Made by a program: the position numbers and the translations under genes. Below the pieces are notes generated by a model that ran no database searches, was not told the DNA's origin, and worked only from the letters and a program-made list of their open reading frames with translations. A stretch of DNA of 64,000 bases, taken from assembly GCA_963717465.1 (NCBI GenBank), contig OY970340.1, positions 2,240,001-2,304,000 of the forward strand. The letters run 5' to 3'. Numbering within the stretch: the stretch's first letter is position 1; each line of letters begins with the position of its first letter. Of this stretch, positions 1 to 64,000 are shown piece after piece. The stretch comes from Candidatus Bathyarchaeota archaeon. GTDB taxonomy: Archaea > Thermoproteota > Bathyarchaeia > Bathyarchaeales > Bathycorpusculaceae.

Positions 1-1219
1 ACTTCTTAAATTCGTCCCATTCAGTTACGACAATGCATGCATTTGCATCTTTGATACATTCAAGCGTGGATTTAGCATAATTAATTTTTTTGTCAAAAAT
101 TTTTTTCGCGACAGGTATGGCTACGGGGTCGTAAGCTATTACGTTGGCACCTTCTTTCAGTAACTGGTTTATTATGGGTATAACTCTTGCTTCTCTCATA
201 TCATCTGTGTCAGGTTTAAAGGCTAAACCTAAAAGTGCAATATTCTTGCCTTTAAGGTTGCCTAGTTGTTCTTTACAGAGTTGAACAGCCTTTAAAGGTT
301 GAGTTTTATTAACGCTTTCCGTAGATTCCAAGAGTTCAGGGATATAACCAAAAGCTTTTGAGCAGGCTATTAACGCTTTTACATCTTTCGGAAAGCATGA
401 ACCGCCATAGCCTAAGCCTGCATCCAAAAAGAGCGGCCCTATGCGCTTATCCAGCCCCATAGCGGTTGCAACGACTTTGACATCTGCTTCAGGAATTTTT
501 TCACACATGTTGGCTATGGTGTTTATAAAGCTGATTTTGGTTGCCAGCATTGCGTTGCTAGCATATTTTATAAGTTCAGCAGTGGACAGGGTCGTTCTAA
601 TAAGCGGAGGCACATTGGATTGGTAAAAGTCTTTGTATAATTCTTCAAGAGCATCACCTGACTTCGCATCGTATGATCCAATAACTACTCGGTCGGCATT
701 TAATGTATCTTGAAAGGCTGAGCCTTGTCGAAGGAATTCCGGGTTCATGCATAACCCAAAATCTTCGCCGCATTTCTTTTTTGATTCCTTTTCGAGTATG
801 GGTTTTACTTTGCCTTGTGTTGTTCCAGGTACGACTGTGCTTTTGATTACAGTCACATGATAAGTTTTCTTTTCCTTGATTGCCTTGCCTATATCGTGTG
901 CTGCAGATTCTATGTATTGAAGGTTTATGCTGCCGTCGGGTTGGCTTGGTGTTCCAACAGCTACAAAAGTTAAATCTGTCTCTCGGATAGCCTTTTCAGT
1001 TTGATTCGTCAAGCACTTAAAATTGTTCTTTCGAAGGCTGTCATGCAATTTCTGTTGCAGACCTGGTTCGTAGAATGGAGGAAAGCCCTGATTAATTTTC
1101 TCTACTTTCTCATTATCGACATCGGAAGCCACGACTTTATAGCCTTTGCTTGCTAAGCCAACAGCCGTGCACAATCCTACATAGCCTACGCCGATAACTG
1201 ATATAATTGGTTTTTCCAA
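1..1219 (-). CDS. ugd: UDP-glucose/GDP-mannose 6-dehydrogenase (3' end runs off window)
   Basis: Not in the ORF track. Manual translation from TTG at 1219 gives MEKPIISVIGVGYVGL (GxGxxG), FVAVGTP, KSTVVPGT, MNPEFLRQG, GLGYGGSCFPKD (catalytic Cys) and LGLAFKPDTDDMRE. Confidence 0.93.
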   Translation of the reverse strand, partial: MEKPIISVIGVGYVGLCTAVGLASKGYKVVASDVDNEKVEKINQGFPPFYEPGLQQKLHDSLRKNNFKCLTNQTEKAIRETDLTFVAVGTPSQPDGSINLQYIESAAHDIGKAIKEKKTYHVTVIKSTVVPGTTQGKVKPILEKESKKKCGEDFGLCMNPEFLRQGSAFQDTLNADRVVIGSYDAKSGDALEELYKDFYQSNVPPLIRTTLSTAELIKYASNAMLATKISFINTIANMCEKIPEADVKVVATAMGLDKRIGPLFLDAGLGYGGSCFPKDVKALIACSKAFGYIPELLESTESVNKTQPLKAVQLCKEQLGNLKGKNIALLGLAFKPDTDDMREARVIPIINQLLKEGANVIAYDPVAIPVAKKIFDKKINYAKSTLECIKDANACIVVTEWDEFKK

Positions 1220-1260
1220 GTTAAAACCATCTTTGAAATTTGTGATTCATGTATGTATAG

Positions 1261-1274
1261 GGTTAAATATAACC
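1261..1274. promoter_or_regulatory. Palindromic AT-rich element (GGTTA-AATA-TAACC) in the divergent ugd/galU intergenic region; possible bidirectional TATA or operator
   Basis: Inverted repeat centred about 45 nt from both divergent start codons. Confidence 0.4.
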
Positions 1275-1316
1275 TTAATTTAATCAGAATCTAAATAAAA
1301 AAGAGCGATTGAAGAC

Positions 1317-2186
1317 ATGGTGAACAAAGTCATAATTCCAGCTGCTGGATTGGGGACTCGTTTATTTCCTGCTACCAAAGAGCAGCCCAAAGAGATGCTT
1401 CCTATTTTTACCACAAGTGCAAACGGTGATTTATTAGTGAAGCCTGTCGTGCAATTAGTGTTTGAGCAGTTGCATGAAGCTGGGTTTAAAGAGTTTTGCT
1501 TTATTGTTGGCCGAGGGAAAAGAGGTATAGAAGACCATTTTACTCCTGATGCTGCTTGCGTCCGGAATTTGGAAGGCATGGGGAAAAATGGGCAAGCTAT
1601 GGATTTAGAAAATTTTTATAGAAAGCTTAGTTCGTCGACTGTTATGTGGGTGAATCAACCCGAAGCTAAGGGTTTTGGTAATGCCGTTTTGATGGCTCAG
1701 CCTTTCGTGCAGAACGAAAAATGTTTAGTGCATGCTGGAGATAGCTGCATTATTTCCAAGGACATGGATTACATTAAGAAGCTTTTGGATGCCTATGAAA
1801 AATTCAAAGCTGATGCCGCCTTTCTCGTTCTTGAAATTAAAAATCCACGAGAATATGGAATTGTTGAAGGCGATGAGATTGAGGAAGGAATTTTCAAAGT
1901 AAGAGCGATCGTTGAGAAGCCTGGAAAGCCAAAAACTAACCTAGCCGTTATTGCCGTTTACGTTTTTAACCCCATAATTTTTAAGGCTTTAGAAGCCACT
2001 AAACCTGGAAGAAATGGCGAAATCCAGTTAACTGATGCTATTCAAAAGCTCATAGAATGGGGATTAGGTGTTTACGCGGTTAAATTGGATAAGAATTATT
2101 CACATTTAGATATTGGCAGTCCTGAAAGGTATTGGGAAGCTTTAGAATTATCATACGAGAAGTTTTGCAAGAGGCCTCAGCAGTGA
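1317..2186 (+). CDS. galU: UTP--glucose-1-phosphate uridylyltransferase
   Basis: IIPAAGLGTRLFPATKEQPKEMLP, IVEKP and GEIQLTDAI motifs. Confidence 0.92.
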   Translation: MVNKVIIPAAGLGTRLFPATKEQPKEMLPIFTTSANGDLLVKPVVQLVFEQLHEAGFKEFCFIVGRGKRGIEDHFTPDAACVRNLEGMGKNGQAMDLENFYRKLSSSTVMWVNQPEAKGFGNAVLMAQPFVQNEKCLVHAGDSCIISKDMDYIKKLLDAYEKFKADAAFLVLEIKNPREYGIVEGDEIEEGIFKVRAIVEKPGKPKTNLAVIAVYVFNPIIFKALEATKPGRNGEIQLTDAIQKLIEWGLGVYAVKLDKNYSHLDIGSPERYWEALELSYEKFCKRPQQ

Positions 2187-3214
2187 TAGACGACATAATT
2201 AGGTCAGATATTGAAAAAATAAAAAATAATATACGGATTAAGTTCTTCGCAAAAAAAAGTGCTCTTGTTACGGGTGGAGCAGGGTTTATTGGTAGTTGGC
2301 TTTGTGATGTTCTGTTAGGCTGCGGAGCAGAAGTTACCGTCGTGGATGATTTTTCAACGGGAAGATTGAAAAACATTGATCATTTAACGAGTGATCCGAA
2401 GTTCAAGCTAGTGAAGGCTGATGTTTGCGACTTTAAGAGTAAAGAAAAGTTTGACATTATTTTTCATATGGCTGGTCACGCTTCACCTGATGAATACCAA
2501 GCGCATCCAATTGAAACTTTGCGAACCAGCGCTTTAGGTAGCTTTGGCATGGCAGAATTAGCGAAAAAGAATGATGCAATATTGCTGTTTGCTTCGACTT
2601 CAGAAGTTTATGGTGATACTGAAGTTATTCCTACGCCTGAGAATTATTGGGGAAAGGTGAATCCTGTTGGACCAAGGTCCTGCTATGATGAAGGGAAACG
2701 GTTTGCTGAGGCTTTGCTTATGGCTTATGAGAAACAGTACGGTTTAGATGTTAGGGTTCCAAGAATTTTTAATTCTTATGGTCCACGACTACGTGAGGAC
2801 GGATTATATGGAAGAGCTATGTCACGATTTATTTTGCAAGCGTCAACTAATCAACCAATAACTGTTTACGGCGATGGCAAGCAGACTCGTTCTTTTTGCT
2901 ATATTACAGACACCGTAACCGGGTTAATGGCACTAGTCGGAAGCTCAAAAGCTAAGGGTGAGATTGTAAACATTGGAAATTCGAAAGAAGTTGCTATTTT
3001 TGAACTAGCACGCAAAATCAAGGAAACAACAAAATCCAAATCCGCAATAGATTTCCTTCCGCTTCCTAAGGATGACCCTAAAAGACGATGCCCAGACACC
3101 AAAAAGCTAGAGCACCTCGTCGACTGGAAACCAAATATTAGCCTTGAAGAAGGGCTAAAGAGAACTGTTGATTGGTTTTCGCAGAATCAATTTGATGCCA
3201 AACCTATAAAGTAA
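2183..3214 (+). CDS. uxs: UDP-glucuronate decarboxylase (UDP-xylose synthase), extended SDR
   Basis: VTGGAGFIGS, ASTSEVYGD, YWGKVNPVGPRSCYDEGKR, YGDGKQTRSFCY and DDPKRRCPD. GTG start at 2183 overlaps the galU stop (GTGA). Confidence 0.9.
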   Translation: MIDDIIRSDIEKIKNNIRIKFFAKKSALVTGGAGFIGSWLCDVLLGCGAEVTVVDDFSTGRLKNIDHLTSDPKFKLVKADVCDFKSKEKFDIIFHMAGHASPDEYQAHPIETLRTSALGSFGMAELAKKNDAILLFASTSEVYGDTEVIPTPENYWGKVNPVGPRSCYDEGKRFAEALLMAYEKQYGLDVRVPRIFNSYGPRLREDGLYGRAMSRFILQASTNQPITVYGDGKQTRSFCYITDTVTGLMALVGSSKAKGEIVNIGNSKEVAIFELARKIKETTKSKSAIDFLPLPKDDPKRRCPDTKKLEHLVDWKPNISLEEGLKRTVDWFSQNQFDAKPIK

Positions 3215-3484
3215 TTAGCAACAACAAAGTTTCTCACGAAAACCCTTTTCATAGATTTGACATTTAATTAACTAATTTAAGTTGATTTCTTTTAACAATT
3301 CGTTCTATAAAAATGAAGCACGTTGTTCAAACACTGACTGCTTTAATTTTTTCCTCTATATTAATAGAACTGCGAAATTATAGAATAAGCTTTTTTACAA
3401 GAGATTTGTAAGGACAGCATCATTAGAAGCTTCATGTAAATATTAGGCTTGCACAAAAAAGAATAAGCGGAAAATAAAGTTTCA

Positions 3485-6400
3485 TTAATTACTGCTTTCT
3501 TTATCAGTATTTACAGAATTCGAGTTCTTTTCCGTTTCTTTGCGCTTTTTTGGTCTTTTCGCATTAGGTCTTTGTGGAGAGGGAGTAGCTCGTTTACCTA
3601 CAGTGGACCCTGATGGAGATGGAGTAACTCGTTTACCTACAGTCGATGGAGTAGCTCGTTCATCTCCAGTGGACCCCGATGGAGATGGAGTGTCTTGTTG
3701 TTCATTTTCTTCGTACCTTTTTGATATGTTGTTGGCTACTTTTTGGTTTTCAGGGTTTGCTTGCTTTTGTACTTGCACTATTTTTAGTGCTAATTTTGTG
3801 TTTTTGTTTTTTCTGTTTTTCAGTACTTTATAAAGCGCTATTGCTAGAATTATCAGTATTAGAATAGCCACGATTAGGCCTGCTTCAACGTAAGCCATGG
3901 TTTGCTGTGATGCAGGGGTGGTGAATATTATGCTTACTTCGTGTGTGCTGAAATGTGTTGTGTACCATACGTAGAAGTTGCCATTGTCTTGGCTGTAGCC
4001 TTGGTTTTGAGCTTTTTGGCCGTCAATGTAGACTACCGGTGTTGTTCCGTATGGTATTGCAGTTTGAGGGAGGGTTATGTTGATGAAGCCGTTCGTTCCG
4101 CTCGAGCCTGTTATTGTAAAGGTTATTACGGTTGTTTCATTTCCTTGGCTTGCCGTGATTGTCATGTTGGAGATTTGTTGTGCGGTTACGTTTCCACTGA
4201 TTCCTATGCTATAAGTGGCATTGATTGCAGGTTCGATTGCTGTTAATGTTGCTTGGTTAACCGACAGAGTAGCGGTGCAGGTTTTTGAATCATAAGTACC
4301 TGTAATTGTCCATGTTCCAGCATTCTCTGAAGTGTATGTATTATTGCTCCATGAACCTCCAGCGTTTAGGCTTATGCTCCAAGATGTGGAGGAAGTTATG
4401 TTCCAGGTGTTACCGTAGGTATCGTTAGCGATAGCTGTGTATGTTTGTGTGTTGCCAGCTGTGATAGTTGAGCTGTCAGGTGAAATTGTAATATTAATTG
4501 CGGCTGCATGGTTTACTGTTAAGGAAGTTGAGACATTGGCAACGCCTGGGTATGTGGCTGTAACGGTGTAGATTCCAGCAACTGTTTCGTTAACGGAGTT
4601 GCCACTTATTGTGCTATTGTTAATGCTAAAGGAAGCGTTGATGGAACCTAAACTGTTACCGTAAAGGTCCCAGCCTTCAGCAGTGTAAGTTTGAGATATG
4701 CCAGATGTGATATTTGCATATGTTGGACTTATTGTTATATGATCAAGAGTTCCAGCAGTCACCGTTAATGTTGATGTTGAGGTGAGGCTCTGATATGTTG
4801 CGGTGACGACATACGTGCCAGCTGCAGTCTCGTACACAGAGTTGCTATTGACGCTGCTACCGTTGACACTATAAGTCGCGGCAACAACGCCTAAGTAGTT
4901 GCCATACTGGTCATATGCTGTTGCTGTGTAGGTTTTGGAGTTGCCAGCTGTTATGCTTGCTTGAAGTGGACTAATTGTTATATAATTTAACGTGCTTGGG
5001 CTGACTGTAAAAGTGTTGCTTGTTCCGTTATATGGTCCAGTTGACACAAACAGAGTTACATTATTGCCGGTCTGTTGTTACTGTAACAGTGCCTGTCCAA
5101 ACTCCATCTGTGAAACCGCCAGTAGTGGTAGTTGGGTTAATGGATCCTGCGGAATAGGTCAAAGTTGGAGTGCCAGTGTAACTTGTGACGGTGTTTCCAT
5201 CGGCGTCAAGGGCTGTAATTGTTATATTGAACGATGTACCGGCTGACTTGGTCACTTATCGTACTTATAGTAAAGTGATCTAGTGGCGTTGATTCGAAAT
5301 CTGCTGTTATTGTACCTGCTTGGTTTATTGTTACTGTTGTTGATGCCATGGCTGTATTTGTAACTGGTCCGGCGGTGCTTGACCATGATGAGAACAGGTA
5401 GCCCTTGTTTGGGACAGCGGATATGTTAAGGGAGCCAGCGTTTTCCCATACGCTTGTGCCCGTAGGAGTTGTTGTGCCGCTTCCTAAAGGATTAACGTTG
5501 AATGTTATTTGGTATTGGGTTTGCCAAGTTGCGTTGACTGTTTTTGGGCTGTTCATTGTTATGCTGCTGCTTTGAGCGTAATTAGTTCCAGAAGCGTCGT
5601 CAGTCCAGCTTACGAATACGTATTGGGTGCCTGTGGTCCCAGCGGCTGTTCCTGAATTGAGCTGCGCATAGGCGGTTGAGCCGCTTATGTACCATCCATT
5701 GCCATTTACCGTGCCGTAGGCTGAATTGACTGTTAGATAGTATTGATGGGCCCAAGAAGCGGTCTCGTTGATTGGAGCATTCATTGTTATTGAAGCAGGA
5801 TTGTCTACTCCTGAATAGCTGCCTGAGCCTGTTCCAGTCCATCCATTAAAAACATATTGTTCGCCAGAACCTGGTGATGGAGAGGTAGCTGTGATATTCA
5901 GAGTTGAGCTAGCGTTAACCCAGCCGCTGCTTGGACTTACTGTGCCAAAGTTCTCGTTTACTGTAAGGCAGTATTGCGTTTGCCAACTTGCAGTTTCCTT
6001 AATTGGGTTGTTCATGGTTACTGATTGAGAGCTGCTTGTACCGCTGTAAGAACCAGTTCCGGAACCGCCCCAAGATGTGAACGTGTACTGGATGCCTGTT
6101 CCTCCTGATACAGGGGTTGTTACTGAAAAGCTTGCTGTTGAGCCTGCATTGTACCAATTTTGACCTGTTGGGCTTCCATAAGATGAATTCACAGTAAGGT
6201 AATACTGCTTCGTGTAAGCCGTTGAGTCGCCTGAAGAAGCGCTGCTAATCGTTCCAGTGTTAGTGGAAGTAATGAACTGCTCATTCGTTAAGCCCGCAAC
6301 AGTAGTTGACCAAGTGTACGTGGCCCCACTGTTCTCCCAAGCCGTCAAGGAGTCGCCGCTGAAGCTGCTGTAAGTGTAAGTGTTAGAACCAAGCGTCAAA

Positions 6401-7980
6401 ACAGTGTTAGATCCAGCATCACTCGTCAAACCAGACTCCGTGAAAGTCACCTTATACTGAGTCGCGTAAGTAGCCGTAACCGTTCCCGCTGCGGTAACAG
6501 TAAAAGTATTGCCCTGCAAAGTCTGACCAAGACCACTATTAGAAGACCAAACATACTGAATAGCTGAAGGCGAACCAGAGGAAGCAACAGGACTCTGATA
6601 AGCAAACGTCACAGAACTACCATTGTTAATCCAACCGGAAGTATAAGACACAGAAACAGCGCTCCCACCAATCTGAAGAATCGACGTTGCAGAAGCATCA
6701 CCTAAAACATTACTAGAAGCAGTGAAAGTCACCTTAAACTGATGATTATATGTGAAGGTCAAAAAGCCGCCTGTAGCAGTAGGCGAAGAAGCTCCAACAG
6801 TACCTGATGCAGGCTGGGACGAATACCACTGTTCACTAGACCCAGAACCGCCCAGAGGATTGGTAACACTCCAGCTTTCACCACCATCAAGCCAATAAGT
6901 AACCAAACTTGTGGTAAGCGTAGTCGTATTGGATGAACCGAACTGCGTGGAAGTCAAGATTGGCGCGGAGTATCCTGAGCCACCTCCAGAAATAGAGTAA
7001 TCCAGCTGGAAATAGTATTGATGATAATATATAGGGTCAGCTGAAACGGAACCTGACATGACGGATGGAATTACGGTGTAAGTGCTGTTGTCAGATGCGT
7101 CAATCATGTATTGCTCATTGCTAGAAACCTCAATTGGAGATGTAAAGTTGACAGATGTACCTGCATCAACCCAGTCGCTGGCTGCGGAAAGCACGCCATA
7201 AGTGCCAGTCGACGACAACTCCATCAGGTTGTTAAACTGTGTGTAATTGACCAAATCAAGCGTGCTCGGAAGAGTTGTTCCATCATTGGTAGTGTAAGCG
7301 AACGAAACCATGAATTGATCATAATAAACAGGGGTTAATGTCGTGTCATTGGTCGCTGTTCCGCTTAACGCGTTTGTGCCTGTACCATTGGGGTCTGCTG
7401 TCCACTGCTCAGAAGAATTAGCATATGCTATCTGAGTAAGCGACCAAGCAGTATCAGGCGTAACCTCATAAGTTGCGGATGTTGTTGTGAGAGAAACTGT
7501 GGTTTGATTCCCAGTAGTATTATCGTAATAAGTGAATGTGGGTGAGGTCGGCGGTGTTGTAAGATCATTTACAGAATAGTTCACAGTAAACAAATAGTAC
7601 TGTTGGTCTGTAAATGTTGTTTTGGCGGTGTCTACTCCGTCTGTGGCGGTTATGCTGTAGAGTGGGGCGCCTTCCTTGTCTATTTGGTAGGTTGTCACGA
7701 AGCTTCCGTTTGTGCTTGAGATGGCTGTCCAGCTTGTAGTATTATTATCTGATAGTTTTGTAACATTTAGGGCTATGTCGCTGTTGGGTAGGAAGCCTGT
7801 TCCGTATATGGTTACGATTTGTCCAGGGTTATAGTCTGCTTTGTCTGTCCATATTCTTGGGGACACTGCTGAATTGGCCGAAATAGAAGAAGCAGAACTT
7901 GCTTTGGCGCATCCAACTATTATCAGTATAATTGTTACGCAAACGAGTACTGTTGTTAGAAATATTTTTTGATTATTCAT
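3485..7980 (-). CDS. Large modular cell-surface glycoprotein: signal peptide, Ser/Thr-rich beta-sandwich repeats, Ig-like repeats, C-terminal TM anchor and basic tail; split into 3 ORFs by indels near 5250 and 5055
   Basis: ORFs 5206-7980, 5061-5255 and 3485-5047 join into a sequence collinear with the paralog at 13313-17035 (QVAGxSFxITITAxDAxGNTVTxYxGTPTLxYSAGSI). N-terminal hydrophobic signal, many NxS/T sequons, TM segment AGLIVAILILIILAIAL. Confidence 0.8.
3577..3693. repeat. Short imperfect coding tandem repeat (TPSPSGSTVGKRA-like units) in the cytoplasmic tail
   Basis: Recurrent GGAGTA(G/A)CTCGTT(T)ACCTACAGT and GGACCC(T/C)GATGGAGATGGAGT units. Confidence 0.8.
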
Positions 7981-8121
7981 ATGTCTTTATCTTCTATTTT
8001 TTGTCGATTTGTTTTATCATTTCGGGCGATTTGTTTATTCGATGCAGCAGTATTGGTTAATTTACGGGGTTTAACTGCGGCGAATTAGGAGCTACTATCC
8101 GAAGCTACATAACAAAATGTG

Positions 8122-9416
8122 TCAAGTTTTCGTAAACAACCTTGCAATTAAATCTATAAGCTGTTTATCATCGTTCTTGGCGGCTAACCGCAAATTTTCC
8201 ACAATGGGCAAATACGTTTGCTTTAACAAAATAGAGGTCATGTCCTCAAGAATCTTTTTTTCTCTCTCGCTCACAGTACCAATCATGTTTAAGGCAGTTG
8301 AAAGTTCTCTTTGCCTAATTACTTCAGCCTGTGAAAGCAGTTCTGAAATGATAAGTCTCACAGAAAGACTTTTTACATCCTGATCAATTTTTACGAGCTC
8401 CTCATCCAAAATTATGGCCGCGCTTGTCGATGCTTTTCATCCTTTCCATCTTATTCTTTTCAGCAATAAGCTGGAGGTCGTCGATATTGAACAGTTTTAC
8501 AGCTTCAATTTCCTCAACAGATTTTTCAATGTTCCTAGGGACGGAAATATCGATAATTATTAGGTCCTTCTTGTTTGTGCGTTTTTTCATTATTTTCAAA
8601 ACGTCATCTTTATACAATAAGTAATTCGGTCTCGAAGTAGCGCAAACAACCAAATCAGCATCCATTAGAACTTTTTCAAACTGATCAAGCTTCACCGCCC
8701 TGCCAGAAACATCCTTTGCCAATTCTACAGCCCGCTCATAAGTCCGGCTCGCAATAAAGATTGGGCTCTGGCAACGCCGTGCTAAGGATTTTGCAACCAG
8801 AGTTCCCATTTCTCCAGCGCCTAAAACCAAGATTTTTTCATCATTCAAGCTGCCATATAAATTGGCAGCCAATTCAACGGCTGCTCCTCCAACTGAAACA
8901 GCACCTTTGCTTATGCCTGTTTCAGTCCTGACACGCCTGCCAACGGACATTGAACGGTTAAACAGGTACTCTAAAACTGGACCAGTCGTTTTAGCCTTTT
9001 CCGCTTCTAGGTAAGCAAGCCATACCTGATTGATAACTTGCTCTTCACCAATAATCATGGATTCCAAACCTGAAGTTACTCGTAAAAGATGATTGATTGC
9101 CTCCTTATCAATTGAAATCTCGATGGCAGATGGCAATTCTTCAGTGTGTTCTTCAGTTCTCTTCAATAAAAAATCCTTTACTCTACTAGTCTACGTTGTC
9201 TGTATTCTCGGTTACAAGGTAGATTTCCATTCGGTTACATGTTTGAATAATTAGGCATTCTTCCACGTTTTCAAAGGAACGAATCTCGTCGAGTGCTTTT
9301 TTCTTGTCTTCAAAAGCTATAGCTTCTCTTAATTGAAGGCAAGCTGATTTATGAGTTATCCTGATGTTGACTATGTGATCGATTTTCGGTAGTGAATTCA
9401 TGGTTGCATACACCAA
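8122..9416 (-). CDS. hemA: Glutamyl-tRNA reductase, split by indels near 9188 and 8405
   Basis: IQTCNRMEIY (catalytic Cys), HLLRVTSGLESMIIGEEQVINQV, GRRVRTETGISKGAVSV, GAGEMG, DISVPRNIE and a C-terminal dimerisation helix. Confidence 0.9.
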
Positions 9417-10487
9417 TCGGCGGAAATATAAGCTTTATTTCAATAGTTGACTGTATAACAAGTGTTCTCAAGGCTAGAATTACAAGTGATTTTTATAGAA
9501 AATTCAAGAATGCTTTTCACGTGTAATAGTTTTCGGGTCTAAGGATCAATTGGGGCTGCTGAGAAACTTGGGGTTTAATTGCTTATGAAGCATTGTTTGG
9601 TTTAGGCTATAATGTTTCTGCGAGTTTTTGGGTGGTATAGTTTGTGTGGTTGGTGGTTGTTTCTGGTTTTGCAGTATGGAATTTTGAACTTTTTTATGGT
9701 CATGGGTAGTATTGTTTGAACTTTCTGCATGTTGAAGAAGCGGTTTAGGGTTATTTGTCGGTAGCTAATTAGTTACTAATTAGTTTTCTGTGGTTAAGGT
9801 TTGCTTTTTTATGGTTTTTTGAAGTGGATTGTTTTGGATTTTGGGGGTGTGCTTGTTTGTTAGGGGTGGAGGGGGTGTTTGTGGTCTTTGGGGATGCTGG
9901 GTGGTTTTGAGATGCAGACGGATAGTTTGCTTAGTGATGGTGTTTAGACGTTGAAGGGTTGCATGTAGTGTATGTTTGCGGTTATTGAGCAGTTTGGCTA
10001 CGGTGGCTGGCGGCGTGGGAGAGGTTATGGATATCGTTGGATGGTTGAGTCGGCGTTTTTGTGTGTTTGAGTGGATGTTTAGAGAATTCATTTGTGCGGT
10101 GAAGTGGTTAAATATCGTTATGGAGTTATTGCTTAAGGCTTGCAATTTACAAGCTTTTTATGAAAATGAGCTTAATCTGGGCTCAGAACAGGAAAGCAGT
10201 AGCGGAATGTGTAAGAATCTAGCTAAGGTAACTTTCGGTTATTCACTAATCAGAGGTAACGAAAAGGAGATGAAGAATGGATGAGGCGTTGAAATTTTAT
10301 GAAGTATCGGCGATAGTTTTAGTGTTGCATTATTTTTTGATTGTGGAAGAGGATGTTTATTTGAGTGAATTTAGGAATTTTAGGATAACCCCGTTTTTGC
10401 ATCGGTGGTTTGTCTGTTGAATAAGCGTTAGTTAGCTTGAGTTTTTTTTAAGAGTGCGGTGATTAAAAAAAGAGGAGAAGCTTGTGT

Positions 10488-12969
10488 TTATGTCGAAGTG
10501 GTTGCTTTGTTTTTCCGGCGGCGTATTATGCTAACAGTTATTGCACCAACGATGATTATGACGATCACTATGATTACAATCAGAATAGTTGTCTGCGACC
10601 CTGTATTGGTTGCGTTTGCATTTGGTGAGGGCGATGAAGTTGGTGAAGCCGTAGGTGTTGGAGTAGGTGAAGGAGTCGGAGTTGGAGTTGCTGTAGGTTG
10701 GACGGTGGGGCTTGGTGAAGGAGTAGGTGAAGGACTTGATGCACTGACTTCTATTGTGTTGCTTGTTCCGGAGTGGCCGTTGTCATCTGAAGCACTGATC
10801 GTTGCTGAACTAGCTGGCAGAAGGCAAGGTAACTGTGCCTGTCCAGACGCCATCAGTAAATGAACCAGTTGTAGAAGGGTTAATTGATTCTTGGCTGGCA
10901 TTCAAAGTGATAGATCCGGTATAGCTGGTAACGGTGTTTCCTAATGCATCCTCTGCTGTAATTGTAACGTTGAATTCGGTGCCGGCAGTTGCTGTGCTTG
11001 GGGCAGTTACTACGAAGTGATCTAGAGCGCCTGGATTAACGGTTAAGTTAGCTGTGTAAGGTGTTGAATTATATGTTCCGGTAACTGTCCAATTTCCAGC
11101 GTTTTCTGAAGTGTAAACATTGCTGCTCCAGGCACCATTAGCAGAAGAATTGATATTCCAAGTAACTGACCCAGTAACATTCCAGGTGTTGCCGTAATTA
11201 TCGGTAGCTAAAGCTGTGAAAGCCTCAGAGGTTCCAGCCGTAATTGAAGCTGAACTGGGTGTAACGGTTACACTCACCGCGGAAGCATGATTCACTGTTA
11301 GGTTTGCTGTGCCTGAGATTTGGCCGTCAGTGGCTGTAACTGTAAAGGTTCCAGCGTTTTCTGAAGTGTAAACATTGCTGCTCCATAAGCCTCCAGCGGT
11401 GTTGTTTATACTCCAAGTTACTGAAGCAGTGACATTGCCTAAATCGTAACCGTACTGGTCATATGCTTCTGCTGAGAAGGCTTGTGAATCTCCCGCTGTG
11501 ATGTTCGCTGAAGAGGGCGTAATCACGATGGAAGCGACTGCATTCTGAGCGAAGGTTGCAGTGATTGTGTAGTTAGCATAGACAGCGCTAAAAGTGTAAT
11601 TGTTACCATTAATGCTGCTGAGAACTGATTGCCCATCAACTTGAACATCAGCAATGTGATAGCCAGCATCAGGTGTTATAGTGAAATTGGGGGTATCGCC
11701 ATAGTTGACGACGACATTGCCTTGTGGATTAATGTTGCCATCGGAACCGGCAGATGCACTAATGGTGTAATTACTGGGTGCAAAAGCGTATACATTGTCA
11801 TCATATGAGCCCACGTAAAGGGCGTTGTTAGAGATAGCAGGAGAAGAAGTTATAACATTACCAATATTGTAAGTCCAGATTTCATCGCCATTGGAAGCAT
11901 TCAAAGCATACATGTTGCCTTCATTTGAGCCTACGTAAACAACCCCGTTGGCAACTGCAGGAGAAGATTCTTCGCTGTTAAATGTCTGGTAACTCCAAAG
12001 AAAACTGCCAATACTAGAATTCAGGGCATACAGATAGCCATTACCTGAGCCCACATACACAACTCCGTTAGCAACAGCAGGAGAAGAAATGACAGCACCA
12101 CTAGTAGTATAATTCCAAATTTGAGCACCCGTATTAGCATCTAAAGCATATAAATTACCATCATCAGAACCAACATAAACAATGTCATCAACAACAGCAG
12201 GAGAAGAATGGACAGCACCATCAGTAGTATAATTCCAAATTTGAGCACCCGTATTAGCATCTAAAGCATATAAATTACCATCATTTGAGCCAACGTAAAT
12301 AATATCGTTTGCAAAGGCGGGAGACGAAAAGACATTACCGCCCAATGTGCCATGTGAGTAGGTCCATACTGGAGTTCCAGTAGAAGCGTTCAAAGCATAT
12401 ACGTTGCCATTCGATGATCCTGAGTAAACAAGGTTGTTTGCTATGGTGGGGGAAGACCATACTGCTGCACCAGTAGAATAGTTCCAGATTTGAGTTCCGG
12501 AATAAGAAGCTAAAGCATATATATAGCCATCAGTCGAACCAAAATAGACTATACCGCCAGAAACAGCAGGAGAAGATTCGACTGCGCCACCAGTAGTATA
12601 ATTCCAAATTTGAGCACCTGTATTAGCATCTAAAGCATATAAATTACTATCATTAGAACCAACATAAACAATCCCATCTACAATTGCAGGAGAAGATTCG
12701 ACAGAACCACCAGTAGTGTAATTCCAGAGCAAATTACTTGTTAAAGGCCCACTGAAAGTTGAGAATCGGCTGTTTGTTAAGTCATCTCCGAACTTCCACC
12801 AAGTATCAGATTGCATCTGTGCCAAAGGCATAGAAAGTTGTGTTGCGCCCGTCCCGTTTGCGGTCAGGGTTCTATTGTTCAAAACGTTTGTTATAAGTGC
12901 AGAAAAGCAAATCAATAGAAGAGAAACGAGAAACAGTTTCCGAAAACTAATTTTTTTTTTTGATTTCAT
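10488..12969 (-). CDS. Surface protein with PQQ/BamB-type beta-propeller, Ig-like domains, Pro/Thr/Ser linker and C-terminal TM anchor; indel near 10810-10840
   Basis: About 8 repeats of W-x-Y-T-T-G-G-x-V-x-S-S-P-A-V...VYVGS-x-DG-x-LYAL. ORF 10488-10901 supplies the PTPTP linker, the TM helix and RRRK. Confidence 0.85.
11790..12725. repeat. Coding tandem repeat of about 120 bp (propeller blades); several units near-identical at DNA level
   Basis: For example GTATAATTCCAAATTTGAGCACC(C/T)GTATTAGCATCTAAAGCATATAAATTAC at about 12106, 12226 and 12596. Confidence 0.85.
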
Positions 12970-13312
12970 TATTAACCACTCTTGTGACTTTCGCGATATT
13001 TTAGAATCTGCATTAATTTCGACCTTCAAGCTTATAAAAATTACTTGCCCTAAAGCAGCATTCTTTCGGTAGTATGCTTTTAAGAATGCAACGTTTGAGA
13101 TATAATGCTCTTGTACAAGAGTATAACATCAAGATCTATCAATTGTGACATTACTTGAAGTTGTTTTTCATTTTGTTATTTCTCTATGTACTATATTTGG
13201 CGTAGCAAATGTTTGGGTATAGCGGACAATTTTAATAAACCTATGTGGTTAGCGTAAGTATGTTTGTGCGCTAGCTCATGAAATAATTCAAAAAACGTCA
13301 GTAAAATTTCAA

Positions 13313-16300
13313 TTAGCTATCTGATTTTATTGTAGTGCGCTCGATGATGGCTCGTTTGTTCATGCTTCCTCGTTTAAGCAGAAAGATTGAGATCAGTAGT
13401 ATGATTGTTATGATTACGACTGCAACTATGACAATGTAGAGGCTTGGGCTGATTAGACTAACTGCAATCGCTTTACTCGTAACAGTATGGCCGCTATTCT
13501 CGTTCAAAGTGATCGCCACCGAACCAGCATGAGTTAAAGTTACCGAGCCTACCCAAACTCCAGAGATAAAAGACCCGGATGTCGATGGACTAACCGATCC
13601 AGGATTAGCACTTAAAGAAACAGTACCAGCAAAGCTAGTAACTGTGTTCCCATAGGCATCTACAGCTGTAATAGTAATACTGAATGAGCTGTCAGCAGTT
13701 GCAGAACTTGGAACATTAATCACAAAATGATTGAGAGGACCCGAATTAACAGTTAAAATAGCCGCATTCGATGTTAGATTACCGTAACTTGCTGTGACAA
13801 TGTAGAAGCCAGCCGAAGTCGTAGACACGTTGTTTCCAGTAACTGAAGCACTAGGAGCACTGTAATTAGCTGAGATACTGCCTAAACTATTACCATACTG
13901 GTCATAGGCAGTAGTATTGTAGCTCTGAGAATGACCCGCTATAATAATCGCCGAGGACGGGCTAATCATTATGTAATCTAGAGGAGCAACTGTAACTGTT
14001 AAATTAGTTGATGCGGTCTTACCACTGTAGTTTGCAGTAATCGTGTAAGAACCAACCAAAGTCTCAGATACAGAGTTTCCAGTGATGCCAACGCCATTGA
14101 CACTGTAAGAGGCGGTAACGGCGCCCAAATCATTGCCATACTGATCAAACCCTTCAGCAGAATAAGCCTTAGAACCACCCGCAACGATACTTGCCCCAAG
14201 TGGGCTAATCGTTATGTGATCCAAAGCACCCGGAGCGACTGCAAATGTGTTACTTGTACCATTGATAGATCCATCAGCTACGCCTAAAGCAACGTTGGTG
14301 CCCGCAGCGTCCACCGTAATGGAACCTGTCCAAACACCGTTTGAGAAACCACCAATGGCAGAAGAGGGAGAGATAGACCCAGCAGAGTAACTCAAAGTGG
14401 GAGTGCCATTGTACATTGTAACCGTGTTCCCGTTAGCATCCACAGCTGTAATGGTTACACTAAATGAAGCGCCTGCAACCTGAGAACCAACATAAGTAAA
14501 CAAGAAGCGATTCAACGCAGTAGGCAAAAAGTTTGCTGTAATAATGCCAGATCCGTTAATAGTTACCGACGTGGAAGCTAAAAATGAATTTGCAACTGTT
14601 CCAGCAGTGCTTGACCAAGACGAGAAAGAGTAGTTTCTGCTTGCTGTAGCGATTAGGCTTAGAGAACCAGCAGTCTCCCACACATTGGTGCCAGTAGGAG
14701 ATATTGATCCGCTTCCAGAAGGATTAACAGCAAACGTCACAAGATACTGATGATAATACACCGGATCTATGACGATGGCTCCAGTTACATAACCGGATAC
14801 TCCGGAAGTTGCGTTCCACTGCTCATTTGTTAGAGAACCTGGAATCGGATTAAGGATCCACCAGAATGTGCCTGCGTCCAACCAAGTTGTCTGACTTGAA
14901 GTAGTGAGAGCCAAAGCGTAGTTGTTAGAGCCATACTGTGTTCCATACAAGATAACGCTTGAGGTCGGGGTGGAGCTATCAGACGTGGAGTAACTTGCAG
15001 TAACCAGAAACTGTCGGTAGTAAGTGAAGGTTAGTGAACCGCCAGCAATAGTAGGCGATGAAGCTCCAACTGCGTCCGAAATAGTCTGAGATGAATTCCA
15101 CTGTTCGTTGGATCCAGATCCTCCTAGAGGATTAGTAACACTCCAGCTTTGACCACTATCAAGCCAGTAAGTAACTAAGCTTGTAGTAAGTGTAGGCGTA
15201 TAGGCCGAGCCAAACTGTATAGAAGTCAGAGTTGGTGCAGCGTATCCCGAGCCTCCTGAGGCAGCATAATCAAGCTGGAAAGAATACTGATGGTAATAGG
15301 TTATGGTTATTGTGGTTGAGGTGTTTGCGGTTCCTGTTGCGCTGCTTGTATCCCATCGTTCGCTGGCGCCTGATCCGGAAAGCAGGTTCGTGTAAGTGTA
15401 CGTTGTGCCCGCATCGACCCAGACCGGTGAGCCACCGCTTGTTACCGCAGTCACAGTGTTGCCACTACTACCAAACTGAGTATAAGTCACCGTGGGCGCA
15501 GCAGGTGAACCACCACCAGAAACAGAATACAGGAAAGTAATCGAGTATTGGTTGTAGTAGGTGAGAGCTGTGGTTTGTGTGGTTGAGACTGTTCCACTGG
15601 TGGTTTGCGTTGTGTACCATCTTTCATTGCTTGATGAGCCTGATAGTTGGTTGGTAATGGACCAGGAGTCTCCGTTGTCAAGCCAGTAGGCGGTTGGTGT
15701 TCCTGTTAAGGTTGGTGTGTATGCGCCACCGAATTGTGTTGATATTAGGGTTGGTGCGGAGTATCCTGAGCCTCCTCCTGAGACAGAGTAACTTAGCGTG
15801 AAACTATATTGGTTGTAGTAGGTGAAAACCGTGGTTTGTGTGGCTGATACTGTTCCACTGGTGGTTTGTGTTGTATCCCATCTTTCGCTGCTCGATGAGC
15901 CTGAGAGTGAGCTGGTGATGGACCATGAAGCGCCATTATCAAGCCAATAATCAGTTGCTGTGGTTGTTAGGGTTGGTGTGTATGAGCTTCCGAATTGTGT
16001 TGATATTAGGGTTGGTGCGGAGTATTCTGAGCCTCCTCCTGAGACAGAGTAACTTAGCGTGAAACTGTATTGGTGATAATATGTAGGATCAGCTGACACG
16101 AAACCAGACATAACAGATGGAATTACGGTGTCAGTGCCGTTGTCAGATGGATTAATCATGAACTGTTCATTGCTAGAAACCCCAATCCCAATTGGAGACG
16201 TATAGTTGACAGATGTACCTGCATCAACCCAGTCGCTTGATACAGGTGTAAGTGTGCTAGAATTTATGAGGACGCCGTCATTGTCGGTTGATAAGTATAT

Positions 16301-17035
16301 TGTGTTGCCAAACTGCTGGTAAGAAACCAAGTCAGATTGGCTTGCAAGTATGGATAGGTCATTGGTTGAGTAAGCGAAGGTTACGAGGAATTGGTGGGTA
16401 TAGTTGAAAGCGATTGTTTGGTCTTCGGTAGCATTGCCAGAAGGGGTTGGGGTGTTCCATTGCTCGGTGGTTGATCCGATATTGTTATCTACCGACCAAG
16501 TTGTGCCTGTTGAAACTTGGAGGCCTGTGGGCGTTGTGGTTAAATTGTACGTTTCGGGGTTGTCTTCTGGGTCCGTGTAGTAGAATACTGGCTGGGTTGG
16601 GGGTAGTTCTTTATCGCCTTGAACTTGATAGCTGACTGTCAGTGTTACGTATGAGCCTTGGTCTTTGAATGTTGTTTTGGCGGTGTCTGCTCCGTCTGTG
16701 GCGGTTATGCTGTAGAGGGGTGCGCCTTCCTTGTCAATTTGGTAGGTTGTTGTGAAGTTGCCGTTCGTGTTGGAGGTTGTAGTCCATGTTGTAGTTGTGC
16801 TGTCTGAGTTTTTTGTGACGTTTATGGTTACGTTTGTGTTAGGAAGGAAACCTGTTCCGTATATAATTACCGTTTCTCCAGGATGGTAATCAGCTTTATT
16901 AGTCCATACTGCCGCCGAGTAAGCAGCTGACTTAAGTGGAACTGACGAGACAACGCTCGCTTTAGCACACCCAATTATGGTAACAAGAACCAGCGTGACG
17001 AATAATATCGTGATTATTATTTTCAGCTTGTTCAT
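13313..17035 (-). CDS. Large modular cell-surface glycoprotein, paralog of 3485-7980
   Basis: Signal peptide MNKLKIIITILF..., WTNKADYHPGE domain, repeats delimited by YY(H/N)QY, Ig-like repeats, C-terminal TM followed by KR. Confidence 0.85.
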   Translation of the reverse strand: MNKLKIIITILFVTLVLVTIIGCAKASVVSSVPLKSAAYSAAVWTNKADYHPGETVIIYGTGFLPNTNVTINVTKNSDSTTTTWTTTSNTNGNFTTTYQIDKEGAPLYSITATDGADTAKTTFKDQGSYVTLTVSYQVQGDKELPPTQPVFYYTDPEDNPETYNLTTTPTGLQVSTGTTWSVDNNIGSTTEQWNTPTPSGNATEDQTIAFNYTHQFLVTFAYSTNDLSILASQSDLVSYQQFGNTIYLSTDNDGVLINSSTLTPVSSDWVDAGTSVNYTSPIGIGVSSNEQFMINPSDNGTDTVIPSVMSGFVSADPTYYHQYSFTLSYSVSGGGSEYSAPTLISTQFGSSYTPTLTTTATDYWLDNGASWSITSSLSGSSSSERWDTTQTTSGTVSATQTTVFTYYNQYSFTLSYSVSGGGSGYSAPTLISTQFGGAYTPTLTGTPTAYWLDNGDSWSITNQLSGSSSNERWYTTQTTSGTVSTTQTTALTYYNQYSITFLYSVSGGGSPAAPTVTYTQFGSSGNTVTAVTSGGSPVWVDAGTTYTYTNLLSGSGASERWDTSSATGTANTSTTITITYYHQYSFQLDYAASGGSGYAAPTLTSIQFGSAYTPTLTTSLVTYWLDSGQSWSVTNPLGGSGSNEQWNSSQTISDAVGASSPTIAGGSLTFTYYRQFLVTASYSTSDSSTPTSSVILYGTQYGSNNYALALTTSSQTTWLDAGTFWWILNPIPGSLTNEQWNATSGVSGYVTGAIVIDPVYYHQYLVTFAVNPSGSGSISPTGTNVWETAGSLSLIATASRNYSFSSWSSTAGTVANSFLASTSVTINGSGIITANFLPTALNRFLFTYVGSQVAGASFSVTITAVDANGNTVTMYNGTPTLSYSAGSISPSSAIGGFSNGVWTGSITVDAAGTNVALGVADGSINGTSNTFAVAPGALDHITISPLGASIVAGGSKAYSAEGFDQYGNDLGAVTASYSVNGVGITGNSVSETLVGSYTITANYSGKTASTNLTVTVAPLDYIMISPSSAIIIAGHSQSYNTTAYDQYGNSLGSISANYSAPSASVTGNNVSTTSAGFYIVTASYGNLTSNAAILTVNSGPLNHFVINVPSSATADSSFSITITAVDAYGNTVTSFAGTVSLSANPGSVSPSTSGSFISGVWVGSVTLTHAGSVAITLNENSGHTVTSKAIAVSLISPSLYIVIVAVVIITIILLISIFLLKRGSMNKRAIIERTTIKSDS
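15545..16080. repeat. Coding tandem duplication of about 260 bp (YSVSGGGSxYSAPTLISTQFG...TTQTTSGTVS unit)
   Basis: Two near-identical adjacent DNA units, with more diverged units on the flank. Confidence 0.8.
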
Positions 17036-17204
17036 TGATTTTAACCTCTGCTTTCCCTTTCCTTGACTTGAAGTCATTTCCATTTTTTCACGAATTTCTC
17101 GAACATAAACGGAGAATTGTAACATTTGGTTAATTGTTATAAGCTGTCAAGTAACTTATTCATCTTTGCGTTTATTCAGTTGCTCCATGAAAGGGGCAAA
17201 TTTT

Positions 17205-17645
17205 TTAATTGACTGTTTTTGCAGTATATTTATATTGGTTATAAATTGCGACACTGGCAAACCCTATCGAAATTGCTGATAAGATAACAATAATAGGCAT
17301 ATCGGATAACCCCAACGGAGTAAAATTGCAGATTAATGCTACCAAAATTACCAAAATGATACTCAGTGCAACACTTAAGGTAATTGTTTCGATGCTTCCG
17401 ACTGGTTTTCTTGAAAAAAGCGCTTTCACAAAACAGAACCCAGGCACCCAGAAGAGCATACTCAAACCAGCTATCCATCTTACGATTACTAAAGGAAAAC
17501 TTGCGGGTGATATTAGTAACATGGAGACAATTGATACCGCGCTTGATAATAGCACGCCTAGAAACCACACAAACGAATTTTCAGAGACACGTTGCTTAGG
17601 CTTCATGTTTTTTTTCTCAAATGAACCCAATCTTAACATCGCCAT
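17205..17645 (-). CDS. DUF1616-like membrane protein (N-terminal TM part)
   Basis: Four TM helices; R-x6-LFWVPGFCFVKALF and E-x3-LSVALSI match the DUF1616 pattern seen in archaeal glycosylation loci. Confidence 0.7.
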   Translation of the reverse strand: MAMLRLGSFEKKNMKPKQRVSENSFVWFLGVLLSSAVSIVSMLLISPASFPLVIVRWIAGLSMLFWVPGFCFVKALFSRKPVGSIETITLSVALSIILVILVALICNFTPLGLSDMPIIVILSAISIGFASVAIYNQYKYTAKTVN

Positions 17646-17759
17646 TACTTTGTGAAGGAAGATTTATCACATTTTGCATGTTACAAACCATGATTTTGAT
17701 ATAAACCATGATGCTCTCTCACTCTTATTTGTTGGCATTATATTTGCTAAGAATTTTGA

Positions 17760-18314
17760 TCATGTTGCTACGGTAAGGAATGGGGAGGATACCCATGTGT
17801 TAGTGAAAACATACGTATTATTCGAGGTGTTGAAAGCCCAAAGGTCGAATCTAAACTGGAAAAGCAAATTTTGATTGTATTGGTTTTGTGAAACCTGCAC
17901 TTGATCGTTGTTAAATAAAATTTGCAGAGTTTGATTATTGTTTAAATTGTTATTTATTTGATAAGTGAAATTTTTTGCCCAAATGCCATTGCTACTTATA
18001 TAAAACGTGTAGTTGCTAAGCGCCATGGAATTTAACGAGTTAAAAGAAGAATTTAAAACTAACAATTCAACATTTAATGTACATAGTTGGGTGTTGCCCA
18101 TCGAATTTTGAACTGTTATTGAAAGATCATTGTTTTGACCTGAAGTTACGTTTAACTCTGCAGGTAAAATAGCTCCGTCGGGGCTGGTTAGTGATAGTTG
18201 GAAAAAAGCGGTTTTTTGTGGTGTGATGCTATAGATGTAAATGCATGATGCTAGCAGTATTGTTGAGCAAATGGCTATTACTGCTGCCAGGCGTATTTCT
18301 TCTTTGTTAAGCAT
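17760..18314 (-). CDS. Membrane-anchored protein resembling the DUF1616 C-terminal extracellular domain
   Basis: N-terminal TM, then FFQLSL, ITVQNSMG and LFQFRFDLW; Asn-rich. Confidence 0.55.
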   Translation of the reverse strand: MLNKEEIRLAAVIAICSTILLASCIYIYSITPQKTAFFQLSLTSPDGAILPAELNVTSGQNNDLSITVQNSMGNTQLCTLNVELLVLNSSFNSLNSMALSNYTFYISSNGIWAKNFTYQINNNLNNNQTLQILFNNDQVQVSQNQYNQNLLFQFRFDLWAFNTSNNTYVFTNTWVSSPFLTVAT

Positions 18315-18509
18315 TTCCTTATCTCTTTGGTTTAGCTTATTTGAAAGTTCTTATTAAGCGAAAGATTTGAGCTTCAGTAAATGTTAACCTCTTATTTAAG
18401 GAGATTTAGTCCAATGCGTATATGTGTCTAACAGATGTTACTAAAAGCTTATAGGCAGTAAGAGTTTTATTTGCAGTCAGGTTAGTAAGACTTGTTAGGG
18501 ATTGCGCGT

Positions 18510-20552
18510 ATGAAGAAACCGAGAATGGCCACTTTAATTCTTGTTCTTGCTTCGTGTTTACTCGTTATATTAATTACATGTGCGTTAGCAGCGACAATAT
18601 CATCAGTGACTATTCAAACATCAGGTTCGGTTACAAGTGCCACCAGTACCAATATAACTTTTGTTCAAGGCAACGCAAAAGGGTATACTGCTAGCTATGG
18701 CACCTCAATTTCTGTCGCTATGGGGAGCGCTCCAACAAGAGGCGACGTGCTTATTGCGGTTATTGGCACGGATTCAGCGTACATGGGTGAGTTTTGTCCT
18801 GTTTCAAGCATAGTTCAAACTGGCGTGACATGGACTAAAGAGTTAAACAGCACCTATGTCTCGTCTGGCACGTATTATTTAGATGTTGAAATATGGGCTG
18901 GAATTGTTAGTTCTGGGGCTTCGACTAATCTAACAGTTAATTTGTCAGTTGGTCCGAGTTTCGGAGCAGTTGCTGACGTATGCGAATTTAGTGGTTTAAG
19001 TGGCGTGGTTGATAAAACTGCGGTAAATGGTGGTTCTGGAACTACTACGAACACGGGAACAACAGCAACTACTTCGCAATCTAAAGAGCTGTGGATTGGG
19101 GGTATATCAGCTTATTACACTTCACAAGCATCGCCTACTAATGGGTTTACGCTCTTTGACGGAGCGACACAACCCAATTTGTCTGTTAGTTACCTTGAAA
19201 AGAATGTTTCTTCTACTGGCGCAGCTAATTCAGGAACCACTATAAGTTCGAGCGGGACTTGGGCAGGTTGCATCGCAACTTTTCTAGCAGGTACGCCAGT
19301 TCTTGGTGTTGGCTCAAGCGCAAACATTCTTTGCGGGCAGTTAAGCAGCGGTACATATTTTATGGATAGCGGAACGTACGTTTATGGAACGTCAGCTTCA
19401 TCTGTGATTGATAGCGCTATTTCCCAAGTTAGCGCTCTCGGCAATGGTCACGTTATATTGATTAATGGAACATGGGTTTTGACAACACCAATTGTTGCCC
19501 AAAGCAATGTAAATCTTACTTGCTACTCAGGTGTTACGATCTGTCAAAATACGCCTTCATCGCTCAGCAATAGCATATCATTGTTGCTTGGCACTAATGG
19601 TGGGATAAGCAACTTTGTTGTAGACGGGGGAACATGGAACGGCAATAAAGGCAGTTTAACTGATCATAGAGGCTCGAGTACATGGAGTGGAAACTTCTTC
19701 AGTTACATGGGAATAGGCTTTGACAGCAGCACCCAATCTGTGAACATCACAATAGAAAACTTGACACTGGAAAATGTGATTGGGCAAGGTATTGACTTGG
19801 CCGAGTGCTATAATGCGTTGGTTTACAACTGTACTGTGATAAATGCCGGTGATAACCCTATCACGCTGGACACTTCGTCTTCTAATAGCGTTGTAGAATA
19901 TTGCACTGTAGTTGGTGGTCAAGATGTCGGAATAAACACTTGGGAAGCCTCAAATTGCACACTTCAATATAACACGGTCTCTAATGTTACACAATATTCA
20001 GGAGCAAGCCATTGGGGAATAGCTGCTGAACAGAGCCAATACGTGAACATTCTAAACAACACAGTTTCCGGTTGCGAATACAACATCGAATCAACATCTA
20101 ACAACACCCTCGTATATGGCAATATTGTCAATGGTCAAGGATACTCGAATTTTGGAATCCAAATCGCAACGGCATGTAACAATATTGTAAGTTTCAACAC
20201 CGTGTCTGGATGCACCAATGCCTTTGGTACATATACGGCCATCACTCAAACATTAAACCTGACGCTTCAAGGCAACATCGGTTTTTCAGGATACTACACT
20301 TTAAATTTAACTCTTGCAGGCTCGGGAAGCGGCACAGTTTCAGAATCTAACGCGTGGTGCAATCAAGGTTTAGCCTCAATCAGCGGCAACAACTGGCAGT
20401 TCCCAACAGGGACAACCATAGTGTTAACGGCGACCTCCGCTTCAGGTTCAACATTTGAATACTTCATGCTAACTAACAGCACGACTACAACAAGCAATCC
20501 ATTAGGTATAGTTATCAATGGAAACATGACAATAACTGCTTACTTCCAGTAA
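18510..20552 (+). CDS. Secreted protein with a right-handed parallel beta-helix (pectin-lyase/NosD-like) domain
   Basis: Signal peptide; repeats such as N-x-T-I-x-N...G-I and NNTVSG; many sequons. Confidence 0.72.
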   Translation: MKKPRMATLILVLASCLLVILITCALAATISSVTIQTSGSVTSATSTNITFVQGNAKGYTASYGTSISVAMGSAPTRGDVLIAVIGTDSAYMGEFCPVSSIVQTGVTWTKELNSTYVSSGTYYLDVEIWAGIVSSGASTNLTVNLSVGPSFGAVADVCEFSGLSGVVDKTAVNGGSGTTTNTGTTATTSQSKELWIGGISAYYTSQASPTNGFTLFDGATQPNLSVSYLEKNVSSTGAANSGTTISSSGTWAGCIATFLAGTPVLGVGSSANILCGQLSSGTYFMDSGTYVYGTSASSVIDSAISQVSALGNGHVILINGTWVLTTPIVAQSNVNLTCYSGVTICQNTPSSLSNSISLLLGTNGGISNFVVDGGTWNGNKGSLTDHRGSSTWSGNFFSYMGIGFDSSTQSVNITIENLTLENVIGQGIDLAECYNALVYNCTVINAGDNPITLDTSSSNSVVEYCTVVGGQDVGINTWEASNCTLQYNTVSNVTQYSGASHWGIAAEQSQYVNILNNTVSGCEYNIESTSNNTLVYGNIVNGQGYSNFGIQIATACNNIVSFNTVSGCTNAFGTYTAITQTLNLTLQGNIGFSGYYTLNLTLAGSGSGTVSESNAWCNQGLASISGNNWQFPTGTTIVLTATSASGSTFEYFMLTNSTTTTSNPLGIVINGNMTITAYFQ

Positions 20553-20786
20553 TCGTACCAACCCTCAATCCTACACCAATACCCTAGCTTTCCCATATTT
20601 GTTCAAAAACATGCTAGCGAGCCCGAACAAATCTAGAAAAACCAATCTCAGAAACACAGAGATTAAATTAACCCAAATAATAGGTAAAATCTTTTTCTTG
20701 AACTAAAACTAAACTGGAAAAAACACTTCTGATCATCAGCCTCTCAGTAAAACCCATAAGTCCTGAAAAGTTTTCACCATTTTTAA

Positions 20787-21995
20787 CTATTCAATCATCA
20801 AATTATAGATTTGCGCTTCCCTTTTTGCGACTTCTTCCCAATCGTATTTTTTAACGAAATCCCGTGCAATCAGACCCAATTTTTTTCTCTCCTCTGTATT
20901 TTGGATTAGCCTCAAAGTTTCAGTGATCATCTGATTGACGTTTCCTTCCTCACAACGCCGAACTGCTTCACAATCAAAAAGCTCTTTAAAAGCCGGCAAG
21001 TCGTAGCATATGACTGGCAAGCCGCAGGCTAGTGCTTCGCCTACTGCAATGCCCCATCCTTCTTGGTGACTTGGAAATATGAAAATCTTGCTGCTTTTCA
21101 TCAGTTCAAATTTCTTTTCTTCATCAACGTAACCAAACACCATTATATTTTTCTCCATCTTTTTCTTATGGATCGCTTCTTTGAGATTTCTCATTATTTT
21201 TGGCTCTCCTTCACCCACAAAAGCAAATTTTGCTTTATTATCCTTGCTGCAAACTGCCTCGAAAACGCTCAGGGCTTCAAAGACCCCCTTGTTGTGAACG
21301 AGTCTTCCAACGAAAATACCGTCGAAAAGTAAACTATCAGTTTGTACATCATCGATTTGACTATTGTCTACTCCATTTCCGCAAACGAAGATCTTGGACT
21401 TTACACCCAAACTGCGCAAGCTTTCTTGAGTAGAAGAGCTAACAGATATAATTTGGGCATTATTATAAATGTGGAGAAGCAATTTCTTATCAAGTGCAAA
21501 ATGCGCATTGTAATAAAATTCTATGAGGCGTATTTTGAGTGATTCTGAGGCTAACCAGCCATGGTTCTGTTTTTCCCAATCTATATGGTGAACAACTGCT
21601 GCCAAAGGTACTTTCGTCGAACGACTTGTTAGGTAGGCAGCGAGACACATTTCTATGGTTTCACTGGGCGAGAGAATTAAGTCAAAATGTTCATTTTCAG
21701 CCAATTCTTTTGCCATATTAGCCATTTTAAGTGCAACTAACCAAGGTTCAGTTAGTCTGGAATTCCTTAGTTTGAAAGCAGGGGTTTTGAATTCCTGATA
21801 ACGATTGTATGACCTTTTATCTGCACTAAAATAACTTGGGAAACTTTCAACTATCACAAACTCCACATTGTACTTTCTTACCCGTTTGGCGATTTCCAAC
21901 AGTCGCCTGTAGCCACCAGTCAGAACATGGGTAGGTTTGAAAGGAAGAATGCCTTCAAGCCCTGGATCATGATAGAAGAAAACAAGAACTTTCAT
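20787..21995 (-). CDS. GT4 family glycosyltransferase
   Basis: FVGRLVHNKG and FPSHQEGWGIAVGEALACGLPVI (EX7E). Confidence 0.9.
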   Translation of the reverse strand: MKVLVFFYHDPGLEGILPFKPTHVLTGGYRRLLEIAKRVRKYNVEFVIVESFPSYFSADKRSYNRYQEFKTPAFKLRNSRLTEPWLVALKMANMAKELAENEHFDLILSPSETIEMCLAAYLTSRSTKVPLAAVVHHIDWEKQNHGWLASESLKIRLIEFYYNAHFALDKKLLLHIYNNAQIISVSSSTQESLRSLGVKSKIFVCGNGVDNSQIDDVQTDSLLFDGIFVGRLVHNKGVFEALSVFEAVCSKDNKAKFAFVGEGEPKIMRNLKEAIHKKKMEKNIMVFGYVDEEKKFELMKSSKIFIFPSHQEGWGIAVGEALACGLPVICYDLPAFKELFDCEAVRRCEEGNVNQMITETLRLIQNTEERKKLGLIARDFVKKYDWEEVAKREAQIYNLMIE

Positions 21996-22037
21996 AATAT
22001 TTTTACCGAACTTATAACTTAAGTTGTAACAAGATTC

Positions 22038-22634
22038 TCAGGTCGATTTTAGAGTCTGATTCATTAGAATTTCAGTGGCACGGTGGTAAAGCATGTTTGA
22101 ACCTTTTCGGGAAACAATTCTTGCGGGCACACCTGCAATTGTTATGCCTGGTTCTTCAAAGGATTTATCAACATATGAATTTGCACCAATCGCAATACCA
22201 TCTGCTATTTTGATGGAACCAACAATAACCGCTCCTGGACCAATGAAAACGTTATCACCAATGAAAGGTGATGAACGATAATGCCCAGCGCTAGTGCCGA
22301 TTGTAACGCATTGGTGAATCCTACAATTGGCTCCCACCTTAGCTGCTCCATCAACAATAATTGAGCCGTAATGAGCAATGGATAATCCTGGACCAAATAC
22401 ATTCGGAGGGATCAGAAATCCAGTTTTTACCCCTAAATTGTATAATTTGAAACGTAGATAGTTAAGATAAGCCTTGTTAATGTAGTCTTCCTTACAATTT
22501 GTGAAATATTCCACTTTTCTTAAGAGCTTTTCAAAACGCCATATTACATCGAAGTAACTCGGGGGTTTTTGGGTTGTTAAAGCAATTTTGTCAGCTGCTA
22601 AATAAAATTTGTAATCTTTCTTAGACTTTATCAA
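22038..22634 (-). CDS. Hexapeptide-repeat (CysE/WcaB-like) O-acetyltransferase
   Basis: PNVFGPGLSIAHYG, IHQCVTIG, IGDNVFIGPGA and AGVPARIV. Confidence 0.85.
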   Translation of the reverse strand: MIKSKKDYKFYLAADKIALTTQKPPSYFDVIWRFEKLLRKVEYFTNCKEDYINKAYLNYLRFKLYNLGVKTGFLIPPNVFGPGLSIAHYGSIIVDGAAKVGANCRIHQCVTIGTSAGHYRSSPFIGDNVFIGPGAVIVGSIKIADGIAIGANSYVDKSFEEPGITIAGVPARIVSRKGSNMLYHRATEILMNQTLKST

Positions 22635-22658
22635 TACAACCGCCCATATTCAAGAGAA

Positions 22659-22865
22659 TTATAAACCTAAAATGATATATTGAGTTATAATTGCGTAAAT
22701 AAATAATCCTATAAAAATGGCACCTAATAGCACAGTTAAAAACCGCATGTTCTCTGCAATTGAGGACTTTTTTAATGCTGGAGAGTATTGTGACAGAATA
22801 CTTATAATAAAAAATATTATGAAAACGATAAAGAGGCATTCAATGATAAGAGAAATATTAAGCAA
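22659..22865 (-). CDS. Small two-TM membrane protein
   Basis: Two hydrophobic helices; preceded by GGAGGT-type RBS; fills the operon gap. Confidence 0.6.
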   Translation of the reverse strand: MLNISLIIECLFIVFIIFFIISILSQYSPALKKSSIAENMRFLTVLLGAIFIGLFIYAIITQYIILGL

Positions 22866-22879
22866 TTCGCTCCTACCTC

Positions 22880-24649
22880 CTAGCCGCTGCCTGTTTTAGA
22901 TATAATGGCTGAATCACCATTACTGTAAACGACGCTGCTATTACCAAGCAGATCGTTGACTGGAAAATATAGAGTTGTAACTGATCCTGCCCACATGCCG
23001 TACTGCAAATTATAGTGATCAAGCAAGAAGTAAGTACCGGTAGTATTAATTGGTGTAGTCGCACTATAATCAATTTCTACATTCCAACATGCGTAAAACC
23101 ATTGGTTAGTGAAATCAGTATAATATGTAGAGTTTTCCGAGAAATGTTGATCCAACCAGACAGATGTTGAATATTCATTTACTCCAATAATGTATTGATT
23201 TATAGAAACTGCTGGGTTAACGGATTCTCTAGGCTGATACAAAACATATCTCTGATAACTTGGGATAATCATATTCACGGGAAGATTTATTATCAGAAAG
23301 CCAATCAGAAAAATAATCGCGAAAATTCGCAGCAGACGCCTCTTATTTAGGCGTAGTTTCTTATTTAGAAACAAAATGCTCGCCGCCATAAAAGTTGCGA
23401 AGAAGGGCATACCCATAGTAATTACTCTATCAACATAAACTCCGAGCATTTCTTTTCCAGCCAAAACCCATACGGCCACGAAAGCCATCATGACCAATCC
23501 GCCTAATATCAAAGGCATATGAATGGGTTCCTTCCGAAACGTAAACAACAAACATAAAAAGCCGACGGGAATTAAAACCAAGGTAAAATCAAGCCAAAAA
23601 CCCACTACTTGCCCTGCGGGATTATTCAAAAACCAAGAAGAAGTAGGTGTAGTTGAGGCAACAGCACCCGGAGCATTAGTAATCTGGGAGGTAATCAAAT
23701 AAACTTCATTATGAATGTCAACAAGAAAAGGAAACTGGTTTGTAAAATAAATCCAAAATAAACTTAAACAAATAAAAAATATTAAAAACACACTAGTGAT
23801 AACTTGCTTTCGCCCTTTAAAACTAGAAAACTTGAAAAAAGACAATAGCTTTTTAGGAAAATAACTAATAACAGCGCAAAATACGAAAATACAGACAAAT
23901 ATCATAACAGTCCAATAATCCATAGTGTAATGACTAACCACCAGACCTAACATTGAAAAAATAGCCAGCACAGTGTATACAAGACTATTTTTAGCCTTAT
24001 ACACTTTAACCAACGAATAAATCATCAAAACAAGAAATAATTCAGCAACCCCTTGGCGAATCAGAAAATTAAGAAGATTAAAATTATAATAAAATTGAAC
24101 AAAAATCAAAGCTGAAAGCGCTGAAAGCTTAACATCACCAAAGACTTCTTGAACGGTCTGAAAAATTGCAAGGGGAAGAATAGCCAAAACTGCAAGCATA
24201 ACCCATTGAAAAATAGGCATTAAATCCAAGCCAGTTATCTTAGAAACTATAGCAGGAAACAAAGAAATTGAGGCGGCAGTAAAGTATCGATCTCCTGTTG
24301 CTGCTCTAGCAAGTGACCAGGTATTGCTTTCTAAAGTAACCTTTGCCGAAGCATACTCATAAACAATATCACTTCCCTGTAAAACATTAAACCTAATGTT
24401 GTACATTGCCATTAGAAAGAACGATGTAACAAAAATGACAAAAAAGAAGGGCGCCTTATGATAAGTAACCGTTAAAAAAGCCAAAATGTCACCTATTGCA
24501 AGAGTAATTGCCCCAGCAAAAAGCAAAATCGCAGAAGCTCCATTGTCAACATTTCTTAAGAAAAATACGAGTATAATGACGCCTACAGTTGCAAGGATAA
24601 TCGATAAGATCGAGAGAGAGCTGTTAAGCTTTTTAGACTTGTCTACCAT
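22880..24649 (-). CDS. DUF2206-like multi-pass membrane protein (putative glycan ligase/polymerase)
   Basis: About 13 TM helices; GSDIVYEY, RQGVAELF, GLVVSHYT and C-terminal VYSNG motifs. Confidence 0.7.
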   Translation of the reverse strand: MVDKSKKLNSSLSILSIILATVGVIILVFFLRNVDNGASAILLFAGAITLAIGDILAFLTVTYHKAPFFFVIFVTSFFLMAMYNIRFNVLQGSDIVYEYASAKVTLESNTWSLARAATGDRYFTAASISLFPAIVSKITGLDLMPIFQWVMLAVLAILPLAIFQTVQEVFGDVKLSALSALIFVQFYYNFNLLNFLIRQGVAELFLVLMIYSLVKVYKAKNSLVYTVLAIFSMLGLVVSHYTMDYWTVMIFVCIFVFCAVISYFPKKLLSFFKFSSFKGRKQVITSVFLIFFICLSLFWIYFTNQFPFLVDIHNEVYLITSQITNAPGAVASTTPTSSWFLNNPAGQVVGFWLDFTLVLIPVGFLCLLFTFRKEPIHMPLILGGLVMMAFVAVWVLAGKEMLGVYVDRVITMGMPFFATFMAASILFLNKKLRLNKRRLLRIFAIIFLIGFLIINLPVNMIIPSYQRYVLYQPRESVNPAVSINQYIIGVNEYSTSVWLDQHFSENSTYYTDFTNQWFYACWNVEIDYSATTPINTTGTYFLLDHYNLQYGMWAGSVTTLYFPVNDLLGNSSVVYSNGDSAIISKTGSG

Positions 24650-24921
24650 TAAACCAGCCAATTGGAAAATATATTTTTCGAAATAGTTACAATCCAGCTC
24701 ACAAGCGATTTGCCCTAATTGTCGAAGAGGCATACTACAGCTGACTTATTATTTCTTTGTACTTTGCTAATAGATTAAATACGCGAGTGAGTGCGAAAAA
24801 CTTGACTTATCGAAATAGTGAAGGACTTTAAGGTCCGATCTTTCGAGCGCGGATTTTCGTCAGCTACTAACTCATCGTCTTGCAAGATAAGGTTACTTCA
24901 ATATTTCTCGTCGAGTATAAT

Positions 24922-26070
24922 TTACTTGGGCACGCGCTCTTCGTAAAGAGAATTTATTTTTCGTGAAATGTTTTCCCATGAATAACTTTCTAATTTTTTG
25001 GAAACAGCTTTTTTGTTAAAACTGGCAAAATCATGATGGTAGAAATACCATGAAATTCCTTTTGCCAATTCTTCAGGTTCTTTAGGATTTACAAGCCGTG
25101 TATATTCGCTATTTTCAAATTGAATAGCTACTTCACGTGCACCGCCGACTTTGGTGCATATGACAGGCTTTCCAACACTCAAAGCTTCAAGCAATGTAAG
25201 CGAAAATGTTTCGAAAACAGAAGGAAGAACAAAGACATCACAGGCAGCATAATACAGTGGGAGATCTTCGGATTTTATAAACCCTAAAAACGACATTATA
25301 TCGTTTAATTCGAGCTCGTTAACCAATCTTTTTAGGGAAGCCTCTTCTTCGCCGCGTCCACCAATTAAAAATGCTATTTCAGGTATATCTTTTTTAACGA
25401 GATTTGCCGCCTCAATAAGATACTTAATGCCTTTTTGGCTGGATAACCGCCCAATCGAAAGTACAACGTACTTATACTCAACTCCCAAACGCTTTCTTAC
25501 CAAAGAACCATCAACGTTGAAATTAAAGCGGGAAGTGTCAACACCGTTCGGAATGAATACTGGTTTTGAACCGTAAACCGCCTGCCAACTCCGTTGGATA
25601 GCTGGACTGACAGCGATAAAAGTGTCTACGTATTGAGAAAGTATCTGGACTAATTTGCGATCAATATGTCTAAGTAAATCATTATGAAGTGTGCAAAATA
25701 CTTTAGAGTGTTTAATTCTTTTTGCCATGACCGCCGAAATTAGTAAAGAGGAATAACCAAATCCGTGCACATGTACAACATCGTATTTGCCCTTGCATAA
25801 ATCTCGTATAATCAAAGGAATTGTAAGAAAACTGTAAAGCCACAATAGTCGAGCATTGATGAAATTTGCAAATCGAAATTTCGGAGAAGGCGCCCATCTT
25901 GATGGAATCAATTCTTGGTTTTGTTTTAATTCGCGTTTTCTAGGGACACCGTAAAGTTGAATAAAATCAACTGTATGCCCAAATTTTACAAAGTTTTTGG
26001 ATATCTCGTAAGCGTGAATTTCTCCGCCTCCGTAGAAAAGAGGATTTTCAAGTAGCATAGCTATTTTCAA
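24922..26070 (-). CDS. GT4 family glycosyltransferase
   Basis: GGGEIH, IPNGVD, IGRLSSQKG and LPSVFETFSLTLLEALSVGKPVI. Confidence 0.9.
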   Translation of the reverse strand: MKIAMLLENPLFYGGGEIHAYEISKNFVKFGHTVDFIQLYGVPRKRELKQNQELIPSRWAPSPKFRFANFINARLLWLYSFLTIPLIIRDLCKGKYDVVHVHGFGYSSLLISAVMAKRIKHSKVFCTLHNDLLRHIDRKLVQILSQYVDTFIAVSPAIQRSWQAVYGSKPVFIPNGVDTSRFNFNVDGSLVRKRLGVEYKYVVLSIGRLSSQKGIKYLIEAANLVKKDIPEIAFLIGGRGEEEASLKRLVNELELNDIMSFLGFIKSEDLPLYYAACDVFVLPSVFETFSLTLLEALSVGKPVICTKVGGAREVAIQFENSEYTRLVNPKEPEELAKGISWYFYHHDFASFNKKAVSKKLESYSWENISRKINSLYEERVPK

Positions 26071-27296
26071 TCGCGCCGCCTCAAGAGAGCTAGATATCGT
26101 TTATAGGTGTCAGAGAATGTTTTTTCCCAGGGGTACTCGGTTAAAGCAATTTGCCTGCCGACTTTTCCCATGCTACTTCTAAGCTCCTTGTCTGATAGGA
26201 GTTTAATAATCGCTTTAGCAAGTTCTCGTGAATCATCAGGAACAACGAAACCGCCACCATTTTTTTGCACTAGCTTTGCTATTTCTGGTGCATGCCTTGT
26301 AACTATAATTGGTTTACCAGATGACCAAGCTTCAAGAAATGCCATTCCAAACCCTTCACCTTGCGTTGGAACCGTAAAAACATCGCATATTAAGTAATAA
26401 GCTGGAAGCAATTCGCTTGATACAGATCCAGTGAAAGTGACATTGTTGTGCACATTTAATTCTTGTGAAAGTTTTTCAAGATACGCCCTTTCATTTCCAG
26501 ATCCTACAAGAATGAATTGAGCTTTTGGGAATTCTTTTACAACGCCCGGTGCGGCCCTAATTAGAATATCAAGACCCTTTATTTTTTCCAGACGGCAAAC
26601 CGCAAGTATAACCTGAGAATCTGGGGGGATGACGTCGATTAAATTGGAGTTATCAGTCAGTGAACTGAATTTATCAGCATCTACACCGGGTGGAATCACA
26701 TAAATTTTGGAATCTAAACTTTTATCTCCAACCGCTTTGATTGCTAACTCTTTGAAAAATTCAGAGTTTACAATTATGCAATTAGCATTTTTTAGCACGA
26801 CTCGTCGGCAGGCATCTCCAACAACTGAGAACTTTGCGGCCGTGTCTACTAGTTCCGCAGCATGCCATGTAACTACGACTTTGATCCCAAAGATTTTCTT
26901 AATTATTACTGCAGCTAAACCTTCACCATACGGATCATGAGCATGAATTACATGAGGCCTCAAATGTAATTTCAAAAACGAGAAAAATACAAAAACAGTT
27001 GTGAATAAATATCTAAGCATCTGCGGTTTTGACAAGGTCAAACGAGCACGAAGGGAATAAAACATGGTCGATTTATTGGAAGAGTTAGTTATGTTGCCAA
27101 CATTACTGGCGATCACGTAAACTTCGTTTCCTAACTTTCGCAGTTCTTTCGCTTGATAGTAAGCGTAATACTCTTCGCCCCCGATATTCCATGGAGGAAA
27201 ACCTGGACTAAAAATCACTATCTTTATTTTTTCATCACTATTCCTTTTTACCGAAGGCAATTTTGAAATAACCACAACTCCACATAAATCCTCCAC
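26067..27296 (-). CDS. GT4 family glycosyltransferase (true start probably near 27235)
   Basis: IGGEE, IPPGVD, VCRLEKIKG and EGFGMAFLEAWSSGKP. Confidence 0.88.
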   Translation of the reverse strand: MEDLCGVVVISKLPSVKRNSDEKIKIVIFSPGFPPWNIGGEEYYAYYQAKELRKLGNEVYVIASNVGNITNSSNKSTMFYSLRARLTLSKPQMLRYLFTTVFVFFSFLKLHLRPHVIHAHDPYGEGLAAVIIKKIFGIKVVVTWHAAELVDTAAKFSVVGDACRRVVLKNANCIIVNSEFFKELAIKAVGDKSLDSKIYVIPPGVDADKFSSLTDNSNLIDVIPPDSQVILAVCRLEKIKGLDILIRAAPGVVKEFPKAQFILVGSGNERAYLEKLSQELNVHNNVTFTGSVSSELLPAYYLICDVFTVPTQGEGFGMAFLEAWSSGKPIIVTRHAPEIAKLVQKNGGGFVVPDDSRELAKAIIKLLSDKELRSSMGKVGRQIALTEYPWEKTFSDTYKRYLALLRRRD

Positions 27297-28164
27297 CCAA
27301 AAGGCAAGGCATCAACGCAAATGCTTGCTTTGTAAAATTTGGAATTCGAAACAGTTTATAGGATTCACGCGCAACTCTAGCAATAATTATAGATGGTATA
27401 AAAAACGATACGAGAACTGGGTTCATGGGAAGCCGCCCAAACATGTTTTTGTTAACAACCTGAGCTTTAAAATGCGCCTCTCCAGTTTTGCGTTCCCTAG
27501 ACAGATAGGAAGAAAAATTTAAGTCGCTTCTTATTCCGAAATGAAGAATTTTAGCTTGCGGTTCAAAAAGAATTTTGTAGCCAACATCCGTGATTTTCCT
27601 GCTTAAAAGAAAATCTTCATATATATCAAGTTCTTCATCAAAAAAATTAACGCCCTGTAAGACACTCATTTTAAAGCTGGTGTTACAAGTTGGCGCATGA
27701 TACATATAATTTCGTTTTAAGGTTTCATCAAATTCAGCAAAATTCACATAGTGAGACATAATTGAGGCTTTCGTGCTTGTAACTAAATAAGGGTCAATAA
27801 TTGAGCCTACAACTGCACCAATCGTTTTATCAGAATGGTTTGCAACGTGTAAGGACAGCCAGTTTGTATACGCTTGGCAATCAGCATCGATAAAGGCAAC
27901 AATTTCCCCTTTGGCTTTTTTAAGTCCAACGTTTCTAGCTAATCCGCGTCCTCTTCGTTTATCTACATAGCAGGTAACATTGAATTCTTCACAAATTTTC
28001 AAAGTTAGATCAGTAGATCCCCCATCTACAACGATTATTTCATAACGGTCTTTCGGGTAATCAAGAGAAACAAGCGAGGATAGGCAAGCGCCGATATACT
28101 CTGCCATGTTAAATACTACTACGATAATCGATACAAAAGGGTAATTTTTCTCACATGACTCCAA
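27238..28164 (-). CDS. GT2 family glycosyltransferase
   Basis: VSIIVVVFN, IIVVDGGSTD, ARNVGL, AFIDAD and YED. Confidence 0.9.
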   Translation of the reverse strand: MESCEKNYPFVSIIVVVFNMAEYIGACLSSLVSLDYPKDRYEIIVVDGGSTDLTLKICEEFNVTCYVDKRRGRGLARNVGLKKAKGEIVAFIDADCQAYTNWLSLHVANHSDKTIGAVVGSIIDPYLVTSTKASIMSHYVNFAEFDETLKRNYMYHAPTCNTSFKMSVLQGVNFFDEELDIYEDFLLSRKITDVGYKILFEPQAKILHFGIRSDLNFSSYLSRERKTGEAHFKAQVVNKNMFGRLPMNPVLVSFFIPSIIIARVARESYKLFRIPNFTKQAFALMPCLLGGGFMWSCGYFKIAFGKKE

Positions 28165-28194
28165 TGGTATCCTCTCAAAATCACTCGCTTATTT

Positions 28195-28980
28195 TCAGCC
28201 ACCAATTCTCTCGAATGCCCCTTCCTTATCACCTTTAAGAAAGTTTGTGAACCCTTGAAGTATACCCTTTGCCCAAACAGCGCCCCGTTTACCTTGAAGC
28301 AGCAACAGCGGAGTAATAATGGGAAGACACAGGTAAAATACTCGAATCAAAGGAGTTGTTTTGGTTAAAGAGACGGCTTGGTAAAGGCCAGTCACAGTTC
28401 GAGCTTTATATTCTGATTCTTCTTGTAAAGTGCTCGTTTTCTTTGTTTCTACCCAGCATTCTTCGCAGAAAACAACTCTGTATCCGAGTTCAGGAGCCTT
28501 AAATGAAATGTAATTGTCCTCTGTTTTACAGGGCGGAATAGGCAAAATTTGGTCGAAAATGTTTTTACGTATTAGCATTAGGTCGCCGCTAGATGTAATA
28601 GGTACAATTCGCCTAATTTTATCCATTAAAGAATAAAATTGAAGCTGAGGCCCAGAATTAACTTTAATCTTGCAAAAAACTATTCCAGCTTGTGAGCAGA
28701 TCATTTTCTCAATTGCCTTATCAAAATTAAAAATTTTGTTGTCAACGTCATTTAAACAGACAATTTTAACATTCTCGCCAATAAATTTAGCAGCATAGTT
28801 TATAGCGTCGAACTTTCCCTTTTTCTCGCGATAGATAACTTCAGGGTTACCCGTTTTTTCTGCACAGATAATTACGAATCGAACACCTAAGTTCCTTAGC
28901 TCAACTATTTTTTTGTCTACACCTTCGTAATTTCTTGCGGAGACAATGAAGCAAATTTCGTTTTTATTGATCGTCTCCAT
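28195..28980 (-). CDS. GT2-like glycosyltransferase
   Basis: GKFDAINYA, LNDVD (DxD), SGDLMLIR and TED motifs. Confidence 0.75.
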   Translation of the reverse strand: METINKNEICFIVSARNYEGVDKKIVELRNLGVRFVIICAEKTGNPEVIYREKKGKFDAINYAAKFIGENVKIVCLNDVDNKIFNFDKAIEKMICSQAGIVFCKIKVNSGPQLQFYSLMDKIRRIVPITSSGDLMLIRKNIFDQILPIPPCKTEDNYISFKAPELGYRVVFCEECWVETKKTSTLQEESEYKARTVTGLYQAVSLTKTTPLIRVFYLCLPIITPLLLLQGKRGAVWAKGILQGFTNFLKGDKEGAFERIGG

Positions 28981-29014
28981 CTTACGCCCTTCTTTTCCGA
29001 AGTTTCGAAAATGA

Positions 29015-30181
29015 CTACATCAAGACTGAGTCGTAAATTTCTCTCACTTTTAGTGAAATTTTGCTTAAGTCATAATCATTGTGGACTTTTAAGTTTCCAG
29101 CAGCGCCTAATTTTTGCCTCAATTTACGATCATGATACAACAGCGCGATTGATTCCGCTAGTTTAGCTGGGTCGTGAGTGGGAATAATTAAGCCGTCTTG
29201 ATGATCGAGAATTATTCTCGGTATCTCACCGACGTCTGTGGCAATAACGGGTTGTTTCATCGCCATTGCCTCGATTATTACAAGCCCAAAACCTTCTGCG
29301 TAGGAGGGAAGCACTGTGACATCGCTTTGCGAGTACAGTTGGGGCATCAAATAGTAAGGTCTTCCATCCAAGAATTTGAAGAATTTTTGAAGGTTTAAGG
29401 ATGCAATGCGCGCCTTTAGTTGGAAAATAAACGACGTATCTTGATAACCTGGATTAAAGTCGCCACCTTGTATTAGTAAAAACTGCAGGTCGTTCAGCTT
29501 TTGCTTATTCACTAGTATATCTCCTGCCTCAACTAATTCAAGGATACCTTTAGCTTTAACTAATCTGGCCGGGCAAAAGATTTTGAAGACCTCTTCAGAC
29601 TTTGCAGGGTATAAATCTGAGTTGAAGATTTCAAGGTCTACTCCATTAGGAAGGTAAAAAACTTGCTTTCCTATAGCATTGCCTAATAAAAGAGCACTAT
29701 CCTTGTTGTTACATATAATGGCATTGCAGTCTCTGGCGTCCTCCACATACTTATTTATGTTATCATTGTTGATTTGCTCATGAAATGTTATTACCACAGG
29801 TTTTCCCTTAACGAATTTCCAGCCCTTGAATCTTATTCCTGTTTCTATTTTTCTAAAAGATGGCTCAAAGCCTCTTGTAAGTCCTTGAACATGTATGAGA
29901 TCGAATTTCTTCTTTACCTTATTCAGGTAATAAACATCTGCCGTTTGTTGTATCCCAAAAACTAAATGATACTTAAATCCTGAATCCTCAGAGGTAGAAA
30001 GAAAACGGTTTCTAAGAATGCTGAATTGGCCTTCTGAATCATAAATTATTGGAGAACTCCCATAAGTGTAGACTGTTACAGAAGTGTTTTTTCTGGAAAG
30101 AAACTTGACCAGCGAAGATACATAGCTTTCTGTCCCGCCCCAACGTGGGAAAAAGCTATGTGTTAATATTAGTACATTCAT
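29015..30181 (-). CDS. GT4 family glycosyltransferase
   Basis: WGGTE, LPNGVD, ARLVKAKG and LPSYAEGFGLVIIEAMAM. Confidence 0.9.
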   Translation of the reverse strand: MNVLILTHSFFPRWGGTESYVSSLVKFLSRKNTSVTVYTYGSSPIIYDSEGQFSILRNRFLSTSEDSGFKYHLVFGIQQTADVYYLNKVKKKFDLIHVQGLTRGFEPSFRKIETGIRFKGWKFVKGKPVVITFHEQINNDNINKYVEDARDCNAIICNNKDSALLLGNAIGKQVFYLPNGVDLEIFNSDLYPAKSEEVFKIFCPARLVKAKGILELVEAGDILVNKQKLNDLQFLLIQGGDFNPGYQDTSFIFQLKARIASLNLQKFFKFLDGRPYYLMPQLYSQSDVTVLPSYAEGFGLVIIEAMAMKQPVIATDVGEIPRIILDHQDGLIIPTHDPAKLAESIALLYHDRKLRQKLGAAGNLKVHNDYDLSKISLKVREIYDSVLM

Positions 30182-30198
30182 TTTTCTTGCTCTTTGAT

Positions 30199-31176
30199 TT
30201 AATTAGCCGTTGCTTTAGAACGACGAGAATTGCTTATGCCGAAAAAATGCAGAAAGTGAGAATACAGAAAACGGGGTTTATAATTGAAATTTTCGATACC
30301 CCACTGAACGCTGTCTAAATAAATCTTATCAACCAGTTCTTGAGTTGGCTTAAGATTTTTTATAGTACTCTTTAATGGAGGTGTAACCTCGATTAGACCG
30401 GCTTTTTTGAAATAGCTTATTCTATCAATGAAAAGCGAGAATTCTTTGAATAGTCTTTTTTGCTCTTGCTCACCGAGGTCCTCTGTAGGAACTAGTACTT
30501 TTGGATTGCCTTTGAAGTAAATTGAGTCCCAATGTCCTTGATTGATCAGGGATGTTGGATGTAAAAGTAGTACAGATGTGCCATTTAAAAGACTCATGCG
30601 AAGCGATCTAGTTAATGTTCTTAGATTAAATGGGTAGCCGTCTGGCGGGCAGAGAACTATTGGGAAAGGGTAAAATTGTATTTCTTTATAGAATGATGGA
30701 CCTGCTTTTAGACGAGTTGAAAAGTCGTATCTGATTCCAAGTTTTACGAGTGCCTCTAACATGGGTGGGGACCAAGCGAATCCTGGCGCTCTGAAGGAAA
30801 CGATGGATTTTTTTGGAAATAGTTCTTTGAGGGATAATAGTCCCCCCGGACCTAAAATTTCACCAGTAGTTGTTGAAATAAGTGAGGTTTCTCTTTTCAG
30901 GGATATTTCGACTGATTCACAGTAATCTTCAACATCCGTATATTCTATAATTAGAGGTCTCACGGAATGAGCTGCTGAATGGTACCCAATCTCATGATTG
31001 GCCAAACGTTGTTTTAGTTCGGGATAAAATTTCAATTTATCTGCCACGTGACCCGTTATAAAAAATAAACCTTTCAGTTCCGCAGCATCCAGTGCATCAA
31101 GTATCTGTTTCAAGATAAGAAAAGATTTTGGTTTAACGACATCCTCAACATCAAATGTTAAAAATATGTCTGGCAT
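30199..31176 (-). CDS. Polysaccharide deacetylase (CE4/NodB-like)
   Basis: LTFDVED, HEIGYHSAAH, SFRAPGF, YDFS and LLHP. Confidence 0.85.
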   Translation of the reverse strand: MPDIFLTFDVEDVVKPKSFLILKQILDALDAAELKGLFFITGHVADKLKFYPELKQRLANHEIGYHSAAHSVRPLIIEYTDVEDYCESVEISLKRETSLISTTTGEILGPGGLLSLKELFPKKSIVSFRAPGFAWSPPMLEALVKLGIRYDFSTRLKAGPSFYKEIQFYPFPIVLCPPDGYPFNLRTLTRSLRMSLLNGTSVLLLHPTSLINQGHWDSIYFKGNPKVLVPTEDLGEQEQKRLFKEFSLFIDRISYFKKAGLIEVTPPLKSTIKNLKPTQELVDKIYLDSVQWGIENFNYKPRFLYSHFLHFFGISNSRRSKATAN

Positions 31177-31419
31177 TGGGCATTTCCTTGTATTAGAATC
31201 TTAGTGACAAGTTTAATAGCAACTAAACGTAGAAAAACTGGTAATTTTACCGCAACTTTGTTTTAGGCTATGCTTAATCAAGAAACTCGTATTTATTACA
31301 TTAACTACATAAAAGTGTTCCATTAACTTTTCTATATGTAACTTCTCGTCTAATTTTGCTTAATATTTCGCCTTTCAAAATAACTGTTTAAAAAATGTTT
31401 TAGACATGCAATCAGCATT

Positions 31420-32037
31420 TTAAGAACCTCCTCCGCAATATTCCCCGTTCAGCCACTTCACCATGCAAAAGTGTTCAACCTCAACTTGAGATTTGCCTGA
31501 AAATACTGTGACGTCTTTGTGTGGGTTTGTTGGGTCAGGCATAATCACCTTGTTCTTTAAGGGCAATCTTTTAAAATCCTCAATCCTGTGGGAATCCCAG
31601 ACGTGAGGATCGGGATTAGCGTTTCCTTTCTCATCTCCGACCAGCATAACAAACAAATTTTCCAGATTCACCCTTCGTGCTCTTCGAGTCCATTTAACTC
31701 GTGCCTCCTCTTCAGAATGATAGTGCAGGAAACAAATTTCAACATCCTCGAGTACACCTACCGGATAAGGATGCCCACGAAGGCTCATGTGCTCCTTAAC
31801 AGTAGGGTGTTTTGAGACGCCTACAAACTGTATTAGAATGTTGAGATAATGCTCAAGGTTTGAAAGAAATTTAATATAGTCCTCTAAGAAAAAGAACAAG
31901 CCAACTGTTGGTGTAGTATATTGTAAACCCAATTCTTTGTATCCAAATATTCCGGCTCCGCAATTATTGGATATTATTGTAAAATCCTTGTTCTTTAGCC
32001 TATTCGCCGTAATGGCGGTGCAACTTTGCATCTCCAC
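31420..32037 (-). CDS. DUF1919 family protein
   Basis: FTIISNNC, YTTPTVGLF, YPVGVL, FLHYHSEEEARVKWTRR. Confidence 0.82.
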   Translation of the reverse strand: MEMQSCTAITANRLKNKDFTIISNNCGAGIFGYKELGLQYTTPTVGLFFFLEDYIKFLSNLEHYLNILIQFVGVSKHPTVKEHMSLRGHPYPVGVLEDVEICFLHYHSEEEARVKWTRRARRVNLENLFVMLVGDEKGNANPDPHVWDSHRIEDFKRLPLKNKVIMPDPTNPHKDVTVFSGKSQVEVEHFCMVKWLNGEYCGGGS

Positions 32038-32040
32038 GTC

Positions 32041-32101
32041 ATTTTTACACCCATAGAAAAAAGTTGGATGTTTAAGTATCTGTTATTAGCGGTTGCACTT
32101 A
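32041..32101 (-). promoter_or_regulatory. Archaeal promoter (TACTTAAA TATA box), copy 1 of a duplicated element of about 55 bp
   Basis: Near-identical to 32941-33003; same position upstream of a minus-strand start codon. Confidence 0.6.
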
Positions 32102-32103
32102 AT

Positions 32104-32941
32104 TTACAACTTTAAAATTATGGTATTTAACAATTCATCAGTAGAGCGCGTGCGTTCACCAGTAATACCCTTACTGTAAGTACATACTATTCTACATATG
32201 TTACTGTATTTTTGAGAAATGTTTATGCTTTCGTTCTTGGATGAAATAATAAAATCTCCATTTTCAGTCGAAAAATTCCATTGATGCAGTCCATTATAAT
32301 TTTGTATACGTGCTTCATTAGGTCTATGAATCATTAAGATATAGCAATTTTTTTTGACTACTTTTATCATTTCTAGTATTGCTTTTTCCGGAGAATAAGA
32401 ATGGTCTATACAATTACATGCAAAGACCAAGTCAAACGAGTTTTTGGGAAACATCTCTGTGAGTTTTTCGGCGTCAGATTTCTTCGTTTGAATTAGTGGA
32501 GAAACACAGTATTTCTTCATAAGATTGTCGTATTCGTCGAGCTAGAGGGTCAACAGCAGTGATATTGATTTTTAATCCTTCGTGTACTTTCCCCAGACGG
32601 GTGAGAGGGCCTGCACCTACATCCAGAATTTCAACTTGGCTCTTATTTTGAGGGAGTAACTTAACGACTGCTTCCTGTAGTGGAAAAGTGGGATCTAATC
32701 TAGCGTTATAATCTTGTGGCTTCTCTAAACCCTTGGTTTCAAAATAATCGTTCCAAAAGGACACTTCAGACTTTACAGCTGTTTTCCATCTTAATTTCGA
32801 ATTTAAAGGTACGCGTATTCCCGTTTTATCTTCAAAAACATAAATAGTAAAACCCACAAATCCAAGGTCTCTTAATCCTGCTATTACATTTGCTATTGCA
32901 TTCTTGGCTTTTTTCACATAAGCATATTTCAAGATTTTCAC
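32104..32941 (-). CDS. Class I SAM-dependent methyltransferase, split by an indel near 32535
   Basis: ILDVGAGP, AVDPLA, DAEKL and FDLVFACNCIDH. Confidence 0.8.
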
Positions 32942-33003
32942 CCATTTGCCCGATAGAAAAAAGAAGGGTTGTTTTAAGTATTTCTGATTAGCGGTTGCGA
33001 CTT
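32941..33003 (-). promoter_or_regulatory. Archaeal promoter, copy 2 of the duplicated element
   Basis: GCAACCGCTAAT-x-AGA-x-TACTTAAA...TTTTTTCTAT on the minus strand, shared with 32041-32101. Confidence 0.6.
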
Positions 33004-33478
33004 TCGTTCTTCTAACATGGTTCCACTATTGGTCTTTGCTAAGTTGGCATTTTTTCGCATATAATTGCACTCGTTTAGAAAACGTAAGGTTCATGTTTGA
33101 CATTTAGGAACCACAGCCCCAAAGTGTTAGTCACACGAAGCAACGCTATGAACATCGACGTTCAAGTCTTCAATAAGAAAACAGGATATACAGAGCAAGT
33201 TTTTGGGTTTGTTTCTTTAATCTGAGGGTCTGTCCAAAGCATTTGTTGCCTCAATGTATAATATAGGTTCTTTTAGAAAATTTTGCTGCAGAAGGGCAGT
33301 TTTTCAGTTAACTTTTCTTTGAGAGCTTTAGTGCAGTTAAAAAATCGCCTGCATCACACAGGTCTTGCTACACCTTAGTACCAGTTTGGCTCAAAATTGT
33401 CAGTCACTTACTCACCAGTGACTCACAATAGACCTGAAGATTTCTTAAATGTGATAGCGAGCAAAATGCGTGCTAGAG

Positions 33479-34465
33479 TTAACGTGGCTCCTTGTGAACA
33501 AAGAGGGATGCAGCTTGTAAGGCGTTGTATGTGATTATCATGTCTGCTCCGGCTCTTCGGATTGAGTTCAATGATTCCATTACTAGTGCGCTCTCTCTAA
33601 TTTTGGTATTCTTGCAAAGTAATTTTATAAAGGCATATTCTCCGCTAACTTGGTAAGCAGCAATAGGAGTAGTAGGATAACTTTGTTTAACCCTAAGTAT
33701 GAGGTCTAAATTCACTAATGCTGGCTTCACTATAACGATGTCTGCACCCTCATCCAAGTCAAGGCTTACTTTTTGCATAAACAATTTATCATTAATGACA
33801 TCGCTTCTAAATTTGCTGGAGTCGACACAGTTTCTTTGAGCTTTTGAGTCCGCCATTGCTTCATAGAAAGGTTGGAAAAGGCAGCTGTTAGTTTTAATGT
33901 ACGTCATGATGGCTGTGTTATTAAGTCCTTGGTCATCTAGAGCTTCGCGGATATGTTTAACTTGGCCGTCGCACATAGCGGCTGGTGCAATAACGTCTGC
34001 TCCAGCTTGAGCGTGAACAACGGATATTTTGGCCAGCATCTTTGCAGTCTTCTCACTAAGGACTTGCCCCCTCTCGCTATAGACACAGAAATCGTCCTTT
34101 GTGTAGTCGCATAAACAAACATTTGATATTAGGACGAGTTTATCTCCAAACTTTTTCTTGAGCATACTAAATATCTTGCTGTGAAAGTTGTTTTCTTTTA
34201 GTGCTACTGAACCATCAGAGTCTCGGTGAGCTATAACGCCAAAAACTAGAATGCCAGGGATGCCTAAATCTACTGCTTTGTTACATACCTCGACAGCTTC
34301 GGTTAAGGATAGGTAGTTTTGGCCATCCATAGATGGGATTGGGAAGCCTTTACCGTCTTCTCTGACAAAAATTGGATAAATAAAATTGTTAGAAGTTAGG
34401 GAGGTGGGCTGTATTAGACTTAACAGGGATCTTGATTGCTTAAGGCGAAAAGTCGCATTCATCAT
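33479..34465 (-). CDS. hemB: Porphobilinogen synthase (ALA dehydratase) homolog, divergent
   Basis: IYPIFV, CLCDYTKDDFC (Zn), AGADVIAPAAMCDGQV, GADIVIVKPA, AYQVSGEY and RRAGADMIITY. The lid region is atypical. Confidence 0.85.
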   Translation of the reverse strand: MMNATFRLKQSRSLLSLIQPTSLTSNNFIYPIFVREDGKGFPIPSMDGQNYLSLTEAVEVCNKAVDLGIPGILVFGVIAHRDSDGSVALKENNFHSKIFSMLKKKFGDKLVLISNVCLCDYTKDDFCVYSERGQVLSEKTAKMLAKISVVHAQAGADVIAPAAMCDGQVKHIREALDDQGLNNTAIMTYIKTNSCLFQPFYEAMADSKAQRNCVDSSKFRSDVINDKLFMQKVSLDLDEGADIVIVKPALVNLDLILRVKQSYPTTPIAAYQVSGEYAFIKLLCKNTKIRESALVMESLNSIRRAGADMIITYNALQAASLFVHKEPR

Positions 34466-34531
34466 AATTCACCTTTTTCTACGCTATGGACAGCTTACTT
34501 TTAAATTCTTTTATTTTTAAATATTAATTTG

Positions 34532-35881
34532 TTATAAGAAATTTTTTGCGATACTCAGGAAAAGGAAAGTTGAAGTCCCAACAGCATTTGTTAGAAGGTT
34601 TTCTATGCTGAATCTGGAGACAGATGAGTAATACTGCGGATAAAGGATGTCGCCCTTTGGATCAATCTTGCCTTCTTTAACGGCCAAGTCATACAGTTCC
34701 GTATGGGGATAAATTCGCATTTTAGTAAATCCAACATATGCGAGCTTCTCTTTAAGCTCCACTAACATTCTTGGAACAATATTAACAAGTCCAGCTACAT
34801 GCGAAGCATTATTCGAAGGCAAATCAATCATGAAGTTAAAGCCCACCTTAACGTTTTCTAAAGCTTTAAAATAGGAAATTGAGGCATTTATTTGACTAAC
34901 AGTCAGGTTTCTCTTAAGCATCACTAAGGCTTCATCTGAGGCACCATCCGCAGAAAAATTCAATAGTCGACATCCAGATTTAACTGCGTCAGCCGCGAAA
35001 CGTGCATTAAGAAAAGCTGGATGAGCATCAGTACTCCATTCTATCTCAACTTTTCGCTCTAAAAGTTCATGGACTATTTCTTGAGCATGCTCAAATGGAT
35101 AGTTGAAGATGGAGCTAACAAAAAATAAATTCGTTACTCCGTATTCACTTACTAACTTTTCAACTTCGTCAACGATTTTTCTAGGCGATCTCAGTCTAAG
35201 GTTGCAGCCGGAAATGTGATAGTTGGGACAGAACATGCATTTGAAAGCGCAACCTCTTTGAGTCTGCACTGAGAGGGCAAAGGAGTGTTTATCGTACTTT
35301 TTTATATCGAAGAATTCTCTGGAAGGTATCGGTAAAGAATTGAAATCTTCAAAAATTTTTGGAGTGAAAATTAATTTACCATTTTTTTTGAAAACTAAAT
35401 TATTTACTCTTTCAGGAGTCTTCATTTTTTTAAGAAGCTGTGCAAATGAATGCTCGCCTTCAAAAACTAAGCCGAAGTCGATTTCAGGATTTCCATCCAT
35501 GACTTCTTTCGCGAAAAGTGAAAAGCCGGAGCCGCCAACGACGAGTTTGCATGTGGGTAGTGTATTTTTTATCATCTTAACTGTTGACACAAATGTTGGA
35601 TAGTACCATTTGTGAACAGTTGAAATCGCGCTATCAGTATTTCTTAGTGATAATCCTACAACATCCGGTTTTATTTTCTCCAGCATGCTTGGAAGCTTTT
35701 CTAATGGATTTTGGGAATCATCAACATTGGGATCCCAACAATAAACTTCATGATCTTTTTTAATCATGGATGCGATGGATGCTAGACCGATGGGAAAAAC
35801 AAGTGGCGTAGCATCCGATAATTTTTTACCAATGTACGATTGGCAAAGAAAAACGCGCATGACTCCACAACTCAAACTCAA
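34532..35881 (-). CDS. Cobalamin-dependent radical SAM enzyme
   Basis: N-terminal B12-binding domain (FPIGLASIA, PDVVGLSLRNTD, VVGGSGFS, EGE) plus TQRGCAFKCMFC (CxxxCxxC). Confidence 0.9.
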   Translation of the reverse strand: MSLSCGVMRVFLCQSYIGKKLSDATPLVFPIGLASIASMIKKDHEVYCWDPNVDDSQNPLEKLPSMLEKIKPDVVGLSLRNTDSAISTVHKWYYPTFVSTVKMIKNTLPTCKLVVGGSGFSLFAKEVMDGNPEIDFGLVFEGEHSFAQLLKKMKTPERVNNLVFKKNGKLIFTPKIFEDFNSLPIPSREFFDIKKYDKHSFALSVQTQRGCAFKCMFCPNYHISGCNLRLRSPRKIVDEVEKLVSEYGVTNLFFVSSIFNYPFEHAQEIVHELLERKVEIEWSTDAHPAFLNARFAADAVKSGCRLLNFSADGASDEALVMLKRNLTVSQINASISYFKALENVKVGFNFMIDLPSNNASHVAGLVNIVPRMLVELKEKLAYVGFTKMRIYPHTELYDLAVKEGKIDPKGDILYPQYYSSVSRFSIENLLTNAVGTSTFLFLSIAKNFL

Positions 35882-36720
35882 ATTTTTTTAGAGACAAAAA
35901 CTGCTTGCAATAAAAACCTATTTTGATAAAGTCTGATAATACCTATTGGTACGCCGCTAATCTTAATTTTCCTTAACAATATTATTCTTAATAAATTCAG
36001 TAAGCTGTGATTATTTTTCACTATCTCAAGCGCGTTTAAATCTGCAGTTAAAACGACGTTCGCTTGCGAAAAATCTGTTTCGCTAAGTTCAATATTATTC
36101 TTGTTGATATTAATAAGAAACTTGGGCAGTCCCTTGATGTTAAAGAGGACTCGCATTTTATGGTTTGAAGCCATATTAACCTGCTTTGATTTTTTGAAGG
36201 AATCGATTTTTTCTTGTATGGTCTTTATGTTGAGAAGCTTGTAATATGTAATCACATTGTTTTGGATTGGAATATAATCAAATGAAGAATTAAAAAAGTT
36301 CTTGTTCAGCCGAAGGTCGCCAGTTATCATCATACTAGCTACTATCTCTTTCTTTTTAATTACATCGCCCGTTGAGGATCTCAAAAAACGTAAAAGATTT
36401 GTTCCAACACCGCTGCCTCTATAGGCAGGATCAACAATAAGATCAGCAGCAAATATGGCATTAACATTTAAAGTATCAGTAAGTCTTAAATTGATTGGAA
36501 TCCAATGATTGCATCCAATTATCTTTCCGTTTGTTTCTGCAACTGCAATAAATGATGCTTCAAAATTTGGGTTTGATTTATATTTCCAATCCCAGTACTC
36601 CTTACTCTGAGTTTCTTCAAGTGTAGCGTCTAAAAGTGATACAAGCGCTTTAACCGCTTGTTCATCATCACTTACAAAGGCCCTGCAACGATAATTTTCC
36701 AACTTTTTCGGTTCGTTCAA
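35878..36720 (-). CDS. GNAT N-acyltransferase with C-terminal SCP2-like domain
   Basis: YWDWKY..NP, motif A VDPAYRGSGVG and C-terminal KIKISG. Overlaps neighbours by TTGA junctions. Confidence 0.8.
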   Translation of the reverse strand: MNEPKKLENYRCRAFVSDDEQAVKALVSLLDATLEETQSKEYWDWKYKSNPNFEASFIAVAETNGKIIGCNHWIPINLRLTDTLNVNAIFAADLIVDPAYRGSGVGTNLLRFLRSSTGDVIKKKEIVASMMITGDLRLNKNFFNSSFDYIPIQNNVITYYKLLNIKTIQEKIDSFKKSKQVNMASNHKMRVLFNIKGLPKFLININKNNIELSETDFSQANVVLTADLNALEIVKNNHSLLNLLRIILLRKIKISGVPIGIIRLYQNRFLLQAVFVSKKI

Positions 36721-37520
36721 CCATAATCACCAAGTTGGAGGCACCAATCAGGTTTAAGTTGCATAGATGATAAAAACCTAAGCACACTATAAAATTTCCA
36801 AAAAGGCCTTATCTTAAGTTTAGAAAGAATGAAAGCCTTGGAAGGATCCAAGAGTCCAAAGATTAAACATGAGAAAATTGATTCAGTCGTTTCCAAGTAA
36901 ATTTCGTTAATAATATTATCATTATTATCCTCGCTTGCAACTTGAACTTTGCCATCGTTAACAGTTAAGACCACATTTTTTTGGGCTGACGACTTGTCGT
37001 TTCTTAGCTTAATGGTGAGTTTTTCGTTAATTTGGCTTTCTAAATGCTTACTGGTTATTATTAACGTTAATAGTTTTTGATAGTCAAATATGCGCAAACA
37101 AACCAGCGGGGGCGAGTAAGTGCTGAAACCCAATTTTCTACAATTTTCATTTAATAAATCATCCTTTATTGGAGCATTAAACGAAATCGAATCTGCATTG
37201 ATTTCGTGTAAGTAGCTTATTGCGTTGTTTAGTAGAAGTAAGATTATTTTTTCTCCATCTTTTTCTGAATCGTAGCAGAACTCCCATATTTTACCAGATT
37301 TTCCAATTACAGTGTAACCGACAATTTCGGCTTTTTCATTTTCAACTATTAATATTTTGTCAGGTTCAACATCTGGCCGTTGCAAACACGACCAACGCCA
37401 ATATTCAACTGTTTTAGTTGGAAAGCCACCGTATTTTCCAAATTCCTTGTTGAAGAGACTTAAAATTTTTGATTCGTCGCCTTCCTTGAACGTTCTGAGG
37501 GCATATTTGATTTCAGTCAA
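36717..37520 (-). CDS. GNAT-fold protein with C-terminal SCP2-like domain
   Basis: LRTFKEGDE, YWRW...RPD, IVGY and KLGF; SCP2-like tail (AFILSKLKI). No clear motif A. Confidence 0.65.
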   Translation of the reverse strand: MTEIKYALRTFKEGDESKILSLFNKEFGKYGGFPTKTVEYWRWSCLQRPDVEPDKILIVENEKAEIVGYTVIGKSGKIWEFCYDSEKDGEKIILLLLNNAISYLHEINADSISFNAPIKDDLLNENCRKLGFSTYSPPLVCLRIFDYQKLLTLIITSKHLESQINEKLTIKLRNDKSSAQKNVVLTVNDGKVQVASEDNNDNIINEIYLETTESIFSCLIFGLLDPSKAFILSKLKIRPFWKFYSVLRFLSSMQLKPDWCLQLGDYG

Positions 37521-37645
37521 CTAATTCAAACTCATTATAATGTGATTGCTAAAGGATAACTGTTTGTTAAATCAACTATTGCAGGATTAAGTAGCAATTA
37601 AGATAGAGGCGATTCATGTATAATTATGGGGAAGCTTTTGTTTTA

Positions 37646-38938
37646 TTAGTTGATGACTAAGCTTTTCTTCATTTTGTCCTCGAAAACGCCGATTGGAACG
37701 AATATAGCATCATCTAATGTGAGCGTAACACCAAGCTTTGTCTTCAAAAGTTCATGAAGAGATTCCCTTATTAATTGTTGTTTGCTAACACTCAAATCGC
37801 CGTTTGTTTCCGCTTTAATTATAAACCTCTGTTGTGGAGAACTTTTGTCAATAATTATTTGGCATCTGCCTGTTAACTCGGGAAAATTAACCAATATTGC
37901 TTCCACTCTGCTAGGAAATACTGATACGCCTTTTACTTTTACCATGAAGTCTTTTCGGTCAATATCTGTTCCGATTTTAGGGTGACACATGCCACAACTG
38001 CATTGTTGAAAACCATAACAGTCAACAATGTCACGTGATGAATACCTGATTATGGGTGAGGCTTCCCTTTGCAAACTTGTGATTACAAGCTCGCCTCTTT
38101 CACCATCAGATAAAGTCTCCATTGTTTGGGGGTCCACTACTTCAACTAAATACTTATCAGCCCAAATATGATGCCCTCCAGCGCCCTCTTCGCAGTAAAC
38201 TGAGAGCCCTGGGAATTCAGTGGCGCCATAATCGAGGAAAATGTTTTCGTAACCTAACTCGTTTTTCAAGCGTTCTCTTTGCTGTAAAGTTGGTTTTTCA
38301 GAGACGCAGATACCGGCTCTTAAGGATGATTTACTTAAATCTTGACCGGTTTGTTTAGCTACTTCTGCGATGCGTAAATGGTAGTTTGTTACACCATAGA
38401 TAATAGTCGTGTTAAGATTTTTAATTAGTCTTATTTGACGTTCCGTATCTCCAGGTCCTACGGGTATTTCGCATATTCCCATCTTATTTAGACCCCAATG
38501 AATTGACCAAGCGCCTTGGAATAAGCCGTACAATGCGGTAACTTGAACCTTGTCTTTTGAAGTAATACCGTGAAACGTTAATTTTCTAGCAGATGCTTCA
38601 GCAATATTTTCAACGTCATTTCTACTGTGCGCTATAGTCATAGGAACTCCTGTTGTTCCGCTTGTTTGCCTAATTGTTAGAACTTTATCAAACGGTACAG
38701 CGAGCACATCTTGAAAATTATATTCCATTTCAGTTCTCGTGGTTATTGGAATTTTACGAATATCTTCAAGAGTTACAATGTCAGAAGGCGTTATGCCTGC
38801 TTTCTTGAGTTTTTCATGGTAAAATTTGCTGTTGGAATATACATGGGTTAATTCTTGTTTTAGTAATTTTACCTGAAGCTCTTTCAATTCTTTTATAGTG
38901 GCGCCCTGAATCTTTGGAGCCCAAAATTGCTTTTTCAT
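37646..38938 (-). CDS. Phenylacetate-CoA ligase (PaaK) family adenylate-forming enzyme, divergent substrate pocket
   Basis: TSGTTG, DYGATE, GELVITSLQREASPIIRY, CSCG and KGVSVFPS. Confidence 0.85.
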   Translation of the reverse strand: MKKQFWAPKIQGATIKELKELQVKLLKQELTHVYSNSKFYHEKLKKAGITPSDIVTLEDIRKIPITTRTEMEYNFQDVLAVPFDKVLTIRQTSGTTGVPMTIAHSRNDVENIAEASARKLTFHGITSKDKVQVTALYGLFQGAWSIHWGLNKMGICEIPVGPGDTERQIRLIKNLNTTIIYGVTNYHLRIAEVAKQTGQDLSKSSLRAGICVSEKPTLQQRERLKNELGYENIFLDYGATEFPGLSVYCEEGAGGHHIWADKYLVEVVDPQTMETLSDGERGELVITSLQREASPIIRYSSRDIVDCYGFQQCSCGMCHPKIGTDIDRKDFMVKVKGVSVFPSRVEAILVNFPELTGRCQIIIDKSSPQQRFIIKAETNGDLSVSKQQLIRESLHELLKTKLGVTLTLDDAIFVPIGVFEDKMKKSLVIN

Positions 38939-39050
38939 TTCGCATCCGCCCAAGCTCGAACTTTAGTATAACAATGAAATATGGAAATATGACTGTCCCT
39001 TTAGTTATCTATTAGAAAACAATTGTTTTTGCGTTAAATGGTTAACCAGT

Positions 39051-39833
39051 TTAGAGGCGGCTTGAAAGAAGTTGAAGTAGACTCTTAAAGCCGTCCGAAT
39101 AGCGAATTTTGGATTTTCCAACTTTACGATAAGCGTAACCAATAGGCACCTCGCAGAACCTTGAGCCGTTTTGCAAGCTTTTAGAAGTCATTTCAATTTC
39201 AACTGCGAAACCGCTCTCTGTTAGCTCGAAGCCATCAACGATGTAACGCTTAAAAGCTTTTGAACCAGTCATTATGTCGGTTATGGGCGCATTGTAAAGC
39301 ATTCGAGCAGTTGCAGATAATAATCTGTTACCCATGTAGTGTGAAAAACTCATGCCTTTAGTTTTTCCGACAAATCTTGAACCGAAGACAACATCAGCTT
39401 TATTGTCCAGAATTGGCTTGACGAGCTCAGGGATCGAATCAGGAGAATACTCCATATCAGCGTCTTGAACTACAACAACTGTTCCTGAAGAATTGCAAAA
39501 GCCAGTTTTAAGCGCTGCACCCTTGCCCATATTCTTGGCATGACGGATGTATTTAATGTATGGAAAAGAAGTGAAGGCAGCAATCTCTTCCTGCGTATTA
39601 TCAGTAGAACCATCGTCCACAACAATGATTTCAACGGTGTTTGGAGACCAATTAATCTCCGTTAGCATCTTAAGCACCAGCGCTATGCTTTTCTCTTCGT
39701 TGTAAACTGGAACAACAACACTGATATCTGGAAGAGTCAAATTGTCAATAAAGGCTGAAGAAATACGTTCATTGTTATCGCTTTGTATTAGCAAGTGTTT
39801 TTCCCCTTGGCTTCTATATAATCGCTTACTCAA
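39051..39833 (-). CDS. GT2 DPM1-like (polyprenyl-phosphate) glycosyltransferase
   Basis: VVVPVYNEE, VDDGSTD, NMGKGAAL, QDADMEY, VFGSRF and TDIMTG. Confidence 0.88.
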   Translation of the reverse strand: MSKRLYRSQGEKHLLIQSDNNERISSAFIDNLTLPDISVVVPVYNEEKSIALVLKMLTEINWSPNTVEIIVVDDGSTDNTQEEIAAFTSFPYIKYIRHAKNMGKGAALKTGFCNSSGTVVVVQDADMEYSPDSIPELVKPILDNKADVVFGSRFVGKTKGMSFSHYMGNRLLSATARMLYNAPITDIMTGSKAFKRYIVDGFELTESGFAVEIEMTSKSLQNGSRFCEVPIGYAYRKVGKSKIRYSDGFKSLLQLLSSRL

Positions 39834-39875
39834 CGAACATTATTAAGGCATGTGGAAAAAAAAGATATATATCAA

Positions 39876-39896
39876 TTATAGAAACTTGTTCTATAA
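39876..39896. promoter_or_regulatory. Perfect inverted repeat TTATAGAA-N5-TTCTATAA next to a TATA box; candidate operator
   Basis: Directly upstream of TATATA (39866-39871) preceding the GT2 gene, and downstream of a wHTH gene. Confidence 0.45.
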
Positions 39897-39940
39897 CTTA
39901 AGCTTCTATAGCGAAGCATTAATTGACTCAACGGAACCGT

Positions 39941-40252
39941 TTATGGGAGGTTTTGCAGTAACCTAGCAAGTTTTGCGTGCTCAGAATCCAACACTTCAAG
40001 CAGTTGTTGCGCCTTAACGGATCGTTCATAAAATTCATAGTACTGCCTGAGAAACTCGCGCCCACTTTCAGTTAGTAAATATACTGAGCCGTTAATTTGA
40101 ATTAAACCCGCACTAATCGTCATATCCAAGTATTTCTCCAGCAATTTAAAACTCAAATTCGCGGCAATCATAATTCGCGTCTTGTTAGAACCCAAATTTG
40201 TAGCCTCCAGAACAGACGCAACAATCCGTAACCTATCACGATTCTTACCCAT
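39941..40252 (-). CDS. Archaeal winged helix-turn-helix regulator (HTH_45/DUF4364-like)
   Basis: RDRLRIVASVL...KTRIM..ANLS...KYL...YLLTESG. Confidence 0.85.
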   Translation of the reverse strand: MGKNRDRLRIVASVLEATNLGSNKTRIMIAANLSFKLLEKYLDMTISAGLIQINGSVYLLTESGREFLRQYYEFYERSVKAQQLLEVLDSEHAKLARLLQNLP

Positions 40253-41108
40253 GAAAATACCAGCTAAAACTTTAAACAAAGCCAGTTAAGCACCAAGCAG
40301 AGACCCCTCTATCCAAATCCCTTCTTGACAGAAGCGGACATGAACAAGAGAACTCTAACTATGCTTCAAACCCCTAACACTTATCCTCCACTTGTGAAGA
40401 AGCATGATTCAATAGAACTTCTTTTAAACTTTTCTATTACACAATAGGAACTGCAATAAAAGACAGCAATTGCAAAAGCTCTCACAGAAAAGCCCAAGCT
40501 AATAGCAAACGACCAATTGTAAACCAAGCTAGAAAACTGCACAACTTTATTGCTTATCGAAATTAGCATTGAAACACCCTTCTTCGCAATTTATAGCAAA
40601 AAACAACTACGAAAACGAAATTTAAACCATATCTCTGGAAATATAACATATCAGCAAAAAAGAAAAGCACCAATATTAAGTTACATTATGAAACACTGGA
40701 AAGCCAAACAAGGCCTAAGTGCAATGAAAAAACAAGATAATTTTAAAACAAATGGCAGCACTTACTGAAAAACAAAGCAGTTCTTAAAAAATTACAAAGA
40801 TCTGACAAGCTCAAGAAGAGGATGGTCAATTAGTTTTCTCTTCTTAGTTTAAATTTTTCTAGCTGCTAGCACATAACATATTTTGGTTGTTCTTAATTGT
40901 CAGGGGGCACAATAGAGCGATACCCAAACCGTTTTTTACTCGCGCATCTGCTTCTCCATTAATGCATACAGCCAAATATTAGAATACAGAAAAAGGAAAC
41001 TCATATGAATTCTTAAATTTTAATATATGCGAAGTTTTAAAAACCATTTTGTAGACTTTAATAAAACTGAGGGAAAGGAAAGCGCAAAAATCTAAGATAG
41101 AAACTTCA

Positions 41109-41336
41109 GTGATTCTTACATTTGTGAAAATGGTTTTTTTGATATTTGTTGGAGTTTACATTCTCACTTTGCCAGCCTATTATTTTTTAGTGCTGCACGG
41201 GGTTGGCGATGCCTTGATGCCTTTTGAAGTCACGCTATGTCTGATGGCAAGCATAGGATCAGTTGCATGGGTTTTTAAGCTAGCATTTGGGTTAAAAAGA
41301 GAAATCGGATTGGGCAAGCAAGCAAATGTGGATTAG
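41109..41336 (+). CDS. Small membrane protein, hypothetical
   Basis: Two hydrophobic segments. Confidence 0.45.
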   Translation: MILTFVKMVFLIFVGVYILTLPAYYFLVLHGVGDALMPFEVTLCLMASIGSVAWVFKLAFGLKREIGLGKQANVD

Positions 41337-41715
41337 GATTGACGATTTAGATATCCAACTTCACATGCCTAATCTTTAATTAGATGCAAATTTTTCTATG
41401 CGAGTTTTGTTTTATCGGATTCAGCAACGGAAGAGCACTCATAAGCGTGACAGGCCAGTGCTCTACGTGCTGTAAATTTTTTATGGGCTGAGAAGTAGAG
41501 CAGGAATCTACAAACTTTAAATATTGTGTAGCATGAGTTAATACATACTACAGATAAGTACAAAAAGGCGTCAAAATTGACAAAATCACTCTTCCATACA
41601 GCAATAGTTCAAACAATGCTTAACCAAGATTTCAGTTTTCAAGCCCCAAAAAAGCAATCAATCATCTTTCATGCAAAAAAATAGTTGAATCAACAAGTGC
41701 CAGAGGATACCATTT

Positions 41716-42717
41716 TTGAAAGAAAAAGCAACCGAAATTTTCATCATCGCACTCATAATTTTCGGAGTACTCATGGCAACGCTACTAACAAGCGCCTTTC
41801 TCCAAAATGGTATCGTAAAAAACAACCAAGACCTTGCCCAATCTTCACCTATTCCCACAGTAACTTCCACACCTTCAACCAATACTTCGAGTCCAACACC
41901 CACTGCATCGCCGACCCCAACCCCAACTTCTACATCAACACCCACCCCCACATCTTCCCCAACGCCAACTCCTGTTCCCACGACAAGCCCAACTCCTTCG
42001 CCAACAGCTACTCCGACGCCAAGTCCCACACCATCCCCATCAACGCCGAGTCAAGAAGATTCAATAAACTGGGCTGGATATATAGCAACTTTTAACCAGC
42101 AAAACCCTCAACCAACAGTAACAAGCGTCAGCGGTTCATGGGTTGTTCCAGCAGTTACGAATTCGACAAACGACACGTACTCATCAGTATGGATTGGCAT
42201 AGGAGGACAAAACGATTCAACCCTTATCCAATGCGGCACTGACCAATTATCGATCAACGGACAAGTAGAATACTTAGCCTGGTACGAACTATTACCAGCC
42301 CAATCAATAACAATAAACAACATAACTGTTTCAGCAGGAGATCAAATAGACGCTGAAATACAACTCGTAAACCAAACACAAAACCAATGGACAATAAACT
42401 TAACTGATACAACAGCCAACGAATCATTTCAAAAAAATGTATTCTACAATTCCAGCCAATTATCAGCTGAGTGGATAATCGAAAGACCAACCGTCGACGG
42501 CAACCTTTCACAACTAGCAAACTTCGGAAACATAACCTTCACAAACTGCACTGCAACCATCGGCTCCGTCAGTGGAGCAATCAACAATTTCTCTTCAAGC
42601 GAAATAATCATGTACTCCTCAACGCAAACGGAAAACTCAGCTACTCAACTAACTGATGTCTCGGATCTTGCTGATAACGGCGAAGAATTTACAATGACAT
42701 ATCTAGCACCCGCATAA
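41716..42717 (+). CDS. Membrane-anchored G1-family glutamic endopeptidase with Pro/Thr/Ser linker
   Basis: [28 protein letters not shown] (catalytic Gln), AWYELLP, SAEWIIE (catalytic Glu) and LANFG. Confidence 0.88.
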
Positions 42718-43210
42718 AGAAAATGTAACGCTTCAAACTCTTGAAATTCAAGAGCCGATATTGACAAGCGTATTTGACTGCAAAACATGCTTGTTCACTT
42801 AAATTTTTGGCTTCGAACAACTATGTCGCAGAAAAGTACAGTTTTTACAACTTATGCCAAAGGTTCTAGCGTTCGTTCTTTTAAGCTTTCGTTGTCTTGA
42901 GCGTTGTTCTGTTCTACAGTTAAGACAAGACATCTGATTACTGTAGTTTCATCGCTAAATACTTCAAGAAACAATGGATTTTTTATAGTTATTTGTTGAC
43001 TTGTTCTACAGTTCATTTCTGCATTGAAACGTGTTGGATTTGACGGGTTTTGGATGTATTTGATGAGGGAAAATACTGTTTTTAACTACATATTCCTGTT
43101 TCTGAACTATTCTGATATTGCTTGGTTATGTGCGAGCTTTTAAATCGACCTTTATGCACTATAGTGACTCAATACAGCATATAATATAAAACTGAAGGAG
43201 CACCCGAAAA

Positions 43211-43594
43211 ATGATAAATAATCAAAAAGAAATCCAAGTAAAACTTACCAAAGGCTTACTAGACCTAATAACGCTCCAGCTATTAAACTCACAGCCCATG
43301 CATGGATACGAAATCATCCTTAAAATACGCAAAAGCTTCGGCGTCTACTTCGGCCCCAGCACAATCTATCCACTCTTATCAAGCCTTGAAAAGAAGAAAT
43401 ACATCGAAAGCAAATGGGACATGACCTATGAAAGACCAAGAAAAGTCTACCACCTAACCAACGAAGGCCAAGCCATGCTAAACTTCACAGAAAACTCACT
43501 AAACATGGTTATACACAGCCTAAAACCAACAGAAACAGCAAGAGTTAGCATTCAAGCCAGCCCTAAAATGCTCGCTAAAACAATAGTTCAATAG
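43211..43594 (+). CDS. PadR family transcriptional regulator
   Basis: PMHGYEI, STIYPLLSSLEKKKYI and RPRKVYHLT. Confidence 0.9.
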   Translation: MINNQKEIQVKLTKGLLDLITLQLLNSQPMHGYEIILKIRKSFGVYFGPSTIYPLLSSLEKKKYIESKWDMTYERPRKVYHLTNEGQAMLNFTENSLNMVIHSLKPTETARVSIQASPKMLAKTIVQ

Positions 43595-43906
43595 CTATGC
43601 TACAATTCACAGAGAGGTTCTTAAGCCGCTAAAATTTCCAACTCATTTAGTAGTAGGAAATATTTTTTGTTCATATGCTTAGTCTTATATCCAGCTAAAA
43701 GTAGAAGTAAACTTCATTCGTGATTAGGGCTAAAATCACCGTCGACAGGTTCACCGCAAGCATCACAAGCAGCCTTTGTCTATCGTTACTTTCAGGATTG
43801 TTTTTGTGCAGTTATGACTTTTAGAGTTTTTGATGTAATTCATGCAAATAGGTTAACTAAAAATGTAGAGTGTATACCTGAAAAATGAATGAAATAAGGT
43901 CAGCTA

Positions 43907-44374
43907 TTAAATTGAATGGAGCCAGCCACGCCCATTTTTTTTAATTTGCCGTGCAATTGGTTTCTCAGGAATTAACGATGTAGCAGGTTTGTTGAGCGGT
44001 TTCTTTTGAATCGGAACCTGCGTTCGTATGAATTTGTGCCAGCCGCCAACGTTAACGTTTGGTTGAACAAAGCGATCTGGATTTTCGATTTTCTGCTGCT
44101 CCAGAATTTCCTTAAAATTTAAGGGCTTAAAATCCCTAATCGCAAAAATAACAGTGCCTCGGTCGATCTGTAAAGTTTCATAATGACTTAACGATATATC
44201 TTCAGCTCTAACCTTGTCGCTGAAACGTTCGGTCCATAAAAGTTTCCATTCAGCCCGAAGCTCCTCAACCAACTTCTTTTCAAACTCAATCTTATTCTTA
44301 TAAGAGCTAACGTCAAAAGCCTCAGGTGAACTATTATGAACCTGCAAATACCAACGCTCCATCAAAGCAACCAT
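43907..44374 (-). CDS. Hypothetical protein
   Basis: 155-aa ORF with plausible composition and an upstream GGAG; no family recognised. Confidence 0.65.
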   Translation of the reverse strand: MVALMERWYLQVHNSSPEAFDVSSYKNKIEFEKKLVEELRAEWKLLWTERFSDKVRAEDISLSHYETLQIDRGTVIFAIRDFKPLNFKEILEQQKIENPDRFVQPNVNVGGWHKFIRTQVPIQKKPLNKPATSLIPEKPIARQIKKNGRGWLHSI

Positions 44375-44544
44375 TTACTCCGAGTATTTAACAATTGTTT
44401 CTAGAAAAAGAAAATACTCTCTATTAGAAATTCAATCGTTTTGTCCATAACAAAATATGAAAAATAAGCAAAATTCAAGCTTTTACAGGATACAAAAGAT
44501 ATGCTTATCTTTTATTTATTGACAATTAGTAATAGGCTTAATAC

Positions 44545-46087
44545 ATGCAAAAATTGCGATCAGAAAATGAAATTATAACAAGTAGAGAAATGCGTGCATT
44601 AGAAAGCAACGCACAATATTTCGGAATATCATTGCTTCAACTTATGGAGAATGCTGGACGCCGCATCGCGCTTGAAACCGCTTCGCGGATTCAAAAAGAT
44701 GGTGAAGTAGTGGTTTTTTGCGGTTTAGGCGGAAACGGCGGGGACGGTTTTGTGGCTGCAAGGCACCTCTTAACTATGGGTTTTAGGGTTAAGGTTGTTC
44801 TTGTTGGAAAGAATCGTGATATAAATCATGAGGCAGCGCTTAAAAAACTGGGTTATTCTTAAATCGCTGCGTGAAAAAATGCCTTTACTCGAAGTGGGTG
44901 ACAGTTCAAGTATTCCTAAAGTCACCGCTGATGTAGTTATTGATGCGTTGTTAGGCACGGGAACTAAAGGGAAACTTAAGCCGCCAATAGCTCAAATTGT
45001 CGATTACATAAACTCGTTGGATGCGTTTAAAATTGCAGTTGACGTTCCTACAGGAATTGATTCCGATACAGGCGAAGTTTTGGGAACAGCAGTTAAAGCA
45101 AACTTGACTGTCACATTCCACAAGCAAAAAGCAGGTTTACAAAAAGCTAAGGAACACGCTGGCGAAGTTATTGTAAGAGACATTGGTTTACCAGATGAGA
45201 TGGAAGAGTATGCAGGCCCAGGCGATGTATTGCTGGTTGTGAAGCCTCGGATTTCAACGAGTCATAAAGGCGATTTTGGACGATTATTAGTAATTGGCGG
45301 AAGCCAAGTTTTTTCAGGAGCACCAACGCTTGTGTCTTTAGCTGCTTTGCGGACAGGAATCGACATTGCGTATCTTGCGGCTCCGGAAAGAACTGCTTAT
45401 GCGATTTCTTCGATGTCGCCTGATTTGATAACAGTGAAACTTGTAGGCGACAACCTGAACCCAAGATGCATACCTACGTTGAAGCCGTATTTGGATGTTG
45501 TTGATGCGGTTGCTATGGGTCCAGGATTAGGATTGCAGCCTGAAACCGTCGAGTTCACTAAACAATGCATTAGCATGATTGAAAAGGCTGGGAAACCTTT
45601 GCTGTTGGATGCTGATGGCTTGAAAGCTTTTGCGAGGTTTAAGCGGCCATTAAAGGTTCCTTTTGTTCTCACACCACATGCTGGAGAATACGCAATATTA
45701 ACGGGTGAAAAATTACCTGAAAACATGCAAGAACGCGTCATTGAAATCAAAAAAACTGCTAAAAGTCTCAATGCGACTATCCTGGTGAAGGGGAAAGTTG
45801 ATGTGATATGCAGTGCGGAAAAGTCGAAGTTGAATTTTACAGGTAATCCAGGAATGACTGTTGGCGGCACTGGCGATGTTCTTTCAGGAATAGTCGGCGC
45901 ATTGCTTGCTCAAAAGGTTGATCCGTTTGAAGCGGCTGTTGCTGGAGCTTTTGTAAACGGTGCTGCAGGCGATTTCGTTGCTAGTCAAGTTGGTTTTCAC
46001 ATGTTGGCAACTGATGTTATTGAGCGAATTCCAAGTGTTTTGGATGATCCGATGAGTCATTTAAGGGTGCAAAAATCAAGTGAATGA
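44545..46087 (+). CDS. nnr: Bifunctional NAD(P)H-hydrate epimerase/dehydratase, indel in A-run near 44842
   Basis: LMENAG, GGNGGDGFVAARHL, DALLGTG, VDVPTG, SHKGDFG, GPGLG, LDADGL, LTPHAGE and GGTGDVL. Confidence 0.92.
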
Positions 46088-46630
46088 GGAAACAGGCAAA
46101 GACACATTTGATCGACAGTAAGCCGAGAATTACTATTTATCATGCAGCGCAGTGTGATCCAAAAAAATGCACGGGGTTACGTCTAAAGCGTCGTGGGTTG
46201 GCTAGAATCGTTACTAAAACGCGGTTTTTGCCTAAACGTGCAGTTGTGCTTAATCCGTTTAGTGAGATAGCGTTTTCTCCAGCAGATAAACAAAGAATTA
46301 GTGATTTCGGTATTGTTGCGTTGGATTGCAGTTGGGAGCATGCGCAGAAAGTTTTGAAGCGGCATGTGAAGGGGACGAGCCGTTGTTTGCCATTTCTTGA
46401 TTGCTGGTAACCCTGTTAATTTTGGCAAAGCAACCAAATTATCGACTGCTGAGGCAATCTCTGCTGCTTTGTACATTGCTGGTTTTAAGCAGGAAGCAAT
46501 GGATTTGCTTTCGATTTTCACGTGGGGGCACAGTTTTTATGAATTAAACGAAAAGTTGCTTGATAATTACTCTGAAGCTAAAGATAGCTCTGAAATAGTT
46601 GAAATGCAGACTAAATTTCTGCAAGGTTAA
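46084..46630 (+). CDS. tsr3: rRNA aminocarboxypropyltransferase (DUF367), indel near 46393
   Basis: QCDPKKCTG, ALDCSW, RCLP..AGNPVNFGK..KLSTAEA and FTWGHSF. Confidence 0.92.
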
Positions 46631-46652
46631 GCGGTAAGTTTGGGGTGCAGAC

Positions 46653-47291
46653 TTGGTATTAATAGCTAACTTTTATTTGTTTTTGCTTTCAGTCATGGTT
46701 ATTTCTTTATCAGGCGTTTTAATGCCTGGACCATTGTTCGCTGTTACGCTTAAGAAGGCAGCGACAAACAAAAAGGCTGGTGCATTAATTGCCATTGGAC
46801 ATGGGATAGTGGAGTTCCCATTGATGTTTTTGATCTTTTTTGTTTTAAGCCAGTTCAATGTTCCCTTGTTAGTTCAAGTAACAGTGGGATTGATCGGTGG
46901 CTTGCTGATGATATTTATGGGCTTTCAGGCTTTTAGAAACAGGCATAAAAATGAAAATGCATTGAATGATTCGAAGATGGATTCCGTGGTTGCTGGAGTC
47001 CGGACAACAGCGATAAATGCAGGTTTCATTCTGTGGTGGTTAACCGTTGGAACGACATTGATATTGAACGCTAAAATTTTTGGTTTGCTTGGATTTGGCG
47101 TGTTCGCTGGAGTTCATTGGAGTATTGATTTCTTATGGTACACAACAGTTGCATATGGAATTTTTAAATCCCAAAGATTTTGGACAGAACATGTTAAAAT
47201 GGGTATTACTCTGTTCTGTGTTGCAGTCTTTATCGGTTTTGGAGCATACTTTTTTGGTTCAGCCCTATGGTCAATCCCCTCAATAGTGTAA
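46653..47291 (+). CDS. LysE family transporter
   Basis: SGVLMPGP, GHGIVE and WWLTVG; 6 TM helices. Confidence 0.85.
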   Translation: MVLIANFYLFLLSVMVISLSGVLMPGPLFAVTLKKAATNKKAGALIAIGHGIVEFPLMFLIFFVLSQFNVPLLVQVTVGLIGGLLMIFMGFQAFRNRHKNENALNDSKMDSVVAGVRTTAINAGFILWWLTVGTTLILNAKIFGLLGFGVFAGVHWSIDFLWYTTVAYGIFKSQRFWTEHVKMGITLFCVAVFIGFGAYFFGSALWSIPSIV

Positions 47292-47300
47292 GGTGAAAAA

Positions 47301-47867
47301 ATGTCAGCGGAGTTTAAAGTTGGAAAAGCCGTCTTGAAATTCATAAAAGATGATATAACTAATGTCAATGTGGATGCAATAGTTAACGCTGCAAACTCAA
47401 CACTTATGGGTGGAGGTGGCGTTGACGGTGCAATTCATGCTAAGGGTGGACCAAAAATTCTTGAAGAATGCAAAAAGATACGTGCAACAAAGTATCCTGA
47501 TGGGCTTCCGACTGGGATGGCAGTATATCTACTTCTGGGGGTAACATGTTGGCTAGGCATGTTATTCATACTGTTGGTCCAGTTTGGCATGGTGGGATTA
47601 AACGGGGAACCTGAACTTTTAAGACAGGCTTACCAGAATTCACTTCAACTCGCGGTTTCTATGGGGCTTAAATCAGTTGCTTTTCCCTCTATCAGTACAG
47701 GGGCTTATGGTTACCCGATTGAACTTGCAAGTAAGATAGCTGTTGGAGCTGTCAAGGACTTTTTGGAGAAAGAGGATAATCTTGAGGAAGTCGTTTTTGT
47801 GTTGTATTCTGAACGCGATTTTCAAGTTTATTTTGGCTTTGCAAAGTCGGTTTTATTAGAAAATTGA
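47301..47867 (+). CDS. Macro domain (O-acetyl-ADP-ribose deacetylase-like) protein; compensating indels at about 47525-47596
   Basis: DITx..DAIVNAANSTLMGGGGVDGAIH and AFPSISTGAYGYP. HVIHTVGPVW lies in an alternative frame. Confidence 0.9.
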   Translation: MSAEFKVGKAVLKFIKDDITNVNVDAIVNAANSTLMGGGGVDGAIHAKGGPKILEECKKIRATKYPDGLPTGMAVYLLLGVTCWLGMLFILLVQFGMVGLNGEPELLRQAYQNSLQLAVSMGLKSVAFPSISTGAYGYPIELASKIAVGAVKDFLEKEDNLEEVVFVLYSERDFQVYFGFAKSVLLEN

Positions 47868-47979
47868 CATTTTTCTCATCGAAATACAGGGAAAAGAAGC
47901 CTAATTTGAGGTTTTTTTCATTAAGAATAGAAAATCTTTTATGCTAAATCATGCGTAACTTGGTTCTGAGGGTAATGCG

Positions 47980-48144
47980 ATGGCAAAATGCCCAAGTTGT
48001 GGAAAAGAAGTTAAAACCGCAAAAAAAACCTGGAAGATGGCTGGCAAACCAGACAAAAAAGGAAACCGAACACAATTAACAATCGGCCTGTATGAATGCT
48101 GTGATAAAACTTTCAGGCAAGTCTTAGATAAGAAAAAAATCTAA
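47980..48144 (+). CDS. creN7: Cren7-like small basic chromatin protein with zinc-ribbon cysteines (54 aa)
   Basis: Below the ORF-track cutoff. MAKCPSCGKEVKTAKKTWKMAGKPDKKGNRTQLTIGLYECCDKTFRQVLDKKKI follows the Cren7 pattern K-x-W-x-(L/M)-A...IGL(F/Y)...FR. TTTTAT box at about 47937 and a downstream T-run. Confidence 0.78.
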   Translation: MAKCPSCGKEVKTAKKTWKMAGKPDKKGNRTQLTIGLYECCDKTFRQVLDKKKI

Positions 48145-48315
48145 AAAAAAACTCCCATTACTTTTTTATTTTTAAAGCCTTAAAAATTTTAAAAAGATGT
48201 TGTTGGCTGCTTTCTTAATTTGTAAATAAGTTAGATGCAAAAGAAGCATTAAGTATTGTTTGATAGAAAACGATATTAACGCCTATTCTTAACTGGCTTC
48301 AGGGGATAGGAGCAA

Positions 48316-48765
48316 ATGGTAGAGAGTATTAATCCGTCAATAGACCTTACTCATTGGCTACTTCGATTATTGGCTTACGTCATCGATTCGATAATAGTTG
48401 GCATCGTATCTTTCGCAATATCGTTGGCCTTTAGAGGGCAATTAATTACCGTATTACTCTTGGCTTGGGTGGTACTTTCAATGGTTTATTTCATTCTCTT
48501 AGACATCTACTGGGGCACAACAGTAGGTAAAAAAATAATGGGTTTAGCTGTACAGTTGGAAAAAGGCGGCAGAGTATCCTTCATGCCGTCTTTAATTCGC
48601 AACATAAGCAAAATCTTCATACTGCTCCCAGTACTGGATTGGGTAATAGCAATGGTAACCAGTGGAGAAGACCGACAACAAAAATTCAGTGACCGCTTTG
48701 CACAAACCACAGTCGTTCAAACAAGACAAATAGTCCAACATGCTAATCCACCACCACCTCCATAA
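48316..48765 (+). CDS. RDD family membrane protein
   Basis: RLLAYVIDS, GTTVGKKIMGL, RN and QKFSDRFAQTTVV. Confidence 0.88.
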   Translation: MVESINPSIDLTHWLLRLLAYVIDSIIVGIVSFAISLAFRGQLITVLLLAWVVLSMVYFILLDIYWGTTVGKKIMGLAVQLEKGGRVSFMPSLIRNISKIFILLPVLDWVIAMVTSGEDRQQKFSDRFAQTTVVQTRQIVQHANPPPPP

Positions 48766-48915
48766 GAAATCCACGCAAGTCAAAATCCTTTTTTCTATAA
48801 AGAATTTCCAACATTGTTTTAGCAGTTTGCCATCGTTTTATTATTGTTTCATGATAAGCTTCTTTTTTCATCTTGTGCATTATGTTTATCACGTTTAACG
48901 ATGGAATTGAAAGGT

Positions 48916-48950
48916 GGGAATGATGTCGCCGTCCAGCCTTTAGGGCAAAG
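48916..48950 (+). pseudogene. Decayed partial copy of the C/D-box sRNA (5' half only)
   Basis: GGGAATGATGTCGCCGTCC-AGCCT--TTAGGGCAAAG aligns to 50286-50322. D' box disrupted; no C' or D. Confidence 0.6.
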
Positions 48951-49173
48951 TAATTTCTTACTCTTTCAAACTGTTTGTTTACTTATTTTAATACCTGTGT
49001 TGTTATTGTTGCAATCTAGTTATAAGCTTTTTAAAAGTTCATGTTTTTATTCCTCGTTCTTTGAAGCGTCCTAGACCTTGTGTGTCGAGAAAATACTCGC
49101 CAAGCAAGTTAGGCAACGTTTTTTATACAAGATTAAAGAATACAATGAAATCAAAATTATTGAAGGGCATGCA

Positions 49174-49647
49174 TTGAAGAAATCGCTAATAATCTTTGTC
49201 GTTGCTATTTCGTTGCCTCTGGTTCTTGTCTTGCTTTCTTTTCTTGAGTTTACAATAATAACATATTTCACATCGCCCGCATCGATTTCCGCTTTCCCAT
49301 CCTTAATGGATACCGAAAGCAAAGCGTTTAGTTTGCTTAATCTTCTAGTAGGTACTTTTGGTGCTTTTGCATTGTTCTATTTCTTAGGTATAAAAACCAA
49401 AACAAAAGTTGTTAAATCTGTTACTTTGGCTTTGTTTATTGGGTTGTTAGTAGGGTTATTAGTAGGTGAGGTCATAACAGTTGCATCAATTTATATTTTC
49501 TATGGAGTTTTTTCATGGGTCCCCTCTATCGAATTATATATTGTTGATATTTCAGGACTGCTTAGTGGTGTTTTTGGATTATTCTTTCCTGCTCTCGTGG
49601 CTTTATTATTCGTTGATTTAAGAGAAAGAAAGTCACATAACAACTAA
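49174..49647 (+). CDS. Hypothetical membrane protein (about 4 TM)
   Basis: Hydrophobic helices. The TTG start at 49174 is preferred over the ORF-track start at 49078. Confidence 0.65.
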   Translation: MKKSLIIFVVAISLPLVLVLLSFLEFTIITYFTSPASISAFPSLMDTESKAFSLLNLLVGTFGAFALFYFLGIKTKTKVVKSVTLALFIGLLVGLLVGEVITVASIYIFYGVFSWVPSIELYIVDISGLLSGVFGLFFPALVALLFVDLRERKSHNN

Positions 49648-49719
49648 TCATCTTAGTTCATAATATCTTTCGTTGCAGTTTGTTGTGCGGGCACATAAAA
49701 CGATAAGGTAGTACTAACT

Positions 49720-49962
49720 TTACCCTCTAGATTCATAGATTATTATATAATCCGATTTAATTTCCATAATTAAATCATGACCTTCAACTATTTTTCTTAA
49801 GCAACCGATATTTTCGTTAGAAAAATTTCCTTTAATATTGATATGATATCCCATGAAGGATGGCTTAGCCTTCTGCGGTAATAAAGTAAAGGTGCTGCCT
49901 TCCAAAGTAGGGCATCTATCGACGATTTCTCTTAATAAAATAGCCACTTCAGCTAATTGCAT
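49720..49962 (-). CDS. Small hypothetical protein
   Basis: 80-aa ORF with ATG start and an AT-rich upstream region. Confidence 0.55.
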   Translation of the reverse strand: MQLAEVAILLREIVDRCPTLEGSTFTLLPQKAKPSFMGYHINIKGNFSNENIGCLRKIVEGHDLIMEIKSDYIIIYESRG

Positions 49963-50244
49963 AAGGTAGTTATGGTTTACTAATTTCTAAGTCTTTCTAA
50001 ATATGCTGACGCGCGCTCTTCTGAACTAAGCCTCTACAACATTTAAAATGTTATTATATTACAGAGTGACAATTCTAGAGACTTTGAAATGTAGAAAAAG
50101 GGCTATATTTCTGATTTTGGAGGGAAAATTCAAAACATATGACGATGTGCAAAAACAGAGTTCTTAGTTTTCCTATATCTCGGAGTTGTTCGTTTACTTG
50201 TTCTGGTTTTATTTTTTGTTTATTCACTTTTCTTCACCTTTCCA

Positions 50245-50259
50245 CGAAAGCCCTTTTAT
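50245..50259 (+). promoter_or_regulatory. BRE/TATA promoter of the C/D sRNA
   Basis: CGAAAG-CCC-TTTTAT about 25 nt upstream of the sRNA 5' stem. Confidence 0.6.
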
Positions 50260-50284
50260 GAGACTGGGATGCTGTTGTATAAGC

Positions 50285-50349
50285 GGGGGATGATGTCGCC
50301 GTCCCAGTCTGATTAGGGAAAGATGAAGAATTCATGACGGACAGACCCC
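50285..50349 (+). ncRNA. Archaeal C/D-box guide sRNA; D' guide predicted to direct 23S rRNA Gm2251 (E. coli numbering)
   Basis: GGGG stem, C box ATGATG (50290), guide TCGCCGTCCCAGT, D' CTGA (50309), C' ATGAAGA (50323), guide ATTCATGACGGA, D-like CAGA (50342), CCCC stem. Confidence 0.8.
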
Positions 50350-50404
50350 TAAGTAATTAACTTAATAAAAAAATGATTTAGTTGAAGAAGACTTTCATGG
50401 GTTT

Positions 50405-50854
50405 CTAATGTATCATGCAATTAATCATTTCGGTGCATGTTAAGCATTCATCAGGAACAGGGCTGTCTTTTGGGCGATTTTTCAGGTATCCTGCTTGGTG
50501 ATTGCAGCCTGGAGGTTTTGGCTTGTTTTCATTAACATTATTTGCTTCAGTGAGTTCCTCTTCATTTTCTATTTCGTTTTCTGAAAAAGTTTCTTCAGGT
50601 TCTATTGCTTTGTTTTCTATTATCTTGCTGTCTTCCTCAAAATCCTCAGTTATTTCATTTTTTGGGGTTTCACATGTTTTCTTTTCGTCTATGTCTTTAA
50701 TTTTTGCTAGGCAATATGGGCAACCATAGTATTCTTCCATGATGAAGCCTGAATTGACCACTGTGAAAAGCAGTTTATTTATTTCTATGCCGCAATTCGG
50801 GCATATGGAGTTCTCAGTTTTTTCGTGTGTTAACATCTGAAGGTCTTGTTGCAT
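50405..50854 (-). CDS. Hypothetical protein with two Cys-rich zinc-binding-like modules and an acidic linker
   Basis: CPNC...CPYC; CNH..GYL..RPK...PDECLTC....C. Confidence 0.7.
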   Translation of the reverse strand: MQQDLQMLTHEKTENSICPNCGIEINKLLFTVVNSGFIMEEYYGCPYCLAKIKDIDEKKTCETPKNEITEDFEEDSKIIENKAIEPEETFSENEIENEEELTEANNVNENKPKPPGCNHQAGYLKNRPKDSPVPDECLTCTEMINCMIH

Positions 50855-51148
50855 TTTGAGAGGAATGGTATGTTTAATTTCTATCCGCTCCTAAACGGCT
50901 ACCTAAAGTAAATCTTAATATTTAATAAACCTTGTTGCCTACCCGTTGAACGCCTAAACAATTAAAAAAGTATCCAGAATAAAAAACAAGAATCCAATTG
51001 CTGAAATCGAGCCTAAAAACAGCCAGACCAATTATTTGACTAAAGACTAACAAATTCAGTAAAGCATGAATAAATAGCTTCGTTCAAAAGCACAATTTAG
51101 TTTTCTAAATGCTGCAGAGATTAAAAGAAAAAACAAGTTTAACAAAAA

Positions 51149-51586
51149 TTGCAAAAGCTAATAAATAATGAACAGAAAATAGTCAATAGAATTATCAAGG
51201 TAAAATTGATGGTTGAAAAGAACAGTTTTGTGTTTCGAAAAGGCAAAATTGGTGAAAAACTGCCCTCAGTTTGTCTACAAGACAAAAACCTTGCACCAGA
51301 CTTTGTTTTGGAACTAAATGGAAAATTAACAGTAACCGCTTGCACCATGGGCATCGATAATCACATCTACGCAATCAGTTCATTCGATGAGAACAAAGAT
51401 TACATCACAAAATTTCTCGAGTTATGGGAAGAGTATACACGAAATAAGAAACATCCAGAGTTAATAGTTTCTCACATCAAGGATAGCACCCTAGAACAAA
51501 TCTTAGTGGATAAAAGAAAATTTAGTCGAATATTCGAAGATGACAGAGGAAAAGTCTACCTAAAAGACCTGACAGCAAAAACCTAA
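51149..51586 (+). CDS. Hypothetical protein (start possibly 51209)
   Basis: ORF with normal composition; no family recognised. Confidence 0.55.
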   Translation: MQKLINNEQKIVNRIIKVKLMVEKNSFVFRKGKIGEKLPSVCLQDKNLAPDFVLELNGKLTVTACTMGIDNHIYAISSFDENKDYITKFLELWEEYTRNKKHPELIVSHIKDSTLEQILVDKRKFSRIFEDDRGKVYLKDLTAKT

Positions 51587-51690
51587 ACGTTAAACAATTG
51601 CCAAAAACCCCTCAGAATAAACAATAATCTACAATTAACTCTCGAAAGCCAAACGTCATGCTGATCGCTGAAAAAAAGTGATTTTCTTTT

Positions 51691-52233
51691 TCAAGAAATC
51701 TTCTCTTTAGCTAAACGCAAAATCTTTTCAACCTCATCCTTGCTCACTGAAGTTACTGGCGGCAATCCAAGGTCGCTTCGCATCTCATTGATGAATGAGT
51801 CATCGTTGAATATCCGCCCGTTTTCAGCTATTACCGCAGACAGCTGCTTAAAGAACGGATGAACATGACCTTCTTTTACAGCAATATTTCTAATGACACG
51901 AATAACGTCTGTTAATCTAACTCCTTGAGGGCACCTTTCAGTGCAAGAATAGCAGGTTGCGCACATCCAAATCTCTGGCCTGGCTAGGACAAATTCGCGC
52001 ATTCCAAGCAAAGCAGCTTTAGCAACTAATCTTGGGTGAAAACGATCATCAAACCGTCGTATCGGACATGAAGCAGTACATTTTCCACATTGAAAACAAA
52101 GGGCAAGCGACTCTCCACCAGGCAACTTTTCTATTTCACGCTTAAACTTTGGATCAAGCTTATCGGTGTACAAGATTTCTTCTTCGTTAATGCCCAATGG
52201 TCTCGATGATTTTTTAGTTTCTTTCTCACTCAT
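51691..52233 (-). CDS. hdrC: Heterodisulfide reductase subunit C
   Basis: CFQCGKCTASCP and WMCATCYSCTERCPQGV. Confidence 0.9.
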   Translation of the reverse strand: MSEKETKKSSRPLGINEEEILYTDKLDPKFKREIEKLPGGESLALCFQCGKCTASCPIRRFDDRFHPRLVAKAALLGMREFVLARPEIWMCATCYSCTERCPQGVRLTDVIRVIRNIAVKEGHVHPFFKQLSAVIAENGRIFNDDSFINEMRSDLGLPPVTSVSKDEVEKILRLAKEKIS

Positions 52234-52246
52234 ACTTTTCCCTCAT

Positions 52247-54700
52247 TTATGCTCCTTGTTTGCCAAAGTCTTTGCCGTCCAAATCAACCTGTACATTCAC
52301 GTTTTGCTTCTTCAGGGGACCAAGCGCAGAAATGTTTTCTTTCAAAGTTTCAGCTACTTTGAGGAACTTTGATGGTTCAGCAGCGCAAAGATTAACCATC
52401 TCCAACCTACCGCTGCCTAAACCTATTCCGTCAAGTATCTCCTTAGCAAAGGTAACTACTTTCTGAGCGCTTTGAGCTCCCTTCATATGATGACAATTAT
52501 TCACAATGCAGCCTGTCAGCAGCACTCCGTCAGCGCCGAACTCAAACGCTTTGAAAATTTGATATAGCGAAACCCAACCCAAGCATGGAACGCGAACAGG
52601 AAGAATGCTGGACGCGTACTTTTTGCCGCCCATGCCCGCCATGTCAACTGCTGCATAACCACACTCATCACAACAGAAGGCTACTATTCTAGGCGAAAGC
52701 GTCGTGCCTGTCTTTGAAAGTAACGTACTCAACTGGTTGAAGACTTGATCATCACTATAATTCTTAAGCTGAATCGCACCAGTTGGGCATCGGCTGGAAC
52801 ATGTGCCGCACTTGTTACATTTAACCTCATCAATCCTCGCGACAGAAGCCACTTTACCGTCCTTTGTTGTAACCTCAACCATCTTAGGTGCAGAGTACGG
52901 ACAAACGTCCACGCAGACTTTGCAGCCATCACACTTATCCTCATCAACAAACGCAACATCCATCCGCTTCTGGAAAGTCGCAGCCTTCAAATCAGAAATA
53001 ACCTGTAATGCTACCGCTTGACCCTGAGTTACAGACTCAGGAATATCCTTAGGCGACTGAACCGCACCGCAAACGTATATTCCATGAACATTGGTCTCAA
53101 CCTGCTTAAGCTTCGAATACAACTCCTGAACAAAACCATCAGAATCAACATTAACACCCAACAAGCCTGCAAGTTTACTTGTGCCTTCCGACGGACGCAA
53201 AGCAACGGATAACGCTACAAGGTCTGATTCGATTTCAAGTGGTCTATTTAGGAATGTGTCTTCAACATCAACAACAAGCTTGCCAGTTGATGGGTCACGA
53301 TTAATCTCCGATGGCTTACCCCTGACAAAGATGACACCTAAATCTCTTGCTTTCGTGAAGTACTCTTCATAGCCCTTTCCGGGTGTTCGAATATCCATGT
53401 AGCAGAAGTAAACCTCCACATTGGGATACTTCTGTTTTATCTGAATCGCATGCTTTAGGCCGAACATGCAGCAAACTTTAGAACAATAAGCATTCGTGCT
53501 AACATCCCTTGAACCCACACATTGAATTATGGTAACGCTTTTTGCTGGTTGACCGTCAGATGGTTTAACCAAGGCGCCGTTTGTCGGGCCAAATGGATCC
53601 AAAATTCGGGATAATTGCAATTGAGTAATAACGTCTTTAGCAACATTATACTTGTACTGCTTTATCACCGATGGGTCGAACTCTTGGAAACCCGTGGCTA
53701 AAACGATTGAACCAACCTTCTGCGTCTGCTCAAAGGCTTTCTCATCCAAATCCACTGCGTGAGACGGACAAGCCTCAACGCATTTTCCGCATCTAGTGCA
53801 AGTCTTAAAGTCAATAGCGTAAACTGGCGGAACAGAGTTGGGATAAGGTAAATAGATGGCTTTCCGCTGGCTCATACCATAATTAAAATCGTTCGCAACC
53901 GTTACTGGGCATACTTCGCTGCATTTGCCACAGTTGGTGCACAAGTTTGGCTTAACGCCTCGTGGCTGAGTTACTGTTTTAACCTCAAAATTGCCAAACG
54001 AGCCTTTAACATCTGAAGCTTCAGTTAAGGTTTGTATTTTAAGGTTCGGATTCTGCATTAAGGCTTGCGCGGTAGAAGCATTTTCTTACTCCTGGCAAGT
54101 TGCGGAATGACGTTATGCAAAATGCGCCATCATCGGTTGGGAAGGCAAGTCCGAGTTTTAATGCGTTTCCGCCTATTACGGGGGCTTTCTCGATTATGGT
54201 GACTTTTTGACCGAAAGATGCTATGTCGGTTGCTGCTTGAAGTCCAGCAACTCCGCTGCCAATTACGAGTACAGAGTTTTCGAGTTTGAATTCTTTTTCA
54301 TCTATAGGTTCATTGCCTAATACGCGGTTAACTGCTGCTGCAACAAGCAGTTTAGCTTTATCATTGGCTCCTGATGGGTCATCAGCGTGGGGCCATGCTA
54401 CTTGTTCGCGTATGTTTGCTATTTCAACAAGAAACGGGTTTAACCCAGCTTCAACAGCACATTTCTTGAACAGAGGCTCATACAATTTGGGTGAGCATGC
54501 TGCGATTACTAATCGGTCTGCGCCGTTTTGTGTGGCAGCTTTTTGATTTCTTTTTGTCCTTCGTCGCTGCAAAGAAAGCTGACTCGTTTAACACTGTTAA
54601 CGTTAGGCATTTGGGATATGTATTTTTCGAGTTCTTCAAAGTTTATTGTTCTGCAGAGTTCTTTTCCGCAATCACAGAGTAAAACGTTTACTGCTTTCAT
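52247..54700 (-). CDS. hdrA: HdrA-MvhD fusion (QmoB-like architecture), indels near 54540 and 54055
   Basis: N-domain LCDCG/AACSP/NIREQ, FAD motif IGSGVAG, inserted and C-terminal ferredoxins, IQCVGSRD..CSKVCC, then an MvhD domain (AFCCDECGY, RVPC, GADGV, GC...CHH). Confidence 0.88.
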
Positions 54701-55605
54701 TGCGCTACACCTCTTAAGTTTTCAAGGATTTTTCCAAGGTCAACTTCTTTTATCAGCTTAACAGCCTTCTCTGGGCACACTTCCACGCATTTTTCACAAG
54801 CAACACATTTTCTGGGCGTATACTGCATCTGAGCAAACTCGTTAAGGCCCTCTGGAACAGTAATCGGCGCCGATGGTTTCTTAATTGCCAAGTTAGCTAT
54901 GGTCGCATAAAGAAGACTTCGCTTAGTAACCTTTTCATCAGGAGCAGCGGCAATTTTAGGGGATTGAACGATTTTTTGGAGGTCAAACTTCATTGGAAAG
55001 TCCACTGCTTTTTCCTCGCATGCGTCCCTGCATTTTTTGCACCCGATGCATTTTGTGGAATCATATTCGATTCGTCCGAATTCTTTTAGCTTTTCTGGAA
55101 CGATTAGTGGTTTTTCAGGCGATTTTTGAGCTAAATTAGCAAGCATCGCATATAGAAACTCGCGTTTTGTCAAGCCATCCTTGTCCGTAAACTTAGGCTT
55201 GTTTGGGAAAGCTGGTCCGAGCTTGGTTATTCTTTGGGTTACTTCGTTTACTATTTCGATGAATCTGGGCGCCATTGAGGATGAAAAGTTGAACATTTCA
55301 AGCCTTAATGGATCAATTCCAACCGCTGTCAGCATGTCGCGTAGGAAGTTTACGCGTGCTTTTTCGTGAAGGTTGCCTTCGACAAAGTGGCATCCTCCTT
55401 CAAGGCAGCCGCATACGATTACTCCGTCAGCACCAGATTCAAAAGCCCTCAGCACATAAGTCATGTCTACTTTTCCCGAGCATGGAACACGTATGATTCT
55501 AATTTGCGGGGGATACTGCATTCTGCTAACACCAGCTAAATCTGCGGCTGCATAAGAACAGTAGTTGCAGCAGAAAGCTAGGATTTTTGGTACAAAATCA
55601 GTCAT
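54697..55605 (-). CDS. mvhD: MvhD/HdrD-type [2Fe-2S] subunit fused to a duplicated 4Fe-4S module
   Basis: AFCCNYCSYAAADLAG, IRVPCSGKV, GADGVIVCGCLEGGCHF; two CxxCxxCxxxC motifs. Confidence 0.88.
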   Translation of the reverse strand: MTDFVPKILAFCCNYCSYAAADLAGVSRMQYPPQIRIIRVPCSGKVDMTYVLRAFESGADGVIVCGCLEGGCHFVEGNLHEKARVNFLRDMLTAVGIDPLRLEMFNFSSSMAPRFIEIVNEVTQRITKLGPAFPNKPKFTDKDGLTKREFLYAMLANLAQKSPEKPLIVPEKLKEFGRIEYDSTKCIGCKKCRDACEEKAVDFPMKFDLQKIVQSPKIAAAPDEKVTKRSLLYATIANLAIKKPSAPITVPEGLNEFAQMQYTPRKCVACEKCVEVCPEKAVKLIKEVDLGKILENLRGVAQ

Positions 55606-55621
55606 TTTCCATTTGCCTCCA

Positions 55622-57616
55622 TCAAGTGCTTGCTAAACTCTCCACCATCGCATAGATCTGTGCATCCTTATAGTGCCTTAACTGCATAGCGCCAACTGGG
55701 CAAGTTGCAGCACATGAGCCACAGCCCTTGCATTTAACTTCAGTAACCTCAACCACGTTAGTTTCAGGGTTTAGGGCAAGTGCATGATATGGACAAACAT
55801 CAACACATCTGCCACAGCCGATGCAGAGGTCCTTGTCTACAACTGAGGTCATTAAGTCCATTCTTACTTTGCCGTTGGTCAATGGAATTGATGCTTTTGC
55901 TGCAGCACCACTCGCCTGTGAAATCGTGTCAATGATGTCTTTTGGTCCCTGAGCAGTGCCACCCATGAACACACCGTCAGCAAAAGTGTCCAACGGGTTC
56001 ATCTTCGGATGCTGTTCTTGGAAGAAACCATCAGGGCTTCTCGTAATGCTTAATTTAGCATTTAACTCTACAACATCATGCCTTGGAACCATGCCTTCAA
56101 CTAGAACCACCATGTCACTGTCAACATCAATTCTATTATTACCGAACAGCGTATCCTTGATTAAAACATGCGAGCTATTCCCGTCTGTTTTGACTGTTGG
56201 CGGCTCTTCAGGCTTGAACCTTAAGAAGCTAACGCCGAGTTGACGTGCTTTACGATAAATTTCCTCTTGTTGACGACCAAACGTTCGAATATCACGGTAC
56301 ATCACGTAAACTTCTGTTTCTGGAAGCTGCTCTTTAATTAAAATCGCATTCTTAAGAGCGCTGACACAGCAATACCTTGAGCAGTACGGGTTAAACGTAG
56401 TTTTTGCCGCAGGCATGTGTGCTTTATCTTGTCTTGAACCAACACACATTATGAAAGATACGCTTTTTGGCGCTGTACCGTTTGATGGACGCAAAAGCTT
56501 TCCCTGCGTTGGACCGTTAGGATTAAGCATTCTTTCAAGTTGCAGAGTTGTAATTACATCTTTTGATTGTCCAAAACCGAATTCACCTTCTGGAACATAT
56601 GGTTCAAATCCAGTTGAAACAATAACAGTTCCTGTTGGAATCTTGAGTTCTGAGGGTTTTGCGTCCAAGTTAATAGCTTTTTGCGGGCAAATCTCTGCGC
56701 ATTTACCGCATTTAGTGCAAGCTTGCTCATCAATCGTGTAACGGTTTGGATAAGTAACTTTGAATGGTTTATAGATAGCTTTTCGCTGATCCAAGCCAAA
56801 GTTAAAATTGTTAGGAACCGAAACGGGGCAAACTTCCAGTGCATTTTCCGCAAGAATTACATTTCTCATCAACAAACTGCGGCTTTTGCGTGATGTGTAA
56901 ATTAAAGTTTCCAATGTAGCCTTCAATGTGCTCAGCTACTTCTGCGCCGGTTAAAACTGTAACAGTTGGGCTAGCAGCGAGTTTTTCATAGTACGATTTA
57001 AGCGCACTTGAGGCGTCACTACCCCAATAGAGTTTATTGAGCAAAGCTGCGTTACCGCCAAGATAAGGTTCACGTTCAACTAACGTTACCTTAAAGCCAT
57101 AGCCGCCAAATCCAAAGTTGACGTTATGCCACCGACGCCGCCGCCTAAAACAACAGCGTTAGGTATTACGCTTACTTCCATTTTCGCAACAGCCTCAAGT
57201 ATTTTGGCGCGTGCAACAGCCATTTTAACAAGGTCTTTTGCTTTCTCAGTAGCTTCAGCTTTCTGATTCTGATGAGCCCATGAAACATGCTCACGGATGT
57301 TAGCCATCTCAAAGAAAAACGGGTTTACACCGCATTCTTCAAGAACTTTTCTGTAAGTCGGTTCATGCATTCTAGGCGTGCATGAGGCTACAACAACACG
57401 GTTTACGCCAAGTTTTTTTATGTCTTCTTTAATTAGGGCTTGACCTGGCTCTGAACACATGTAAGCATAATGCCGTGAACTTACAACGCCCGGTATTGTT
57501 GCTGCATATTCAGCTACTTTTGCGCAATCAACGGTTCCTGCAATGTTGCTGCCGCAATGGCAAATGTACACGCCGACTTTCGGTTCAGATTTTTCCTTTT
57601 CATCCGACATTATCAT
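55622..57616 (-). CDS. hdrA: Heterodisulfide reductase subunit A, indels near 57088 and 56830
   Basis: VGVYICHCGSNI, YMCS, ASCTPRMHE, NIREH, GGGVGG, MCVGSR, CSRYCC, QGPKDI and a C-terminal 2x[4Fe-4S] domain. Confidence 0.9.
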
Positions 57617-60337
57617 GCACCTCCAGCTTCTTCTTGCTGGCAGCAATTGCAGCTTTCATAGCTGCAGCGCTGGCCTGAGCAATGCTGTCAGGAATATCCT
57701 TGGCACATTCCGCCGCCCCTGCAATAAAGACGCCCTCAACAGGTGTAACAACGGAGGATAACTCTGGCTGCAACGTGGCAAAGAATCCATCCTCGGCATT
57801 GGGTAACCCAAGCAGCTGGTTGAGTTTTTGTGAGCTTTTTGCGGGTTGTAAGCCGTTTGATAGGACAACCATCTCGAATTCCTCGTCAATCAACTTGCCC
57901 GTATCTGAGTCTTCTGCGACGATCTTGAGGTTGTTGTTTTCTTTGTTTTCCAATATTTCCGCGACGGATCCTCGTATGAATCGTATTTTGTACTCGTTTT
58001 GTGCTCTCTGGTAGAATTCTTCAAAGCCCTTGCCAAAAGCTCGGATATCCATGTAGAATATGGTTACATTTGTGTCTGGATAATGATCTCTTAGTAGCAC
58101 GGCTTGTTTAATTGCGTACATGCAGCAAACTCGGCTACAGTTGAGGTTGCCTGATTTTCGGTCGCGTGAACCAACGCATTGTATGAAAGCGATTTTCTTA
58201 GGCGTTTTATGATCTGATAACCTATGGAAGTGACCTTCAGTTGGTCCACCAGCGTTGATTAAACGTTCGAATTCTAAGCCATTAATTACATTCTTGTATC
58301 TGCCCCAGCCAAGCTCAGCTTCTTTACTGACATCATACATGTCAAAGCCTGTCGCAACAATAATTGAGCCAACATTTAATTCTATTAACTCGTCTTTTTG
58401 ATCATGAACAGGTGCGTGCGCTTCACAGGCTTTTTCGCATTGCATGCATTCACAGCAGCCACCGCAAGCCAGGCACCGTTTCGCTTCCTCAATGACTTGC
58501 TCTTCAGTTAGGCCTAGCTCAACTTCCTTAAAGTTGCCAACTCTCTCACTAACCGGAATCACGGGCATCTGGGCTCGCGGCTTAATTGGAAAGCCTTCTT
58601 TTGAGACATTTTCAACTTTTTTAATGATTCTTTCTCTGTTCGCCTTAACGTCTTGTCCCGTTATGTAACGGTCAATGGATATGGCTGCTTTCTTGCCGTC
58701 AGCAATGGCTTCAATTACTGACGCGGGGCCCAAGCTAACGTCGCCGCCTGCGAATATTCCTGGCAGGTTAGTTTCGGATGTTAACGGGTCACAAGCCAGG
58801 GTTTTTTGTTTAGTTTGTTCAATTTTTGGTATGAAGCTAAGGTCAACTTGTTGACCAATAGCCTCAATGATATTATCAGTTTCAATGACGAATTCTGAGC
58901 CTGCAATAGGTACAGGTCGTCGTCTTCCGCTTTCGTCAGGTTCACCCAACGCAAGCTTTATGCATTCCACGCCGATCAATTTGCCGTCCTTACTTACAGC
59001 GCCTTTTGGAGCAACAAGGAAAGTGATTTTTACGCCTTCTTTTTCTGCCTCTTCAACTTCATAGGCGTATGCAGGCATTTCTTCTCGGCTTCTACGGTAC
59101 AAAATGTTAACTTCTTTGCATCCAAGCCTCAATGCAACTCTTGATGCGTCAATTGCGACGTTTCCACCGCCGATGACGACGACTTTTTGGCCTAGTTTGA
59201 ACTCGTTGCCCAAGTTCACTTCTCGCAGAAGATCCAGTGCCTGGATAACTCCTGGCGTGTCTTCGTTTTCTATGCCGAGTTTTAATCCTTTTGGCGCTCC
59301 GGTACCGATGAAAACAGCTTTATTATCTTTTAGCAAGCTGTCAACGGTAACGTCAACGCCAACTTTGACGCCAGTTTTTATTTCAACACCTAAATCAGTT
59401 AGGTACTTAATTTCCTCATCTAAGATTTCTTTGGGCAACCTGTATGCAGGAATGCCCGTGCGAAGCATGCCGCCTGGCTTTGGAAGCGCCTCATAAACCG
59501 TTACAGGATAACCCAGCTTAACCAGCTCAAAAGCAGCTGTTAATCCAGCGGGGCCAGCTCCAACAACTGCAACTGTTTCTGTATGAGTCTTGGGTATAGG
59601 TTGAACGTTCTCTTTTTTCTTTGCGTGATCAGCTGCAAAGCGTTTTAACTGGCAAATAGTCAACGGCTGATCTAGTTTACCCCTTTCACATTCAGCTTCG
59701 CATGGATGAAAGCAAACTCGTCCAAGAACGCCTGGAAAAGGTATTGCTTTCCGAACCAGTTCGGTGGCTTCGTCATATTTACCTTGAGAAATTAATGCTA
59801 TGTAACCTTGCGGATTTACGCCTGCAGGACAAGTTGCCCGACAATTGGGTGTTCCTCGCTTATCAATCAAAAACGCGCTTGGAATAGCCTGTGGGAATAA
59901 GCGATAAACCATTTTTCGGTTGTTAAAGCCCATGTTGAACGCGTTTTTCATCTTCAACTGGACAATTCTTTGCGCATTCACCGCATCCAGTGCATTTTTT
60001 CGGGTCAATATAACGAGCTTTTTTGCGTACGGTTACGTTAAAGTTACCTGATTGCCCGGTAACCTTTTCAACTTCTGAGAAAGTCAGTAATTGGATGTTT
60101 GGTTGACGTGAAACATCAACCATTTTCGGAGTTAAAATGCACGCTGAACAGTCCAATGTTGGAAAGGTTTTGTCCAGTTGAGCCATATGTCCGCCTATGC
60201 TTGAATCCTTTTCAACAAGGTAAACTTTAAAGTCCATGTTAGCAAGGTCTAAGGCTGACTGAATACCACAAACTCCAGCCGCCTATAACTAACGCGCTTT
60301 TCTGTTCAGGTTTCTTCAATTCTTGCATCAATTTCAT
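57600..60337 (-). CDS. hdrA: HdrL-like protein: HdrA core with an inserted GltD/NfnB-type NAD(P)H-FAD oxidoreductase module; indels near 60280 and 60010
   Basis: SALVIGAGVCG (after correcting the indel), QLDKTFPTLDCSAC, CRATCP..GRVCFHPCE..C, VGAGPAG, GIPAYRLP, IGGGNVAID, YRRS, FAGGD, EAKRCLAC and IQCVGSRD..CSRVCC. Confidence 0.88.
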
Positions 60338-60343
60338 CAGCAC

Positions 60344-61213
60344 CTATATTTTTTTAATCGCAGAGTCAGTTGGGACTCGATGAGTGTTTAATCCAAGTTC
60401 TTGAGGTTGTAAGCCCATGGATAAAGCTAAGAACTCTGCGTAATGGAACACTGGCAAATTGTATGTTTCATTGAATTTCCGTCTAACATCAAGCTGCCCA
60501 ACATCCAGCGATATGAAACAGAATGGGCAAACCGTAACAGCACAATCCGCTTTGGCTTGCGAGATATTGTAGAGTTTTTCTCTTGCGAGTTGACGGGCAA
60601 TATCATCGTTTACACCTCGCAGCAAACCGCCACAGCACTTGATTTTATGATGGTATGGAACAGTTTTTGCGCCGGTAACCTCAATCAATTCATCAAGAAC
60701 ACATGGCTCTTCCGGATCATCAAATTTGAGAACACTGCTTGGCTTTAGCAGGTGGCATCCGCCAAAAGAAGCAACCTTCAAGTTACTAAGCGGCTTAACA
60801 ACAATTTTCTTTAAACGTTCAAGACCAACATCATTTCTTAAAACCTGCAAGTAATCTTTAACATTAATCGTGCCCTTGAATTGTTTACCAGTAGAGGCTA
60901 AAATCTCGTTAACCTTAGTTCGCAGATGCTCATCTTTTTTCAAAAGCTCATTTGCTTTGCACAGCGTTTCAAAACAGCCGTTGCAAATTGCAATTATATC
61001 TATGCCTTTCTCTTCAGCTAAGCAAATGTTGTAGGCGGATATGGCTATGCTGGCTTCGTGGCTTAAAGATTCAATCGGTGCTGGTGCACAGCAATTGGCG
61101 CCTTCCAAATCAACCAGGTTTATATTTAGGGCTTTGAAGACTTTTCTCACTGCTAACTCGTAACTTGCTTCTCGTGATGGAATCATGCAGCCTAAAAATA
61201 ATGCGTAGCTCAT
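60344..61213 (-). CDS. hdrB: Heterodisulfide reductase subunit B
   Basis: FLGC, NCCA, ICNGC, GGCH, KCCGG and VCPFC (two CCG domains). Confidence 0.92.
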   Translation of the reverse strand: MSYALFLGCMIPSREASYELAVRKVFKALNINLVDLEGANCCAPAPIESLSHEASIAISAYNICLAEEKGIDIIAICNGCFETLCKANELLKKDEHLRTKVNEILASTGKQFKGTINVKDYLQVLRNDVGLERLKKIVVKPLSNLKVASFGGCHLLKPSSVLKFDDPEEPCVLDELIEVTGAKTVPYHHKIKCCGGLLRGVNDDIARQLAREKLYNISQAKADCAVTVCPFCFISLDVGQLDVRRKFNETYNLPVFHYAEFLALSMGLQPQELGLNTHRVPTDSAIKKI

Positions 61214-61790
61214 TGGGTAGTTGCCCCCGTTGCTGGTGCTGCGGCTGCTGTTCTTTTAATTTCTCAATTAACTTGTCAAAACCCGTTGCTGCAGCAATTT
61301 TCTTCACTACATCAGGTGAAGAGCTTGGCACTTTTGGAAGTCCAAGTGTTTGCCTTGACTTTTCAACCTGCGCTGTAATGGGGGCTATTCGTCCAGTGTC
61401 GATTAGCATTGAGCCTTGGTCTATGAATCCTTTTGGCACATGTTTTTCGATTACTGCGAGGTTTCTGATGGCAAACATTAAATCCGCTATTTCAACGCCT
61501 TGCGGGCATCTTTCTTGGCAGGTGTAGCAGGATGCGCAAAGCCAAATTGAATTACTCGACAGGACCTCATCTTTTAAGCCAAGCATTGTCATGTGGATTA
61601 TTTTGCGTGGGTTGTAGGAGTTGTCCAGTTTTCCAACTGGGCATCCTCCAGTGCAACTTCCACATTGATAGCACTTGTATAATTCTTCTCCCCCATGCTG
61701 ACTTTTAACAGCTAACGGAAACTTATGATCAAGCTTACTAGAATGAATCGTTTCAGTGGGATTTTGGTTAACGACTTCAGGATTACTCAT
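61210..61790 (-). CDS. hdrC: Heterodisulfide reductase subunit C (3' end corrected for a probable missing A near 61250)
   Basis: CYQCGSCTGGCP and WLCASCYTCQERCPQGV. The corrected frame ends in a TGA overlapping the hdrB ATG. Confidence 0.9.
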
Positions 61791-61907
61791 AGATTACACC
61801 ACTCCAGTAGTCGTTTGTATTGTTTTGAATCCAAAACTCTCGTATTAAAAGAGTTTTAGGGTAAATATCGTTTTTTATTGAAAGAGTTCCCAAAATTTTT
61901 TCCCTCT

Positions 61908-62774
61908 TTAAGTTACTCCAAGTTTTTCTAGAAGTTCATCTACGATAACTCGGTTTTCATAAAGTCCAAGCTCTTGGGCAGAATAACCCTGAGCTAAACC
62001 AAGTAGCTGAGTGTAGTGAAGAACTGGAATCCTGTGCTTTTCCTTCAGAATCCCATTGGCTGTAAGGTCGAATTGGACATGGCAAGCTGGACAAACCGTA
62101 ATCAACGCGTCTGCACCTGATTTTTTAAAGCTGTCTATCTTTGCTTGGACGATTTTTGTTGCCAATTCTTGATCAACATTCATTGCTGAAGAGCCACAGC
62201 ACAGTTTCTTTTCTTGATAATCAACGCATTTTGCGCCCGTCACTTCGATTAACGAGTCTAGAAGCTTTGGTTCTTCTGGATCATCCAAATTAATTTCAGA
62301 TGAAGGCTTGAGTATATGGCAACCGTAATGAGGCGCAACCTTTAGTTTGCTTAGGGGACGAGAAATTGAGTTCTTAATTTTCTCAATACCGATATCTTGC
62401 AAAAGCAAGGGCATGATATGTTGAATTCTTGATGTACCATTAAATTTCAGGCCAACTTCAGCAAGAACCTGATTAACTTGATCTTTAAGATTAGAATTTT
62501 CAAGCAAAGAGGTGTGAACTCGCTTCATGTGACCGTAACACGCAGTACACGGCGTTACCGCATTCAAACCCATTTTGTCAAAGATAGCTAAATTTCTAGC
62601 TGCCAAGATAATCGAAGCCCTGTAATCAACTGGCTCCATGAAAAAGCCACAACAGCTTGCCTTTTCGACGTCAACAAGCTCAATTCCGAGCTTTTCAGCG
62701 ATTTTTCTGAAAGATAATTCATAAGCATTCTCTTTTTGGGGGGTCACACACCCTGAAAAGTAGGCATACTTCAA
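61908..62774 (-). CDS. hdrB: Heterodisulfide reductase subunit B (second paralog)
   Basis: YFSGC, SCCG, PCTAC, HYGCH, LCCG and VCPACHVQFD. Confidence 0.92.
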   Translation of the reverse strand: MKYAYFSGCVTPQKENAYELSFRKIAEKLGIELVDVEKASCCGFFMEPVDYRASIILAARNLAIFDKMGLNAVTPCTACYGHMKRVHTSLLENSNLKDQVNQVLAEVGLKFNGTSRIQHIMPLLLQDIGIEKIKNSISRPLSKLKVAPHYGCHILKPSSEINLDDPEEPKLLDSLIEVTGAKCVDYQEKKLCCGSSAMNVDQELATKIVQAKIDSFKKSGADALITVCPACHVQFDLTANGILKEKHRIPVLHYTQLLGLAQGYSAQELGLYENRVIVDELLEKLGVT

Positions 62775-63333
62775 GGTAACGCTTCCCTCTCTTGATTTAT
62801 TTAGTAACGTAGGCAAATCACTATGATTTAAATAGTACGAGAACTTTTTGCTAAAACTTACATGTAATCAGCTTTGTTTCTTTATTCATGCCATGGTTGA
62901 AATTCTTCCAGCAATGTCTATTCTGCTCTTAACCAAGCTTTCGTTGGCTAAATTTCTCCAAACATGTTTAAAGTATGCTATTTAAGGACAGTTTAATGCA
63001 AATTTGTTTAGCTCTTCTCTTATGCTTTTAATGGAAGAAAGCGAAGAATAGCATGACATCTCTTTTAGATGATAATTCGAAGCAGAATTGGACAAAAGAA
63101 TACAGCAACTTAAAAAACAAACGAGCGAGAAACCAGCAACTATTTCATAATCAGGTTTTAAAAACCCCGAAGCAATTCAAGAGTAAATCAATTTTTCTAT
63201 CATTGACAATTTTGGTTTATTAAAAACTGCAACATACATGAATTAAGTTTTCTTCTTTGGAAATTGTATTTTTGTAGTACAAATTTTTCAAAAGACTTAT
63301 GTCTCAAAACATATAAACAGTCGATATAACAGT

Positions 63334-63568
63334 ATGGAACCTGTAGATCTCATAAAAGAAGTGGAAAAAATTGTTATGGGATATGGCATCATTTTTTGCA
63401 CAACTAATTTTGATAGCAAACGCGATATTCCTGATTGCCAGCGCGGTTATAATTCAATCCAAGAACAAGAAAATAGCAATATTCATGAAAGTCATTAAAG
63501 GAATCATAACCCTAAGCATTATCATCGGAATAGTAGACTTAGTAGCCGTAATACTTTGGATTGCATGA
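63334..63568 (+). CDS. Small membrane protein (probable extra A in the run at about 63365-63370)
   Basis: ATG at 63334 gives MEPVDLIKEVEK, which joins the hydrophobic ORF 63371-63568. Confidence 0.5.
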
Positions 63569-63672
63569 GAATAAAATCAAACCTAAAATTATTTCAGCAC
63601 AGCAGACTGTTTTTAAGTCTAATAAAATAACGTTTTACTCTTACCCTTTTTTCATGCACTGTTTTTTACGCT

Positions 63673-64000
63673 TTACCATGCTTTTTTGCCTGGTGCAAAC
63701 TCCAAATCATCAAATCTAAATGCCTTTGCAGGACAATTTAACTCGCATTTCATGCATGCATGCCCCGTGCAACGTTCACTGGAGACTTTTACGATATATT
63801 GCCCGTCTTTCTCTTCGATTTTAAGCGCCCTTGACATGCAGTTTTGTTCGCATGTCTTGCATCCAGTGCAACCTTCAAACATGGCTTTTAGCACTATGCC
63901 AGCATGCTCGATTATATGCAAACCTTTCGGACCAAAATCAGCTATATCCCTGATAACGATTCTGTGGACGTTTGCATCGTTTCTATGACCAGGATAGTGA
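63673..64000 (-). CDS. 4Fe-4S ferredoxin-domain protein (5' part outside window)
   Basis: CTGCKTCEQNC and CTGHACMKCELNCP; the frame stays open to the window edge. Confidence 0.8.
   Translation of the reverse strand, partial: HYPGHRNDANVHRIVIRDIADFGPKGLHIIEHAGIVLKAMFEGCTGCKTCEQNCMSRALKIEEKDGQYIVKVSSERCTGHACMKCELNCPAKAFRFDDLEFAPGKKAW

Follow-up and report, generated by a model that had tools for sequence, protein, structure and literature searches.

To our knowledge, porphobilinogen synthase (PBGS), which converts two free molecules of 5-aminolevulinate (ALA) to porphobilinogen (PBG), is regarded as a single-purpose enzyme. The aminocoumarins carry a proline-derived pyrrolyl-2-carboxyl unit that is methylated by the B12-radical-SAM (B12-rSAM) enzyme CloN6 and is attached to a sugar. 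The C5N unit, 2-amino-3-hydroxycyclopent-2-enone, is made with a cyclising ALA synthase, an acyl-CoA ligase and an amide synthetase. According to the accessible part of a paper on this C5N-unit route of actinomycete antibiotics, it is the one described case in which ALA, with the aid of a CoA ligase and an amide-forming enzyme, is channelled away from tetrapyrroles to form a small decoration (PMC4525017). A literature search outside of the subscription journals yielded no paper on a HemB paralogue of the type described here or on hemA/hemL in glycan loci, and in the accessible part of a paper on Bathyarchaeia, porphobilinogen deaminase appears solely as a phylogenetic marker.

The window, that is, the whole stretch of 64,000 nt that was analysed, is derived from a Candidatus Bathyarchaeota archaeon (assembly GCA_963717465.1, contig OY970340.1, positions 2,240,001 to 2,304,000 of the forward strand). 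On the minus strand, like all genes of the window discussed below, it encodes a diverged paralogue of the ALAD/porphobilinogen synthase family with an ATG start and 328 aa (33479..34465); HemB* is our working name for this protein as well as for its clade. Directly upstream lies the gene for a B12-binding radical SAM enzyme (34532..35881), which recurs beside HemB* in related loci and has BzaD and a lipid B12-rSAM family as its best family matches, both below the cut-offs. The next two genes encode GNATa, a GNAT-family acyltransferase (cluster c17, 35878..36720) for which a PDB sequence search found no solved relative, and its constant partner GNATb (cluster c18, 36717..37520), which had no match in Pfam or NCBIfam and a single faint, SCP2-like match among solved structures. 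They are followed by a PaaK-like adenylate-forming ligase of the (aryl)acetate-CoA type (37646..38953), which scored 277 bits and thus stayed below the PaaK cut-offs of 646-700; its nearest relatives are phenylacetate-CoA ligases, and 4r1l is a solved relative (1.8e-75). A GT2 glycosyltransferase (39051..39833) forms the upstream end of the locus, and a winged-helix (HTH_45) protein, possibly a regulator (39941..40279), stands at the upstream edge of the co-directional block.

Downstream of HemB*, a polysaccharide-deacetylase-like protein (cluster c9, 30199..31176), which is a recurrent neighbour, adjoins a glycan assembly block (20787..30181). This block comprises a GT4 (29015-30181), a GT2-like protein (28195-28980), a GT2 (27238-28164), two GT4 (26067-27296 and 24922-26070), a membrane protein that clusters with DUF2206 proteins (22880-24733), a hexapeptide acyltransferase (22038-22634) and a further GT4 (20787-21995). 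The HemB* locus contains no intact hemA, hemL or PIG-L gene within the window. The only hemA in the vicinity, a second copy of this glutamyl-tRNA reductase gene (8122..9365), is broken, having in-frame stops as well as a shifted C-terminus, and is located 24 kb from HemB*. It is closer to the hemA genes of the cluster type than to the working hemA of the genome, and its link to the ALA-consuming gene set described below is only suggestive. A search of the window against Rfam gave no match at the gathering thresholds.

The gene context of HemB* was surveyed in 39 non-redundant loci, which are kin and do not represent independent samples. Seven loci had at least 8 kb of upstream flank; a B12-rSAM enzyme was present in six of them, HemL and a PaaK-like ligase in five each, and HemA in four. 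Among the 25 loci with at least 1.5 kb of downstream sequence, 16 encode a PIG-L de-N-acetylase, 20 a GT2 and 21 a Gfo/Idh/MocA protein, and 23 of the 24 loci whose flanks add up to 5 kb or more contain a GT2 or GT4 on the same strand. The neighbouring HemL and HemA passed the respective NCBIfam equivalog cut-offs (608 versus 527 and 368 versus 210). HemB* is encoded in the same direction as the PaaK-like CoA ligase, both GNAT-like proteins and the B12-rSAM enzyme, in most of the longer loci together with a hemA and hemL of its own, and its surroundings include glycosyltransferases, PIG-L and sugar oxidoreductases. A variant locus, G247, additionally encodes a UbiD-family decarboxylase, which, together with the proximity of the ligase to phenylacetate-CoA ligases and of the rSAM enzyme to BzaD, hints at an aromatic intermediate. 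The HemB* clade belongs to a conserved, undescribed gene set that seems to turn ALA into a small decoration and not into a pigment.

In these loci, as in the C5N-unit pathway, genes for acyl transfer and for a CoA-type ligase are clustered with an ALA supply. However, ALA would come via the C5 route (HemA, HemL) instead of ALA synthase, and the catalogued neighbour families of HemB* include neither an ALA synthase nor an amide synthetase. Furthermore, the ring former is homologous to PBGS, suggesting a pyrrole and not a cyclopentenone, and the module differs in having GNAT-like transferases, archaeal hosts and a location within a glycan locus. With the aminocoumarins, the HemB* module, as proposed below, would share a monopyrrole that serves as an acyl decoration, C-methylation by a B12-rSAM enzyme and attachment to a sugar. 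In contrast, the aminocoumarin pyrrole arises by oxidation of carrier-bound proline, whereas ALA condensation is proposed here, and no carrier protein or proline-oxidising enzyme was seen at the HemB* locus. The B12-rSAM enzyme of the HemB* locus is nearest to BzaD, with a score below the cut-off of that family.

With canonical Zn-dependent PBGS (5lzl from Pyrobaculum, 1b4e from E. coli and 1e51 from human), HemB* shares the fold at 37-40% identity. Its open, full-length reading frame matched the Pfam family PF00490 (ALAD) with 307.4 bits over nearly the full length of the profile (6-316 of 317), while the canonical HemB of the same genome reached 417 bits, and the nearest solved structure was 5lzl (E 4.4e-61). 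The PBGS equivalog NF006762 of NCBIfam was passed narrowly (305.2 bits versus a cut-off of 297), and proteins of the HemB* type are labelled 'porphobilinogen synthase' by automatic annotation. The AlphaFold model had an overall pLDDT of 80.7, and its best Foldseek matches were all ALAD structures (TM 0.83). For the lid (202-222) and the Zn loop (128-135), the pLDDT was below 50; the structure prediction that had been suggested in the preliminary description therefore supported the ALAD fold, but did not reveal the geometry of the pocket.

All motifs quoted in that description were recovered in the HemB* reading frame. The Zn triad CLC-x7-C corresponds to C117, C119 and C127, and the Schiff-base lysines are K191 (TYIK) and K247 (VKPA), the counterparts of the active-site lysines K199 and K252 of human PBGS; each of these residues is present in all 121 paralogues, that is, HemB* and its best 120 database homologues. 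In the P site, S274 and Y313 (IITY) were each found in 120 of the 121 paralogues, and QVSGEY spans residues 272-277. Altogether, 66 sites are common to the HemB* clade and canonical HemB, including K247, S274, Y277, Y313 and the run 270-277. The P-site motif lies wholly within these shared sites, in line with the previous view that the P side is intact. HemB* has retained the intact fold and catalytic core of porphobilinogen synthase. In the human enzyme, the P-site carboxylate ligands are S279 and Y318, according to the accessible part of PMC13465085.

The A site is different. Judged by the spacing to the lysines (K199 + 10 and K252 - 31), columns 201 and 216 are equivalent to human R209 and R221, which the accessible part of PMC13465085 names, together with Zn, as A-site ligands, in agreement with the assignment of two lid arginines to the A side in the preliminary description. 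In 91 canonical HemB sequences, R201 is present in all 91, and R216 and Q220 in 90 each. The 121 paralogues have F, K or Y at position 201 and S, P or G at position 216, with Arg at neither column; HemB* itself has Y201 and S216. In the alignment, LFQPFY (196-201) stands opposite the canonical FYGPFR and DSSKFRSD (215-222) opposite DRxxYQMD, and the lid is three residues longer than the canonical one. The position of the canonical Gln is occupied by R220 in 121 of 121 paralogues, and K or R is found at position 218 in 120 of 121. Thus, both A-site arginines are indeed gone, but the lid is not lost, as had been thought; it is rather rebuilt with new, strictly conserved basic residues. Judging from the alignment, R220 and K/R218 could still clamp a carboxylate in place of the lost arginines. 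The N-terminal arm, which had been called degenerate, retains R7 in all 109 paralogues in which the N-terminus is present, while position 9 is K instead of R.

Altogether, 25 sites are fixed differently in the paralogues and in canonical HemB, and they are concentrated in the lid (R201F, R216S, Q220R, Y197F and Y219F), in and around the Zn loop (D115N, G125E and G128V) and in the APS motif; S162A is also among them. We presume that D115 and S162 have A-side roles in the canonical enzyme. In addition, the canonical E232, which we take to be the glutamate of the allosteric Mg site, is replaced by Lys in HemB*. The paralogues form a monophyletic clade, the split from canonical HemB has a support of 1.0 and the stem branch a length of 0.99. 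All of the best 120 database homologues of HemB*, with identities of 61-100%, have the rebuilt lid, and a comparison with the 80% identical copy of the closest related locus, L103, gave a dN/dS of 0.078, which is indicative of purifying selection. The A side has therefore been altered, as suspected before, and it has been rebuilt family-wide under purifying selection. These results also exclude that the substitutions are private to this genome, be it by decay or by sequencing error.

In contrast to canonical HemB, members of the HemB* clade are never found beside hemC or hemD. A tblastn search of 383 kb around 42 paralogue copies detected no HemC, CobA/HemD or CbiX, and the same was true for the window. 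The genome itself has, elsewhere, a normal operon hemA-hemB-hemL-hemC-cobA/hemD-cbiX. HemB* is thus not the only HemB of its host, which has a canonical copy beside hemC and hemD. Three other genomes, G329 (100% complete), G025 (99%) and G232 (92%), each carry a HemB* paralogue and hemA, but searches of them for hemC, hemD and canonical hemB were negative. Co-occurrence with hemC/hemD, the hallmark of the tetrapyrrole pathway, was therefore observed neither for the HemB* loci nor for these three genomes. HemB* is rare; 6 of the class's 401 genomes contain it, as does one fragment, and 39 further genomes from the host's own genus all lack it. The possibility that the paralogue is the lineage's own HemB was ruled out, because canonical HemB is present in about 100 of the 401 genomes, and in this genome it lies beside hemC and hemD. 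When genome contigs were scanned with the paralogue alignment, motifs common to all HemB proteins were picked up; the matches listed were all canonical copies, with 35-42% identity, and their loci were used as the canonical comparison set.

We propose, with a probability of about 0.6 for the explanation as a whole, that archaea of this class have inserted into their surface-glycan loci a conserved ALA module for glycan decoration, unconnected with tetrapyrrole synthesis, in which HemB* performs the Knorr-type formation of a pyrrole. One part of this proposal, namely that HemB* is functional and works outside of tetrapyrrole synthesis in a module that consumes ALA for the decoration of glycans, is probable; for another, that its A-side partner or its product differs from that of the canonical reaction, the odds are slightly less than even. 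ALA would be supplied by HemA and HemL, which in this window would be the host's own copies because the hemA of the island is broken. One ALA would bind to the unchanged P site through a Schiff base, while the rebuilt A site would accept a partner other than free ALA in the canonical pose. The preferred candidate would be an ALA with a derivatised carboxyl group, either as a CoA thioester or in amide linkage to a de-N-acetylated amino sugar; a different aminomethyl ketone would be an alternative. The resulting porphobilinogen-like pyrrole might then be C-methylated by the B12-rSAM enzyme, and the CoA ligase together with GNATa and GNATb might attach it to the glycan by N-acylation. These assignments of substrate, product and glycan acceptor are predictions. 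In its most specific form, which is tentative, the surface glycan would be decorated with an ALA-derived, C-methylated monopyrrole, and HemB* would join free ALA at the P site and, at the A site, an ALA whose carboxyl group is already linked either to CoA or to a de-N-acetylated amino sugar. The two carboxylate-binding arginines would then have been discarded because the carboxyl group of the A-site ALA is already tethered.

The best-surviving alternative, although we regard it as unlikely, is that HemB* is an ordinary PBGS that condenses two free ALA to PBG with a different carboxylate clamp (R220/K218), and that only the fate of PBG is unusual, its acetate side chain being activated by the PaaK-like ligase and then moved to the glycan. 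This would fit the score above the PBGS equivalog cut-off, the retention of all catalytic residues and Zn ligands and the invariant Arg at the canonical A-site Gln position. Also, PBG bears a heteroaryl-acetate group, by analogy a plausible substrate for a ligase that is closest to arylacetate (phenylacetate) CoA ligases. However, for an unchanged reaction, the coordinated change is large: neither A-site arginine is present in any of the 121 paralogues, and D115N and S162A come in addition. The long stem branch argues in the same direction. Moreover, the host retains a separate canonical HemB, suggesting that the two enzymes are not interchangeable. It is considerably less probable that HemB* makes no pyrrole at all and instead uses its Schiff-base machinery, which resembles that of class I aldolases, for a different C-C or C-N reaction, with a keto sugar or a keto acid from the glycan pathway as substrate in place of ALA. 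Its embedding among sugar-modifying genes and the fact that no intact ALA-supply gene adjoins it in this window would be compatible with such a role, but related loci and genomes have a dedicated hemA and hemL in the same co-directional block, the ALA-binding residues of the P site are invariant, and the two lysines and the Zn site, which a two-substrate condensation requires, are retained. That HemB* is a decaying, non-functional hemB duplicate or a sequencing or assembly artefact, as might be imagined for an additional copy located in a low-GC accessory island together with a broken hemA and a methyltransferase with a possible frameshift, is very improbable given its open, full-length frame, the same substitutions in the best 120 homologues from many assemblies, the low dN/dS and the 66 sites still shared with canonical HemB.

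If the proposed ALA module exists, ALA and the pyrrole-forming step have a second, structural use besides tetrapyrroles, and the tethered-ALA version would represent the first non-tetrapyrrole job for the porphobilinogen synthase fold as well as a new class of glycan modification. Should the product be an Ehrlich-reactive glycan pyrrole, one could readily search for it. For genome annotation, the consequence is that genomes with HemB* may be credited with a tetrapyrrole capacity that is absent, a point of importance when the metabolism of Bathyarchaeia-like MAGs is reconstructed. The HemB* family also offers a natural test of the way in which the A site controls the substrate specificity of PBGS.

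Two further genes of the window are located between HemB* and the deacetylase-like gene, encoding a DUF1919 protein (31420..32037) and a class I SAM methyltransferase (32104..32941). The latter is represented by two overlapping ORFs (32474-32941 and 32104-32520), is possibly frameshifted and is absent from L103. The island as a whole has a GC content of 0.377, which is within the lowest 2% of 19.5-kb windows and characterises it as a low-GC accessory island.

The window contains, at positions 33479..34465 of the minus strand, a single ORF that fits these coordinates exactly and encodes a protein of 328 aa, designated HemB*. This protein matches the Pfam ALAD family (PF00490) end to end with 307.4 bits, as well as 24 distinct sequences of solved ALADs, the best of which is that of Pyrobaculum (5lzl, E = 4.4e-61). 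In the alignments to the solved ALADs, all the motifs that had been named in the preliminary description are present, that is, the Cys triad C117-x-C119-x7-C127, the lysines K191 (within TYIK) and K247 (within VKPA), and the P-side motifs QVSGEY (272-277) and IITY (with Y313). An AlphaFold2 model computed from 24 family members has a mean pLDDT of 80.7 and a pTM of 0.84, and ALAD structures (TM about 0.83) make up all of its best Foldseek matches. By its fold and core, HemB* belongs to the ALAD superfamily, and the retained motifs show an intact catalytic core of the PBGS (porphobilinogen synthase) type. The model is uninformative on the geometry of the pocket because pLDDT falls below 50 in the lid (202-222) and in the loop that follows the third Cys (128-135). 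The equivalent loops have no density in crystals of apo mouse ALAD, according to PMC13465085.

The lid of HemB*, LFQPFY...VDSSKFRSD, aligns to the canonical FYGPFR...GDRxxYQMD, with three additional residues between the two halves. The possibility that the substitutions are private to this genome can be dismissed, as the altered lid (consensus KTDSCLFQPFFEAMTLSKTPRRGVDSSKFRTDIINE) is common to all 120 of the best 120 matches of HemB* in a collection of 5.8 billion proteins, which are 61-100% identical to the query. Residues were tallied by column in 121 paralogues and in 91 canonical HemBs (80 pattern-scan loci, 10 relatives and the copy of the window's own genome, G000). Column 201, in HemB* numbering, is R in 91/91 canonical sequences, whereas the paralogues have F (106), K (8) or Y (7); column 216 is R in 90/91 canonical sequences versus S (111), P (5) or G (4) in the paralogues. 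At column 218 the canonical sequences have no basic majority (S 41, T 22, G 20), in contrast to K (107) or R (13) in the paralogues, and at column 220 a canonical Q (90/91) is replaced by R in 121/121 paralogues. Judged by the spacing from both lysines, columns 201 and 216 correspond to R209 and R221 of human ALAD. According to a 2026 paper (PMC13465085), these two arginines together with the Cys-bound zinc are the A-site ligands, and S279, Y318, K199 and K252 are the P-site residues; the A-side and P-side are defined here as in PMC7725820. The paralogues have kept the Zn cysteines, both lysines, S274 and Y313 (120-121 of 121 at each position).

An unbiased scan revealed 25 sites that are fixed differently between the paralogues and the canonical HemBs. 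Five of these are in the lid (Y197F, R201F, R216S, Y219F, Q220R), five in the region of the Zn loop (D115N, which is 100% versus 100%, E120D, G125E, G128V and, just past the loop, D138E), two in the APS motif (S162A, M165C), and three in the post-lid helix (E228M, R231Q, E232K). Another 66 sites are common to both groups, including the entire P-site motifs 270-277 and 246-249. What the sequences show is thus that, in the HemB* family, the P site is unchanged and the A site rebuilt. The altered HemB paralogue of the preliminary description is borne out by the ORF, the motifs and the family-wide rebuilt lid. The canonical lid is indeed altered, but to call it lost is an overstatement, because the lid of HemB* exists, is longer, and has new invariant basic residues. 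In eight paralogues (P0035, P0048, P0066, P0089, P0094, P0096, P0103 and P0108), column 201 has K instead of F (KPFKEAM) and the lid is shorter by one residue; this Lys201 sub-group may represent a second specificity type.

The split between the paralogues and the canonical HemBs has a support of 1.0 and a branch length of 0.99 (FastTree, 122 paralogues and 91 canonical sequences). The dN/dS for HemB* and the 80%-identical copy of locus L103 is 0.078 at a dS of 1.5, which is near saturation; more distant pairs are saturated. As judged from these values, the paralogues are a distinct clade under selection. After clustering of a protein library at 50% identity, a single representative (636 bits) is left for the entire family, and the next full-length match has 325 bits. 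Three divergent representatives outside this cluster, P0121, P0123 and P0124, are without both A-site arginines, have Arg at 220, and could constitute sister sub-families with different partners. P0121 is also without the first Zn cysteine.

Paralogue-level matches (at least 445 bits and at least 61% identity; the next best match in the 401 genomes has 255 bits) were found in six of 401 genomes of the class, G000, G329, G394, G232, G247 and G025, and G379 has a fragment of HemB* at a contig end. No such match occurred in 39 further genomes from the genus, and in a phylum sample of 401 genomes only G000 and G025 had such matches. Canonical hemB, hemC and hemD were not found in G329 (100% complete), G025 (99%) and G232 (92%), nor were canonical hemB (only the paralogue fragment matched) and hemC in G379 (86%). 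In these genomes, hemA is located upstream of HemB* on the same strand (13 kb in G329, 9 kb in G232), 5 kb upstream of the fragment (G379), or on a separate contig (G025). G000 and G247 have a full separate canonical hem set besides HemB*; G394 has canonical hemB and hemA, with hemC only as a sub-threshold fragment at a contig end. A second, module-type hemA is present in both G247 and G394. No hemB was seen in about three quarters of the sampled genomes of the class. As far as gene content can tell, HemB* is shown to be independent of hemC and hemD. The two copies of HemB* in G025 (L136 and L137, on contigs C49 and C2) are 62% and 61% identical to the query, and Gfo/Idh/MocA and DUF362 genes flank both of them.

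Scanning of metagenome contigs with a paralogue-specific lid pattern yielded 40 loci, which, together with a G025 locus and the window, make up 39 non-redundant sets. The neighbours of HemB* in these loci are nearly all on the same strand and belong to recurrent families: glutamyl-tRNA reductase (HemA; TIGR01035, 368 bits versus a cut-off of 210), glutamate-1-semialdehyde aminomutase (HemL; TIGR00713, 608 versus 527), a B12-binding radical SAM (B12-rSAM) enzyme, a PaaK-like ligase, a pair of GNAT-like proteins (GNATa and GNATb) and, immediately downstream of HemB*, a PIG-L de-N-acetylase. GT2, GT4, Gfo/Idh/MocA oxidoreductases, DUF362, SPASM radical-SAM enzymes and sugar epimerases/dehydrogenases also recur. 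Among seven loci with at least 8 kb of upstream flank, B12-rSAM occurs in 6, HemL in 5, PaaK-like in 5 and HemA in 4; among 25 with at least 1.5 kb of downstream flank, PIG-L occurs in 16, GT2 in 20 and Gfo/Idh/MocA in 21; and 23 of the 24 loci with at least 5 kb of total flank have a same-strand GT2 or GT4. The gene order in G329, GNATb-GNATa-ligase-HemA-HemL-...-B12rSAM-...-HemB*-PIG-L-GFO, is also that of G232 and G379. A variant module (L147, G247:C5:119601-132000, and L146) consists of PaaK-like, HemA, deacetylase, GNATb, GNATa, a UbiD-family decarboxylase, two B12-rSAM enzymes, DUF362, a PNP_UDP phosphorylase, HemB* and a MiaB-like (UPF0004 and radical SAM) enzyme, with no glycosyltransferase directly downstream. 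HemC, CobA/HemD and CbiX were not detected by tblastn with G000 queries in 383 kb around 42 HemB* copies, nor in the window. Altogether, HemB* mostly keeps company with ALA supply, a CoA-type ligase, acyltransferases and B12-rSAM in glycan loci.

Of the features that define porphobilinogen synthase proper, HemB* lacks two: it has no A-site arginine pair and no place in a tetrapyrrole pathway. We infer that ALA would bind at the P site as in PBGS and that the A site would take a partner other than free ALA in the canonical pose, preferably ALA with its carboxyl already in a thioester or in an amide on a de-N-acetylated amino sugar. If the carboxyl is already derivatised, two carboxylate-binding arginines would be useless, and such a partner would explain the company of PIG-L and of the ligase and GNATs. 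The resulting pyrrole would be C-methylated and then end on a glycan. An aromatic or heteroaromatic acid intermediate would fit the kinship of the PaaK-like ligase, which is nearest to phenylacetate-CoA ligases (4r1l, 1.8e-75), the B12-rSAM enzyme, which is nearest to BzaD (252 bits, under the cut-off of 450), and the UbiD decarboxylase in one variant (G247). The retained P side and the family-wide rebuilt A side support in part the earlier interpretation, in which ALA binds at the P side and a different partner at the A side. In the main rival reading, HemB* would have kept the ordinary synthesis of PBG, R220 and K218 would serve as a new clamp, and only the fate of PBG would be novel. We consider this rather unlikely; it stays alive because HemB* narrowly passes the NCBI PBGS equivalog cut-off (305.2 versus 297) and because the paralogues have an invariant Arg at a canonical Gln position (220).

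Among the described uses of ALA outside tetrapyrroles, the nearest is the actinomycete C5N unit (PMC4525017), whose synthesis takes a cyclising ALA synthase together with an acyl-CoA ligase and an amide synthetase. The source of ALA, the ring chemistry, the enzymes and the host all set that pathway apart from the HemB* module. The literature searched contained no description of the paralogue or of hemA/hemL in glycan loci, and HemB* marks an undescribed pathway.

HemB* is one of two PF00490 genes in the genome of the window, a single contig of 3.05 Mb. The other (417 bits) has a canonical lid, SLYSPFR...GDRSSYQMD, and sits in the run hemA-hemB-hemL-hemC-cobA/hemD-cbiX, which is followed by genes that resemble NifH/NifD-like and MurF-like F430-pathway (Cfb) proteins (N-termini only, by eye). 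An McrA homologue (PF02249, 200.9 bits) is located away from this run; the two regions, G000:C1:1566576-1577359 and C1:1664367-1664747, are outside the window. By its gene content, the host is an MCR-bearing archaeon that clearly needs tetrapyrroles and has a normal route to make them.

In the window, HemB* is part of a co-directional block that lies on the minus strand between about 40.3 and 20.8 kb, in the order wHTH protein, GT2, PaaK-like ligase, GNATb, GNATa, B12-binding radical SAM, HemB*, methyltransferase (two overlapping ORFs), DUF1919, deacetylase-like protein, GT4, GT2-like, GT2, GT4, GT4, DUF2206-like membrane protein, hexapeptide acyltransferase and GT4. Its GC content (20787-40279) is 0.377 versus a genome mean of 0.401, in the lowest 2% of 19.5-kb windows; this low GC and the failure to find the paralogue in the 39 other genomes of the genus would suit a surface-glycan island that is mobile or variable. 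The class I SAM methyltransferase (32104-32941, minus strand) has DVGAGP in 32474-32941 and the C-terminal half of Methyltransf_11 in 32104-32520, and appears to be split by a frameshift or sequencing error; the closest related locus, L103, is without this gene and DUF1919. A second hemA on the minus strand (8122-9365) is broken by in-frame TAG/TAA stops and has a shifted C-terminus; its longest piece (8402-9166) covers part of GlutR_N and the Shikimate_DH domain. With the module-type HemA of related glycan loci as query, this broken hemA has 41% identity and the working hemA of G000 only 34%. This would fit an island that once carried its own ALA supply and now uses that of the host. The glycan block is adjoined by large probable surface proteins, of 924 aa with InlB B-repeat-like domains (5206-7980, minus strand), 739 aa with a PQQ-like beta-propeller (10810-13029, minus strand), 1270 aa with no Pfam match (13313-17125, minus strand) and 686 aa with a right-handed beta-helix (18492-20552, plus strand).

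Follow-up and report, generated by a model that had tools for sequence, protein, structure and literature searches.

A porphobilinogen synthase paralogue with a remodelled active site, in a conserved Bathyarchaeia gene module that may decorate surface glycans

The window analysed here is a 64,000-nt stretch of the genome of Candidatus Bathyarchaeota archaeon (GCA_963717465.1, contig OY970340.1, positions 2,240,001-2,304,000 of the forward strand). It contains a minus-strand block (33479-38953) of five co-oriented ORFs, which encode a CoA ligase, two acyltransferases (GNAT_A and GNAT_B), a B12-dependent radical-SAM enzyme and a relative of porphobilinogen synthase, here called HemB2, and which lie among the following features:

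39941..40279, minus strand: winged-helix regulator of family HTH_45, heading the block (PF14947, 75 bits)
39051..39833, minus strand: AglJ-like GT2 glycosyltransferase of the polyprenyl-phosphate sugar transferase type (PF00535, 121 bits)
37646..38953, minus strand: PaaK-family adenylate-forming CoA ligase (435 aa; AMP-binding and AMP-binding_C_2)
36717..37520, minus strand: GNAT_A, an Eis-like GNAT with an SCP2-like C-terminal domain (267 aa; no Pfam match)
35878..36720, minus strand: GNAT_B, a GNAT acyltransferase with a C-terminal extension (280 aa; Pfam Acetyltransf_1/7/9)
34532..35881, minus strand: cobalamin-dependent (class B) radical-SAM enzyme (449 aa; B12-binding and Radical_SAM)
33479..34465, minus strand: HemB2, a porphobilinogen synthase paralogue with a remodelled A-site (328 aa; PF00490, 307 bits)
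32104..32941, minus strand: class I SAM methyltransferase, its coding sequence divided between two overlapping ORFs (the second matching Methyltransf_11 positions 42-94)
31420..32037, minus strand: DUF1919 protein (PF08942, 152 bits)
30199..31176, minus strand: divergent CE4 (polysaccharide deacetylase-like) protein (PF01522, 27.6 bits, N-terminal part only)
20787..30181, minus strand: glycan-assembly genes, namely GT4, a partial GT2-like ORF, GT2, GT4, GT4, an ORF of 617 aa with no assigned family, a hexapeptide acyltransferase and GT4
8134..9374, minus strand: extra hemA-like (glutamyl-tRNA reductase) gene in three frames (GlutR_N and Shikimate_DH domains)

The original prediction for this locus had described five co-oriented genes, three of them joined by TTGA overlaps, between glycosyltransferases and a deacetylase, and the layout agrees: two TTGA start/stop overlaps join GNAT_A to GNAT_B and GNAT_B to the radical-SAM gene, giving the GNAT_B gene an overlap at both ends. 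Upstream of the block lie the GT2 gene, whose product scores 123 bits against the NCBIfam AglJ model (below its cut-off of 325), and the HTH_45 regulator, a 44%-identical counterpart of which stands three ORFs upstream of GNAT_A in genome G329, towards the start of the syntenic cluster. Downstream follow the split methyltransferase, the DUF1919 and CE4 genes, and then glycosyltransferase genes in the order GT4, GT2, GT2, GT4 and GT4. The two methyltransferase ORFs overlap by 47 nt, owing either to a real frameshift or to an assembly error, and the first contains the stretch ‘ILDVGAGP’, which we take to be a SAM-binding motif.

The ligase contains a TSGTTG P-loop, has PaaK (4r1l, 1.8e-75) as its best PDB match, reaches 277 bits against the NCBIfam PaaK model (below its cut-off of 646) and is 51-58% identical to its counterparts in four related genomes (G329, G232, G247 and G394). 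The radical-SAM enzyme carries its CxxxCxxC motif as CAFKCMFC at residues 211-218, and its best NCBIfam models are BzaD (252 bits; cut-off 450), which we take to be an aromatic C-methylase, and rSAM_ladder_B12 (220 bits; cut-off 360). In 15 metagenome loci its gene directly precedes hemB2; genes for UbiD-family (de)carboxylases, enzymes that act on aromatic acids, adjoin it in G247 and lie between it and hemB2 in locus L144. The ‘GNAT-SCP2’ assignment of the two acyltransferases is borne out at the level of fold: The AF2 model of GNAT_A (pLDDT 84) finds Eis-family acetyltransferases (3n7z, 2ozg and 6b0u) as its best Foldseek matches, over about 260-290 columns, and that of GNAT_B (pLDDT 68) matches GNAT and Eis-family folds; the SCP2 sequence match of GNAT_A is weak (E=0.03). 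Over 66 aa, the two acyltransferases are 27% identical (E=4e-4), and we judge GNAT_B to be a distant paralogue of GNAT_A. Eis proteins (GNAT-GNAT-SCP2; 3n7z, 2ozg, 6b0u, 4jd6) provide the best folds for GNAT_A and are among the top ones for GNAT_B, but they have about 390-400 aa whereas these two, tandem paralogues with overlapping stop and start codons, have 267-280, so that one GNAT domain is missing.

The original prediction also called the last gene a divergent hemB, which is correct. Its product exceeds the cut-off of the porphobilinogen synthase model NF006762 (305 vs. 297 bits), aligns over its full length with the Pyrobaculum enzyme 5lzl (4.4e-61), which is among its best solved relatives together with 1w1z and 1b4e (E. 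coli), and is 39-40% identical to the canonical HemB of its own genome. Because the other of the two PF00490 matches in this genome lies in a hemA-hemB-hemL run with hemC beside it, HemB2 is a paralogue, and neither the housekeeping gene nor a stray copy of it. An HMM search of 401 genomes of the class gave a bimodal result, with 578-651 bits for HemB2 in six genomes and at most 332 bits for the rest. In a FastTree phylogeny all 187 HemB2 sequences were monophyletic on a stem of 1.59, and a quick IQ-TREE run placed 26 of 26 on one side of a branch (SH-aLRT 100), so the clade, all of it labelled ‘porphobilinogen synthase’ by automatic annotation, has a long stem and is tightly conserved within.

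We compared active-site residues (human numbering) in 196 HemB2 and 103 canonical sequences, where counts that fall short reflect gapped, truncated rows. Like the canonical enzyme (HemB/ALAD), with which it aligns throughout, the HemB2 clade retains both Schiff-base lysines, the P-site residues Ser279 and Tyr318, and all three cysteines of the Cys3 zinc site (196/196). It differs in the A-site: Gln225, which we take to be an A-site residue, is present in 102 of 103 canonical sequences and replaced by Arg in all 191 ungapped HemB2 rows. Arg209 and Arg221, which hold the carboxylate of the A-side ALA (PMC13465085; PMC9631992), are Arg in 103 and 102 of the 103 canonical sequences, respectively; in HemB2, position 209 is Phe (170), Lys (12) or Tyr (11), never Arg, and position 221 is Ser (175), Pro (12), Gly (4) or Thr (1). 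Given this loss of the residues that bind the A-side carboxylate, simple condensation of two free ALA into porphobilinogen is probably not the job of HemB2. There are 17 clade-specific fixed differences in all; a comparison of specificity positions shows Tyr205 and Tyr224 changed to Phe, and the lid has a three-residue insertion and has gained conserved basic residues, namely R220 (invariant in ungapped rows), K218 (Lys in 172 and Arg in 16 of 196) and R211 (Arg in 176 of 196). These new residues could rebuild a carboxylate site, which leaves room for ordinary porphobilinogen synthesis.

The module genes are shared with seven other Bathyarchaeia genomes and many metagenome contigs. HemB2, the ligase, both GNATs and the radical-SAM enzyme occur together in G329, G232, G247 and G379 and on split contigs in G394; with the metagenome loci, these genomes uphold the predicted co-conservation of hemB with the other four genes. 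Synteny extends to G329, G232, G247, G394, G379 and G399, the last of which (87% complete) has the ligase, the GNATs, a dedicated glutamyl-tRNA reductase (GluTR; HemA2) and a GSAM (HemL2); HemB2 was not found there. Strong GNAT_A matches (302-394 bits) are confined to 7 of the 401 class genomes, that of the window included, with a contig-end fragment in G025, and HemB2 is present in seven of these eight. Seventy of 80 fetched metagenome loci contain HemB2, and the 19 with at least 8 kb upstream include HemA2 in 11, HemL2 in 11, the ligase in 10, both GNATs in 7, the radical-SAM enzyme in 8 (plus 2 of a second type) and CE4 in 12; hemA2 was unseen in 8 and the ligase in 9 of these loci, whose flanks end at 10 kb (the G329 ligase is 14.5 kb away). 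Neighbours at HemB2 loci are co-oriented with one exception, and in three compact loci (L144, L150 and that of G379) HemB2 is linked directly with the hemA2, ligase, GNAT and radical-SAM genes. The metagenome loci share part of their origin with the database proteins (L170 and G329:C9 are one contig), and related genomes are not independent. That these genes recur together in further genomes and contigs puts their grouping beyond chance. The unit comprises the ligase, two Eis-like GNATs, the radical-SAM enzyme and HemB2, and usually also a GluTR and a GSAM of its own and a CE4-like protein.

In the relatives, the dedicated GluTR adjoins the ligase and GSAM usually comes next. The hemA2 gene is directly downstream of the ligase gene in all 10 metagenome loci with DNA upstream of hemA2, and likewise in G329, G232, G247, G394, G379 and G399. 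As the G329 proteins exceed the cut-offs of TIGR01035 (HemA2, 364 vs. 209.55 bits) and TIGR00713 (HemL2, 581.5 vs. 527.3 bits), we regard this ALA supply as genuine. No intact hemA2 or hemL2 is present in the 64-kb window. Its extra hemA-like gene has stops inside the match, its tblastn pieces fall in frames -3, -1 and -2 with 36-40% identity to both HemA1 and HemA2 types, and it may be a broken or mis-assembled ALA-supply gene that belongs to the island; because it is read in three frames, ALA in this genome would come from the housekeeping pair.

Genome searches found no canonical hemB, hemC or hemD in the HemB2 carriers G329, G232 and G025 (100%, 92% and 99% complete); each has GluTR, which in G329 and G232 is on HemB2's contig, 9-13 kb away. 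Canonical HemB is kept beside HemB2 in the genome of the window (G000) and in G247 and G394. We thus place the HemB2 module outside haem/B12 synthesis, and since HemB2 travels with the ligase, acyltransferases and radical-SAM enzyme in relatives without the rest of that pathway, the group made is likely a small pyrrole-type one for sugars and no haem-like cofactor. The interpretation first offered, that an ALA-derived pyrrole acid is made, methylated, activated and then attached, is therefore partly supported: These three genomes and the GluTR beside the ligase strengthen the link to ALA beyond what could be seen in the window, and the loss of residues that bind the A-side carboxylate speaks against the order of steps.

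HemB2 loci are also set apart by their glycan context, in that a GT2- or GT4-like ORF occurs in 37 of the 39 that span at least 8 kb, against 0 of 10 chance-match loci, and at least two such ORFs in 31 of the 39. Genes for UDP-sugar dehydrogenases and epimerases are common near the module, and the CE4 protein of the window shares 42-47% identity with proteins encoded near HemB2 in G329, G232 and G025. In 24 metagenome loci HemB2 is followed directly by a gene for a BshB1-like PIG-L deacetylase; among loci with at least 3 kb downstream, PIG-L follows HemB2 in 17/34 and GFO in 19/34. The 64-kb window contains none of the PIG-L, GFO and DUF362 genes often found 3' of HemB2 elsewhere; at E<1e-15, PIG-L is missing from both window and genome, and the GFO-DUF362 pairs of this genome are 380-415 kb from HemB2. 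In G025 both HemB2 copies are among GFO genes, on short contigs without the ligase.

To account for these patterns, we propose, at roughly even odds, that the five genes form the centre of a conserved Bathyarchaeia module whose enzymes would build an acyl group from ALA, probably of the pyrrole type, and attach it to an amino sugar on a surface glycan. ALA from the module's GluTR and GSAM (or the housekeeping pair, in the genome of the window) would be turned, itself or as a close derivative, into a CoA thioester by the PaaK-like ligase, and the GNAT pair would move the acyl group onto a sugar amine freed by the CE4 or PIG-L deacetylase. The Arg-less, more hydrophobic A-site of HemB2 would then take the now-neutral tethered aminolevulinyl group and the intact P-site free ALA, yielding a porphobilinogen-type pyrrole still attached via its acetyl arm, which the radical-SAM enzyme would C-methylate. 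The order of the steps after ALA supply is the least certain part.

Known systems offer partial parallels. In clorobiocin and coumermycin, a 5-methylpyrrole-2-carboxyl group, derived from proline on a carrier protein, is attached to noviose, and the B12 radical-SAM enzyme CloN6 C-methylates it; the module may work alike, with a sugar that carries a pyrrole acyl group and a cobalamin radical-SAM methylase, but its enzyme most resembles BzaD and the ‘ladder’ family, and at the module we saw neither a carrier protein nor a proline-type dehydrogenase or acyltransferase of the clorobiocin type. Assembly of the mycothiol/bacillithiol type follows a logic of glycosyltransferase, PIG-L deacetylase, ligase and GNAT, which recurs in relatives with BshB1-like PIG-L after HemB2; the module ligase, however, is of the PaaK type and no cysteine ligase, and no thiol chemistry is implied. 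In moenomycin, a C5N ring is attached to a sugar uronic acid. The C5N-unit pathway of actinomycetes (PMC4525017) combines a cyclising ALA synthase, an aminolevulinate-CoA ligase and an amide synthase, and resembles the module in having a dedicated ALA supply beside a CoA ligase in a specialised-product cluster and, as proposed here, in an amide-linked ring derived from ALA. It differs in that its ALA comes from ALA synthase rather than the C5 route (GluTR/GSAM), its ring from that cyclising enzyme where the module would use a PBGS-family one, and its amide from an amide synthase in whose place the module has GNATs; the module's ligase is PaaK-type, and its hosts are archaea.

The same gene set and co-conservation would be expected if, in the order originally predicted, HemB2 made a free porphobilinogen-like acid from two ALA, which the radical-SAM enzyme methylated, the ligase converted to a CoA ester and the GNATs loaded onto a deacetylated amino sugar. 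PaaK relatives activate acids of the aryl-acetate type, the PDB matches of the ligase are PaaK, the presumed aromatic C-methylase BzaD is closest to the radical-SAM enzyme, and HemB2 passes the PBGS equivalog cut-off. We nonetheless consider this order unlikely, if a serious contender, since replacement of Arg209, Arg221 and Gln225 across a 196-member clade is left unexplained if both substrates are free ALA, the canonical HemB beside HemB2 in three genomes speaks against redundancy, and the ligase is tied to hemA2, not hemB2. HemB2 might also be an ordinary second porphobilinogen synthase (a tetrapyrrole isozyme, e.g., a metal-sparing one) that is in the island by chance, as its automatic label and its PF00490 and NF006762 matches might suggest; zinc-sparing hemB paralogues reportedly exist in bacteria (PMC2770081). 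Yet the Cys3 zinc site is present in both HemB1 and HemB2, hemC and hemD are missing from three carriers, the clade is tight on its long stem, and the glycan context and co-occurrence with ligase and GNATs are conserved, making this already disfavoured idea very improbable.

Instead of decorating a surface glycan, the module might make a soluble or lipid-linked small molecule (a GlcN conjugate like mycothiol or bacillithiol, a pigment or an antibiotic), a view favoured by the PIG-L genes directly 3' of HemB2, by the resemblance to mycothiol assembly and by the few glycosyltransferases near the G247 cluster; it is rather doubtful given the glycosyltransferases at nearly all longer loci, the UDP-sugar dehydrogenases and epimerases frequent nearby, and the position of the block in the window between the AglJ-like GT2 and five further glycosyltransferase genes. 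The remodelled A-site, the PIG-L and GFO genes after HemB2 and the G025 copies would also suit Schiff-base/zinc machinery that acts on a different amino-ketone and not on two ALA-type units, for which a candidate is a deacetylated keto-sugar formed by the nearby GFO/IDH/MocA oxidoreductases and PIG-L and either condensed with ALA or processed in an aldolase-like manner. That substrate seems improbable, however: HemB2 in the window's genome has neither PIG-L nor GFO nearby, the three compact loci tie HemB2 directly to hemA2, ligase, GNATs and radical-SAM gene, and we reason that fusion of a pyrrole with a sugar carbon that bears a hydroxyl would call for additional steps before the ring could aromatise.

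Searches of the open-access literature found no printed description of such an archaeal modification, in keeping with the original prediction. If tethered assembly on a glycan by the HemB2 module is true, porphobilinogen synthase, an enzyme of the haem pathway, would have been re-tooled for decorating sugars in an uncultured archaeon.

All genes of this finding lie on the minus strand, and ORF, Pfam and NCBIfam scans bear out what the original prediction had described there: five co-oriented genes within a glycosylation island, which encode a PaaK-like ligase, two GNATs, a B12-binding radical-SAM enzyme (B12-rSAM) and HemB2, the island's own hemB homologue. These five, referred to here as the module, follow a regulator and a glycosyltransferase in transcription order:

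40279..39941, minus strand: HTH_45 regulator, first in transcription order
39833..39051, minus strand: AglJ-like GT2, second in transcription order
38953..37646, minus strand: PaaK-family ligase (PF00501 + PF14535)
37520..36717, minus strand: GNAT_A, 267 aa, without a Pfam match
36720..35878, minus strand: GNAT_B, 280 aa, a GNAT by Pfam
35881..34532, minus strand: B12-binding radical-SAM enzyme (PF02310 + PF04055)
34465..33479, minus strand: HemB2, hemB homologue (PF00490)

Two TTGA start/stop overlaps link GNAT_A, GNAT_B and the radical-SAM gene. On the 3' side of HemB2 there is a 537-nt gap (window 32942-33478) that holds no ORF of at least 50 aa and no remnant, at E<0.05, of the PIG-L, GFO, DUF362, SPASM or HemL2 genes for which it was searched; the transcription unit that runs from the ligase to HemB2 probably ends here. 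Beyond it lie a SAM methyltransferase gene split into two ORFs that overlap by 47 nt (window 32104-32941, minus strand), DUF1919 and a divergent CE4 deacetylase-like gene, and further on a run of GT4 and GT2 genes with a hexapeptide acyltransferase. Just outside the island, window 41716-42717 (plus strand) encodes a Peptidase_A4 (thermopsin-like) protein with an N-terminal acidic repeat region.

HemB2 exceeds the cut-offs of its family (PF00490, 307.4 bits against 24.6; NF006762, 305.2 bits against 297) and is 39-40% identical to the canonical, housekeeping copy of the same genome (HemB1), which is the stronger, at 417 bits, of two PF00490 matches on the genome's single 3.05-Mb contig. We compared 196 HemB2-type sequences, which are not a count of independent lineages because database proteins and metagenome loci are in part of the same origin, with 103 canonical ones; 80 canonical hemB loci (35-42% identity) from a scan of genome contigs served as the canonical comparison set, and gapped and truncated rows make up the remainder of each count. 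Human residues were mapped by aligning HemB2-type proteins with canonical ones and by the residue spacing in HemB1. The Schiff-base lysines K191 and K247 (human Lys199 and Lys252) are lysine in 193 and 190 of the 196 sequences, the rest being gaps; the zinc-binding triad C117, C119 and C127 (human Cys122/124/132) is present in all 196; and S274 and Y313 of the P-site (human Ser279 and Tyr318) are kept in 188, with gaps or a single Thr in the others. The idea of a zinc-sparing isozyme was discarded, because both HemB copies retain the Cys triad.

According to two papers, Arg209 and Arg221 of human ALAD belong to the A-site, and Ser279, Tyr318, Lys199 and Lys252 to the P-site (PMC13465085, PMC9631992), with Ser279 and Tyr318 serving as the P-site carboxylate ligands (PMC13465085). 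HemB2 departs from its canonical counterparts at both A-site arginines: the equivalent of Arg209 (HemB2 position 201) is Phe in 170 sequences, Lys in 12, Tyr in 11 and Arg in none of the 196, whereas it is Arg in all 103 canonical sequences, and the equivalent of Arg221 (position 216) is Ser in 175, Pro in 12, Gly in 4, Thr in 1 and, again, Arg in none of the 196, as against Arg in 102 of 103. The equivalent of Gln225, which we take to be an A-site residue, is Arg in every one of the 191 ungapped HemB2-type sequences (position 220) and Gln in 102 of the 103 canonical ones. There are 17 positions fixed differently in the two groups, where HemB2 has, among others, Phe in place of both Tyr205 and Tyr224, Asn for the invariant Asp ahead of the CxC motif (position 115) and Ala for an invariant Ser (position 162); the lid of HemB2 has new conserved basic residues (R211, K218, R220). 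Because Arg209 and Arg221 are replaced, and because of the Tyr-to-Phe and other fixed changes, the pocket for the carboxylate of the A-side substrate is predicted to be less polar, with both arginines gone. At the level of sequence, the alignment shows HemB2 to be a PBGS-family enzyme with an intact predicted catalytic machinery and a changed A-site.

The closest database relatives of HemB2 are 62-81% identical to it, and of the more than 120 clusters listed most are unnamed; the named ones are all labelled porphobilinogen synthase, several of them stemming from Bathyarchaeota/Bathyarchaeia MAGs and one from an Acidobacteriota MAG, and it is from these relatives that we assign the organism to the Bathyarchaeia. 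In a FastTree tree of 290 sequences, from which 9 of less than 290 aa had been dropped, all 187 HemB2-type sequences fall in one clade, whose stem measures 1.59 substitutions per site; and when 62 rows were sampled for a quick IQ-TREE tree, its root not fixed, all 26 HemB2 sequences came out on the same side of a branch whose SH-aLRT is 100. In the latter tree the terminal branch of the canonical HemB of the window's genome is long (1.25). An HMM of the clade gave a bimodal result over 401 genomes of the class: six of them, i.e., the window's own genome (G000), G329, G025 (two copies), G232, G394 and G247, scored 578-651 bits, and all other matches were at or below 332. A seventh, G379, holds the N-terminal 88 residues of a HemB2 at a contig end. 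Within a phylum-wide sample, also of 401 genomes, matches at E<=1e-130 occurred only in G000 and G025. Every carrier of HemB2 belongs to the window's order, and none was detected in the other genomes of the same genus that were searched (24 in one search, 39 in another). No hemB match of any kind was found in 12 of these 24 and 11 of these 39, and tetrapyrrole capacity seems patchy in the genus. The two HemB2 copies of G025 (loci L015 and L016) are 61-62% identical to that of the window, each standing beside GFO/IDH/MocA and DUF362 genes on a short contig.

To compare gene neighbourhoods, every ORF of the window was searched by BLAST in the loci fetched from relatives, and Pfam and NCBIfam scans were added; the same genes surround HemB2. 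On contig C9 of G329, one strand carries, in order, HTH_45, two small ORFs, GNAT_A, GNAT_B, the ligase, a module-type glutamyl-tRNA reductase (HemA2), a module-type GSA aminomutase (HemL2), an epimerase and GT2; then rSAM-SPASM, B12-rSAM, rSAM-SPASM, CE4, GT2, YdjM, a UDP-sugar dehydrogenase and an epimerase; and finally HemB2, PIG-L, GFO, an unknown gene and GT2. A compact version on contig C10 of G379 reads GNAT_A, GNAT_B, ligase, HemA2, HemL2, B12-rSAM, B12-rSAM, HemB2. G232 and G247 have rearranged versions, that of G247 with a UbiD-family enzyme and a second B12-rSAM in addition. Strong matches to GNAT_A (302-394 bits) occur in 7 of the 401 class genomes and, as a fragment, in G025, and 7 of these 8 have HemB2; the exception is G399 (87% complete), in which one contig carries the ligase, GNATs, HemA2 and HemL2, and HemB2 was not found.

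A HemB2-specific DNA motif extended this comparison to metagenomes, matching 113 stretches from which 80 loci were fetched (one of them, L170, is the same contig as that of G329). HemB2 is present at an identity of at least 55% in 70 of the 80, the other 10 being chance matches. In the 19 loci whose upstream flank of HemB2 spans 8 kb or more, there were HemA2 in 11, HemL2 in 11, the ligase in 10, GNAT_A in 7, GNAT_B in 7, B12-rSAM in 8 (and a second type in 2), CE4 in 12 and rSAM-SPASM in 8, and among the 34 with at least 3 kb downstream there were PIG-L in 17, GFO/IDH/MocA in 19 and DUF362 in 11, absences in this census being soft because flanks stop at 10 kb. With one exception, neighbours have the same orientation as HemB2. 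Wherever a locus has DNA upstream of hemA2, the ligase is the gene directly before it (10 of 10 loci), as it is in six genomes, and a GT2- or GT4-like ORF occurs in 37 of the 39 HemB2 loci that are 8 kb or longer, as against none of the 10 chance loci. UbiD-family members act on aromatic and heteroaromatic acids; the gene for such a (de)carboxylase adjoins the B12-rSAM gene in G247 (L131:15184-16386), and another lies between B12-rSAM and HemB2 in the metagenome locus L144 (8489 onward).

In G329 (100% complete), G232 (92%) and G025 (99%), no canonical hemB and no match to hemC (PF01379) or hemD (PF02602) was found, and glutamyl-tRNA reductase is present in all three. Non-detection in MAGs falls short of proof, but the three near-complete genomes are in agreement. 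G247 and G394 have the full canonical set and a second hemA, and three genomes (G000, G247 and G394) keep a canonical HemB alongside HemB2; in G000 the housekeeping hemA-hemB-hemL run, with hemC beside it, is at 1573259-1577359 of its contig C1 (1.573-1.577 Mb). HemA2 and HemL2 of G329 exceed the hemA and hemL equivalog cut-offs (364 vs 209.55 and 581.5 vs 527.3); the relatives have a dedicated C5-route supply of ALA, with the CoA-ligase gene fixed beside it.

The ligase has the ANL fold and a PaaK-type C-terminal domain (PF00501 + PF14535), with a P-loop, TSGTTG, at residue 97 and 4r1l as its best PDB match (1.8e-75); it falls below the PaaK equivalog cut-offs (277.8 vs 700 and 276.3 vs 646.3 bits), and specificity for phenylacetate is not implied. 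The radical-SAM enzyme combines an N-terminal B12-binding domain (PF02310) with a radical-SAM core (PF04055) whose CxxxCxxC motif occupies residues 211-218. It stands outside the named equivalogs, the closest named relative being BzaD (251.9 bits vs 450), followed by the ladderane-cluster rSAM (220.5 vs 360); its G329 orthologue scores 301.7 and 230.4 bits against the two. AF2 models built from small alignments reached a pLDDT of 84 for GNAT_A and 68 for GNAT_B. Fold matches of GNAT_A are led by Eis-family acetyltransferases (3n7z, 2ozg, 6b0u, 4jd6; about 260-290 of 380-396 target residues), and Eis-family entries are among the top matches of GNAT_B. The GNAT catalytic domain is recognized by Pfam in GNAT_B and by fold only in GNAT_A, one orthologue of which has a weak PF00583 match. 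The label of GNAT-SCP2 that both proteins had originally been given is a fair description, because of the Eis-family folds, a weak SCP2 sequence match in GNAT_A (E=0.03) and the distant paralogy of the pair (27% identity over 66 aa, E=4e-4). The three-domain GNAT-GNAT-SCP2 layout of about 400 aa was not found in these proteins of 267 and 280 aa: Eis has two GNAT domains, and GNAT_A and GNAT_B each have one fewer.

The window carries a reduced form of the module, its island having no relatives of hemL2, PIG-L or rSAM-SPASM. Two GFO/IDH/MocA-DUF362 pairs of G000, 46-58% identical to the pairs 3' of HemB2 in relatives, are at 1857854-1872407 of contig C1 (1.857-1.872 Mb), and because they lie so far from the window such a pair seems to form a sugar-modifying unit that is separable. 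An extra hemA-like gene (window 8134-9374, minus strand), 24 kb from HemB2 between the gene for a 924-aa surface protein and small ORFs, is read in three frames and is 36-40% identical to both HemA1 (the housekeeping type) and HemA2; DUF1616 (window 17205-18314, minus strand) is likewise divided into two adjacent ORFs. Taken with a completeness of 88% for this single-contig genome, the split genes and the hemA in three frames hint at either assembly indel errors or ongoing gene decay. ALA in G000 could come from the housekeeping hemA and hemL. That the ligase, two GNATs, B12-rSAM and HemB2 are contiguous in the window, with CE4 close by, suggests that these five constitute the functional core. 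A search of sequencing runs for the window listed no RNA run and one DNA run, with 0.15 of the sampled words, and is silent on expression and habitat.

The module is real and conserved, and its family assignments are solid. As to its chemistry, ALA would be activated by the PaaK-like ligase and transferred by the GNATs onto the amine of a sugar, after which HemB2 would close a tethered porphobilinogen-type pyrrole, its P-site being occupied by another ALA, in free form; C-methylation of the pyrrole product would come last. Other readings compete with this one: HemB2 might be an ordinary isozyme, its partner substrate might be a keto-amino-sugar, or the product of the module might be soluble. 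The order originally predicted, in which HemB2 makes a free pyrrole acid that is methylated, converted to a CoA ester only afterwards and transferred by a GNAT to an amino sugar, is possible. We prefer a derivatised A-side substrate because both A-side carboxylate arginines are lost clade-wide and the P-side carboxylate ligands are kept, and also because three genomes hold a canonical HemB alongside HemB2. On the boldest reading, HemB2 would be the first PBGS-family member to work outside tetrapyrrole synthesis, supplied by its own GluTR and GSA aminomutase, closing a pyrrole on a CoA- or sugar-tethered aminolevulinyl group and so placing a methylated porphobilinogen-type monopyrrole on Bathyarchaeal surface glycans; we regard this full proposal as tentative and rather doubtful.

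For a pyrrole carried on a sugar together with a B12-rSAM, clorobiocin offers a possible analogy. Among known systems, the one closest in operation to an ALA-derived unit that has a ligase of its own is the C5N pathway of actinomycetes, from whose triad (cyclising ALA synthase, ALA-CoA ligase, amide synthase) the module differs: neither ALA synthase nor amide synthase occurs in the annotated clusters, which have GluTR and GSAM instead. The C5N pathway runs on ALA synthase, and the available text of its description does not mention a PBGS-family enzyme (PMC4525017). Our search of the open-access literature found no description of a PBGS paralogue in glycan loci, or of hemA-hemL-hemB without hemC/hemD in Bathyarchaeia, and as far as we have seen the module is undescribed.

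PBGS is a textbook enzyme, and we know of no second function for it. In genome-based metabolic reconstructions, GluTR, GSAM and PBGS are treated as markers of the capacity to make haem, B12 and F430; since they occur here inside glycan loci without the next two steps, they would be mis-scored in these archaea as a partial tetrapyrrole pathway. The module is of high interest for both tetrapyrrole enzymology and archaeal glycobiology: the HemB2 clade, whose conserved A-site is remodelled, gives direct access to the question of how a Knorr-type pyrrole synthase comes to change its substrate, and the module, being compact (5-8 genes), is testable by expression. Should the product be a glycan-borne pyrrole, a reactive and possibly coloured or metal-binding group would be displayed on the surface of very abundant sediment archaea; and if that product proves to be a methylated monopyrrole, it would open a new class of glycan decorations as well as a new route by which monopyrrole natural products are made.
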